The notes under the pieces: model-generated
Seen by the model: only the letters and a program-made list of their open reading frames with translations
What the model was told of the DNA's origin: nothing
Database searches by the model: none
From: Candidatus Nomurabacteria bacterium
GTDB lineage: Bacteria > Patescibacteriota > Minisyncoccia > Phycocordibacterales > CALRBL01
Reading direction: 5' to 3'
Assembly: GCA_963834935.1 (NCBI GenBank)
Contig: CAWIDS010000003.1
Span: 1-35,998 of the forward strand
Length of the DNA stretch: 35,998 bases
In this document: positions 1-35,998 of the stretch, one piece after another
Layout: the number at the start of each line of letters is the position of its first letter
Numbering within the stretch: the first letter of the stretch is position 1
Program-made: the position numbers and the translations under genes

Positions 1-880
1 TCAACCGTTGCAAGTAATAATCGTCGATTTCGTATTCCGGCTTTCTGAAAGCTTCATAGCTATAGGAATTCACATTCTGACTGTTCAAAAGGAATTTTTT
101 CTTGAAATCATTGTTAATATGAGCGATATACCCTTTTTGATATCCCAATTCTTTCATCAATCTTGCTCTTTGGACAAAAGTGAATACACCGAGTTGCGTA
201 TATCCTCGAAGGGTCTTGTTGATTATTCCCATGCCATTTCCATCATATGAGGGTATGCAGAAAGTGATGCCCACTATTTTTTCGCCATCCAATACTATTC
301 CACCATTCACATCCTTATTCCTTCCGAAATTATCCAGGAAAAATTCATCGTTGTGGATTCTTGCGAATTTATTCCTTTTTTCATCTCTCGTATGGCTCCA
401 GTCGATCAGGAATTTCTTAATGCTATCCATCTGGGCGAATTCGTATCTTTTGAAGGCAAGCTGAGGATGCCTCTCCAGGCATTTCTCATAATCCCTTCTT
501 ACCTTGGGGTCCTTCAGTGCTACAACAGCCTCGATGTCGATGACTAATTCCTCAGTAGTTTCATGCTTAGGTGAATTTTGAGGCGCTTCAATCAAATCAT
601 TAACCCCGATGTAATTTGGATCAAGATGGCTTGCTATGGCTTCGAGAAACGCCTTTGACGGCTCAGTGAGAAGGATTCGCACATCCTTCAGGCTTTCATT
701 CCATACAAGCAAGTGTTCTTCATCCTCCTGTCTGGCTATGTAGAGCTTTTTCAATCCTTGCCCGCACCACACCAGCAACGGATAGGGAGAAAAAAAGAAA
801 AGAGGAATAAAGGCTCGTCTTCTCAAAAATGAATCAAGGGTGCTGATTTCACTCGGAGTGATGTGTTGCAGCTCAAGCAT
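1..880 (-). CDS. DUF2156/LPG_synthase_C-like GNAT-fold protein (putative aminoacyl-tRNA-dependent transferase); 3' end runs off the window
   Basis: Translated by hand: ATG at 880-878, 3 nt after the ABC stop, open for 293 codons to base 1 (MLELQHITPSEISTLDSFLRRRAF...EELVIDIEAVVALKDPKVRRDYEKCLERHP...SIKKFLIDW...GGIVLDGEKIVGITF...GIINKTLRGYTQLG...). It is absent from the ORF track because there is no stop inside the window. The motif order resembles soluble DUF2156 proteins. Confidence 0.6.
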   Translation of the reverse strand, partial: MLELQHITPSEISTLDSFLRRRAFIPLFFFSPYPLLVWCGQGLKKLYIARQEDEEHLLVWNESLKDVRILLTEPSKAFLEAIASHLDPNYIGVNDLIEAPQNSPKHETTEELVIDIEAVVALKDPKVRRDYEKCLERHPQLAFKRYEFAQMDSIKKFLIDWSHTRDEKRNKFARIHNDEFFLDNFGRNKDVNGGIVLDGEKIVGITFCIPSYDGNGMGIINKTLRGYTQLGVFTFVQRARLMKELGYQKGYIAHINNDFKKKFLLNSQNVNSYSYEAFRKPEYEIDDYYLQRL

Positions 881-883
881 CCC

Positions 884-2671
884 TTAATCATGCAGCCCGA
901 TCTGCAATTCGTAAAGCCTTCGGTATTCCCCGCCGTCGATCTTGACCAGATCCTGATGCTTGCCTTTCTCGACTATCTGGCCGTCCTTGAAGACGAGAAT
1001 AGTGTCAGCGCGGCGAACAGTGCTCAGGCGATGCGCAATGATGAAGGTCGTCCTTCCTTTCATCAAGAGCTCGAATGACTCGGTGATTATCTTTTCAGAG
1101 CCTGCATCAAGTGCAGAGGTAGGCTCATCAAGGATGAGTATCTTTGGATCCTTGAGGATTGCCCGTGCGATCGCCACCCGCTGCTTTTGTCCGACTGAAA
1201 GCTTCAGACCCTTTTCACCGACGATCTGATCCCATTTATGAGGAAATTTTTCTATGAAAGTGCTGCAATGGGCTTTGTTGCAGGCATCGACCACTTCTTC
1301 AAAAGTTTTTCCGAAGCTTCCGTATTTGATGTTATTGAGGATCGTGTCGTTGAAGAGGCTTATTTCCTGGCTCACGATAGCAATTTCCTTGCGCAGCTCA
1401 TTTAGATTCATTTGTGTCACATCAATATCGTCAATCAGCACTTGCCCTTCTTTTGCAAAATGGTAGCCAAGAAGAAGATCTGCGAGAGTGCTTTTACCCA
1501 CGCCTGACTCTCCGACCAAAGCTATCGTCTCGCCAGAATTGACAATAAAACCCAGATTCCTGAGCACGGGGTTTTCTATGTCATAATAATAGCTGACATT
1601 TTTGAATTCCACCTTACCTTCTTTTATCTTGTGGATCGTCTCTGTCGGGGCGTAATTTTCTGTCGGCAAATCGAGAACCAGTTCTGTATCTTCAATGGCA
1701 ATGATTCCGTTCTGGATGCTTTTCCAATTATTGATTATGTTCGAGAGCGGCCCGAATATCATCAGCGCATAGGTGTTGTAGGCCAGCATGTTTCCAAGCG
1801 ACATCTCTCCCTTTGAAATCATGTAGATCGAGATTATCAGTACGAAAGCCCGCACGGTGATACGTATCCTGTTCTGCATCGCGCCTGTATATCTCTGTAT
1901 GGTGACAAGCTTGTACCATGCTGACATAGCTTCTTTCTGATACGTATCATCAGCTTTCTGTTTCTCATAGTCCTCGGTATTGAAGTCTTTTACCGATCGG
2001 ATGTTGGTGAGGGCATCCTGTATCAAGCCGTTCGCTTTGGTGTAGTATTTGTTCACTTCTCTCTGTAAGGCGACTGTCGGCGCGATCTCGATGGCTGAGA
2101 AGTATACGTAGCCGATGAGTGCGATAGCAACCACTCCGCCCATGTAGATATTCGTCAGGAGCACGAAGAAGAACATAATGATGGCAGTGGCAAGCTGCGG
2201 TAGCGACTGGAGTATGGCGCTTGAGAAGATGTCGCTTATTCCCCTCGCCGACCTCATTATCTTTTCGCTTGTCTCGCCGGCCTTAACGCCCTTGTGGAAT
2301 GCTAATGGCAGCTTGAAGAGATGGGCGAATGCTTTTGTCAGGTATGAGACTCTGACGTTCTCTTCTACCCAGCGTGCCTCGAGAGCATTGCGCAAGTCGG
2401 CAAAGCTTTGTACGACAAGCAATACGAAGTAAATGAAAAGTATGCCGAAGGCCTGCAGGAAAGAGCGGCCGTAAACGGTGATGAATTTCTTAGCATTGAT
2501 AGAATCGATGACTCTTCCCCAGATATACGGGCTTACTGCATCAACGGCAGATGAAATGATGATAAGCACGAAAATGAGGATCAGCTGCCGTTTGTACTCC
2601 CTAGTATATTTGAAGATATCCTTGAGGCCTTTGATAATAAGTTTCAGCCCAAATTGTTGTTCGTTTTGCAT
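884..2671 (-). CDS. ABC exporter half-transporter (ABCB/MsbA-Sav1866-like, TMD fused to NBD)
   Basis: N-terminal multi-TM domain; Walker A GESGVGKST, signature LSVGQ, Walker B ILILDE, D-loop SALD, H-switch IAHR. Confidence 0.95.
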   Translation of the reverse strand: MQNEQQFGLKLIIKGLKDIFKYTREYKRQLILIFVLIIISSAVDAVSPYIWGRVIDSINAKKFITVYGRSFLQAFGILFIYFVLLVVQSFADLRNALEARWVEENVRVSYLTKAFAHLFKLPLAFHKGVKAGETSEKIMRSARGISDIFSSAILQSLPQLATAIIMFFFVLLTNIYMGGVVAIALIGYVYFSAIEIAPTVALQREVNKYYTKANGLIQDALTNIRSVKDFNTEDYEKQKADDTYQKEAMSAWYKLVTIQRYTGAMQNRIRITVRAFVLIISIYMISKGEMSLGNMLAYNTYALMIFGPLSNIINNWKSIQNGIIAIEDTELVLDLPTENYAPTETIHKIKEGKVEFKNVSYYYDIENPVLRNLGFIVNSGETIALVGESGVGKSTLADLLLGYHFAKEGQVLIDDIDVTQMNLNELRKEIAIVSQEISLFNDTILNNIKYGSFGKTFEEVVDACNKAHCSTFIEKFPHKWDQIVGEKGLKLSVGQKQRVAIARAILKDPKILILDEPTSALDAGSEKIITESFELLMKGRTTFIIAHRLSTVRRADTILVFKDGQIVEKGKHQDLVKIDGGEYRRLYELQIGLHD

Positions 2672-2731
2672 GGTTAAGTAGACGTAAAATAGGCCTTTTT
2701 GCTTACACAGGCCAAATATGCTAGGATATGC

Positions 2732-3679
2732 TTACAAATTGACTCCTACTGCTTCCCTTACCTCTTTCATCTTTCGCACAGCGACAGCCCTGGCAAGAGC
2801 ATTTCCTTCCATCAGCATTTCGATTATTTCAGGAATTTTGTTTTCGAATTCCTTTCTTTTCTCGCGGAGCGGAGTGATGAATGCTATAAGATCTTCGATG
2901 AGCGCATCTTTGAGTGCCTTGTATTTACCTTTGTGTTCATGGTACAGGGCATCAAGCGATTCTTTGTCACGGAGCAACGAGTGGATAGCATAGACATTTT
3001 TTGGAATATCGGAATCTGAATCAGTGACGATAGCCATAACCTGCTTTTTGATTTCCTCATCGCTTGCAAAAAGCGGAATGGTATTGTGATAGCTCTTACT
3101 CATCTTCTGACCGTCAATACCAGGGACGGTAGCAACACTTTCCAGGACCATTGCTTCAGGAAGCTTAAAGACTTCGTGCTTGAAAACACGATTGAATTTT
3201 TCAGCGGTATCGCGAGTGATCTCGACATGCTGTTTCTGGTCCTTTCCTACAGGCACGATATCAGGACTGTAGAGCAGAATGTCAGTTGCCATAAGCATCG
3301 GATAATTGAATGTGCCGACGCTGACTTCCTTTCCTTTTGCTTCTGCGTCCTTGAAAGCGTGAGCGCGCTGGAGATATGCCATGGTAGTGATGCTATCGAA
3401 GATCCAAGCAAGCTCGAAATGCTCAGGAATATCTGATTGCTTGAAGATAGTCACCTTTTTAGGATCGAGTCCGATGGCAAGGTAGTCAAGGATGATGCCT
3501 AGAATGTTCTCCTTCATCTTTTCCTTGTCTTGGATAGTGGTCAAGGCATGATAATCGGCGATCATCACGAAGCCTTTGTTGCCGCTGTTTTGAAGATCGA
3601 CGAACTGCTTCATGGCGCCGAAATAGTTGCCGATATGGGGACGGCCAGTGGGTTTTACTGCCGAGAGGAATGTTTTCAT
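2732..3679 (-). CDS. trpS: Tryptophanyl-tRNA synthetase
   Basis: KPTGRPHIGNY (HIGH), YPMLMATDILLY, VPVGKDQKQH, KMSKS. Confidence 0.97.
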   Translation of the reverse strand: MKTFLSAVKPTGRPHIGNYFGAMKQFVDLQNSGNKGFVMIADYHALTTIQDKEKMKENILGIILDYLAIGLDPKKVTIFKQSDIPEHFELAWIFDSITTMAYLQRAHAFKDAEAKGKEVSVGTFNYPMLMATDILLYSPDIVPVGKDQKQHVEITRDTAEKFNRVFKHEVFKLPEAMVLESVATVPGIDGQKMSKSYHNTIPLFASDEEIKKQVMAIVTDSDSDIPKNVYAIHSLLRDKESLDALYHEHKGKYKALKDALIEDLIAFITPLREKRKEFENKIPEIIEMLMEGNALARAVAVRKMKEVREAVGVNL

Positions 3680-3689
3680 GGTTTGAATA

Positions 3690-4937
3690 TTATTTTTCTA
3701 AAGTTATCTTGTAAAACTGTCTCTTGCCGACGCGGATTCGGCTTTCGGTGGCGAGGGTATCAATGGAAAAAATCTCGTCTGTCTCGTTGTTGCGCACGCC
3801 TCCTTGCTCGAAAAGCCTGCGAAGCTCACTCTTGGTGGCAAAATATGGAATGAGCATTTCAAAATAGGTCTCGCCCTCCTTTGCTTGGATGCCGACATAG
3901 TCTTCTTCAGTCAATTCCTTCTTGGCGAATTTGCGCTCGAAATTTTCTTTCTGTTCTTGTCCTTCGGTAAGATTTTTTGTTTCAAGAGCGAGCAAGAGGA
4001 TTCCGAGCCATTTCTTGCATTCGAGCGGATGAGTGCCGATCAGTATTTTTAGGTCTTCGAGCTCGTTCTTGTGAACATCTGCAAATGCGATGAACCATGG
4101 AAGGATGAGATGGTCGGGAATGCTCATCACTTTGCCAAATTTCTCTTCAGCCGAAGCATTGAGCGGTATGCCATTGCCTAGTGATTTCGACATCTTTTTA
4201 CCTGAACCGTCAGTGCCTTCGATAAGCGGAGTGCAAAGGGCGATTTCAGGCGTCATGCCTTCCGAACTCATCAACTCCCTGCACTGCTGGAAGTTGATGA
4301 GTTGGTCGATGCCACCGATTTCAATGTCAGTCTTCAGCTGGATCGAATCAAGCCCCATTAGGAAGCCATAAAGCACTTCTGCTAAAGAGACGGAGTGTCC
4401 AGCAGCGAGGCGTTTCCGAAAATCCTCGCGCTGAGTGGTAGATGAAAGGGTCAGATGCTGCAGATGGCCGAAAATGTCGGAGAGGTTTATTTTAGAAAGC
4501 CACAACGAATTGAAATGAAAGTCCACCTTCTTAAGCTCGATGTAAGGGCTGATTTGCGAAGCGAAGCCTTCAGCATTTCCCTGCACCTCTTCCATAGTTA
4601 GAGTTTTGCGCGCATGCTCCCTTTCGCTCGGGTCGCCCACCATTGCAGTGAAGTCGCCAGTGATGAAGTCGATGTGATGTCCAGCTTTCTGGAACTGGCG
4701 AAGAAGCATCAGCGGTACGATATGGCCTATATGCAGGTCTTTGGCGGTGGCGTCGGTACCAAGCTTCACATTGAGTTTATTTTTTGCGTCAAGCAAAGCT
4801 TTAAGCCTTTCAGTGGTCAGAATCTGCTGGCATTTGACTTCCACGAAGCCGAGGAATTCGTCTGCAGGCATGGCAGACCAATCCTCGCTTATCCTGGCAA
4901 AAAATCGTTCAAAAAGGGTGGTGTCTAAGGGATTCAT
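3690..4937 (-). CDS. tyrS: Tyrosyl-tRNA synthetase-family protein, divergent (possible paralog)
   Basis: VKLGTDATAKDLHIGH, GDFTAMVGDPS, GGIDQ, KKMSKSLGN and a C-terminal S4-like domain (SELRRLFEQGGV...RVGKRQF). The substrate helix reads YGFLMGLD instead of YPxxQxYD. Confidence 0.85.
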   Translation of the reverse strand: MNPLDTTLFERFFARISEDWSAMPADEFLGFVEVKCQQILTTERLKALLDAKNKLNVKLGTDATAKDLHIGHIVPLMLLRQFQKAGHHIDFITGDFTAMVGDPSEREHARKTLTMEEVQGNAEGFASQISPYIELKKVDFHFNSLWLSKINLSDIFGHLQHLTLSSTTQREDFRKRLAAGHSVSLAEVLYGFLMGLDSIQLKTDIEIGGIDQLINFQQCRELMSSEGMTPEIALCTPLIEGTDGSGKKMSKSLGNGIPLNASAEEKFGKVMSIPDHLILPWFIAFADVHKNELEDLKILIGTHPLECKKWLGILLLALETKNLTEGQEQKENFERKFAKKELTEEDYVGIQAKEGETYFEMLIPYFATKSELRRLFEQGGVRNNETDEIFSIDTLATESRIRVGKRQFYKITLEK

Positions 4938-4943
4938 GATCTA

Positions 4944-4965
4944 ATACTAGCTTTAATGGTATACT
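4944..4965. promoter_or_regulatory. Back-to-back divergent -10 elements for tyrS (minus, TAGTAT at 4949-4944) and the histidine kinase (plus, TG-G-TATACT at 4957-4965)
   Basis: Each hexamer lies exactly 6 nt from its ATG, within a 34-bp intergenic gap. Confidence 0.55.
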
Positions 4966-4971
4966 TTCGCA

Positions 4972-6324
4972 ATGGAGTCCATACAGAAAGGGCTGAAGAA
5001 GATAAAAGATAATCCCCAGCTCGTCTACACTATTTTCGTTGCCCTGCTCATCATCGCCGCTTTCATCTTCATGGCGAACATGTTCATCGGCATTGCAACC
5101 GACGCCGAAGAACGGCTGATCAATGTCCGCATCGGCTCGATACAGGATTCATTCGTATCCTTTGCGGGGGATTATCTTGATCAGCCAGACTACTTGGATC
5201 AGAAAATAAAAGACATAGTCAATGACAATCAGACGATCGAGGATTTCCGTGTGATCGAGAAATCAGAGAGTGCGACCTCTTCATCGCCATACGTCACTAT
5301 CGCCTCATCAGGCCAGAATGTGATTGCCACTTCAAGCGACGAGGATCAATTCCTCTATTCGCTTGCCGTCAGCCAGCCGGCTAATTCGCTTACTATCACA
5401 GATGAATCGAACGGTCAGAGGATTTTCCGAACCACACGCGCTATCACCGATACTTCGGGAAATGTCACCGCCGTAGTGGTCTCGACGCAGACGCTTTCCG
5501 AAGCTGACATGCAGATCGAGAACAATATCCAACGCAGCATCATCATTTTGATCGCCGTGCTCATCGTCATCATGCTTCTCTTCCTCCGCCATTCGCGCAT
5601 CATCGATTACATGTCCCTCTACAAGAAGCTCAAGGAAGTCGATCAGCTCAAGGACGATTTCCTCTCGATGGCCTCGCATGAGCTTCGCACGCCGCTTACG
5701 GTCATCCGTGGCTATTCGGAATTCATCCGCGAAGCGCCCGAGCTTTCGCCGAAGACGCTCGACTTCGCACAGAAGATCGACATGTCGGCAAAGGATCTTG
5801 ATTCGCTGGTAGCCGACATGCTTGATGTTTCGCGCATCGAGCAAGGAAGGATGACTTTCAAGTTGGAAATCGACAATCCGAAAGCGATCGTAGATGAGGT
5901 GTCGGCTTCCCTTAGAGTCACAGTAGAGGCAAAAGGCTTGAAGTTGACAACTACAGACGAAACAAAACCTGAGCAAAAGATCTCAGCAGACAAAGTTCGC
6001 CTTAAGCAGATCCTGGTTAATGTCATTGGCAATTCAGTCAAATATACCCTCAAGGGAGAAGTATCAGTTCATCAGTATATCGAGAAAGGCAGGCTCTTCA
6101 TCCGCGTCGACGACACAGGTATCGGCATGAGCGCCGAAGACCAGAAGAACCTTTTCCAGAAATTTTACCGTATCAGGAATAAGGACACCGAAAGCATCAT
6201 GGGCACCGGCCTCGGCCTTTGGATCACGAAGTCGATGGTGGAACAGATGAATGGTTCCCTTACTGTCGAATCGATACAAGGCGTCGGCTCGCATTTCCTG
6301 ATCTCCTTTCCGCTGGTGACCTAA
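4972..6324 (+). CDS. Sensor histidine kinase (two TM helices, extracytoplasmic sensor, HisKA + HATPase_c)
   Basis: H-box SMASHELRTPL, N-box NVIGNSVKYT, G1 DDTGIG, G2 GTGLGL. Confidence 0.95.
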   Translation: MESIQKGLKKIKDNPQLVYTIFVALLIIAAFIFMANMFIGIATDAEERLINVRIGSIQDSFVSFAGDYLDQPDYLDQKIKDIVNDNQTIEDFRVIEKSESATSSSPYVTIASSGQNVIATSSDEDQFLYSLAVSQPANSLTITDESNGQRIFRTTRAITDTSGNVTAVVVSTQTLSEADMQIENNIQRSIIILIAVLIVIMLLFLRHSRIIDYMSLYKKLKEVDQLKDDFLSMASHELRTPLTVIRGYSEFIREAPELSPKTLDFAQKIDMSAKDLDSLVADMLDVSRIEQGRMTFKLEIDNPKAIVDEVSASLRVTVEAKGLKLTTTDETKPEQKISADKVRLKQILVNVIGNSVKYTLKGEVSVHQYIEKGRLFIRVDDTGIGMSAEDQKNLFQKFYRIRNKDTESIMGTGLGLWITKSMVEQMNGSLTVESIQGVGSHFLISFPLVT

Positions 6325-6351
6325 GAATTTTGAGAGTATAATGTAGCCACT

Positions 6352-6636
6352 ATGTCAAACGTCGTCTTCGACGAAGAGAGGGTGTTACGGCTGAATAATA
6401 TTGAAGTGAAAAAAAAGATACCTACTCTTCCGCGTTTTGTCATCTCTCTTCATTTGGCGAAAAATGAACTTCAAGCAAATATAGTTTTAATTGTTGTTAC
6501 TTTGATTTGTTTGGGGACAGCCCTTTTTCTCATCATAGCTCCCCATCAACAAAATACTATGATTACCCTCCCTGACGGAACAAAAATAACCCCAGCTGAA
6601 TACTTCCAAGGGGTAAGAGATAAAATATACCAATAG
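6352..6636 (+). CDS. Small single-pass membrane protein, unknown function
   Basis: 94 aa ORF with one hydrophobic helix (IVLIVVTLICLGTALFLII); TATAAT at 6337-6342 upstream; ends 4 nt before the pilin gene. Confidence 0.7.
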   Translation: MSNVVFDEERVLRLNNIEVKKKIPTLPRFVISLHLAKNELQANIVLIVVTLICLGTALFLIIAPHQQNTMITLPDGTKITPAEYFQGVRDKIYQ

Positions 6637-6640
6637 GCTT

Positions 6641-7183
6641 ATGAAAAAAATAAATAACAAAAAAAAGAACAATCACGGCTTCACTTTGATTGAACTTTTA
6701 GTCGTTATTTCAATCATTGCTCTCCTCTCTACTATTGTCCTAGCAAGCCTTCAAACAGCCCGGGCAAAATCTCGCGATGCAAAGCGAATCGAATTAGTGA
6801 AGGAATATGCAAATGCCCTGGAATTGTATAGAACTGATAATGGTACCTATCCCGTGGTCACAACTGGAACATATTACTGTTTGGGAGAAGCTCAAACTGG
6901 AACAAATAATGAATGTTACGGGGCTTCGTCTGACGGTTTGACTAGTCTAAATAATCTATTAAAAACATATATTCCAGGACCCCCCGCAAGTACTGATCCT
7001 TTAGTTGTTTCAGGAAATGATTTGCATGGAATTGTCTATACACTTTGTCCAACAAATGGGGGAGTAATTTGTCCTGCGGCCTATCAATTAAAATGGTACA
7101 TGGAAGTCAATCCAGATGGATGTGCGGGGGGAGTGAATAAACTTAATAGTCCTCCATTAATTATGTGTGTCTATCCTCAATAA
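6641..7183 (+). CDS. Type IV pilin / GspG-like pseudopilin
   Basis: Basic leader plus prepilin cleavage/methylation motif G|FTLIELLVVISII; ARAKSRDAKR...LELYRTDNGTYP; four Cys in the variable domain. Confidence 0.93.
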   Translation: MKKINNKKKNNHGFTLIELLVVISIIALLSTIVLASLQTARAKSRDAKRIELVKEYANALELYRTDNGTYPVVTTGTYYCLGEAQTGTNNECYGASSDGLTSLNNLLKTYIPGPPASTDPLVVSGNDLHGIVYTLCPTNGGVICPAAYQLKWYMEVNPDGCAGGVNKLNSPPLIMCVYPQ

Positions 7184-7214
7184 ATAAAAAAGGCTAGACA
7201 CACGGGTCTAGCCT
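7181..7214 (-). terminator. Intrinsic terminator between the convergent pilin and PEP-CTERM genes
   Basis: Perfect 9-bp stem AGGCTAGAC (7191-7199) / GTCTAGCCT (7206-7214) with a 6-nt loop; the A-run on its left is a U-tract on the minus strand. Confidence 0.8.
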
Positions 7215-7240
7215 AAGGTTTGTATGGAAAACATACTGCT

Positions 7241-7981
7241 CTACCGACGCGAGCGACGGTACCGGAGAAGCATGACGATTCCTCCGATAAATGTGACAGA
7301 GGTCGCCGGCTCAGGAACTGCTTGCGATTGAGATTGGATGGTCTGCCCCCCACCTGGCTTAAGGGTGACAAACACTCCTGTGAAGTCATTGTCTGAGGCT
7401 TGGAGAAAACCAGCAACAGGAATGAAGGTTGCCTGAATTTCCTTGATGGACGTTCCATGAAGGAGTACTGCATCCAAATCTTGTCCATCTGCGGGGCCAG
7501 CTTTCAGGTTTCCGATATTGAACGTATTGTCGTCAGTTGTGGTGACGACGACATTGTCTAACTCGATGGCGCTTCCCTGCCAATTTCCCTGGAGAATGAT
7601 AGCTGTGTCCTCAAATGAATCTGTCGGACGGTACACATCGGTGACAAAACTACCAATAGTGAGGGTAAAGGCACCACCACCGTTGTTGAGCCAGGTCAGC
7701 GGGTAGCTGGAATTCCAGATCCACTGGCCGACGTCCACATTCTCGGAATTCTGATAGACCGCTCCCAAGCCAAACTCAGGAGTAGTCTGATAACCCCCAG
7801 CGTCGATGGTACCCTGAAGACCTTCCTCAAAGCCTTGGTTAGGATCTTCGATCATCGCGACTTGAGAGCCGCTAAGCGAGGTCGCTGTTAAGCTGGCCTG
7901 CACTGTTGCACTGGAAATCATTGTGATCGCCAGTACACAAACTGCAAAAAAGAGGTTTTTCACGTCTCTGTTTCCTTTCAT
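7241..7981 (-). CDS. Secreted PEP-CTERM sorting-domain protein
   Basis: N-terminal signal peptide (..LAITMISSATVQA); C-terminus VPEPAT + hydrophobic helix + basic tail RYRRSRR. Confidence 0.9.
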   Translation of the reverse strand: MKGNRDVKNLFFAVCVLAITMISSATVQASLTATSLSGSQVAMIEDPNQGFEEGLQGTIDAGGYQTTPEFGLGAVYQNSENVDVGQWIWNSSYPLTWLNNGGGAFTLTIGSFVTDVYRPTDSFEDTAIILQGNWQGSAIELDNVVVTTTDDNTFNIGNLKAGPADGQDLDAVLLHGTSIKEIQATFIPVAGFLQASDNDFTGVFVTLKPGGGQTIQSQSQAVPEPATSVTFIGGIVMLLRYRRSRR

Positions 7982-8052
7982 TTACTAACTGAATTTCAGT
8001 GAACTGACGCTTCCTGTTGAGCCACTTAGCCCACGGAAGTTCTACGAAGTCA

Positions 8053-8080
8053 ATAGTACCATAGATTGGGGAAAATGCAA
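8053..8080 (-). promoter_or_regulatory. Sigma70-type promoter of the PEP-CTERM gene
   Basis: TTGCAT (8080-8075), 16-nt spacer, TACTAT (8058-8053) preceded by TG-n (extended -10). Confidence 0.5.
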
Positions 8081-8112
8081 GGGCTTATATGATAACTGTC
8101 TCCGTCGCTTCT

Positions 8113-8637
8113 TTAGACCAAAGAAGCCTTTAGTGATATTGCTTTTTTGATAATATAATCACCAATTTCTCCCCAATCAAAATATTCTTTATAGGTATCT
8201 GGGTCAATTAATTTTATTTCTGTAATCCCCTTTTCAGTTATACCATCACCACCATCAATAGAAAATTCTCCATATGGCCTCACCTTACAGGCAAATCTCA
8301 ATTGATATATTATTTTTCCATTTTCAGTATTAGTTAATTTTTGATAACCAACAGGTATAAATGATACTACCTCCATATTTGATTCTTCTTTTATCTCTCT
8401 AACAAGAGTTTGCTCATAAATTTCTCCCTTTTCTATACTTCCCCCAATTAGTCCCCAGCTTTTTTTAAGTCCTCCATAACCTATAACCATTTTATCCCCA
8501 TAAAAACAGACTCCATAGGCCTGTTTGATTCTATCTTTCGGTAATTCATCAAAATCAACAAAATCAAAATATTCTAACAGGTAAGTCACTCCTGATTCTC
8601 CAAGATAAGTATTCGTGAGCAGGGGTTTGGAATCCAT
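8113..8637 (-). CDS. NUDIX hydrolase
   Basis: Nudix box GGSIEKGEIYEQTLVREIKEESNM (GX5EX7REUXEE); visibly AT-rich. Confidence 0.9.
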   Translation of the reverse strand: MDSKPLLTNTYLGESGVTYLLEYFDFVDFDELPKDRIKQAYGVCFYGDKMVIGYGGLKKSWGLIGGSIEKGEIYEQTLVREIKEESNMEVVSFIPVGYQKLTNTENGKIIYQLRFACKVRPYGEFSIDGGDGITEKGITEIKLIDPDTYKEYFDWGEIGDYIIKKAISLKASLV

Positions 8638-8647
8638 AGTTTCTTAA

Positions 8648-9775
8648 TTATCCCCTCCCCATCAAAGCCAACACCAGCAACGATACAAGGATGAATACTC
8701 CTGCAAAGATGTATATCGCTTTGCCGGAAAGCAGGCTTGGGCGGGTTGATTGGGCAGGTGCAGGCTGGTTGGAAACGCTGTCGATGGTTGCGGCTTCGGC
8801 GCTCTTGGTGAAGTCGAGGGCGCTGCTTCGGGCCACTATCTTTCCGGAATTGTTCACCTCGGTTGCATAAGCGACGTGCTGGCCGTTATCAAGCTCTTTG
8901 TCGAAGGTATAGGTCCAGACTCCTGATGAATCCGCTTTGACGCTGACGATGATCGGCGTGCTATAGAGATAGATGGTTACTATGGCATTCGGCAATGCGC
9001 GTCCCGACATCTGGATGACATTGCCATTCTGATTCTTCTGGAGTGAGACTTTCGAGATGCTAAAAGCTGGGTTTACGGGGACGGTGGAGGTCTTTGCGTC
9101 TTCCTGCGAAGCGAATGGCAGGTTGGTGAGAGGATCGATGCCGGCAAGGACCTTCTGGCCGTCTGTAAGCTGGGTAGTCGTGCCTGTCATCGGCGTGGTC
9201 ACTGCCTTGTTCGGATTCGTGTGATAAATATAGAGCTCATCATAGTCAGAAAGGCCGTCCTTGTCCGAATCCACAAAAAGGAGATTGGCATTAAGGCTTG
9301 AGAGGGTGCTTGAAGCGGCGCTCATCTGGGTATCGAGGTCTGAAAGGACGGCAGTGATATCACTCGAGTGCTCGGTAAGGTTGATACTGACTGATGTTGC
9401 TTGCGGGGCCAAGACGCTCTGGATCTTTTTCAGATCGGCGTTGATCTTCAATCCAAGCGCTGTAGTGACCTGCGGAGTGATCGGTCCCTGGCTGAAGCCG
9501 GTGTCGACATCATTGAGAAGCGTCTGCCTCGAGGCGGTGATCAGCTTGTTGAGCGCTACTGCCGAGTTTATAGGGTCGGGTGCATTCATACTGATGCTTC
9601 TGATAGCGTCTGAGATGCTCGACTCGATGAAGCCGATGACCTGGTTCTTGGCGGAATCAATATCATTCCTGTTTTGGACGATAGGACCTGCAAGAATACT
9701 CAAGTCTGCCTGGGTATCCGCATAAGCTGTGCTAAAAGAGAAAAGAAGACAAAGCAGGATTAATGTATTTTTCAT
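8648..9775 (-). CDS. Secreted, C-terminally anchored surface protein with a TSP3-like Ca-binding motif and a bacterial Ig-like domain
   Basis: Signal peptide (..STAYA); DSDKDGLSDYDE..YHTNP motif; GRALPNAIVTIY...ADSSGVWTY..L..GQH Ig-like strand pattern; C-terminal TM helix. Confidence 0.8.
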   Translation of the reverse strand: MKNTLILLCLLFSFSTAYADTQADLSILAGPIVQNRNDIDSAKNQVIGFIESSISDAIRSISMNAPDPINSAVALNKLITASRQTLLNDVDTGFSQGPITPQVTTALGLKINADLKKIQSVLAPQATSVSINLTEHSSDITAVLSDLDTQMSAASSTLSSLNANLLFVDSDKDGLSDYDELYIYHTNPNKAVTTPMTGTTTQLTDGQKVLAGIDPLTNLPFASQEDAKTSTVPVNPAFSISKVSLQKNQNGNVIQMSGRALPNAIVTIYLYSTPIIVSVKADSSGVWTYTFDKELDNGQHVAYATEVNNSGKIVARSSALDFTKSAEAATIDSVSNQPAPAQSTRPSLLSGKAIYIFAGVFILVSLLVLALMGRG

Positions 9776-9804
9776 GCGAAAATTATATCACACTCGAGCG
9801 GCAA

Positions 9805-11460
9805 CTAGACGCTCCACATCTCGATGTAGAACTGACTACCATGATCTTTACCCTCGGATTCAGCCCACACCCTGCCTTTATGGGCTTCTATCATCTTCTT
9901 GGCCACATAAAGGCCGAGGCCGGTGCCCATGATATTAACCTTGTTGGCATCAGGCGCCCGGGTGAATTTCTCAAAGAGATGTGGCAAGACTTCCGGCAGG
10001 ATGCCGACACCTGTATCTTTGATGGCAAGGAGAATCTTCTTGTCTTTTTCCTTGGTAAGAGTGACATGGACGCTACCTTGTGGCGTGTATTTGATGGAAT
10101 TATCGATGAGATTGCCGATGACCTGCTTGATCTTTCCGCGATCGGCATGCACTTTGAAAGTGTCATTATTGTCGCAATCGAAACTCAATTGGATCTTGGC
10201 TTTCTCGGCAGTCGGCTGGTATTCGGTAACGACGGCAGAAGCAAGTTCCTTGAAGTCAAAAGTGGTGAAATCATAATTCATCCTTCCCTGCTCGATGCGC
10301 GAGATATCGAGATAGTCGCCTACAAGCACTACCATCGCTTCGGTAGATTTAAATATGATATTGACGCTTTCCTTCACTTTGTCGGATACTGGCCCGAAAT
10401 CGCCTTCAAGGATGAGCGAAGCATAGCCTTTGATAGCCCCGAGCGGGCCTCGGAGCTGATGCGAAGCGAGCGAAATGAATTCTGATTTCTGCTGGTCGAG
10501 CTCATGTAGCTTCTCATTAGCTTTGCCGAGATCCACATTCGCCTTTTCCAGCTGCTCCCTCTGCTCACTGATGGTTTCGACGAAGCGGTTCATCATGATG
10601 CTGACTGCCAGCACCATCAGGAAGACTGCGCCTCGCAATATTGTCTGGCTGAGGCTCGTAGAGAAGATGATTTCAAGCAACGATGATACGCAAAGTAGGA
10701 ATGTCAGCCCGATTACTGCCACAGCCCGAATGTTGAAAAGCTTGTGTTTGTAGATGGCATAGGAGGTGAAGGCTACAAAAGGAAAGAAATAAAAGGCGCC
10801 ATAAGGAATGTAGGTTACATCAAGAAATACTCCCGGAAGGATAAGATTGAATATGAACAGCAAGGTAAATGAGATGACAGTTCCGATAAGGATGAAGCGG
10901 TATTGACCCCTTTCTGAAACCTCGGAATGACGCATTTTTTTAACAAAAAAGATAACGCTTGCTACAAGCAAGCCGACCACTGTCAGTACAAAAAAAACGA
11001 TGCCATTCTGTACGACAGTTTTCGAAACTGAGCCATCGGGCGATACTTGTGCTATTCCGGAAAAGACATATGGCGTAAGCGTAAAAAGGGAAAGAAGAAT
11101 GACATAAGGGACTAGGATCTTCTTATACCACGAAGGGAAAGCGACTTTTTCCTCGGGAAATACGTAGAAGAATTGGAAGAACGAGAATGAATGCCAGACG
11201 CCGAGAAAAATGACAATCCGAAGAAGCCACAATACATAGACGGGGTTCGTGATCTGATAGCTCAGGTAGTTGATAAGACTCCAGAGTATCGTTATTACCG
11301 AAAAAAAGAGAAAAGAGACGTTGGTGATACTGCGCTTATTATTTATGTATATTACGAAACCGAGGATTCCGATGGCCGCGATCGTAATGCCCACAGCAAG
11401 AAGGTCAAAATTATGCAGAGGCAAGTTACCTATAATTTCTAGTATATATTGGGAAATCAT
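9805..11460 (-). CDS. Sensor histidine kinase with N-terminal multi-TM (HisKA_7TM-like) domain
   Basis: About 290 aa polytopic N-terminus, coiled coil, H-box SLASHQLRGPL, N-box NLIDNSIKYT, DTGVG, GTGLGL. Confidence 0.93.
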   Translation of the reverse strand: MISQYILEIIGNLPLHNFDLLAVGITIAAIGILGFVIYINNKRSITNVSFLFFSVITILWSLINYLSYQITNPVYVLWLLRIVIFLGVWHSFSFFQFFYVFPEEKVAFPSWYKKILVPYVILLSLFTLTPYVFSGIAQVSPDGSVSKTVVQNGIVFFVLTVVGLLVASVIFFVKKMRHSEVSERGQYRFILIGTVISFTLLFIFNLILPGVFLDVTYIPYGAFYFFPFVAFTSYAIYKHKLFNIRAVAVIGLTFLLCVSSLLEIIFSTSLSQTILRGAVFLMVLAVSIMMNRFVETISEQREQLEKANVDLGKANEKLHELDQQKSEFISLASHQLRGPLGAIKGYASLILEGDFGPVSDKVKESVNIIFKSTEAMVVLVGDYLDISRIEQGRMNYDFTTFDFKELASAVVTEYQPTAEKAKIQLSFDCDNNDTFKVHADRGKIKQVIGNLIDNSIKYTPQGSVHVTLTKEKDKKILLAIKDTGVGILPEVLPHLFEKFTRAPDANKVNIMGTGLGLYVAKKMIEAHKGRVWAESEGKDHGSQFYIEMWSV

Positions 11461-11465
11461 AAAAA

Positions 11466-12383
11466 TTATTTTTCAATCTCTCGCAAGTAATGTCCTGTCT
11501 TGGTAAAGAAGCTTATCTTGCCTGACAATGACTTTATCTGCTTTTTCGTACTATATCTTAGCATTGAAAAGACCGTATCGGATAGGAATAAGGGATATTT
11601 CCAGCCCGTTATCGATTGAGGAATCAGCGCGATCCAGCTTTTATATCCGTCATACTCGAGGCTTTGCTTGGAAATGCCACTCATCACTTCATCCAATCTC
11701 TCCTGATCCCTCTTTATGAAATGGTGCTTGAAAAGCGAATGATATGTGAGGTCGAAATAGTGCAACGGAAATTGATCCTTAAGTTTGAAAATATCATTCT
11801 TGCACAAGACGACAGCTATTCCCTTCTCATTTTTTCTGATCTCATCCAGATCATTCTGCGATAATCGGTCAAAACGATATATTTTTATGTCTTTATCAAA
11901 GAAAGTCAGATTTTCGTAGGCAATGGTGTGCGCATGCGAAGATCTGTCGATACCGACAATTATTACCTGCTGATCATGCTTGCTTCCTTTAAGCGATTGA
12001 ATCACTTGCCTATCGGCTTCCATGCCGCCCGCGCCGAGACTTGCCAAGACCATGCCTTTCTTATTTTTTTTCACAAATGCGCATATGCTATCGACTAACG
12101 GTTTTCCCAGTCCTATATTCTTATTTCTTTGCACCTCCATCAGAGGGCCGTGCATTTTCCTATCCCATTCCTCGACAGAAAAATCCGTAAGCTCGGCCAG
12201 CCTATCCCTGTCCAGCTTGTTTGCTTTTTTAAGGAGCCATGTAAGATATCCGGAAACTGTCCTTATTGAGTCAAGGAAATCCATATCCTGCTCAATCCCA
12301 TAATCCAAATCCTTATACGAAGGATCTTTTTTAAAATCCTTAAGCTTGCCTATCGCTGAATCTATTTCCTGTAGCCTATCCAT
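11466..12383 (-). CDS. Class I SAM-dependent methyltransferase-like protein
   Basis: Motif I LASLGAGG, acidic motif II IVGIDRS, then KNDIF and FDLTYHSLFKHH. Confidence 0.65.
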   Translation of the reverse strand: MDRLQEIDSAIGKLKDFKKDPSYKDLDYGIEQDMDFLDSIRTVSGYLTWLLKKANKLDRDRLAELTDFSVEEWDRKMHGPLMEVQRNKNIGLGKPLVDSICAFVKKNKKGMVLASLGAGGMEADRQVIQSLKGSKHDQQVIIVGIDRSSHAHTIAYENLTFFDKDIKIYRFDRLSQNDLDEIRKNEKGIAVVLCKNDIFKLKDQFPLHYFDLTYHSLFKHHFIKRDQERLDEVMSGISKQSLEYDGYKSWIALIPQSITGWKYPLFLSDTVFSMLRYSTKKQIKSLSGKISFFTKTGHYLREIEK

Positions 12384-12384
12384 T

Positions 12385-13440
12385 TTATTTGAATTCCACT
12401 TCAGCTTCCATCCTCATCGCCCGTGCGCTTGATGGCTCGGAAAAACCCAGGCGAAAAAGCATAGGCGTGGTGAAGCCTTCAGCGCCGAATGACTCGGAAA
12501 TGTCCTTGTATGCCCGCTTGATGATTTCCTGGTGTTCCCTTGAGAAGACTTTGTCATTTCCCGCCCAAATATTCTCCATAAAATAGAGGACGCCAGTGCA
12601 GGGCTGGACGCTGATGCCGAGCTCGGTCGCCTTAAGCCACGCGCGTTCCATCATCCTGCCAGCATTAACGTATTCCTTCTTGCTTTTACCTTTTACAAGG
12701 AAAAGAGCAAGCGCGCCCGATCTCGCATACTTCTCGGCATTCTCTTTGGCGATGACTTGCGATACTTTGCCGATTTTGTTCAGGATGTTCAACAACGGCC
12801 AGCTCTTGAAAAGTTTCACTCCTTTGAGCTGGTGTGGCAGGAATTCAAGGGTCTTGATGTAAAAGCCGCCAGCCTTCTGTTGTTCTTCTTCTTTCCAAAG
12901 GATGTGGCCATAGAAAAAATCATGCAAGGCTTTGTTCTCGAAGATGACACGCTCATTGACCGCAAGCGCTTTGCCGAGAATGCCGAGCGAAGGCTGATCG
13001 TCGATTATCTTCATCTCGCCGAAACTGCTTTCTTTGGCGGCCAGTATTAATGCTGATTTCTGCTCGCTCGTGAGCTTTTTGGAATTATAATCTTTCCTAT
13101 TTGTGTGGCGCTTCGGAATGCTTTCATAAAGGCTGTCATACTTCGATTCAGCTTTTTCAAGTGTCACGACAGCTACGAGCTCCGGCTGCCTCTCGTCAGG
13201 AAATATATCTGCTTTGGCTACATAGCCGAGCTTTGATGCACTAATGAACATATTCTCGATCAATGCACCATTTGATACATACGAGCCTTTCTGGGCAAAA
13301 TTATAGATCGATTGGTCGCGTTCAGGAAGATTGAAAATGCTGATCTTGCTTCCATCGACGAAGAACTTCCAAGGCTGACAATTCTCTCCTGAAGGAGCCA
13401 GCGTTCCATCCTTTATGATTTTCAATATGTCTTCGTGCAT
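12385..13440 (-). CDS. Nitroreductase-superfamily flavoprotein (Acg/Rv1355c C-terminal-like)
   Basis: LAPSGENCQPWKF, RHTNRKDY, GRMMERAWLKATELGISVQP. Confidence 0.88.
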   Translation of the reverse strand: MHEDILKIIKDGTLAPSGENCQPWKFFVDGSKISIFNLPERDQSIYNFAQKGSYVSNGALIENMFISASKLGYVAKADIFPDERQPELVAVVTLEKAESKYDSLYESIPKRHTNRKDYNSKKLTSEQKSALILAAKESSFGEMKIIDDQPSLGILGKALAVNERVIFENKALHDFFYGHILWKEEEQQKAGGFYIKTLEFLPHQLKGVKLFKSWPLLNILNKIGKVSQVIAKENAEKYARSGALALFLVKGKSKKEYVNAGRMMERAWLKATELGISVQPCTGVLYFMENIWAGNDKVFSREHQEIIKRAYKDISESFGAEGFTTPMLFRLGFSEPSSARAMRMEAEVEFK

Positions 13441-13456
13441 TTTTTAAGTGCTTATA

Positions 13457-14629
13457 TTATAGGCCGAATATCTTCTTGAATGAGTCAGATACGTTCTTTC
13501 TTTTCTCGACTTCCTCTGATGAAGAATAGTTCGGTATGAGTTTCTCGTCGAGCGAAAGGAGCGATCGATTCATTTCGAGCGGCTCATCATTGAGTATTTT
13601 TCGGACACAATAGGCGACTGCCGCGCCGTTTATGAGAGCCGCTCCGCCAAGCTGCGGCCAAGATACGATAGTCTTCCCCATTTCAAGGAGCGATTGCTGC
13701 ATCCGTTCAGTGACATTTTCCGGGCCGACATGCTTGGTGATCATCTTTCCTATGCCGAACTTGTCAAGACCAGTCAGAAGCTCATAGGTGACTTCTCCCA
13801 TCCTTCCATGAAAGAAAGGTGTGTTCGGATCAAGGTCATAGCGCTCAATATCAACGACAGCATTGTCGCCATTGTCAGCAGCCATTACTACTGCAATCTT
13901 GTGTTTCTTAGCCTGCTCGCGAATAAGGTACTTGACTGCGAGATTATCGAGCTCATCGATGACGATATCAAGGCCGTCAAAAAAGCGCTCGATACTTTCC
14001 TTGTTGAGTCCTTCGGGAAAGAGTTCGACAGTGGCATACGGATTTATCTCGTAGATTCTGCGCGCTGCCATTTCGACTTTAAGGATACCGAGATTGTCTA
14101 CGCCCATAAGGATGCGGTTGGTGTTAGAGAGTGCCATCCGATCCATGTCGGCGAGCTTGATATGCTTCGCTCCTCCTTGCAAAACAAGCGCGAACGCAAC
14201 GCTTGAGCCGACGCTCAATCCGCCGATGCCCACGGTGGAATTATAGAATTTATCTTGCTCTGCTTGATTGATGAGGTTCTTATTGCGCGCAGTGCGCACG
14301 AGCTGATAGTCGTCTTCGGCGAGTATGTGCACTATCTTCGAGCTCCAGGGGAAATATACCCAGTTGCCGTCATATGAAAGAGACCTGTCTGATTGGAGTT
14401 TTGCGAAATAGTCCGAAAAAAGCTTCTTGAAATCGGGCGTGTAAACAAGTGTAGGATTCTTGACCCCGAAAAGCTCAAGTTGTTCTTCCTCGTAATCGTC
14501 AATTGAAAATTGTATCTTGCCCTGGCTTATGAGCTCAGCTACTTTCTTCTGGTCTTCCTCGTTTCCTAATTTGTAAAATACCGGCTTCAGATGCGATACA
14601 TCCGCTTTGTCCTTTAATAATTGTTCCAT
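13457..14629 (-). CDS. ThiF/E1-like adenylyltransferase, Rv1355c-type N-terminal half
   Basis: WVYFPW..IVHIL....Y..VRTARN.NLI, nucleotide-binding GIGGLSVG, ADMD....SNTNR, DELDN, WPQLGG; no CxxC zinc motifs. Confidence 0.9.
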   Translation of the reverse strand: MEQLLKDKADVSHLKPVFYKLGNEEDQKKVAELISQGKIQFSIDDYEEEQLELFGVKNPTLVYTPDFKKLFSDYFAKLQSDRSLSYDGNWVYFPWSSKIVHILAEDDYQLVRTARNKNLINQAEQDKFYNSTVGIGGLSVGSSVAFALVLQGGAKHIKLADMDRMALSNTNRILMGVDNLGILKVEMAARRIYEINPYATVELFPEGLNKESIERFFDGLDIVIDELDNLAVKYLIREQAKKHKIAVVMAADNGDNAVVDIERYDLDPNTPFFHGRMGEVTYELLTGLDKFGIGKMITKHVGPENVTERMQQSLLEMGKTIVSWPQLGGAALINGAAVAYCVRKILNDEPLEMNRSLLSLDEKLIPNYSSSEEVEKRKNVSDSFKKIFGL

Positions 14630-14653
14630 GCTTTTATTCTAACACAAAACATC

Positions 14654-16132
14654 TTACTTCACCCACTTCTGCTTGATACCGACCTGGAAATGGGTCGGAT
14701 GTTCATGCGGCCAAAAAATGATCTTCGGATGCACCTTACCCGGCATCATATGAGCATTGTTCTTGTATTCTGCGTTCTTTTCCATTAGAACTTGAACGAT
14801 TGATTTAAGAAGCTTCTCATAAAGCTCCTGAGATTCGAGAATCTTGGGCTTTAATTCGATGTTTATCTCCAGGTATTCGTTCTGCTTCTTGTCATGCTTG
14901 GTATACATGGTGAATTTTCCGGTTATGTGCTCCTCGAAATCCTCGTGCAACAGTCCGGCTTTGACATGTTCAGGATAAATGATGGCGCCGTAAAGCTTGG
15001 TCGAGAGGTCAGTACGCTCGTAGACATAGACGAACGGCAGCTCGGAAATCGAATCGCTTATTCCAGCTTTCTTAGCTTCGTCTCGAAGGTCCATGCCTTC
15101 TTCCTTGAAAATCTTTTCGACATCGGAAAAATACATCACTCCGCCATTATCGCCTATCTGATAGCGCACGAGCGGCAGCACATTCCTGCCGCTGCAATAA
15201 ATGCTCTTGTTGACCGCCTCGAAATGGATGAACTCGGGAATGTACTGTGCGAGAGTAGGCAGGCGGGTTGCATCAGAAAAGAGTTTTCCGTAAAGGCTTT
15301 TTTTCTTGAGGGCAAGCCGGCGCATGAGGATACAGAGCGGCGTTTCTGTCGCCATAGTTCCGAGGTCGGCGCTGCCGTAAATATTCATGGTATCGCGGTA
15401 TGGATTCTTTACCCCGGTCTTCTTGATGATATAGTCACGGAATTTTTCCGAGAAGGCCTCAGCTGCGAAGATTATCCTGATATTATAATCATGCCAATTG
15501 ACTCCATACTCCTTTGCCTCATCGACTACGTCCTTCATGAACGGCGGATAGCCGCAAAGGACTATCTGGTCGTATTTCGATCCGATATTCTTCAGAGCCT
15601 CGAATATTTCCCTTTTATTCACGCCGGGGGTGAGGATGGTTATAGGATGGTGTCCTCGCCCAGAAATCTCCTTGAACGCCTGATAGGTGATCACTCCGCC
15701 GACCCACACTCCCATTCCGAAGCAGATGAGCACCAAAGTGGACTTGTTGTAATTGAGCTTACTGCTTTGAAGGAACATCTCATGATACAAAGAAGACTGC
15801 GAATCGATTATCTTGTTGCGGGGAAAATAGAACGGCTTGCCGGTGGAGCCTGAGGTCGAAGTCAGGACCAGCGACTGGTCGGAAAGCGAATTCTTGAAGC
15901 ATAAGTCCTCCCAGGGGTATTTTCTGAGGTAATTAACCTTGTTCACCGGCGGCACTTTGTCAAAATCAGAGATAGTCAGTATCTTCCTCGGGTCAATCTT
16001 CTCGCTTTTTATGAAATTCTTGTAAGCCTTGACTTCGTGAACGCAATTATGGAAAAGCTCCAACAACTTCCGTTCCTGTTCTTTTTTCCAAAAATCGCTT
16101 TTTTTAGTGTATATAAAGTCAAGCCGATGCAT
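14654..16132 (-). CDS. Phenylacetate-CoA ligase (PaaK)-like adenylate-forming enzyme
   Basis: TSTSGSTGKP (A3), YGSAD (A5-like), LVRYQIGD (A7), YERTD (A8-like), C-terminal GIKQK lysine. Confidence 0.88.
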   Translation of the reverse strand: MHRLDFIYTKKSDFWKKEQERKLLELFHNCVHEVKAYKNFIKSEKIDPRKILTISDFDKVPPVNKVNYLRKYPWEDLCFKNSLSDQSLVLTSTSGSTGKPFYFPRNKIIDSQSSLYHEMFLQSSKLNYNKSTLVLICFGMGVWVGGVITYQAFKEISGRGHHPITILTPGVNKREIFEALKNIGSKYDQIVLCGYPPFMKDVVDEAKEYGVNWHDYNIRIIFAAEAFSEKFRDYIIKKTGVKNPYRDTMNIYGSADLGTMATETPLCILMRRLALKKKSLYGKLFSDATRLPTLAQYIPEFIHFEAVNKSIYCSGRNVLPLVRYQIGDNGGVMYFSDVEKIFKEEGMDLRDEAKKAGISDSISELPFVYVYERTDLSTKLYGAIIYPEHVKAGLLHEDFEEHITGKFTMYTKHDKKQNEYLEINIELKPKILESQELYEKLLKSIVQVLMEKNAEYKNNAHMMPGKVHPKIIFWPHEHPTHFQVGIKQKWVK

Positions 16133-16177
16133 ATAGGGGGATTGAGTGGTTTTTGTATTGTAACAAATCCAGCATAT

Positions 16178-16873
16178 TTATTCAATTTTTCTCAAATAAG
16201 CTATCCAATAGTTCCTTTTGTAGCTTCTTCCGTTCAGGAGCGGATAGTTAGTCTTTTTCTCGAGATATATGATTTCAAAGTATCTCGAATAGAGGCTGAT
16301 AAAATCCTCGCGGCTAAAAACCCTTTCAGTTAGGCCAAGTTCATTCATGACATAAGTGTCATATTCCTTCCCCGGGCTCAACTTAAGGAGGTTCTTGGCA
16401 TTATGATCGCCGTCCTTGCATAAGGCTTTGACGAAAAAGTAGCCTCCATTTTTCAGGACGCGATAGGATTCGGACAGATATGTTTCTCTTTCCTTTTCAG
16501 CAAGCGAATTGGATGATGTGACATCAAGGATAAAGTCAAAGCTCTCATCTGCGCACGGATAAGCTTCGCCAATGCTTGCAAGCCTGTAATCAGCTGAAGA
16601 TTCCGCTTCGAGTTCCCGTGCACGCGACTTGCTGAGCTCAAGCGCTGTCCTAGAAATCTCCATGCCGAGTACTATGTTTCCGAGTGAAGCGAGATAATTC
16701 GAATTCCTTCCCGTTCCCGACCCAAGATCGAGGATATGAAGATTTTCAATCCGCAAGTGTTTTTGTTTGGCAAGAAATTTCAGGAATTTCTTGACATCGG
16801 CTTGTGGCTCGGCATTCTTGGTCATCAATTGCGGCTTCCTGTATTCCCTTTCCCATGCTTCAGATTGTGCCAT
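16178..16873 (-). CDS. Class I SAM-dependent methyltransferase
   Basis: ILDLGSGTGRN, GMEIS, FDFILD. Confidence 0.92.
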   Translation of the reverse strand: MAQSEAWEREYRKPQLMTKNAEPQADVKKFLKFLAKQKHLRIENLHILDLGSGTGRNSNYLASLGNIVLGMEISRTALELSKSRARELEAESSADYRLASIGEAYPCADESFDFILDVTSSNSLAEKERETYLSESYRVLKNGGYFFVKALCKDGDHNAKNLLKLSPGKEYDTYVMNELGLTERVFSREDFISLYSRYFEIIYLEKKTNYPLLNGRSYKRNYWIAYLRKIE

Positions 16874-16887
16874 TTTGGCTAGTCAGA

Positions 16888-17256
16888 TTATTCGAAGAAA
16901 AAGTAAACGAAGGGAGCTATCAAGGCGATAAGCGAATAGGGCGGCGCAAGAAGATATTTTTTTATGAATAGCGGAGCATGATAGAAGCTTTCGCCAGGCA
17001 GGATAGTATAGAAAGCAATCAGTATGAGCGCGGCGGCAAGAAGAATAGTAAGAGCGTTATGAAGAAAGCCTCTGCGCGCGCCAAAGCCGTAACCTTGGGA
17101 GATGACCCTTTTCATGGCGATATAGACGCCGAAGAATATCAGGGCGAAAACGATGAATTTATATTTCTCAAGTTTTGAAAAATATTGGGCGGGAATGGAA
17201 TTCCAGATCAAGACAGAAGGATAGAAAGAAAAAATAATGTTAAGCAAAATGTTCAT
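16888..17256 (-). CDS. Small polytopic membrane protein, unknown function
   Basis: 122 aa with 3-4 hydrophobic segments; TATAAT 6 nt upstream of the ATG. Confidence 0.7.
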   Translation of the reverse strand: MNILLNIIFSFYPSVLIWNSIPAQYFSKLEKYKFIVFALIFFGVYIAMKRVISQGYGFGARRGFLHNALTILLAAALILIAFYTILPGESFYHAPLFIKKYLLAPPYSLIALIAPFVYFFFE

Positions 17257-17268
17257 GAGAACATTATA

Positions 17269-18114
17269 CTATATTCCTTCTTTCTTCAAAGCTTCGATGA
17301 GCTTTCTTGCCTCGCGTGAAATCTTTTTCGGCATCACTACGAGAACACGGACATAAAAGTCGCCGCGCCGTCCGCGCTCATCGGGAACGCCCCTTCCTTT
17401 TACTCGAAGCAATTCCGCATTGCTGATTCCCTCCGGGATTTTCAAAGTAATCTGCCCATCAAGCGTCTCGATCTTGATTTCCGCGCCGAGAAGCGCCATG
17501 CTGACAGGAATTGAAAGATCGGTGACGATGTGCTGGCCTTCTTTCCTAAACCGCCGGTCAGCAATGACACGAAGTGTCACGAGCAAATCGCCTGGCTGAC
17601 CCCCTTGTAGCGATTCACCCTTACCTGCTACCCGGAGCGTCGTTTCATTCTCGACGCCTGTCGGAATACTGAGAGTCATTTTCTGGCCGTTTATGCTTAT
17701 TTCCTTGGTTGTGCCGAAGATCGACTCCTTGAATGTAATCTCGATATCGACGCGGATATTCTTGCCTCTGCGCACGCGGCTTCTGCCGCCGCCGAAGAAT
17801 TGGCCGAGGATGTCATTGAGGTCGAATTCGATATTCTGCCCATTGAAGTCAAAGCCGAAATCCTGAGGGTTGAAGCCTCCACCTGCTCCTGCGCCGCTTG
17901 CACCGGAAAAACCAGATCCGAAGCGGTCATATTGGGCGCGTTTTTCCGCGTCGCCGAGCGTATTGTAGGCTTCGCTTATTTCTTTGAATTTTTTGTCATC
18001 GCCGCCCTTCTTGTCCGGATGATGCTCATGCGCAAGCCTCCGGAAGGCCTTTTTTATCTCATCCTGAGTGGCATTCCGCTCAACCCCGAGTGTTTTATAG
18101 TAGTCTTTATTCAT
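17269..18114 (-). CDS. dnaJ: DnaJ co-chaperone, class B type (J domain, G/F region, C-terminal domain; no zinc finger)
   Basis: KDYYKTLGV, HPDK, G/F linker, no CxxCxGxG repeats. Start moved from the ORF-track 18135 to MNKDYY at 18114. Confidence 0.93.
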   Translation of the reverse strand: MNKDYYKTLGVERNATQDEIKKAFRRLAHEHHPDKKGGDDKKFKEISEAYNTLGDAEKRAQYDRFGSGFSGASGAGAGGGFNPQDFGFDFNGQNIEFDLNDILGQFFGGGRSRVRRGKNIRVDIEITFKESIFGTTKEISINGQKMTLSIPTGVENETTLRVAGKGESLQGGQPGDLLVTLRVIADRRFRKEGQHIVTDLSIPVSMALLGAEIKIETLDGQITLKIPEGISNAELLRVKGRGVPDERGRRGDFYVRVLVVMPKKISREARKLIEALKKEGI

Positions 18115-18178
18115 TGACAGAGTGTTATATATCACTTACACCACTTCAGTGATGCTCGTGTACAGGGTCGTTTTTTTA

Positions 18179-20074
18179 TTATTCTTTCACTTCTGCGTCA
18201 CGGACATTTCCTTCGGTTCCGGCATCTTTATTTTCAGCCGTGGTTCCTTCAGGTGCGGCTTGTCCTTTTGCTTCAGTCGAATTCATGTACTGTCCGATCT
18301 TCTGAAGTTCGGTTGAGAGGGCTTCAGTCGAAGACTTAATAGCATCCATATTATCGCTATCCTTGTCTTTCTTCAAAGCCTCCGCTTTTTCAGTGATTGA
18401 TTTCTTGATATCTTCAGGCAAGGTAGCAGGAGCGTCCTTCAAGGCTTTTTCAGTCGTATAAACGAGTTGCTCAGCCATATTCTTCACTTCGACCATTTCT
18501 TTCTTTTTCTTGTCTTCATCAGCATGAAGGTCTGCGTCTTTCTTCATTTTTTCGATATCATCCTTAGAAAGGCCAGAGCTTGCCTCGATGCGGATCGATT
18601 GCTCCTTGTTTGTCGCTTTGTCTTTCGCTTTCACGTTCAGGATTCCATTAGCATCGACATCGAACATCACTTCCACTTGCGGCACTCCGCGAGGTGCAGG
18701 TGGAATTCCATCAAGGATAAAGCGGCCGAGAGACTTGTTATCGCTTGCCATTGCCCGGTCTCCCTGGACGACGTTGATTTCTACCGAGGTCTGATTGTCA
18801 GCTGCAGTCGAGAAGATCTGTGATTTTGAAGTCGGAATAGTGGTATTTCGTTCGATGAGCTTCGTAGCCACGCCCCCCATAGTCTCAATTCCTAAAGAAA
18901 GCGGAATGACATCGAGAAGAAGGATGTCCTTGACGTCTCCCTGGATAATTCCGGCCTGGATCGCGGCACCGAGAGCCACTACTTCGTCCGGGTTGATCGA
19001 TTTATTAGGTTCCTTTCCGAAGTAATCCTTCACTGCATTGATGATGGCGGGCATTCGGGTCTGTCCTCCGACGAGAATGATTTCGTTTATCTCATTGAGC
19101 TTGAAAGGGGAAGCTTCCATCGCCCTCTTTGTGATTTCGATCGAACGATCGATGAACTCTCGGCACAATTCTTCTAGCTTGGCGCGACTCATCTTGATGA
19201 GAAGGTGACGAGGGCCAGAGCTGTCTGAAGTGATGAATGGAATATTCACTTCGGTTTCCAGGGCTGTTGAAAGCTCGATTTTGGCTTTTTCAGCCGCTTC
19301 GTCGAGTCGCTGCAAAGCGAGAGCGTCGTTTCGGACGTCGATTCCCGATTCCTTCTTGAATTCGTCAGCAAGCCAGTTCAATATTTTTTGATCGATATCT
19401 TTTCCCCCAAGATGCGAATCTCCGTCAGTCGATTTAACTTCAACCACGTCGTCTCCTACTTCGAGCACAGAGATGTCGAATGTTCCTCCACCGAAGTCGT
19501 ATACTACTATTTTCTCGTCTTTCTTCTTGTTGAATCCGTATGCGAGCGCTGCTGCTGTCGGCTCGTTGATGATACGCTTAACGTCGAGGCCGGCGATCTT
19601 TCCGGCGTCTTTTGTAGCCTGTCGCTGCGAGTCATTGAAGTATGCAGGGACAGTGATGATAGCTTCCGTTACCGTCTCGCCAAGCTTCGCTTCAGCATCC
19701 TGCTTGAGCTTGGTGAGGATCATTGCTGAAATTTCCTCAGGGCGGTAATCAGCATCTCCCATTTTCACTTCGACACCACCATTCGATGATTTCTTCACTT
19801 CGAAAGGCACGGTTTTCTTGTCTTTCTGGACTGCTTCTTCATCAAATGTGTGCCCGATGAAGCGCTTTATTCCGAAGATAGTATTCTTTGGATTGGTAAC
19901 TGCCTGACGCTTTGCGATGAGGCCGACGATGCGCTCGCCTGTCTTCGATTGTGCAACAATCGATGGCGTAGTGCGGACTCCTTCTGCATTCTCCAATATC
20001 TTCGGCTCGCCCGCTTCCATCACGGCAACAGCCGAGTTCGTTGTTCCTAAGTCAATTCCTATTATTTTAGCCAT
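18179..20074 (-). CDS. dnaK: Chaperone DnaK (Hsp70)
   Basis: [32 protein letters not shown]. Confidence 0.99.
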
Positions 20075-20112
20075 TAGTTTAAAGTTTAAATTAATAATTC
20101 AAGAAAGTTTTT

Positions 20113-20418
20113 TTAGAAAGCAGGGGCACGGGTGGGTTGGCTCACGAAAAAAGTAGAAAGATCGAAATAAGGCGAGGTAGGTTTGGTAGGCCCGATAAAA
20201 TGGCTGGCGGGTATTTCTTTTTTCAGCGGCGTTTCAAGAAGGAAGATTACCGATGAATCGTGAACTAGAGCTGCGTCGGATGGCGCAGGAATCATCTCAA
20301 TGAGACGAGCCTTGTAGGTGCCGCCGATTTCAATCACAGCAAAACGTGCCAAAAAAAGCCCTTTTGGGGTGTTTACAAGTCGCTCTATGACATGAATTTT
20401 AGGGGCAGTTAATTGCAT
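20113..20418 (-). CDS. Small hypothetical protein between grpE and dnaK, C-terminus SQPTRAPAF
   Basis: 101 aa ORF that fills the grpE-dnaK gap on the operon strand (33 nt after the grpE stop, 38 nt before the dnaK ATG). Confidence 0.6.
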   Translation of the reverse strand: MQLTAPKIHVIERLVNTPKGLFLARFAVIEIGGTYKARLIEMIPAPSDAALVHDSSVIFLLETPLKKEIPASHFIGPTKPTSPYFDLSTFFVSQPTRAPAF

Positions 20419-20420
20419 AG

Positions 20421-20438
20421 TTGTATTTGTTAATACAA
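20421..20438. repeat. Perfect inverted repeat TTGTATT-N4-AATACAA
   Basis: 7-bp arms at 20421-20427 and 20432-20438, 2 nt upstream of the small ORF's ATG. Confidence 0.7.
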
Positions 20439-20451
20439 TAAACTTAAAGTT

Positions 20452-21012
20452 TTATTTCGTCAATTCGCCGACCTTCACTTGCGGCTCGCGGATTACCTTT
20501 CCATTAAGCGAGTATCCAGAAGCGACCACCTCAAGGACTTTATGGTCTTCTTCAGGCTTATCAGTCGGAATGACAGCTACCGAGTGATGATGTTTCGGAT
20601 CGAATGGCTGGCCCTTTGGATCTATTTTTGCAAGGCCATGATTTTGTAGCGTGCTGGTGATCTGCGAGTAGATATATTCGATGCCCGTGCGCCAATTCTT
20701 GTCGGCTTTCTCCCAAGCTTCCTTGTTAGCCATTGCCATCTCAAAGCTGTCGAGCGCAGGTATGAGCTCTGACATGAGATTAGCTTCGGCGAATTTCATG
20801 AATTCCGTGCGCTCTTCATCTGCACGCTTTTTGGCATTGATGAAATCTGCCTTGTCACGCTGCCAGCCGTCGAGATATTTCTGTTTCTCTTCTACGGCAA
20901 CCTTGAGCTTCTCGCGAAGCTTCTTGATGGCATCGCCACCATCGATGTCACCTACTTCGTTGTTCTCATCCTCGATGACAATATCGTCCTGGTTCGTATC
21001 TTCAGTATTCAT
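20452..21012 (-). CDS. grpE: Nucleotide exchange factor GrpE
   Basis: RDKADFINAKKR, LIPALDSFE, FDPKHHHSV, GYSLNGKVIREPQVKV. Start moved to MNTEDT at 21012 because the ORF-track start crosses a terminator and a promoter. Confidence 0.96.
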   Translation of the reverse strand: MNTEDTNQDDIVIEDENNEVGDIDGGDAIKKLREKLKVAVEEKQKYLDGWQRDKADFINAKKRADEERTEFMKFAEANLMSELIPALDSFEMAMANKEAWEKADKNWRTGIEYIYSQITSTLQNHGLAKIDPKGQPFDPKHHHSVAVIPTDKPEEDHKVLEVVASGYSLNGKVIREPQVKVGELTK

Positions 21013-21021
21013 AGGACTTAT

Positions 21022-21050
21022 ACTATAACTGGTTCTCGCTCGAATGACAA
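21022..21050 (-). promoter_or_regulatory. Sigma70-type promoter for the grpE-ORF-dnaK-dnaJ operon
   Basis: TTGTCA (21050-21045), 17-nt spacer, TATAGT (21027-21022). Confidence 0.65.
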
Positions 21051-21078
21051 CAAAAAATCCCCTTTCGGGGATCTTTTT
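21051..21078 (-). terminator. Intrinsic terminator after rpsI
   Basis: ATCCCC-GAAA-GGGGAT stem-loop with T/A runs on both sides. Confidence 0.85.
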
Positions 21079-21080
21079 GT

Positions 21081-21500
21081 CTATCGCTTGCTCCACTGAG
21101 GCGCTTTTCGCGCTTTCTTGAGGCCGAACTTTCGTCGTTCTTTGGCTCGCGGATCACGCTTGAGGTATCCGGCTTTCTTAAGATTACCACGAAGTTCTGT
21201 GTCGAAGATAATGAGGGCTCGGGAGAGAGCATGACGTACGGCAACCGCCTGCGATGCGGTGCCTCCTCCATTCACCTTGATAGTGACCTTGAACGGGACA
21301 GAAGTGCCCGCTACCACAAAAGCGTCGGTAATGGTCTTCTGAAGGTCAGATGTCTTGAAATGATGGGAGAGTTCCTTGTCGTTAACGAGGTATGAAGCTT
21401 TCGAGGCTTCAGTAATTCGGGCTCGAGCAACAGAGGTTTTCCTTCGTCCTACTGCTTCGATATATCGTTTTTCTGTTTTTTTGGTTGTTTCTTCGGGCAT
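21081..21500 (-). CDS. rpsI: 30S ribosomal protein S9
   Basis: GRRKTSVAR, GGGTASQA, RDPRAKERRKFGLKKARKAPQWSKR. Confidence 0.98.
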   Translation of the reverse strand: MPEETTKKTEKRYIEAVGRRKTSVARARITEASKASYLVNDKELSHHFKTSDLQKTITDAFVVAGTSVPFKVTIKVNGGGTASQAVAVRHALSRALIIFDTELRGNLKKAGYLKRDPRAKERRKFGLKKARKAPQWSKR

Positions 21501-21511
21501 ATATTGAAATA

Positions 21512-21856
21512 TTATTCTTTGACAGTTAAGTTCTTAAGCATCTTTGCACGGAGCTTGTTGGTAGGAAGCATTCCCCGTACTGCGATGCGAAGGATCTCGC
21601 TGTTTCCTTTCTTCTCGACGATCTTGGCAAGGGAAATCTCCTTCTGTCCGCCTGGATATCCGGAATATCGCTTGTAAATCTTGTTTCGCTTCTTGGTGTC
21701 GTCGACATCAAGCTTTGCTGCATTGATGATTTCGACTTTGACGTCAGTAAGGACATGTCGGGCAAAATCGACAGTATCTTTTCCCATGAGAGAAGTAGCG
21801 GCCATGCTTGCTACGCGGCCTAGTTTCTTATTCGTTGCGTCGATTGTCTTTATCAT
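21512..21856 (-). CDS. rplM: 50S ribosomal protein L13 (short, 114 aa)
   Basis: IDATNKKLGRVAS, IINA, YKRYSGYPGG, AVRGMLP. Start moved to MIKTID at 21856 to avoid overlap with rplQ. Confidence 0.95.
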   Translation of the reverse strand: MIKTIDATNKKLGRVASMAATSLMGKDTVDFARHVLTDVKVEIINAAKLDVDDTKKRNKIYKRYSGYPGGQKEISLAKIVEKKGNSEILRIAVRGMLPTNKLRAKMLKNLTVKE

Positions 21857-21860
21857 AAAA

Positions 21861-22211
21861 TTATACGAATTCAATTCGAGCCATTTCAGCAGCATCGCTC
21901 TTTCGGCGAGGCATGCGAGTAATGCGCGTATATCCTCCTTTTCGTTCCTTGTACTTGGGGGCGATAGTATCGAAAAGCTTCCTTGAAGCATTGCTTTCAC
22001 CGATGCGGGAATAGACCAGACGGCGCGTCGAGAGAGAATCCGTCTTGCCTTTGGTGACCAGCTTCTCTACATGGCTCTGCATTTCCTTGGCCTTTGCAAG
22101 AGTAGTGACCATGTGCTCATGAACCAAAAGCGAGTACATCAAGGACTTTATCAGCGCTTTTCGCTGATTCCTGTTTCGTCCCAATATTCGTGTATTTTTA
22201 TGATGTCTCAT
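21861..22211 (-). CDS. rplQ: 50S ribosomal protein L17
   Basis: MRHHK...LGR...QRKAL, TTLAKAKE, RKGGYTRI, DAAEMARIEFV. Confidence 0.98.
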   Translation of the reverse strand: MRHHKNTRILGRNRNQRKALIKSLMYSLLVHEHMVTTLAKAKEMQSHVEKLVTKGKTDSLSTRRLVYSRIGESNASRKLFDTIAPKYKERKGGYTRITRMPRRKSDAAEMARIEFV

Positions 22212-22224
22212 GGCGTGAATGTCT

Positions 22225-22252
22225 ATTCTAGCTTTCTTTGACTCTTTGTCAA
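22225..22252 (-). promoter_or_regulatory. Internal sigma70 promoter upstream of rplQ
   Basis: Perfect TTGACA (22252-22247), 16-nt spacer, TAGAAT (22230-22225) in the rpoA-rplQ gap. Confidence 0.6.
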
Positions 22253-22255
22253 CGA

Positions 22256-23224
22256 CTATTTAAGGGTGATGTTATTGTCAGCGAGAATCTTCTTGATCTC
22301 CTCGACCCCTTTGGAGCCAAGGCCTTCGATGCTCAAGATATCCTTTTCCTTCTTCCGGGCAAGGCCGCCGACGGTGCGGATATTGGCATTGATAAGGGCA
22401 TTGATAGTTCGCGATGAAAGCTCGAGTGATTCGATGCGAGTCTTGAGAAAATCATCATATTCCTCCTTATCCTCGGCAACCTCTTCCTTGGCTTTCGATC
22501 CGCGCTCTTCCTCGATAAGAAAACTCTCGTCTTCCTTGAAACCGATGATGGCCTTAAGCTGAGTGATCATGATCTCTATCGATTTTTCAAGGGCAGCTTT
22601 GGGAGCGATCGTTCCGTCAGTCTCAATGACGAGCTTGAGGCGGTTGAAATCGGTTCTGTCTCCGATACGCATATTCTCTACTTCGTAGCTTACTCGCTCA
22701 ATAGGGCTGAATCGCGCATCAAGAGCGATAGTTCCAATATCCATCTTTTCTTTCTGGAGGACTTCCTTTGGAACATAGCCGAGTCCTTTCTGGATAGTAA
22801 GCTCGATATCGAGTTCGACGTTCTTATCGGTGACATGTGCAAGGTGAAGGTCAGGATTGAGGATCTTGATCTGTCCTGAGCTCTCGATATCTCCCGCTGT
22901 GACATCCTTGATTCCTTTAGTCTTGAGTGAAATGACCTGGACCTCGTCTGAAAACATTTCGATGCGCACCTTCTTGAGGTTTAGGACAATGCTGATGACA
23001 TCTTCCTTTACGCCAGCAATAGTGGAGAATTCATGATTCACGCCCTTGAACTTGATGGAAGTGATGGCTGCACCAGGAAGAGACGAAAGAATGATGCGTC
23101 GCAAAGAGTTTCCTAGAGTGTGTCCGTATCCAGGATAAAGGCCGTCAATCTCAAAAATGCCGCGGTTTCCCTTTTCTTCGATAATCTTAGGCTTTGAAGG
23201 CAATAAAACGTGATAGTCAGACAT
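22256..23224 (-). CDS. rpoA: RNA polymerase alpha subunit
   Basis: PGYGHTLGNSLRRIILSSLPG, HEFSTIAGVKED, FSPIERVSY, alpha-CTD LELSSRTINAL. Confidence 0.99.
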   Translation of the reverse strand: MSDYHVLLPSKPKIIEEKGNRGIFEIDGLYPGYGHTLGNSLRRIILSSLPGAAITSIKFKGVNHEFSTIAGVKEDVISIVLNLKKVRIEMFSDEVQVISLKTKGIKDVTAGDIESSGQIKILNPDLHLAHVTDKNVELDIELTIQKGLGYVPKEVLQKEKMDIGTIALDARFSPIERVSYEVENMRIGDRTDFNRLKLVIETDGTIAPKAALEKSIEIMITQLKAIIGFKEDESFLIEEERGSKAKEEVAEDKEEYDDFLKTRIESLELSSRTINALINANIRTVGGLARKKEKDILSIEGLGSKGVEEIKKILADNNITLK

Positions 23225-23266
23225 ATATTTATATTTAAATTAAATAAATTAATAACGTAATAAAAA

Positions 23267-23881
23267 CTATCTCTTGTAATGCTGTATCACTGCGGCAAGG
23301 TCAAACAGAAGGATTTCGCCATCCATCTTCGGCATTCCCTGTATCTTCCATTCTTTCTTCTCATGGTTGTATGAGATCCAGTTCGGAAATTCTTTCGTCT
23401 TCATGTTCTCTTCAAGATCCTTGAACATCGGCTTCTTCTTGCTTCCTTCGCGAATGGAGATGACATCTCCCACAGAGACAGAAAATGAAGGGACATCTAC
23501 CCTTCTTCCATTTACCAAGATGTGGCCATGAGATACGACCTGACGTCCGAATGAACGGGTGGTGCCGAGACCGATGCGGGTGACGACGTTGTCGAGGCGT
23601 CGCTCAAGCGACTCGAAGAGCTTCTCATGAGGTTTGCTAACTTTGCTTTCAATGATCTTCTTGACGTAATTCTTGAACTGCTTTTCAGAAACGCCATAAG
23701 TGAAGCGGGCTTTCTGCTTCTCGTTGAGCTGAAGGGCGAAGTTAGTAGTGCTTCGTCCGCGTCCCTTCTTCTTGGTATTCATTTTTCGCTCCTCAGAAAG
23801 CTTGTACTTGTTGGTCTGGGTCTTCTCGAAGATGGGAGCACCCAACCGTCGCGCTATTTTGTATTTTGGTCCTGTTATCAT
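23267..23881 (-). CDS. rpsD: 30S ribosomal protein S4
   Basis: GPKYKIARRLG, LNEKQKARFTYG, LERRLDNVV, HGHILVNG. Confidence 0.98.
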   Translation of the reverse strand: MITGPKYKIARRLGAPIFEKTQTNKYKLSEERKMNTKKKGRGRSTTNFALQLNEKQKARFTYGVSEKQFKNYVKKIIESKVSKPHEKLFESLERRLDNVVTRIGLGTTRSFGRQVVSHGHILVNGRRVDVPSFSVSVGDVISIREGSKKKPMFKDLEENMKTKEFPNWISYNHEKKEWKIQGMPKMDGEILLFDLAAVIQHYKR

Positions 23882-23897
23882 ATATATTATTTAAAAA

Positions 23898-24323
23898 TTA
23901 TACTCGTCGGGGCTTCTTCGGTCGGGGACCATTATGAGGAACCGGGGTGATATCCTTGATGGTATTCACTACGATTCCCTTGGCTACGAAGCCTCGGATG
24001 GCTGATTCCCGGCCTGAACCAACGCCTTTTACCACGACATTGACCTCCTTCATGCCGAGAAGCTGAGCTTTCGCTCCGAGAGTCTCGCCAATCTTCGCCG
24101 CAGCGAATGGTGTGCCCTTTTTGGCTCCCTTGAAGCCAATCGAACCACTCGAAGACCAGGCAAGAGCATTGCCTTTGTCATCAGTAAGGACGACTTTGGT
24201 GTTGTTGTAGGTCGATTTGACGTACAAAGTGCCCATGTCCACTCTCTTTTTTGATGACGAAGGAGAAGCAGCTTTTACTGCTTCCTCATCTCCCCCTTTC
24301 TTTACGATTCTTTTTTTGCCCAT
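23898..24323 (-). CDS. rpsK: 30S ribosomal protein S11
   Basis: STYNNT, GAKKGTPFAA, GSGRESAIR, DITPVPHNGPRP. Confidence 0.98.
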   Translation of the reverse strand: MGKKRIVKKGGDEEAVKAASPSSSKKRVDMGTLYVKSTYNNTKVVLTDDKGNALAWSSSGSIGFKGAKKGTPFAAAKIGETLGAKAQLLGMKEVNVVVKGVGSGRESAIRGFVAKGIVVNTIKDITPVPHNGPRPKKPRRV

Positions 24324-24343
24324 GGTGATTTTATTTATTAAGA

Positions 24344-24721
24344 TTATTTTTTAGACTCCTTCTTTCGTCCAGTACCCATGGTTTTCTTTACACCCTTGAG
24401 TGTTCGGGCATTCGTCTTGGTCCGTTGGCCTCGAGCTGGCAAGCGCTTGGCATGGCGAGTACCGCGGTATGACTTGATGTCTTTCAACCGCTTGATGTTT
24501 CCAGAAACTTCTCGCTTGAGGTCTGCCTCGATCTTGAAGCCTTCGACGATGGTCCTTATTGAATTCTCCTCATCTTGAGTGAGATCTTGGGACTTCTTTC
24601 CGTAATCGACGCCAGCCTTGTCCAAGATGGCGTGAGCGCGAGGGCGTCCGACGCCGAAAAGCGCCGTGAGGCCAATTTCGAGTCGCTTATTATCGGGGAT
24701 TGTTATACCTAGGATTCGCAT
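24344..24721 (-). CDS. rpsM: 30S ribosomal protein S13
   Basis: MRILGITIPDNKR, NIKRLKDIKSYRGTRH, RGQRTKTNART. Confidence 0.98.
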   Translation of the reverse strand: MRILGITIPDNKRLEIGLTALFGVGRPRAHAILDKAGVDYGKKSQDLTQDEENSIRTIVEGFKIEADLKREVSGNIKRLKDIKSYRGTRHAKRLPARGQRTKTNARTLKGVKKTMGTGRKKESKK

Positions 24722-24733
24722 GATATTTAAAAA

Positions 24734-24850
24734 TTAGCCTTGTCGCTGCTTATGTCGGGGATTGCCCTTGCACGTCACATACACATAGCCCTTTCGTCGG
24801 ACTACCTTGCATTTCGGACAGATTTTTTTGACAGATGCTTTGACTTTCAT
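24734..24850 (-). CDS. rpmJ: 50S ribosomal protein L36 (zinc-ribbon C+ form)
   Basis: Translated by hand (below the ORF-track size cutoff): [38 protein letters not shown]. Confidence 0.97.
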
Positions 24851-24872
24851 AAAATTTATTCAGGTAAATATG

Positions 24873-24901
24873 AGCCTATCACACTATAGATATGATGTAA
24901 A
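24873..24901 (-). promoter_or_regulatory. Putative promoter upstream of rpmJ-rpsM
   Basis: TTTACA (24901-24896), 17-nt spacer, TAGGCT (24878-24873) preceded by TG-n. Confidence 0.45.
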
Positions 24902-24920
24902 GCGTATATTGAGGTAATCT

Positions 24921-25133
24921 TTAAAGTCTCTTTATAATGCGACTTTTGCCCTCATATGGGTTCATTTCTATCTCCACTTTATCCCCTATCAGCACCCTGA
25001 TCCTGTTCAGTTTCATCCTGCCGCTCATATAAGTATGAATGATAGTATCGGTATTTTCTAAACGCACCTTGAATTCGGTATTAGGGAGGGCTTCAGTGAC
25101 TATTCCGTATGCTTTTGTGTCTTTCGTTTCCAT
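24921..25133 (-). CDS. infA: Translation initiation factor IF-1
   Basis: [33 protein letters not shown]. Start moved to METKDT at 25133. Confidence 0.96.
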
Positions 25134-25163
25134 TATTAGCTGTGGGCTTTCATTATACACTCT

Positions 25164-26480
25164 TTACTGCTGCTTAACAACATTTATCCCTATCTTATCA
25201 GGGTCATTGGGGAAATTGGTCATCCAGACAGGATGCAAAGTGGCGTCAGCAGAGATGATTTCCGGATACATGCTTAATATTTCCTGAAGCTGGGATTTCG
25301 ATTTTCCTGCCAAGGCTTTTTGGAGTGCTGCTTTATCAAATGAATTACCGGTCGTTAGTGTTCCTTTCAGCTCTATCAGAAGCGGCTGGCTGTTCACGAA
25401 GCCTGGCGTAGTCGAACTTGCGCTATCTGAGAGAATGGAAAGATCAAGCGACCCGAGATTGTCGAATTGGTAGGTCTTGGAAAGCTGAGAGGAAATGAGA
25501 TCGGTAATCTCACTATTGTCGAATACCATACCGACCGCAATAGCCTTTCCTTCAAGTGATGAAGTGCCGGACGCTCCTGATTGGACATCAGATGTGTAGT
25601 TGACCTTGATGCCTTCCTTGAAAAATACGTAAGACGGAGGTACTTCCGACAAGAATTCCTGCTGTATGCCTGAAGCAAGAGAACTTTGAAGTTCTAACTG
25701 CGCCTTTTGGAGGTCCGCATCGCTCACGCTCGCTGCCAAGCCTGAGAATCCGCCAGTTGTCGGAGTGACAGAGCGCGCATAGAAGCCTTTGTATTTCGGA
25801 GTGCCTTGAAAACCAGGGATAGTGAAGTCCTGGTCAGCCAGGTTGTAATTCGCACCAGGCTGATCAGCTGTAATATCTGCATTGACGCTTCCAGGAGACG
25901 GAGGCACGGTCACGGTCTTGTCGAGTCGGAAAATCAATCCTCCGCTCGTTTGAAAACGGGTATTAGCGATAAGAATCTGCGATGTTGGTCCATAATTATT
26001 GTATATAGCAATAGTTCCGGTAGCTTTTTTCTGGACATTTGCAGGCGTACCGTTGCTTGGAAGCGGAATGCTTCCATCCTTCTCGACTGTCATCAGCTTG
26101 TATTGCAAGGTTCCAGTCGCCCACGCAGTGTCGGGCGTCGAACTTGCTATGATATCGACAGGAATCTGCTCTACTTTCAAAGTAATATCAACTTCCGCCT
26201 TCTTGAAAAAGAAGAGAAGCGATCCGAGAAGCGCCATGATGCAAATGAATGCGATTGTCCACATTGCGCGGCGTGAGGAAGAAGTTTTCGGAGGGATTGG
26301 AGGCAGAGGTTTTTTTGCATTGGTTTCGGGCGGAACGCGCTTTTTTGCACGAAATTCCGCAGTCTCCACGAGCAATTCGTCGATCTTGTTTTCTTTTTTC
26401 TCGCGGAGAGGAATATTCCGGATGGTGCGCCGTTTGGAGTCGTCAGCGGGGATAATATCTTGGAAAGATTTATTTGTCAT
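25164..26480 (-). CDS. Single-pass membrane protein with an extracellular baseplate-J/gp47-like domain
   Basis: Charged N-terminal tail, TM helix (WTIAFICIMALLGSLLFFF), then ATGTIAIYN..LIANTRF..GLIFRL..ITADQPGANYN pattern. Confidence 0.6.
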   Translation of the reverse strand: MTNKSFQDIIPADDSKRRTIRNIPLREKKENKIDELLVETAEFRAKKRVPPETNAKKPLPPIPPKTSSSRRAMWTIAFICIMALLGSLLFFFKKAEVDITLKVEQIPVDIIASSTPDTAWATGTLQYKLMTVEKDGSIPLPSNGTPANVQKKATGTIAIYNNYGPTSQILIANTRFQTSGGLIFRLDKTVTVPPSPGSVNADITADQPGANYNLADQDFTIPGFQGTPKYKGFYARSVTPTTGGFSGLAASVSDADLQKAQLELQSSLASGIQQEFLSEVPPSYVFFKEGIKVNYTSDVQSGASGTSSLEGKAIAVGMVFDNSEITDLISSQLSKTYQFDNLGSLDLSILSDSASSTTPGFVNSQPLLIELKGTLTTGNSFDKAALQKALAGKSKSQLQEILSMYPEIISADATLHPVWMTNFPNDPDKIGINVVKQQ

Positions 26481-27370
26481 GCGTCGATTATATCATACTC
26501 GCTCTCGTTTTTTACGTCAAAACCTTTTTCAGTGAAGCAAAGCGCGTGATATGAATCCGCCTTGAAGAAACCGTCGTAAAACGGTGCGTACTGCTTTTCA
26601 GCAACGAGATGAACGGCAGCGGGCAAAGAGATGCCTTCAGCGAGTTTTGTCAGTGTATCCTTTATCTGGCTGTCGTTCGCGGTTTGAAAAAGAGAGATAG
26701 CTTCAGACATTTTTTGCATCTGCGCAGGATCAATGGTCTTTTCCGAATACAAAGACAATGATGAAGCTGCGATTTCAGGAGTGACTCCGAGATGCTCCGA
26801 GATAATCTTGATAACGCTTTCATTACCGAAAGGCAATGAAAGCGCGGCAAAAGTGCTTTTTTTCTTGACGAAAAGATCAGAATCAGAATCATTGACGAGA
26901 AGTCCGATAAATTCTTCATTCTGATGAGACGCATATAATTTTTCTGCGCAGCTGAAGGCAAAGGATCCCAAGCTCATATTCTTACCTAACGCCTGCCTGA
27001 ATGAGGGATCAATCGCTTCAAAAAAGATGACAGATTCGATATTGTCGGCATCAGCCGGTACTACAGCGACTGGATAGCCGCTTACTTTATTTTCTATTAT
27101 CTTATGAGAAATATAGCCAGGAAACTGTTTGGTTTCTTCCGAAATCTTATCTTGAAGCTCCTCCTTGCTTGCCGCAGTGAAAGTCTTCGTTTCAGATCTG
27201 ATTCTCTTGCCGGCAAAAAGGCAATCGACTGAAGCAGGTTTCTTTTCATTTATCAGCGCCTTGATAAATTCAAGACACTGCTGATCCGAGATGAATTTCG
27301 TCTCAACAAGCTTTTCGCCTTTGATGAAGCAAAGAAATGAATGATCTCTGATGATCAATTTAAGGGACAT
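26477..27370 (-). CDS. Degenerate FtsA/PilM-like actin-fold protein
   Basis: SLPFGNESVIKIISEHLGVTPEIAASSLSLY matches the FtsA/PilM PFGG..I...L...AE segment; the DIG phosphate motifs are eroded; stop overlaps the next ATG (ATGA). Confidence 0.5.
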   Translation of the reverse strand: MSLKLIIRDHSFLCFIKGEKLVETKFISDQQCLEFIKALINEKKPASVDCLFAGKRIRSETKTFTAASKEELQDKISEETKQFPGYISHKIIENKVSGYPVAVVPADADNIESVIFFEAIDPSFRQALGKNMSLGSFAFSCAEKLYASHQNEEFIGLLVNDSDSDLFVKKKSTFAALSLPFGNESVIKIISEHLGVTPEIAASSLSLYSEKTIDPAQMQKMSEAISLFQTANDSQIKDTLTKLAEGISLPAAVHLVAEKQYAPFYDGFFKADSYHALCFTEKGFDVKNESEYDIIDA

Positions 27371-27391
27371 TCCTACATTGTATCAAAAATC

Positions 27392-29167
27392 CTATTCAAG
27401 GACAGCCTTTATGCGCCGCACGCCGGCGGAAACAGCTTCTTCCTTGACGATTTTGAATGTACCAAGCTCCGAAGTATTCGAAACATGGGGGCCGCCGCAG
27501 AATTCCCTGCTGAAAAAACCGTCGGTCTCATTGCCGATCGAGAAGACTTTGACGATATCGCCGTATCTATCTCCGAATGTATGAATGGCTCCGATCTTTT
27601 CCGCTTCTTCTTTCGGCATTTCCTTGAAGGTGACCGGATGGGCTTCCTTTATTTTCATGTTAACCAGATCTTCTGCTTTCTTCTTCTCCTCCTCTGTCAT
27701 TTTCTGCGGATGAGAAAAATCGAAGCGCATGCGTTCAGCGGTGATATTGCTTCCCTTCTGCATGACATGGGTACCAAGCACTTCGCGTAGGGCGGCGTTC
27801 AAAAGATGCGTGGCTGTATGATATCTTGTCTCGGCAATGCCCGTTCCTGCCAGCCCGCCTTTGAATTTCTGGTCGCTTCCTGAGCGGGAAAGCTCCTGAT
27901 GCTTCTTGAATTCATTTTCGAAGCCTTTTTGATCGATACTGATTCCTTTTTCCTGAGCCAATTCCTTGATGATGTCGATCGGAAAGCCATATGAGGAAAA
28001 AAGTAGGAATGCGTCAGTGCCAGAAATATCGGAAGTCGAAAGCCTATCGAATTCTTTCATGCCTTTATCGAGAGTCGAGCGGAACTTGTGCTCCTCATCG
28101 TCAATCTCCTTCTTGATATGTTCTTTTTGGGTAAGCAGAAGTGGATAGGCATCCTGGTTCGTCTGTACCACAGCATCGGCAATCCAAAATAGCGAGCCAT
28201 GCTTCATGCCGAGCAGATCGCTTTGCCGGACGGAGCGCCTGATCAATCTTCGAAGTACGTAGCCTTGGTCCTTGTTTGAAGGTAGCACTCCATCACCGAT
28301 AAGGAAGACTGCTGCACGTATATGATCAGCGATTATGCGTTCTGCACGCACATCCTGATTCTTGCCCTCTGGAATAAAGGAGGTAATCTTCTGCATGACC
28401 GGCTCAAAGATATCAGTATCAAAAATATTGTCCTTTCCTTGAAGGACCATCGTCACGCGCTCGAAGCCTGAACCAGTATCGACATTCTTCTTTTCAAGCT
28501 TACCTATCACTTTTCCATCCTTCTTGATGTATTCCATGAAGACGTCGTTCCAAATTTCCACAAGCTTCTGATCATCATCGGCTTTTATGTATTCTTCGAG
28601 CGAAAGATCACCCACGCCATCGGCTGTGACATCGTAAAACATCTCGGTATCGGGGCCGCAAGGGCCGTTATCGCCCGGGCTCCACCAATTCTTGTCTGCA
28701 GGTCGGTAATAGATGCGATTCTCGGGAAGATATTTTTTCCAAATAGCCGCAGCTTCCACATCACAAGGAGCATTCTCGTCTCCTTCGAAAACGGTCACAT
28801 AAAGCCTTTTCGGATCCAAGCCGAAGCCATCTTCTTTCGAGGTCAGCAATTCGAAGCTCCACTTGATGGCCTCTTCCTTGAAATAATCGCCAAGCGACCA
28901 GTTGCCCATCATCTCAAAAAAAGTCGCGTGAGTGTTGTCGCCGATATCGTCAATATCACCCGTCCGTACGCACTTCTGGAAGTTGACCAATCGCGCACCA
29001 AGAGGGTGTTTTTCGCCGAGAAGATATGGCACCAACGGTTGCATGCCGGCGGTATTGAAAAGCACGGACGGATCGTTCTCCGGCACAAGCGAGGCGCTCG
29101 GCAGGATGGCATGGCCGCGCTTCTCGAAGAACGATATGAACCGCTGGCGGATTTCCGAGGATTTCAT
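27392..29167 (-). CDS. alaS: Alanyl-tRNA synthetase, C-terminally short (no C-Ala domain)
   Basis: LFNTAGMQPL, QKCVRTGDI, FFEMMGNWS, DTGSGFER, editing HTATHLL and EFCGGPH; ends at AGVRRIKAVLE (591 aa). Confidence 0.97.
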   Translation of the reverse strand: MKSSEIRQRFISFFEKRGHAILPSASLVPENDPSVLFNTAGMQPLVPYLLGEKHPLGARLVNFQKCVRTGDIDDIGDNTHATFFEMMGNWSLGDYFKEEAIKWSFELLTSKEDGFGLDPKRLYVTVFEGDENAPCDVEAAAIWKKYLPENRIYYRPADKNWWSPGDNGPCGPDTEMFYDVTADGVGDLSLEEYIKADDDQKLVEIWNDVFMEYIKKDGKVIGKLEKKNVDTGSGFERVTMVLQGKDNIFDTDIFEPVMQKITSFIPEGKNQDVRAERIIADHIRAAVFLIGDGVLPSNKDQGYVLRRLIRRSVRQSDLLGMKHGSLFWIADAVVQTNQDAYPLLLTQKEHIKKEIDDEEHKFRSTLDKGMKEFDRLSTSDISGTDAFLLFSSYGFPIDIIKELAQEKGISIDQKGFENEFKKHQELSRSGSDQKFKGGLAGTGIAETRYHTATHLLNAALREVLGTHVMQKGSNITAERMRFDFSHPQKMTEEEKKKAEDLVNMKIKEAHPVTFKEMPKEEAEKIGAIHTFGDRYGDIVKVFSIGNETDGFFSREFCGGPHVSNTSELGTFKIVKEEAVSAGVRRIKAVLE

Positions 29168-29172
29168 AGGGA

Positions 29173-30921
29173 CTAATCTAACATACTTTCAAGCAGTTTT
29201 ATATCTCCCTCGATCGAATCGATTCCCTCTTTCCAGAATGCGGGATCAGATGTATTGATGCCAATGTCCTTGAAAATATCATGAGGGCTTTTGGATCCGC
29301 CCGCCTTAAGAAATATCTTTATCTTATCGAGATATGCAGGGTCTTTCTTGTATTTCTTGTAAAGAGCGCGGCTGATTAGCGCGCCGTAAGCATAAGAGTA
29401 CACGTAAAAGAAATTGCGTATGTGGCTCCACTGGACGAAGAAATAGCCGTCATTTTCCTTCAGGTCGAACACAGGGCCAAGGTAGGCCTTCATGTGCTTA
29501 TTCATCATAGTCGCAATCGCTTCCTTCGACACGGCTCCTTTACTCCTTATTTCCAAATGAAGCTCTTCCTCGAAATTAAAGCAAGCTATCTGCCTGAAGA
29601 TTGTTTGAACTGCTTCGCTCAGTCGATCATGGAGGGCAATTATCTTTTCTTTGCGACTGAGTGTTTGGAAAATATTGTCGAAGACAATCTGCTCGAAGAA
29701 TGTGCTCGCCACTTCGGCAACTGCAGTCGAATAATCCACATATAAAGGACTCTGCTCCTTTGAAAATTCAGAATGGATGGCATGCCCCATCTCGTGGGCA
29801 AGCGTAGTTACCGAAGCCATGCTTGAGACATGGTTAAGCAGGACGAATGTCGGATTATTCAACGACGACGAGCAATATGCGCCACCTGTCTTTCCCTTCT
29901 TCGGATAGACGTCGATCTGTCCATTTTCGAGATAATTGTCCAACACTTTTTCAAAATAGGGATCAGCTTCGCGGAAGGATTTTCTTACTAGATCAAGGCC
30001 GGCTTCGAAAGATATCTCTTTCTTTACCTTGCCTACCCGCACCCCGCGATCTGCATAAGCCAGCTTTTTAAGCCCAAGAAGTTTTGCCTTGAGCTTGTAG
30101 AAACGATGGCTTGTCTTTGAGCATTTGACGACGGCCTCGCGCAGAGCTAAAACCATCTTTTCATCAGTCTGATGGCTAAGAAGAGTCGCATCGTATGGAT
30201 TCTTGAAATCACGAAGGCTGTCGTTGATCTTCTTGTCGGTGTAGATGGCATTGATTTCTGCTTCAGTGAATTCGCTTATGGATTCAAGCTTTTCCATAAG
30301 CAAACCATGCAGCTTGTACCTGTCTTTCGGTGGCAAAGTGAAAATGAGCGAACTTGCTTGCGAAAGCGGCAGTTCTTGATCCTTCCATTTCACCGTCTGC
30401 TTGCTCAGCATCTTGTCGAAGCCAGATATCCATAGCTGGCGCGATGTAAGTGATTTGAGCGAAAGTATTTTTTCTTCAGCCTCCGAAAGCATGTGGCTTG
30501 CCTGACCAAAAACACATTTGAGATAATAGCTGAAATGCGAGAGTCTTTTTGATGAAAGGAACATTTTCTGCTTTTTCTTGCCTATTTTGCCGAGAATGAT
30601 CTCAAAGAAAACTATCTTGTTGTGAATCGCCGTCAGCCTCTGATTTATCTTGTTCATCTGCGCTTCTGCTTCTTGATCTGCGGCGTTCAGATCCCTTACG
30701 TAGTGAAAATAAAGGTAAGGTGTGATTCCTCCTCCAGTAGCAGCTAATTTTTCATAATCCAAAAGAGCCTTGAGCAAGGCTTCTTCATTCGAAATGAAGT
30801 CCTTGCTTCTGTATTTCTTCTCAAAATCAGAATATGCCTTTTCGACTTTTTTCAGATCCTCCTCGATTTTCGGGTCGATATGCGACTTGTAAAGCAATTT
30901 GAGGTTCCATGATGTTTTCAT
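29173..30921 (-). CDS. Oligoendopeptidase F (peptidase M3B)
   Basis: Starts with WNL, GGAYC, TLAHEMGHAIH, AEVASTFFE, HIRNFFYVYSYAYG. Confidence 0.95.
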   Translation of the reverse strand: MKTSWNLKLLYKSHIDPKIEEDLKKVEKAYSDFEKKYRSKDFISNEEALLKALLDYEKLAATGGGITPYLYFHYVRDLNAADQEAEAQMNKINQRLTAIHNKIVFFEIILGKIGKKKQKMFLSSKRLSHFSYYLKCVFGQASHMLSEAEEKILSLKSLTSRQLWISGFDKMLSKQTVKWKDQELPLSQASSLIFTLPPKDRYKLHGLLMEKLESISEFTEAEINAIYTDKKINDSLRDFKNPYDATLLSHQTDEKMVLALREAVVKCSKTSHRFYKLKAKLLGLKKLAYADRGVRVGKVKKEISFEAGLDLVRKSFREADPYFEKVLDNYLENGQIDVYPKKGKTGGAYCSSSLNNPTFVLLNHVSSMASVTTLAHEMGHAIHSEFSKEQSPLYVDYSTAVAEVASTFFEQIVFDNIFQTLSRKEKIIALHDRLSEAVQTIFRQIACFNFEEELHLEIRSKGAVSKEAIATMMNKHMKAYLGPVFDLKENDGYFFVQWSHIRNFFYVYSYAYGALISRALYKKYKKDPAYLDKIKIFLKAGGSKSPHDIFKDIGINTSDPAFWKEGIDSIEGDIKLLESMLD

Positions 30922-30936
30922 CAGCCGAGTATACCA

Positions 30937-31530
30937 CTAGATATACCTCTTTAGAAGCATGAAGTCTTCCTTGAGCGTATCTTTCAGACGCTGGTTGTAG
31001 ATGCTTGCTGCGGGATGATACAAAGGAATGATAATTATCTCGCCGTATGAGGCTTTGAATTTCATTTCATTGCCATGGGCCTGCGAGATCGGCATGTGGA
31101 ATTGCGAATCGAATTTGCGAATGATGTAATCCATCGAGAAGCGGCCGAGCGTCGCGATCACTTTCGGCTTAATGATATCTATCTGCCTATCGAGGAACGG
31201 TCCGTAGATCTCAATTTCCTTAGGTGTCGGATCGCGGTTCTCCGGCGGACGGTCCAAAACAATGCTTGTCACATACACGGCATTTCTCTGAAGACCTATG
31301 ATCGAGAGCAGTTCATCCAACACCCTGCCGGACGCGCCGCAGAACGGCTTTGCCGTGAGAGCTTCATTCTTTCCAGGGGCTTCGCCGATAAACATTATGC
31401 TTGCATCGAGATCCCCTTCTCCGATTACCGGGAAATAATTGTTTGAGGTTCGGTACGCGTACAGGGGAGATTTCTTCAGGTTCAGCACCTCGTTATGAAT
31501 TTTCTTGATCTGTTTGTCTTTTTTTGTCAT
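30937..31530 (-). CDS. Uracil-DNA glycosylase, family 4-like, lacking Fe-S cysteines
   Basis: MFIGEAPG, KPFCGASG, DRPPENRDPT, ATLGRFS, LYHPAA. Confidence 0.92.
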   Translation of the reverse strand: MTKKDKQIKKIHNEVLNLKKSPLYAYRTSNNYFPVIGEGDLDASIMFIGEAPGKNEALTAKPFCGASGRVLDELLSIIGLQRNAVYVTSIVLDRPPENRDPTPKEIEIYGPFLDRQIDIIKPKVIATLGRFSMDYIIRKFDSQFHMPISQAHGNEMKFKASYGEIIIIPLYHPAASIYNQRLKDTLKEDFMLLKRYI

Positions 31531-31542
31531 TTATATTGCTTC

Positions 31543-32304
31543 CTATTTATTTTTCGACTCGATCAGCGCCTTGCCAGCATCGGTGCGATATCTGCAATAC
31601 TCGCAATTATCTGAGGGGCTCGGTACACGCTCATCCATCAGGCATTTTTTGATCAGGATGAGAGTCTTCTCGATCCATTTTCCGTCGCCTTCATAAGGGA
31701 TCACCTTGATGTCGAATTCCAGCCGCGCATTGAAGCTGTCGAGATCGCGGCGGCCGTTCGCATAGACGAAGTATCCAGTGTCGGAAACCTTGAAGCCGTT
31801 CTGACGGAGCAGCCATTGGTAGACTTCCATCTGCCGCTTGTATCCGCCCTGCCACTCGGCATCCAGATTCACTTCGCTCTCTTTGCTCGTCGATTTATAA
31901 TCAACGACGATAAGTTCGCCCTCAGGGTTGACCCATACGTCGTCAACTGCGCCGAAAATAAGCAGGTTGGTCTTCTCGTGGAGATGCTGGACGCCGACAA
32001 AATTCTCGCGCCAGGTATCTATTTCCGCGTGTGAAAACGGGATGGCATCGATATGAAAAGTCAGCATCAGTGGATGAGCGGTCTTGGCTTTTCGGTGAGC
32101 ATCGAATTCCTTTTTCAAAAGATGGTCGACGGCGCTATTGAGATTGAAAGGAAATCCTTGCGGACGGGAGACGCCAAGCCGGCGGTCAAGATAGAAGCAT
32201 CGGGGGCATTCGATGAAGAGATCAATTTTTGATCGCGAAAGCTTGAATGGAGCTTTGCTTGCCGGCTCAAACAGCTTTTTCTTGTATCCGAATGTGTATG
32301 CCAT
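31543..32304 (-). CDS. PD-(D/E)XK nuclease (RecB/AddB-like superfamily)
   Basis: SRSKIDLFIECPRCFYL, GAVDD...VVDYKST, QMEVY, CEYC. Start moved to MAYTFG at 32304, which has TG-C-TACAAT 6 nt upstream. Confidence 0.88.
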   Translation of the reverse strand: MAYTFGYKKKLFEPASKAPFKLSRSKIDLFIECPRCFYLDRRLGVSRPQGFPFNLNSAVDHLLKKEFDAHRKAKTAHPLMLTFHIDAIPFSHAEIDTWRENFVGVQHLHEKTNLLIFGAVDDVWVNPEGELIVVDYKSTSKESEVNLDAEWQGGYKRQMEVYQWLLRQNGFKVSDTGYFVYANGRRDLDSFNARLEFDIKVIPYEGDGKWIEKTLILIKKCLMDERVPSPSDNCEYCRYRTDAGKALIESKNK

Positions 32305-32320
32305 ATTGAAATTGTAGCAC

Positions 32321-32349
32321 AAAAAAACCGCCAGCATGGTGCGGCGGTT
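32321..32349 (-). terminator. Intrinsic terminator after the hypothetical gene
   Basis: Minus strand reads AACCGCC-gcaccatgct-GGCGGTT followed by a T run. Confidence 0.75.
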
Positions 32350-32363
32350 GGATTCAAAGGCAT

Positions 32364-32762
32364 TCAAAGCGGGCATGAACCTGCAATATCGGCGAGCTCG
32401 TCCCAGCAATGTTTCCGTCGCGGATCCGCATGCCAGTCGATGTTTCGCATCACATCCATCTGTTCAGGCAGTGCCAGTCCCTTGAATTTGTTCAACGGAG
32501 ATCCGCTCAACTTAAGCTTCATGCCATTCTCGAATATCTTCGATTCATCGACCCAGACCATGAAATCGATCAGGTTCGGCATATCGACGTCGTCGCGATT
32601 GATGACATAAGCAATGAGGGCCGTGAAGGCGTCTGCGTTGGATGCGAAATCTAGGCTTATGCAAAACAGCATTCTGATTAGCTCGTTGGTGTCTACTCCT
32701 TTAAAAAACTCGGTAGGAGACGGGAGTGGCCTCAAGAAGTAGTCCATTATTCTCTGTTCCAT
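32364..32762 (-). CDS. Hypothetical helical protein
   Basis: Fills the gap between mnmA and the terminator. Start moved to MEQRIM at 32762 (132 aa) to avoid overlap with mnmA. No family recognised. Confidence 0.55.
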   Translation of the reverse strand: MEQRIMDYFLRPLPSPTEFFKGVDTNELIRMLFCISLDFASNADAFTALIAYVINRDDVDMPNLIDFMVWVDESKIFENGMKLKLSGSPLNKFKGLALPEQMDVMRNIDWHADPRRKHCWDELADIAGSCPL

Positions 32763-32799
32763 ATATTGGTGCTTTTTCGTTTTTACCTTCTCACTATAT

Positions 32800-33921
32800 C
32801 TAGATGATGTCAAGTCTTCCGCCTCCAAGACATTTTCCCCCGTCATAAACGACAAGCGACTGCCCGCTCGCCGGGATTTCAGCTTGTCCAAGAAATGTTA
32901 TTTGGGCTTCATTATTGCCCAAGATTCTTATCTTCATATCATGGAGCATGCCTCGGTAACGTATCCTGCCCTGATAGGCGATATTCTTGCTGGGAATGGC
33001 GATCCAATTCGTATCTTTTATCCTGAATGTCATCAGCTTAGCATCATGCATGAGCGACTGATCTACTTTCTTATGCGAAACGACAAGGACATTCTTCTCT
33101 GCATCTTTTGACACAACAAAGTAAGGAGCGTCGTCTGGAGTCTTCTGAGTAATCGTGAATCCATGCCTCTCGCCGATCGTATAAAAGAGCGAGCCTTGGT
33201 GATGACCGATGACTTCACCATTCTCATCGAGGACATCACCAGGATTTTCTGCGATGTAATGCTTGAGAAATTCTTTCATATCCACTTTGCCCACAAAGCA
33301 CAATCCTTGGCTGTCTTTCTTTTCGGCATTCGGCAGATTTAATTTTCTTGCGAGCCTTCTTACCTCGGACTTCGGAATATCGCCCACAGGAAAAAGAGTT
33401 TTCGCCAGCTGCCTTGCCCCAAGCGTCCAAAGGAAATATGACTGGTCCTTGTTGTCATCCTGCCCTTTGAACAGATTCCTGCCGTCAGTCTGCGCATAAT
33501 GGCCGGTAGCAATAAGATCAGCGCCCTGCCCCATCGCCCAATCAAAAAAGCTACCGAACTTCACGTATTTGTTGCACATGACGTCCGGATTAGGCGTCAG
33601 TCCCTTTCGATATTCTGTAATCATGTAATCCACCACTTCTTTCTTGTATTCTTTTTCCAGATCGAGGGTAATGAACGGAATATCAAGATGCGCGGCAGCC
33701 CGCATTGCGTCCCGGCGCTCGTCCTTCCATGAGCATGGCATGAAATCCGGCTGCCAGACTTTTATGAACACCCCCGTAACATCGTATCCCTGCAGCTTAA
33801 GAAGCGCAGCAGAAACAGAAGAATCGACGCCTCCTGACATGCCAACAAAGACTTTCTTGCCGATATTTTCCTTAGAGATATTTTTTCTTGTTCTTAAGAT
33901 GTTCGGCATAAGTCTTCGCAT
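32800..33921 (-). CDS. mnmA: tRNA 2-thiouridylase MnmA
   Basis: VGMSGGVDSS, TPNPDVMCNK, ATGHYA, KDQSYFL, KDSQGLCFVG, GQSLVVY. The start could be 33921 or 33909. Confidence 0.98.
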   Translation of the reverse strand: MRRLMPNILRTRKNISKENIGKKVFVGMSGGVDSSVSAALLKLQGYDVTGVFIKVWQPDFMPCSWKDERRDAMRAAAHLDIPFITLDLEKEYKKEVVDYMITEYRKGLTPNPDVMCNKYVKFGSFFDWAMGQGADLIATGHYAQTDGRNLFKGQDDNKDQSYFLWTLGARQLAKTLFPVGDIPKSEVRRLARKLNLPNAEKKDSQGLCFVGKVDMKEFLKHYIAENPGDVLDENGEVIGHHQGSLFYTIGERHGFTITQKTPDDAPYFVVSKDAEKNVLVVSHKKVDQSLMHDAKLMTFRIKDTNWIAIPSKNIAYQGRIRYRGMLHDMKIRILGNNEAQITFLGQAEIPASGQSLVVYDGGKCLGGGRLDII

Positions 33922-34741
33922 AATGCATCATACCGTCCTTGCCGGTCAAGTAATACAAGTAGCCGGTCTGAGTCGGATTGAGCGCCGCACTCAGTGCGTC
34001 GATACCAGGATTCGATATCGGCTCCAATGGCAATCCTTTTTGCTTATAGGTGGTAGGATCGGAATCCACTTGAAGCGCTATACCCAAGCTAAGCCTCTTT
34101 TCCAAGATTCCCGCTATAATGGAATAATCGTTCTTGTTATTGCCTTCTTCCTCGAGGATAGAAGCGACGGTAACGATCTCGTTCCAATCTTTTCCTTCGC
34201 TTTCGGCTTGAACTCGCAGCGGTTCAGTCTGAATTTCAAAATTGCTTTGAAGAGCGGCGATAATTTGAGCAGTTGATGACCCTTTGAAGAAATAGGTATC
34301 AGGAAAAAGATATCCTTGCAGCTTCGATGCATAATTAGTGAAATCAGAAGGATCAAAATCAGGGTAAGCTAGCTTGATCAGTCTTGCCATCTGCAGATTA
34401 GTCAGGCCTTCAGGCAAGACCACTTTTGTCTGTGGAATCTTGAAATCGCCTGAGGTAATTCTCGCCAATACGCCAAAAATGCTTTCCTTTTTCGAAAACA
34501 GATATTCGCCCGGTATTATGGAAGTGTCCTTGCCCTCGAGCTTCGCGATGATCCTGAAAAATGACGGCGAATTGATGAGATGATCCCTCGAGAAGGAAAA
34601 AGATATGTCCTCAAGGCTCGTTTCCGGAAGGATGTCGATAGTGATCGGAGAAAAATGAAAAGGGACAAAAAGCAGGAAATAAAAAAAGGCAAAAGCTAAT
34701 AGGAGAAAGATGATGAAGGATACCAGGAATGGCTTGCTCAT
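33872..34741 (-). CDS. mltG: Endolytic peptidoglycan transglycosylase MltG (YceG-like)
   Basis: N-terminal TM, QGYLFPDTY, VASILEEE, LQVD, PISNPG, YLYYLT....HYAKTYAEH. Confidence 0.93.
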   Translation of the reverse strand: MSKPFLVSFIIFLLLAFAFFYFLLFVPFHFSPITIDILPETSLEDISFSFSRDHLINSPSFFRIIAKLEGKDTSIIPGEYLFSKKESIFGVLARITSGDFKIPQTKVVLPEGLTNLQMARLIKLAYPDFDPSDFTNYASKLQGYLFPDTYFFKGSSTAQIIAALQSNFEIQTEPLRVQAESEGKDWNEIVTVASILEEEGNNKNDYSIIAGILEKRLSLGIALQVDSDPTTYKQKGLPLEPISNPGIDALSAALNPTQTGYLYYLTGKDGMMHYAKTYAEHLKNKKKYL

Positions 34742-35946
34742 CAGATAGGCAGATTAGAAGGCGCCTCGGCTTTCTTCGAATTGATGCGGGTGAATGTTGG
34801 AGTGTGCGCCACTTTTCCAGGGAAATGATAGAGAGTGGCTATTTCTTCACTCGTCATGACGAAATGCCTATGAGGAAAGAGCGGTTTAAAAAATGCGCGT
34901 TTCTTGTAAGCATCAAGTATTTCCTTTTTCTTCCTATTGAGGCGGAAATCCATGAAGTCCTCCCACGGATAGTCGAAGGCTGTGCCTCCCTCGGTTTTTA
35001 GCGAATTCAAGTCATTGCTTCCGAACTGCATGAATATTCCCCTCATGCCGTTCTGATTCGATTTATTGTATGAATCCTTTTTGGCAAGATAGATGACCCT
35101 GATGCCCGCATCAAACGCGAATTTCGAAATGCTTTTCTCGATTGCCTCAATGACAGCTTTTTCGCCTTTGGTCATGCGGTCGGCGCTTTCTCCTTCGCCC
35201 TTGTTGCGCTTCATCTTGGCCTTTACGTCTTCCTTGGCGAAATGCTTCCAGTCCACTTTCTGAAACCAGGTGCCTGGCAATTTCATCTCATTTTTGTGAA
35301 CACGGATAAGAATCTGAATCCATGCCTGCTCGCCAGCGCCAAGCGAGCCGAGATATTCGATCACCGGAGTGATTGGGTCGATCTTCAATTCCTCTTTCGG
35401 ATCCCGATCGAGGCCATAATCCACATACGTCTTCAAAGGATAGTGACTATCCTTTGATTTGATGTATTTGCCGCCCCACAGATCCATTTTTGACTTATCA
35501 AAAACCACAGGAGCGGCGTAATCCTCAACCTCTGCGATTTCTACATCGGGATACTGGCTGTACAGCTGCGATTCGATTATTTTCTTGAATTTCTCATTTG
35601 TCCAGATGAAAAACTTCACCTGCCCTTCGATAGAGACGAGCTCAAGAGAGAACCATGAGCGCATGCCTCCTTTCCAGTATTTATCGAACCAATTTCCCTC
35701 ACCTCCGCCCTGATACAAAGCATTAAGAAAAACCTCCATAGCGATAGGAGATTTGGTGATCTCTTTAGGCAGGCGGAATTCGAGAAGGATGAACTTCTGC
35801 TGCGAGATGAAGTCGAGGCGTACGTATTTGACCCAGGCATGCCAGAAAAAATAGCCGAGCATAACCGGCATGGCGAAAATAAGCAATATATAGAGGGCGT
35901 ACAGCGTCTGTATGACGATACCGGCTAATCCTTGTGGATCATTCAT
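34741..35946 (-). CDS. Conserved hypothetical membrane-anchored protein
   Basis: N-terminal TM, then LLEFRLPKEITKSP.AME, FSLELVS, IESQLYSQYPD, EEIATLYHFP; extended -10 TGG-TATAAT 6 nt upstream; 1-nt TGATG overlap with mltG. Confidence 0.75.
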   Translation of the reverse strand: MNDPQGLAGIVIQTLYALYILLIFAMPVMLGYFFWHAWVKYVRLDFISQQKFILLEFRLPKEITKSPIAMEVFLNALYQGGGEGNWFDKYWKGGMRSWFSLELVSIEGQVKFFIWTNEKFKKIIESQLYSQYPDVEIAEVEDYAAPVVFDKSKMDLWGGKYIKSKDSHYPLKTYVDYGLDRDPKEELKIDPITPVIEYLGSLGAGEQAWIQILIRVHKNEMKLPGTWFQKVDWKHFAKEDVKAKMKRNKGEGESADRMTKGEKAVIEAIEKSISKFAFDAGIRVIYLAKKDSYNKSNQNGMRGIFMQFGSNDLNSLKTEGGTAFDYPWEDFMDFRLNRKKKEILDAYKKRAFFKPLFPHRHFVMTSEEIATLYHFPGKVAHTPTFTRINSKKAEAPSNLPI

Positions 35947-35998
35947 GCCTTGATTATACCACAGAATATTTTCCTTCTTTAGTTTTCTTGAAGAATTT

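Follow-up and report, generated by a model that had tools for sequence, protein, structure and literature searches.

A conserved PEP-CTERM-type tail on a possibly lectin-like protein encoded beside a type IV pilin gene in a Patescibacteria genome without detectable exosortase

PEP-CTERM signals have so far been defined by their co-occurrence with genes for exosortase, an outer membrane, and exopolysaccharide. Archaeosortase A and PGF-CTERM operate in archaea, that is, in monoderm cells, and LPXTG precursors that escape processing (as in sortase mutants) stay membrane-bound. Sorting by PEP-CTERM and exosortase (EpsH, XrtA/XrtB) was described in EPS-producing diderm bacteria, with a median of 8 PEP-CTERM proteins per genome (Haft et al. 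2006; PMC1569441). A further tripartite C-terminal signal, MYXO-CTERM, is reported to be processed by myxosortase, an intramembrane protease of the CPBP family that is unrelated to exosortases; its motif contains an invariant Cys, which the tail described below lacks.

Here, we describe a gene for a PEP-CTERM-tailed protein from a Candidatus Nomurabacteria bacterium (Patescibacteria, CPR), located in a stretch of 35,998 nucleotides that we call the window and to which positions refer unless a contig is named. A minus-strand ORF whose boundaries match the ORF list exactly encodes a 246-aa protein laid out as a Sec signal peptide, a beta-sandwich of ~180 aa, and a C-terminal PEP-CTERM tail. The features of the gene are as follows:

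7241..7981, minus strand: CDS of the predicted secreted, PEP-CTERM-tailed protein of 246 aa, stop codon at 7241-7243 (ORF list; remote homologs with the same architecture; native-like codon usage and tetranucleotides)
7895..7981, minus strand: predicted Sec-type signal peptide, residues 1-29, with cleavage between VQA and S (read from sequence)
7361..7894, minus strand: passenger domain, residues 30-207, a fast-evolving and possibly lectin-like beta-sandwich (AlphaFold2 model, Foldseek, NF041928)
7244..7321, minus strand: PEP-CTERM-type tail, residues 221-246, composed of AVPEP, the 14-residue hydrophobic span ATSVTFIGGIVMLL, and RYRRSRR (TIGR02595)
8053..8081, minus strand: conserved sigma-70-type promoter with the -35 element CTTGCAT (8081-8075), an extended -10 TG (8061-8060), and TACTAT (8058-8053)
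7191..7214, minus strand: intrinsic terminator directly past the stop codon, a 9-bp stem followed by TTTTTATTTA (terminator scan and sequence)

The predicted signal peptide (MKGNRDVKNLFFAVCVLAITMISSATVQA, followed by S) reads as Sec-type, with K/R in its n-region, a hydrophobic core, and an AxA motif; residues 5-23 within it are helical in the structure model, and K8 is invariant across the family alignment. At its extreme C-terminus the protein reads AVPEPATSVTFIGGIVMLLRYRRSRR and ends with the Arg-rich part of the tripartite signal. The scores of this protein with PEP-CTERM HMMs are borderline: TIGR02595 gives 15.3 bits on the whole protein (cutoff 16) and 17.9 bits, above the same cutoff, on the tail at 7244-7318 in a six-frame search of the genome, while PF07589 stays below its cutoff of 20.7 with 15.1 bits. 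Judging from the alignment, the tail is no chance match: all six full-length homologs have a PEP-CTERM tail at the corresponding alignment position. Both the ORF and the tail of what a sequence-only reading of the window had called a secreted PEP-CTERM protein are thus confirmed. Hydrophobic spans of the family tails comprise 13-17 residues and are followed by 3-5 basic residues, compared to plain anchors of 21-24 residues in the neighboring proteins; by sequence, such a short span with a basic end has the layout of a sorting signal that is cleaved. Upstream of the gene, an alignment of four orthologous leaders has the invariant columns C32, T33, T34, G35, and T38 as well as T52, G53, T55, A56, A59, and T60; a generic consensus promoter scan did not flag the promoter at 8053..8081.

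The gene resembles substrates of PEP-CTERM/exosortase systems in its N-terminal signal peptide, in a passenger with little homology to known proteins, in the succession of VPEP, short hydrophobic helix, and Arg-rich end, and in being organized as a single-gene unit that has its own promoter and is preceded by a sizeable intergenic region. It differs from these systems in that the source genome (97% complete) encodes neither an exosortase nor Omp85 and has one tail compared to the median of 8, in that the source cell is a sortase-bearing monoderm of the CPR type, and in HMM scores that lie at the cutoff. Similar to LPXTG signals, the tail has the same three parts, and the source genome also encodes a sortase (PF04203, 70 bits) adjoining a substrate that ends with IPATG, a TM helix, and basic residues. 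Unlike in LPXTG signals, the motif is PEP and the pentapeptide is not conserved among orthologs: the residues past PEP vary from EPATS in the source genome to EPSVF, EPGRV, EPSVM, and EPTRA, so that no LPXTG-like site is conserved and a sortase as reader of the tail is ruled out.

An AlphaFold2 model of the protein, built from only 8 sequences, has a mean pLDDT of 76.6 (80-92 in the core). Its best structural matches are concanavalin-A-like lectin/glucanase folds (PDB 7LJG and 2GDF), with Foldseek placing ConA-type legume lectins on top at TM 0.42-0.47 (E about 1e-3; top-match probability 1.00) and superpositions covering ~210 residues at an rmsd of 5-6 Å and 8-13% identity. At the sequence level, the passenger aligns to positions 2-163 of 196 of the choice-of-anchor W model NF041928 (22.7 bits, E 6e-5), which is matched by 3 of 8 family members with a best E of 1.2e-8. 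Since 22.7 bits is below the cutoff of 45, the passenger falls outside the choice-of-anchor W model, and the family would at most be a remote sister group of these proteins, not a member. The “unrecognised fold” of the sequence-only reading is therefore partly right but has to be amended by the weak resemblance to choice-of-anchor W and to ConA-like folds. The model makes the passenger possibly lectin-like, and a ligand-binding role would follow from this fold match with TM below 0.5.

The gene is part of a conserved block with the following neighbors:

4972..6324, plus strand: sensor histidine kinase that borders the block (HisKA and HATPase_c)
6352..6636, plus strand: small membrane protein of 94 aa upstream of the pilin (orthologs in assemblies L080 and L081 with 29-34% identity)
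6641..7183, plus strand: type IV pilin-like gene (N_methyl; PF07963, 37.6 bits), a conserved neighbor convergent with the PEP-CTERM gene
8113..8637, minus strand: NUDIX hydrolase gene (PF00293) between the two surface-protein genes
8648..9775, minus strand: Ig-like/TSP3 surface protein whose plain C-terminal TM anchor comprises 21 residues, a conserved upstream neighbor (Pfam TSP3_bac and Big_13)

Orthologs lie in the same block, in the order kinase, small protein, type IV pilin, PEP-CTERM gene, and Ig-like surface protein, in three metagenome assemblies (L080, L081, and L082) that represent related CPR organisms and are independent of one another, and the locus is thus fixed and syntenic in at least 4 CPR organisms. 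In all three assemblies the family gene is adjacent to a pilin ortholog (49-54% identical) and directly preceded by an ortholog of the Ig-like/TSP3 protein (36-46% identical), and L082 has, at the corresponding position, kinase fragments with 66-67% identity to the histidine kinase. Between the source genome and these assemblies, the neighbor genes of the block are 29-67% identical compared to 24-28% for the PEP-CTERM gene itself. An N_methyl neighbor also lies beside the family's ortholog P0011.

This conserved order leaves very little room for an assembly or binning artefact that would have placed a gene from another organism here, and we consider such an origin hardly credible. The gene's GC content of 0.51 does exceed that of the adjoining pilin (0.39) and NUDIX (0.33) genes, but it sits 7 kb inside a 201-kb contig amid CPR core genes (TrpRS, TyrRS, DnaK, GrpE, and RpoA are encoded on the same contig), the adjacency of Ig-like protein, family gene, and pilin recurs in three assemblies made independently from other samples, and the window is the best compositional fit among all 36-kb chunks of the genome. 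The same recurring adjacency, taken here as a test for chimerism, speaks against the chimeric contig that the sequence-only reading had named as a possible pitfall. The tetranucleotide correlation with the rest of the genome is 0.956 (201-kb contig), and the gene ranks at the 17th percentile of the genome by codon score and at the 39th by GC3; this native-like composition, together with the synteny in other CPR organisms, rules out a recent horizontal transfer. PEP-CTERM genes at other CPR loci have a GC content 5-14 points above their surroundings, and because the vertically placed orthologs in L080 and L081 as well as the family member in L004 show the same excess, it is a trait of this gene class and no proof of import. 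A host-like protein newly borrowed from a donor, as had been suggested, is not what a syntenic, fixed locus in at least 4 CPR organisms with ~25% identity looks like.

Known family members come mostly from CPR contexts. Their only non-CPR relatives are encoded in a region resembling a conjugative element (ICE-like) of one Verrucomicrobiae chromosome, in a genome that has an exosortase at 141 bits. The divergent family alignment A1 offered no conserved stretch, and a back-translated pattern scan with the tighter alignment A2 retrieved the Verrucomicrobiae genome only. The tree is a star in which the Verrucomicrobiae clade is the sole supported group; no donor or host can therefore be named from it, and the earlier expectation that the donor lineage could reveal the host had to be abandoned.

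The family is very rare, with about ten sequences in 15 billion, and homologs of the gene were found neither in 60 relatives nor in 400 genomes of the phylum. Identity of the passenger drifts down to about 25% among orthologs, and the residues P223-E224-P225 form the sole run of invariant columns in the family alignment (P about 0.01 under random placement); PEP is unchanged in 5/5 family members from CPR contexts, while P0011, a syntenic ortholog, lacks a PEP tail. These data bear on whether the gene could be a decaying or neutral passenger from a diderm donor with the tail as a functionless relic, which seems quite improbable to us. The rarity of the family and its absence from the relatives and phylum genomes would fit a relic, as would the TIGR02595 score of the source tail, the lowest among the CPR tails found (17.9), and a lone tail with no enzyme is the situation called possible remnants in Haft 2006 (PMC1569441). 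Decay is at odds, however, with an intact ORF that has a conserved promoter and terminator, with a locus kept in four CPR organisms next to neighbors of 29-67% identity, with a PEP that is invariant despite saturating divergence, and with native-like codon usage. The tail is not the isolated degenerate remnant that the sequence-only reading had allowed for.

The source genome comprises 670 kb in 3 contigs and is 96.96% complete, with ~3% unassembled; genomes of 60 relatives measure 0.4-1.1 Mb, and those of the phylum sample 0.5-2.1 Mb. It encodes type IV pilins besides its sortase and gave no match to Omp85/BamA at E<=1, compared to 7 control genomes that scored above cutoff. A CPR-type and monoderm-like cell, as presumed from the window, is therefore supported. 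Neither PF09721 (E<=1) nor TIGR04178 (E<=10) matched this genome, and custom exosortase HMMs run with filters off yielded a best score of only 12 bits (E 0.011) for an ORF of 117 aa. The lack of an exosortase in the window thus extends to the whole 670-kb genome, which has no exosortase, archaeosortase, or near relative of these and, by regex and HMM, exactly one PEP-CTERM tail. This absence is established for the source genome alone, with the orthologs lying on short contigs.

Across 401 genomes of the phylum, PEP-CTERM tails occur in 14 (mostly 96-100% complete, with 1-3 substrates per genome) and exosortase-family genes above cutoff in 10, but not a single genome has both above cutoff. Some genomes of the phylum encode, on contigs of 300-766 kb, unclassified exosortase/archaeosortase-family enzymes of ~310 aa that score 36-57 bits with TIGR04178 and have intact Cys/Arg/His motifs, so that the view of this enzyme family as limited to diderms was too strong. 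Together with archaeosortase A and PGF-CTERM, they indicate that the family and tripartite signals are workable with one membrane, though the genomes encoding them differ from those with canonical PEP tails (the best matches to a tail in them fall under the cutoff or deviate from the canonical motif, e.g., VPEAS or ETGPS) and the source genome has no such enzyme. An exosortase match from the same order (G383) was discounted as it lies on a contig of 1,449 bp, and the three top-scoring “CPR” exosortases, all on contigs <12 kb, may be bin contamination.

With these numbers, a classical exosortase that acts unseen, either encoded in the unassembled ~3% or contributed by a host or other partner cell, appears very improbable. 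Its case consists of a genome in 3 contigs at 96.96% completeness, the existence of exosortase-family enzymes in a minority of the phylum, and the exosortase of the Verrucomicrobiae genome that has the sole non-CPR relatives. Yet 0/14 tail-bearing genomes of the phylum have an exosortase above cutoff even though most of them are 96-100% complete, and CPR-type enzymes are found just where tails are below cutoff or non-canonical. Because exosortases are integral to the inner membrane, an exosortase of a host should be unable to reach a protein anchored in another cell, and processing of the tail by a host enzyme is topologically implausible.

The tail could also be a working sorting signal, with cleavage or transfer by an enzyme that either has no relation to exosortases or has diverged from them beyond recognition, e.g., an intramembrane protease such as those of the PrsW family, with the protein being released or joined to a wall polymer or lipid. 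We regard this as unlikely overall, though well worth serious consideration. It would account for a PEP that is invariant in five CPR-context members against ~25% passenger identity, for a conserved tripartite architecture with a short span unlike the neighboring plain anchors, and for tails that occur in 14/401 genomes of the phylum in CPR core contexts with 0/14 having an exosortase above cutoff. Myxosortase, an intramembrane protease that is reported to act on another C-terminal signal, provides a precedent, and the source genome encodes a PrsW-family protease (96.6 bits; C3:154822-155526). However, no candidate enzyme linked to the gene was found, and no recurrent partner gene beside the PEP-CTERM genes of other CPR genomes, which are embedded among CPR core genes and have unrelated housekeeping neighbors (Met-aminopeptidase, CCA-adding enzyme, HrcA, histidine phosphatase, and Trp repressor). 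Furthermore, true systems have a median of 8 substrates per genome (PMC1569441) compared to the 1-3 found here, and the PEP tail is missing from the syntenic ortholog P0011. No CPBP member (PF02517) was detected among 10 polytopic proteins of the source genome that were scanned. Naming the PrsW protein as candidate reader of the tail is speculation from superfamily membership, as we take the PrsW family to belong to the CPBP superfamily. In its fullest form, the idea would be that some single-membrane, exosortase-less Patescibacteria keep PEP-CTERM under selection and have it read by a different enzyme, which would be a new C-terminal sorting route. By this route, lectin-like proteins that evolve fast and are encoded next to pilin genes would reach the cell surface and might there come into contact with host cells; we hold this extended version to be slightly less likely still. 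In the library that we searched, no paper names both exosortase and Patescibacteria, and none discusses PEP-CTERM in that phylum.

In the reading that we prefer, the tail most likely serves to keep a lectin-like, rapidly evolving protein attached to the cell membrane. The gene is inherited within this sublineage of the Patescibacteria, neither artefact nor fresh foreign insert, and would encode a genuine surface protein, with transcription from its own conserved promoter that ends at its own terminator. Its product is predicted to be exported via Sec, with the signal peptide cut at the VQA site, and the rapidly diverging beta-sandwich would be displayed outside the single cell membrane. Because the genome encodes neither exosortase nor archaeosortase, the tail would most likely act as a stop-transfer anchor: VPEP would lie at the outer face, the short helix would span the membrane, and RYRRSRR would remain in the cytoplasm. 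The classical pathway would thus leave the tail uncleaved; by analogy, membrane-anchored, unprocessed LPXTG precursors may serve as a model. Given the neighboring type IV pilin and Ig-like surface protein, the gene product probably belongs to a module for cell contact or adhesion. Taken as a whole, we give this explanation about an even chance of being correct. The sequences establish the gene with its anatomy, native composition, and synteny, the missing enzyme, and the conserved PEP, whereas export, topology, anchoring, and ligand binding are inferred.

Two properties of the tail sit uneasily with a plain anchor. One is that such an anchor has no need for P-E-P, yet these residues are the sole invariant run at about 25% passenger identity, and the other is that the short span with its basic residues is unlike the plain anchors of 21-24 residues in the neighbors.

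In this lineage, which seems to have neither exosortase nor outer membrane, the signal is inherited and strictly conserved, which points either to an exosortase-independent role of the tail or to another enzyme reading it; the conserved PEP keeps a processing enzyme other than exosortase a live possibility. Either outcome would alter what “PEP-CTERM sorting domain” means as an annotation in CPR genomes. From the whole genome and the cross-tabulation of 401 genomes follows a testable rule, namely that tails and exosortase-family genes do not occur together in this phylum. To our knowledge, the host-attachment molecules of CPR are largely unknown, and the PEP-CTERM protein is a concrete candidate for a cell-contact factor because of its conserved block with pilin and surface-protein genes and its very fast evolution.

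The NUDIX gene occupies its intervening position in the source genome only and is missing there in L080, L081, and L082. Gene order near its ortholog is not conserved in genomes of the same genus (empty-site comparison), and its GC3 of 0.217 compares to 0.53-0.63 for its two neighbors. Elsewhere in the source genome (G000), paralogous pairs of small-protein and pilin genes are found at C1:988-1819 and C1:2603-3435.

The gene studied here, which we call the family gene together with its remote homologs, encodes a protein whose parts and flanking signals are listed below.

Features of the family gene and its product
7241-7981, minus strand: open reading frame of 246 residues (ORF list)
N-terminus of the protein: putative Sec-type signal peptide, with MKGNRDVKNLFFAVCVLAITMISSATVQA before and S after the cleavage point (reading of the sequence)
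between signal peptide and linker: passenger domain of ~180 residues
between passenger domain and tail: Gly/Gln/Ser linker
end of the protein: PEP-CTERM tail AVPEPATSVTFIGGIVMLLRYRRSRR
8081-8053, minus strand: promoter with -35 CTTGCAT and extended -10 TGnTAnnAT, common to four leaders
7214-7191, minus strand: intrinsic terminator with a 9-bp stem, 3' of the stop codon (terminator scan and sequence)

The PEP-CTERM models score this protein at about cutoff level, with TIGR02595 giving 15.3 bits for the whole protein (cutoff 16) and 17.9 bits for the tail in a six-frame genome search, and PF07589 giving 15.1 bits (cutoff 20.7). The match is not a chance one, since a PEP-CTERM tail stands at the corresponding alignment position in each of the six full-length remote homologs. 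The sequence-only reading was right to call such a tail on a presumably secreted protein. An AlphaFold2 model of the protein is a beta-sandwich (mean pLDDT 76.6, core 80-92) whose best PDB matches are concanavalin-A-type lectins at a TM of only 0.42-0.47. The choice-of-anchor W model is matched weakly by 3 of 8 family members, and the window protein scores 22.7 bits, under the 45-bit cutoff.

Judged by sequence, no other part of the family protein is as conserved as the tail. The seven full-length sequences align over 201 ungapped columns, of which 8 are invariant, and P223-E224-P225 forms the sole run among these; random placement would give such a run with a probability of 0.008. For the five CPR-context sequences taken by themselves, which average 25% identity upstream of the tail, the probability is 0.012. 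Family tails comprise 13-17 hydrophobic and 3-5 basic residues, while the plain C-terminal anchors of neighboring Ig-like proteins have 21-24 hydrophobic residues. In shape they resemble sorting signals and not generic anchors, which is what speaks most strongly against the simplest reading. With PEP conserved and the hydrophobic span so short, an enzyme of another kind may read the tail as a signal, a possibility that we consider less likely but serious. A scan of 10 polytopic membrane proteins of the genome turned up a prepilin peptidase, an M50 protease and a PrsW-family protease as its intramembrane proteases, and no rhomboid or CPBP member.

The genome itself (3 contigs, 670 kb in total, 96.96% completeness, 0.04% contamination) gave no match to PF09721 at E<=1 or to TIGR04178 at E<=10. 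Two custom HMMs, built from exosortase-family proteins of this phylum and from those of a Verrucomicrobiae genome, were run against every ORF of at least 50 aa with all HMMER filters off, and their best match was a 117-aa ORF at E 0.011 and 12 bits. The earlier remark that the window lacks an exosortase thus extends to the whole genome at this completeness, and action of a hidden or foreign exosortase on the protein seems improbable to us. Regex scan and HMM alike found a single PEP-CTERM tail genome-wide, that of the family gene, which answers the question of further PEP-CTERM genes raised from sequence alone.

Genome size is 0.4-1.1 Mb in the 60 nearest relatives and 0.5-2.1 Mb in a phylum-wide sample of 400. 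No Omp85/BamA was found in the genome studied by a test in which 7 control genomes scored above cutoff, and it encodes a genuine sortase (PF04203, 70 bits) adjoining a repeat protein that ends in IPATG, a TM helix and basic residues. A small, near-complete genome with small relatives, a sortase and no Omp85 is therefore a CPR-type genome with a monoderm-type envelope, bearing out its apparent CPR nature. The sortase locus lies outside the window (C1:101269-103671), and the adjoining 557-aa secreted protein, built of repeats of ~70 residues with the motif SWNGTDGLSG, is probably a native sortase substrate. Elsewhere, the window encodes a 438-aa protein at 25164-26480 with a weak Baseplate_J-like match (24 bits), adjoining ribosomal-protein and rpoA genes.

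With moderate confidence, we favor a reading in which this is a fast-evolving surface protein that belongs to a cell-contact module linked to pilins. Sec would export it to the cell surface, the tail would keep it on the single membrane, the passenger may bind glycans, and the classical exosortase route would not process the tail.

Synteny on three contigs from other samples shows that the gene has a fixed place in a block of surface genes in a CPR sublineage.

Identity of genes on syntenic CPR contigs to their counterparts in the genome studied
L080 (Logan run, 11.6-kb contig, GC 34%): Ig-like protein 36%; family gene 26%; convergent pilin 50%; small protein 34%; LexA 69%; IleRS 47%
L081 (metagenome contig): Ig-like protein 38%; family gene 24%; pilin 49%; small protein 29%
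L082 (metagenome contig): TyrRS 58%; kinase 66%; pilin 54%; family gene 28%; Ig-like protein 46%

Gene order on L082 is that of the window, and a pilin and a small gene also stand behind a fifth member, P0011. Because these are independent assemblies from other samples, the chimeric join that the sequence-only reading had allowed for is ruled out, and we regard an artefactual gene as extremely improbable. The window is the first 36 kb of a 201-kb contig, and its tetranucleotide profile has a correlation of 0.956 with the remainder of the genome, the top value among all chunks; genes for TrpRS, TyrRS, DnaK, GrpE and RpoA lie on the same contig, and the family gene ranks at the 17th percentile for codon score, the 39th for GC3 and the 87th for GC. 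Only in this genome is the block broken by a NUDIX gene (8113-8637), whose GC3 is 0.217 against 0.53-0.63 in the two flanking surface-protein genes. Its absence from this site in all three syntenic relatives suggests a lineage-specific insertion.

In low-GC relatives, GC3 of the family gene exceeds that of its neighbors by 5-29 points (0.41 vs 0.20-0.35 at L080:943-1647, 0.56 vs 0.27-0.36 at L081:1362-2099, and 0.46 vs about 0.30 at L004:2296-2955), and recent transfer is excluded as the cause at least for the syntenic orthologs on L080 and L081. Pairs of a small membrane protein (~91-94 aa) and a type IV pilin occur three times in the genome (window 6352-7183; C1:988-1819; C1:2603-3435), and the window copy alone is linked to a PEP-CTERM gene.

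The syntenic ortholog P0011 (ERZ1426851 contig) has no PEP tail and ends in an unrelated 60-residue sequence, perhaps through a frameshift, perhaps through genuine loss of the tail. Haft 2006 (PMC1569441) already described single tails, and one genome that has tails and lacks EpsH, as possible remnants; that our gene or its tail is such a relic appears improbable, with the tail conserved as described.

The family is rare. A word-index search of 5.8 billion clusters returned only the window protein itself, and an exhaustive HMMER search of 1.84 billion representatives found 8 remote relatives with 24-41% identity, all singletons or near-singletons, whose homology persists with signal peptide and tail removed. 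A family profile detected no member in the 60 relatives or the 400 genomes of the phylum; this absence first suggested a one-off import, which the genomic contexts of the remote homologs contradict. The closest subfamily (P0010, P0007 and P0002) maps to OY969777.1, the complete 4.07-Mb chromosome of an uncultured Verrucomicrobiae MAG that has an exosortase (141 bits) and is the only one of 301 genomes of its phylum with full-length members. Its tandem copies lie in an ICE-like region (L003/L015, OY969777.1:181085-201888) with TrbI, ParB, DUF932 and a DDE transposase, which appears to split the second copy, leaving a tail fragment beyond the insertion. The hope that the passenger phylogeny would reveal donor and host was disappointed, as the tree is a star with the Verrucomicrobiae clade alone supported (99/98).

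The PEP-CTERM system was defined by an outer membrane, EPS genes and EpsH (Haft 2006, PMC1569441). In a searchable library we found no paper pairing exosortase with Patescibacteria, and co-mentions of PEP-CTERM and Patescibacteria were confined to two papers, in one of them with PEP-CTERM only in the reference list; new here are the whole-genome enzyme negative, the orthologous synteny with a conserved promoter, and a cross-tabulation across the phylum. In the latter, PEP-CTERM tails above cutoff (E<=0.01) occur in 14 of 401 genomes vs 0 of 14 controls at the same threshold. Exosortase-family genes above cutoff occur in 10 of 401, so the premise that such cells lack the enzyme family was too strong. 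G288 is the sole genome on both lists, its exosortase match (17 bits) being under cutoff; with an above-cutoff exosortase in none of the 14 tail-bearing genomes, tails without the enzyme are therefore recurrent in the phylum. At least 7 of the tail genes stand singly amid CPR core genes; the passengers of the other CPR tail genes are mutually unrelated (choice-of-anchor C, HAF repeats, ScyE-like) and their neighbors are unrelated housekeeping genes.

The three strongest exosortase-family matches lie on contigs under 12 kb, with the sole same-order one on 1,449 bp, and may be contamination. Contigs of 300-766 kb carry a type of ~310 aa that passes TIGR04178 and has the ACSG, NILR and FHTY motifs intact, but matches no named subtype. 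These exosortase/archaeosortase-family proteins are found at L009 (G092:C1:631975-632898), L008, L011, L012 and L010, including a closed genome of 766 kb. In G133 (L040, G133:C17), a gene of this type directly follows a 526-aa ORF (1,034-aa open frame) ending in a VPEAS tail. G200, which has no PF09721 match, encodes two paralogs of 663 aa and 511 aa (L038 and L045; G200:C3 and G200:C14) that are 49% identical to each other and have textbook VVPEPS tails, one of them amid CPR core genes. At L073:8600-10090 (G447:C8, same class as the genome studied), an unrelated PEP-CTERM protein gene lies beside a divergent N_methyl pilin gene, an association that may be due to chance.

Follow-up and report, generated by a model that had tools for sequence, protein, structure and literature searches.

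The Rv1355c-type family has been identified experimentally as one of oxazolone synthetases through TrzS, which is Rv1355c itself (PMC12856293); TyzB/TyzC of Mycobacterium tuberculosis (PMC10404671) and OxzB of Pseudoalteromonas rubra (bioRxiv 10.1101/2020.06.11.147165) are oxazolone synthetases as well. All of them combine a ThiF-like ATP-dependent cyclase with a monomeric nitroreductase-fold flavin oxidase, and Rv1355c/TrzS/OxzB homologues convert N-acyl amino acids to oxazolones (PMC12856293; PMC10404671; bioRxiv 10.1101/2020.06.11.147165). In Actinobacteria, signalling genes lie in the neighbourhood of oxazolone genes, as the preliminary description of the present locus had maintained for Rv1355c-type genes: c-di-GMP genes are found near Rv1355c in M. 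tuberculosis (PMC12856293), and in Rhodococcus a GGDEF gene adjoins the Rv1355c-type gene.

Biosynthetic genes beside a multi-pass kinase without an extracytoplasmic domain are also the layout of several known signalling loci, namely CqsA/CqsS, LqsA/LqsS, RpfB-RpfF/RpfC (DSF), agrBDCA and comQXPA. The Rpf set has an adenylate-forming ligase among its biosynthetic genes, and in the agr and com pherotype cassettes the kinase diversifies together with its biosynthetic neighbour in its sensor half but not in its transmitter half. In mycobacteria, the nitroreductase-fold FDO-family protein Acg/Rv3131 is encoded beside the sensor kinase and regulator DosS/DosR.

The operon described here, at positions 9805-16873 of the 35,998-nt stretch of DNA that was analysed (the window), shares with the oxazolone synthetases the cyclase, the flavin oxidase and neighbouring signalling genes, with the signalling loci the placing of the kinase and the pattern of sensor co-diversification, with Rpf a ligase, and with Acg/Rv3131 the adjacency of flavoprotein and kinase. 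Homology to the signalling loci is confined to the generic kinase core and the enzyme chemistry differs; the likeness to CqsA/CqsS and LqsA/LqsS drawn in the preliminary description is one of analogous layout and not of homology. Signalling by the present module is predicted from its genes. The reading favoured here, with a probability of about 0.45, is that the operon joins oxazolone-type synthesis, free of a CoA-acyltransferase, to a dedicated histidine kinase that senses within the membrane. As such it is a strong contender for a chemical signal that cells of hundreds of CPR/Patescibacteria species make themselves, together with its receptor.

Layout and conservation of the operon

Six open reading frames, all on the minus strand, occupy the region, with gaps of 45, 24, 16, 1 and 5 nt computed from their coordinates; positions, orientation and gap sizes agree with the preliminary description, and profile and structure searches bear out its gene identities. 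In the order of reading, they encode a 231-aa methyltransferase (16178-16873; Methyltransf_11, E 1.5e-17), a 492-aa PaaK-fold adenylate-forming ligase (14654-16132), a 390-aa ThiF/E1-like cyclase (13457-14629; Pfam ThiF, E 6.5e-25), a 351-aa nitroreductase-fold flavin oxidase, or NTR (12385-13440; profiles Nitroreductase and PRK14851), a 305-aa accessory protein with the fold of a class I SAM methyltransferase (11466-12383) and a 551-aa histidine kinase (9805-11460; HisKA_7TM, HisKA and HATPase_c).

The conserved unit consists of four of these genes, those for the ligase, the ThiF-like cyclase, the NTR and the multi-pass kinase. Relatives of the ligase form 1877 homologue clusters and are present in no fewer than 303 species genomes; all of the named ones among the best 80 are Patescibacteria, and the operon is a conserved one of Patescibacteria of the Paceibacteria/Parcubacteria type. 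Among 50 independent ligase-centred loci with sufficient flanking DNA, the ThiF gene lies downstream of the ligase in every case, an NTR gene follows the ligase in 46, and a 7TM kinase gene follows the enzymes in 46; the same-strand order ligase-ThiF-NTR-kinase recurs in 43, an arrangement far beyond chance, while at seven loci either the kinase or the flavoenzyme is absent from the vicinity. The reciprocal survey, of loci found from the membrane domain of the kinase, places an NTR gene immediately 5' of the kinase in 37/39, and in 48/53 kinase-centred loci it lies directly 5' of either the kinase or the 305-aa gene. Seen from either side, the kinase is kept beside the enzymes, as its proposed role of receptor supposed. 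Certain NTR-kinase pairs have no ligase and ThiF genes inside 9 kb. Intergenic gaps in the module have medians of 4-12 nt, and it is intact where the flanks are unrelated (as at locus L003).

Cyclase, flavin oxidase and ligase

The ThiF-like protein matches NF005901, the Rv1355c family, at 329 bits (E 5e-98) over model positions 5-340 of 722, the N-terminal half, aligns with residues 45-336 of an actinobacterial fusion protein of the Rv1355c family (37% identity over 299 aa), and keeps the Asp of the adenylation motif (ELD/ECD); its best sequence match of solved structure is TcdA (E 1.9e-11). The NTR scores 219 bits with NF011424, 183 bits with the C-terminal half of NF005901 (model positions 377-714) and 131 bits with the Acg-family model NF047509, and aligns with residues 377-707 of that fusion at 24% identity over 348 aa. 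The scores of 329 and 219 bits for the Rv1355c/PRK14851 families compare with at most 71 bits for other ThiF families. The two proteins run collinearly with the halves of the fusion and, judged by these matches, are a split version of Rv1355c/TrzS/OxzB; TyzB and TyzC are likewise encoded by separate genes, although the collinearity of the window's pair is with the fused TrzS type. The product of the enzymes is probably a small lipid-like heterocycle, an oxazolone, and the "acyl-amide or heterocycle" of the preliminary description fits the conversion of N-acyl amino acid to oxazolone by these homologues. Unlike OxzB, TrzS and TyzB/TyzC, the window's module shares an operon with a 7TM histidine kinase of its own; it comes from Patescibacteria, and its product is a predicted one. 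Characterised FDOs consume O2 and many CPR bacteria live anaerobically, which in our assessment would count against the oxazolone explanation.

To our knowledge, an N-acyltransferase is present in every characterised oxazolone pathway. None was found in the module by profile searches and the locus surveys; in place of an OxzA/TrzA/TyzA-type enzyme, the PaaK-fold ligase is the invariant partner and probably replaces it, though with the N-acyltransferase missing, the first step of the pathway is a guess. The NCBIfam PaaK match of the ligase is confined to its N-terminal half (E 2.8e-13) and scores 49 bits, where the cut-off is 700; the fold was confirmed by a structure search with an AF2 model (pLDDT 85), the best matches being PaaK1/PaaK2, BT_0428, the amide/ester ligase ClxA and 2-hydroxyisobutyryl-CoA ligase. 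Its invariant motifs are a TSGSTGxPFYFPR P-loop, YGSADLG, RYxIGD and C-terminal lysines. With the PaaK family, including ClxA and the NatL2 of benzoxazole biosynthesis, it shares the two-domain adenylate-forming fold, the conserved P-loop and the C-terminal lysine, but its identity to solved structures reaches only about 14%, and it has no Pfam match and has a longer C-terminal region. PaaK-fold ligases that form amides or esters independently of CoA do exist, ClxA and NatL2 among them (PMC12519233; PMC9400959; PMC7204872).

The kinase and the proposed pathway

The kinase gene is made up of a sensor half (10570-11460, minus strand), in which PF16927 (HisKA_7TM) covers residues 27-244, and a transmitter half (9805-10569, minus strand) with HisKA at 10285-10491 (E 4.3e-14) and HATPase_c at 9820-10143 (E 1.3e-25). 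In a hydropathy scan the sensor has 8-9 hydrophobic segments and no extracytoplasmic domain, and its loops, all of them short, suggest intramembrane sensing; S44, T46, N64, Y65 and R81 are its conserved polar residues. Across 106 module kinases, conservation of the H-box His and of the N, G1 and G2 boxes is 90% or higher. No response regulator is encoded in the window; one adjoins only a minority of modules, unlike in the known signalling loci, and where present it is a stand-alone receiver (REC), the genes for which, beside the modules, form a 23-member cluster. The resemblance to the mycobacterial pair is also limited, as Acg/Rv3131 are FDO-B proteins that belong to a regulon and have no ThiF partners, and DosS has a GAF-domain sensor, whereas the FDO of the window is nearer the ThiF-linked FDO-A type and its kinase has a 7TM sensor.

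Divergence of the sensor domain follows that of the flavoenzyme (r 0.72), also when ligase distances are restricted to a narrow band (r 0.67) and in a partial Mantel test controlled for ligase, ThiF and kinase domain (r 0.66; 0/2000 permutations reached the observed value), the Mantel values being inflated by shared ancestry; between the sensor and its own kinase domain the correlation is far weaker (r 0.41). Such co-variation can come from block recombination or physical contact and not from a shared ligand, and the kinase could stand beside the enzymes just as well in order to regulate the pathway when an unrelated stimulus arrives. Also against the favoured reading are the lack of an exporter gene in the module and of a response regulator in the window, the loci with an incomplete set of genes, and the low identities of the ligase (about 14%) and the flavoenzyme (24%) to their nearest references, all of the chemistry being read from homology. 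The proposal of a signal plus its receptor, made in the preliminary description, is strengthened by the two-way conservation and the co-variation, with its chemistry refined to an oxazolone and methylation removed from its core. Sensing of the product by the kinase, its diffusion and its suggested reporting of a host's presence, all put forward in that description, are hypothetical.

In the pathway that we propose, the ligase would adenylate a scavenged carboxylic acid (Patescibacteria characteristically lack fatty-acid synthesis) and couple it to an amino acid, hydrophobic or aromatic, giving an N-acyl amino acid, or else would supply an acyl-CoA; in many relatives a Leu/Phe/Trp-type dehydrogenase or aminotransferase encoded just 5' could supply or interconvert the amino acid. 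The ThiF-like enzyme, by homology with its characterised, 37%-identical relatives, would adenylate the amino-acid carboxylate and close the oxazolone ring, and the flavin oxidase, again by homology, would desaturate C-alpha/C-beta, with tailoring by a SAM methyltransferase in about one fifth of modules, that of the window included. The co-transcribed kinase would then detect the hydrophobic product inside the membrane with its multi-pass sensor and may pass the signal to a stand-alone receiver, whose gene adjoins the module in some genomes and would lie elsewhere in that of the window.

Accessory genes of the modules point to amino-acid and amide chemistry. An ELFV dehydrogenase is encoded immediately 5' of the ligase at 26 loci, class I/II aminotransferases occur at 10 and class IV aminotransferases at five, and M19 and M20 peptidases, a pre-ATP-grasp protein and GNAT acetyltransferases at fewer; ATP-grasp and aminoacyl-tRNA-synthetase-like ligases and S66 peptidases are further examples. 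Lipase/acyltransferase (LCAT-like) and peptidase genes are occasionally inserted in modules.

Alternative explanations and the two methyltransferases

It is rather unlikely, yet well worth considering, that the oxazolone or N-acyl amino-acid product does not signal at all. It could instead be part of the membrane, protect against redox stress or act as an antimicrobial on hosts or competitors, and the kinase would regulate the pathway upon another cue, for example contact with a host, the state of the membrane or the supply of substrate. The known tyrazolones and tryptazolones stay largely with the cell (PMC10404671; PMC12856293), the module contains no exporter gene, the inserted LCAT-like and peptidase genes suggest lipid and amide metabolism, and kinases beside biosynthetic operons are frequently regulators; however, the orthologous group of this kinase occurs almost only 3' of the module's flavoenzyme, its sensor lacks an extracytoplasmic domain, and it is the sensor and not the transmitter that co-varies with the NTR, which would be unexpected for a generic environmental cue. 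That the flavoprotein is itself the input of the kinase, in a membrane-associated NTR-sensor complex for redox, O2 or a flavin-bound ligand supplied by the ligase and ThiF enzymes, as might be modelled on Acg/Rv3131 beside DosS, appears improbable. The NTR-to-kinase link is the tightest in the module, some such pairs stand without ligase and ThiF genes nearby, the strong co-variation is as for interacting proteins, and the NTR does match the Acg family, but it scores higher with the ThiF-fused FDO families, the ThiF gene is never missing from the ligase-centred loci, and the methyltransferase gene, where present, separates NTR and kinase, so that direct translational coupling is not required.

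Other chemistries carry less weight. A ring derived from a dipeptide (a dehydro-diketopiperazine or pyrazinone), for which the first amide would come from the ligase and ring closure from the ThiF enzyme, with the NTR desaturating the ring in the manner of the albonoursin cyclic dipeptide oxidase, is judged highly improbable: the amino-acid enzymes directly 5' and the accessory ligases and peptidases would suit it, and nitroreductase-family enzymes do desaturate diketopiperazines (10.1101/2020.06.11.147165), but no cyclodipeptide synthase is present and the ThiF and NTR proteins are closest to the oxazolone-forming Rv1355c/PRK14851 families. Least credence of all is given to modification of a macromolecule, either of a tRNA base, as by TcdA, or, in an MccB- or RiPP-like way, of the C-terminus of a protein or peptide. 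Proteins, peptides or tRNA are the substrates of most ThiF-like enzymes that have been characterised (PMC12596934), and TcdA, the best solved match, performs t6A cyclisation in tRNA, yet the small-molecule Rv1355c family is matched far more strongly, the window has no tRNA or Rfam element, and the accessory genes are those of amino-acid metabolism. No YcaO, ThiS/MoaD-like protein or conserved small ORF of precursor size was found, and gaps of at most 45 nt leave no room for a precursor gene; the doubt about a RiPP already voiced in the preliminary description is upheld.

As for the methyltransferases, the 305-aa protein has no Pfam, NCBIfam or PDB sequence match and only 46 homologues in 5.8 billion sequences. 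Its AF2 model (pLDDT 94.5) has the class I SAM-methyltransferase fold, with matches to CmoA, CurJ C-MT, ChlM, Coq5 and CouO/NovO and about 100 aa of additional helical sequence at the N terminus, and its homologues have an invariant GxGG(M)E motif and D146. The gene is found in 11/56 complete modules (about 20%), always immediately 5' of the kinase, and the modelled protein is probably a tailoring enzyme; it had been described as a second methyltransferase of the cluster, which holds for its fold and not for membership of the core, and methylation, taken earlier for a core step, is not one. The methyltransferase at 16178-16873 is a generic class I neighbour outside the conserved module, as had been suspected, being 5' of the ligase in none of 82 related loci, with weak homologues elsewhere in just two of them (L035 and L045). 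Promoter-like sites are not enriched across the region overall (20 found, 14.8 +/- 3.5 expected); by its consensus match, the one at 16157-16185 on the minus strand (TTGAAT-17 nt-TACAAT with an upstream TG), within the 45-nt gap preceding the ligase gene, is a candidate for the start of the operon.

Gene content of the cluster and its surroundings

Six open reading frames occupy the minus strand between 9805 and 16873: an upstream methyltransferase of the Methyltransf_11 family (16178-16873), a 492-aa ligase (14654-16132), a ThiF protein (13457-14629), a flavoenzyme of the nitroreductase superfamily (NTR; 12385-13440), a 305-aa methyltransferase (11466-12383) and a histidine kinase with HisKA_7TM, HisKA and HATPase_c domains (9805-11460). 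The preliminary description had read them as the synthase and receptor genes of a signalling cluster; its coordinates and gaps (45, 24, 16, 1 and 5 nt, in order) have been confirmed, and all six of its gene identities proved correct, by family scans and, for the ligase and the 305-aa protein, by structure prediction, which resolved both. A promoter-like site lies within the 45-nt gap immediately 5' of the ligase gene, in promoter and terminator scans of the window that gave no enrichment over shuffled sequence. Long ORFs antisense to the kinase (9763-10485, plus strand, 240 aa) and ligase (14894-15853, plus strand, 319 aa) genes are most likely non-coding shadow frames.

The DNA of the window is of a typical CPR housekeeping type. 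The cluster is preceded by a ribosomal-protein/rpoA block and then by genes for GrpE, DnaK, DnaJ and a small membrane protein; after it come a secreted Ig-like protein, a NUDIX protein, a pilin-like protein, a second orphan kinase, two class Ib aminoacyl-tRNA synthetases and an ABC exporter. The two synthetase genes (Trp/Tyr-type; 2732-3679 and 3690-4937, minus strand; 315 and 415 aa) are neighbours, and as a tRNA-synt_1b gene also lies 3' of the module in two related loci, L001 and L005, this synteny is conserved. The DnaJ of the window (17269-18135, minus strand, 288 aa) has no CXXCXGXG zinc-finger domain, nor does the 288-aa DnaJ of L005, while that of L001 (357 aa) has one. The second histidine kinase (4972-6324, 450 aa, HisKA and HATPase_c) is on the plus strand, opposite to the module, and no response regulator for it was found across the 36-kb window. 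A secreted 246-aa protein with no Pfam match (7241-7981, minus strand) ends in ...VPEPATSVTFIGGIVMLLRYRRSRR, which resembles a PEP-CTERM sorting signal, an unusual feature in CPR. The ribosomal-protein block is separated from the gene for alanyl-tRNA synthetase by that of a 438-aa protein (25164-26480, minus strand) with a weak Baseplate_J-like (phage/contractile-system) match.

Conservation of the four-gene module in Patescibacteria

The ligase, ThiF, flavoenzyme and kinase genes form a conserved module. Of 50 non-redundant ligase loci, each with at least 7 kb of downstream sequence, all have ThiF after the ligase, 46 have the flavoenzyme there and 46 the 7TM kinase; in 43 the three are found together on the same strand. 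A reciprocal survey of metagenome contigs used the kinase membrane domain as the query, with a narrow sensor alignment as seed; the flavoenzyme lies upstream of the kinase in 37 of the 39 loci for which 5 kb or more of sequence was available, and the full gene set is present in 28 of these 39. Immediately upstream of the kinase, the flavoenzyme or the 305-aa gene was seen in 48/53 loci. The four genes hold together despite unrelated flanks, as in locus L003, and their median intergenic gaps across loci are 4-12 nt. The association of enzymes and kinase that the preliminary description had proposed is thus borne out from both directions (46/50 and 37/39 loci), and the kinase is very probably tied functionally to the enzymes.

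Homologues of the ligase fall into 1877 clusters; those closest to it share 57-75% identity, and every named one is from a Parcubacteria-type organism. When a single genome of each species was scanned, relatives turned up in at least 303 species genomes, and the named lineages among the best 80 of the 303 are all Patescibacteria. Searches of the accessible literature found no description of the module in this group; both its restriction to Patescibacteria and its breadth there are new.

The methyltransferases have fared differently. The upstream one, whose place in the cluster the preliminary description had already doubted, is not conserved in related loci and has been rejected as a member of the pathway; the 305-aa one is an accessory, present in 11 of 56 complete modules and each time directly before the kinase. 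Recognised by no Pfam or NCBIfam sequence model, the latter has a confident predicted structure (pLDDT 94.5) with the Rossmann-like seven-strand fold of class I SAM-methyltransferases; Foldseek gave a probability of 1.0 against CmoA, the CurJ C-MT domain, ChlM and Coq5, and CouO/NovO also match. G117, G119 and G120 of the glycine-rich motif I and the acidic D146 after strand 2 are invariant in its family, which numbers only 46 proteins and adds to the known methyltransferases a CPR-restricted family that is invisible to sequence models. In locus L035 (approximately 12678-14200), the ThiF and flavoenzyme genes have between them that of a generic class I methyltransferase, which shares 28% identity with the upstream one of the window; recruitment of methyl tailoring may have happened repeatedly.

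Other accessory genes are found in the related loci, and none of their types occurs in the window. A Leu/Phe/Trp-type ELFV dehydrogenase, whose best NCBIfam match (under the cut-off) is the ScyB-type tryptophan dehydrogenase, lies directly 5' of the ligase in 26 loci, frequently overlapping it. Class I/II aminotransferases were seen in 10 loci and class IV aminotransferases in 5; clusters of M19 dipeptidases and of GNAT proteins have four members each, and TrmB-family regulators form an 8-member cluster. LCAT-like lipase/acyltransferases were found in two sampled loci, and single sampled insertions encode an M20 peptidase, an S66 peptidase, a pre-ATP-grasp protein and an asparagine-synthetase-A-like protein. 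Jointly, these genes point to hydrophobic or aromatic amino acid and amide-bond chemistry. LCAT-like lipase/acyltransferases and other alpha/beta hydrolases adjoin the flavoenzyme-kinase pair at L121:802-3492, L127:10-2175 and L101:1728-3011 -- in L127 and L101 neither the ligase nor ThiF stands next to the pair, and in L121 ThiF lies upstream -- and scavenged acyl chains could come from such lipases. Radical SAM/SPASM genes flank the pair in L106 (3026-4093 and 10905-11975).

A probable oxazolone-type enzyme pair and a divergent ligase

The ThiF protein and the flavoenzyme are collinear with the two halves of the Rv1355c-family fusion protein, their genes being 16 nt apart. With an actinobacterial member of that family, ThiF shares 37% identity over residues 45-336 of that protein, and the flavoenzyme, aligned end to end, 24% over its residues 377-707. 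Against the Rv1355c family model (NF005901), ThiF scores 329 bits, compared with at most 71 bits for any other ThiF family, and the flavoenzyme 183 bits over the C-terminal half; the model was built for fused proteins, and each half falls below its cut-off of 476 while their simple sum, 512, lies above it. The flavoenzyme also scores 219 bits against the ThiF-NTR fusion family PRK14851 (NF011424). In ThiF (Pfam ThiF, E 6.5e-25) the GxGGxxG and DMD...SNxNR motifs are intact, and the Asp of its ELD motif aligns with that of the ECD adenylation motif in the actinobacterial protein; the APSGxNxQPW and RxTNR motifs align between the latter and the flavoenzyme. Arg540 and Gln651, of the FMN site, are reportedly important in TrzS.

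Rv1355c is TrzS, an oxazolone synthetase (PMC12856293), and the module resembles it in pairing a ThiF/E1-like domain with a double-nitroreductase-fold flavin oxidase, here encoded by an adjacent gene. Synthetases of this kind are defined by their product, a 4-alkylidene/arylidene oxazol-5-one that derives from an N-acyl amino acid. The related enzymes OxzB and TyzB/TyzC convert N-acyl tyrosine or phenylalanine to an oxazolone (PMC12856293, PMC10404671, 10.1101/2020.06.11.147165, PMC12596934). The ThiF-flavoenzyme couple is thus probably an oxazolone-type cyclase/desaturase pair acting on a small molecule, which narrows the broader chemistry of the preliminary description to this type. On a Rhodococcus qingshengii plasmid (L167:1808-6010), a TrzS-type gene of the Rv1355c family adjoins a GGDEF-domain gene, just as rv1355c of M. 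tuberculosis is flanked by c-di-GMP genes (PMC12856293); oxazolone genes thus repeatedly lie near signalling genes.

The TrzS, OxzB and TyzB/TyzC pathways all start with an acyl-CoA-dependent N-acyltransferase (PMC12856293, PMC10404671, 10.1101/2020.06.11.147165, PMC12596934). In this the module of the window differs from them: family scans found no OxzA/TrzA/TyzA-type N-acyltransferase beside its ThiF and NTR genes, and its invariant partner is the PaaK-fold ligase. A GNAT gene occurs in only four related loci, on the opposite strand. Searches for a TrzA-like acyltransferase used the neighbours of plasmid-borne Rv1355c genes as queries; one of these proved to be unrelated, and for the other, a putative TrzA that adjoins the Rv1355c gene of Rhodococcus, no homologue was found across 164 loci.

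By sequence models the ligase does not belong to the PaaK family: it has no Pfam AMP-binding match and scores 49 and 39 bits against the NCBIfam PaaK models, in its N-terminal half only and far below their cut-offs of 700 and 646. Neither it nor the 305-aa protein matched any PDB chain by sequence. Its predicted structure (pLDDT 85) has the two-domain ANL/PaaK fold, with the P-loop and the catalytic C-terminal lysine among the invariant motifs; the best Foldseek matches are 2y27, 2y4n, 2y4o and 4r1l (E down to 8.5e-20), and the closest proteins are PaaK1/PaaK2, BT_0428, the benzoxazole amide/ester ligase ClxA and 2-hydroxyisobutyryl-CoA ligase. PaaK itself forms the CoA thioester of an aryl-acetic acid. 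ClxA and NatL2, which share the fold, form amide or ester bonds straight from acyl-adenylates (PMC12519233, PMC9400959, PMC7204872). Given this precedent, the invariance of the ligase and the absence of an N-acyltransferase, the ligase is most simply read as the source of the N-acyl amino acid, which would make it a very divergent PaaK-fold enzyme on a predicted route to N-acyl amino acids that is independent of CoA-acyltransferases.

Several other roles have been considered and rejected. The best PDB sequence match of ThiF is TcdA; a TcdA-like role in tRNA modification was set aside because the Rv1355c-family match is some 90 orders of magnitude stronger and a search across the window found no tRNA gene or Rfam element. 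Against activation of a ThiS/MoaD sulfur carrier, no small ORF is conserved either within the module or next to it; against a RiPP/TOMM pathway, the scans gave no YcaO match, and the module has no conserved small ORF as precursor gene, for which its gaps of 45 nt or less are too short.

The enzymes themselves belong, or nearly belong, to known families. What is new, besides the undetected methyltransferase family, is the combination of a dedicated, co-varying 7TM kinase with a split synthetase of TrzS type and, where the N-acyltransferase would be, a PaaK-fold ligase.

The kinase and its co-variation with the flavoenzyme

Among 106 orthologues of the kinase, conservation reaches at least 90% in the H, N, G1 and G2 boxes, which marks it as an active kinase. 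A hydropathy scan of its sensor found 8-9 hydrophobic segments joined by short loops only, which suggests sensing within the membrane. Kinase halves are mosaic among relatives: compared with the window, the kinase of L013 is 60% identical in the sensor half and 35% in the transmitter half, and that of L001 46% and 61%, respectively, a discordance that indicates recombination between sensor and kinase domain.

Across 56 complete modules, the pairwise divergence of the sensor follows that of the flavoenzyme (r 0.72) more closely than that of its own transmitter half (0.41), the ligase (0.40) or ThiF (0.38). With ligase, ThiF and transmitter controlled, the partial Mantel value, a statistic that shared ancestry inflates, is 0.66, a level reached in 0 of 2000 permutations (maximum 0.25); inside a narrow band of ligase distances the correlation is 0.67. 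Clusterings agree likewise: the adjusted Rand index lies at 0.36-0.50 between sensor and NTR, compared with -0.06 to 0.13 between sensor and kinase domain. The same pattern is seen in the agr and comQXP specificity cassettes. This is suggestive evidence of functional coupling of flavoenzyme and sensor, and suggestive only, since linkage and ancestry are confounded with it: physical contact or the exchange of adjacent DNA as a block could also produce the co-variation, and one rival explanation makes the flavoprotein the input module of the kinase.

In the best-supported model, a scavenged acid and an amino acid would be joined to an N-acyl amino acid and converted to an oxazolone and then to a desaturated oxazolone, at times methylated; the product would be perceived in the membrane by the kinase, which would pass the signal to a stand-alone receiver. 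We put the model as a whole -- an oxazolone-type product, perceived by the kinase, which signals to a receiver -- at about 45%; that the ligand of the kinase is the product of the enzymes is, taken by itself, a tentative proposal. The original interpretation, with its possible quorum or host sensing, is partly supported: it has gained the conservation of kinase with enzymes and a more specific chemistry, and lost the methyltransferases from its core. Under rival explanations, the product is a dipeptide-derived ring, or the enzymes modify a macromolecule, or they make a metabolite that is not a signal, with the kinase as a regulator. Biosynthetic genes and a multi-pass kinase are kept as neighbours here, as in systems of the Cqs/Lqs/Rpf/Agr/Com type; gene layout resembles that of Cqs, Lqs and Rpf, and co-variation that of agr and com, but the proteins are not homologous. 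Family scans found no homology of the module proteins to CqsA/LqsA, RpfF, AgrB/D or the sensor domains of their kinases, and the kinase matches generic transmitter models and HisKA_7TM only.

The CPR bacteria live as obligate episymbionts and have a minimal metabolism, and to our knowledge how they sense their partners or each other is essentially unknown. Those who characterised the oxazolone lipids call the physiological role of these compounds "a major unresolved question" (PMC12856293), for which a dedicated kinase, conserved and co-varying with oxazolone-type enzymes, offers a direct and testable candidate receptor. More speculatively, and less likely than not, Patescibacteria would run a widespread and diversifying form of small-molecule signalling, in which an oxazolone or its N-acyl dehydro-amino-acid form, made from scavenged acids and amino acids, serves as autoinducer or host-dependent cue and a co-evolving 7TM kinase as its specific receptor, while the flavoenzyme and the tailoring methyltransferase define "pherotype"-like specificity groups. 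Were this so, CPR would have in the module their first defined system of chemical communication, and oxazolone natural products would have their first physiological role. The four-gene module, carried by 303 or more species-level genomes, offers a tractable entry point to such sensing, because E. coli can express it.

An HMM built for the purpose from module-linked receivers detected no receiver domain in the 36-kb window. Stand-alone receiver genes (approximately 137 aa; a 23-member cluster) lie beside the module in a minority of loci. In one clade, represented by L019, L020, L022, L024 and L025, the 7TM kinase is duplicated 3' of a single enzyme set, in the order kinase-REC-kinase-REC, with receiver proteins (REC) of about 140 aa.
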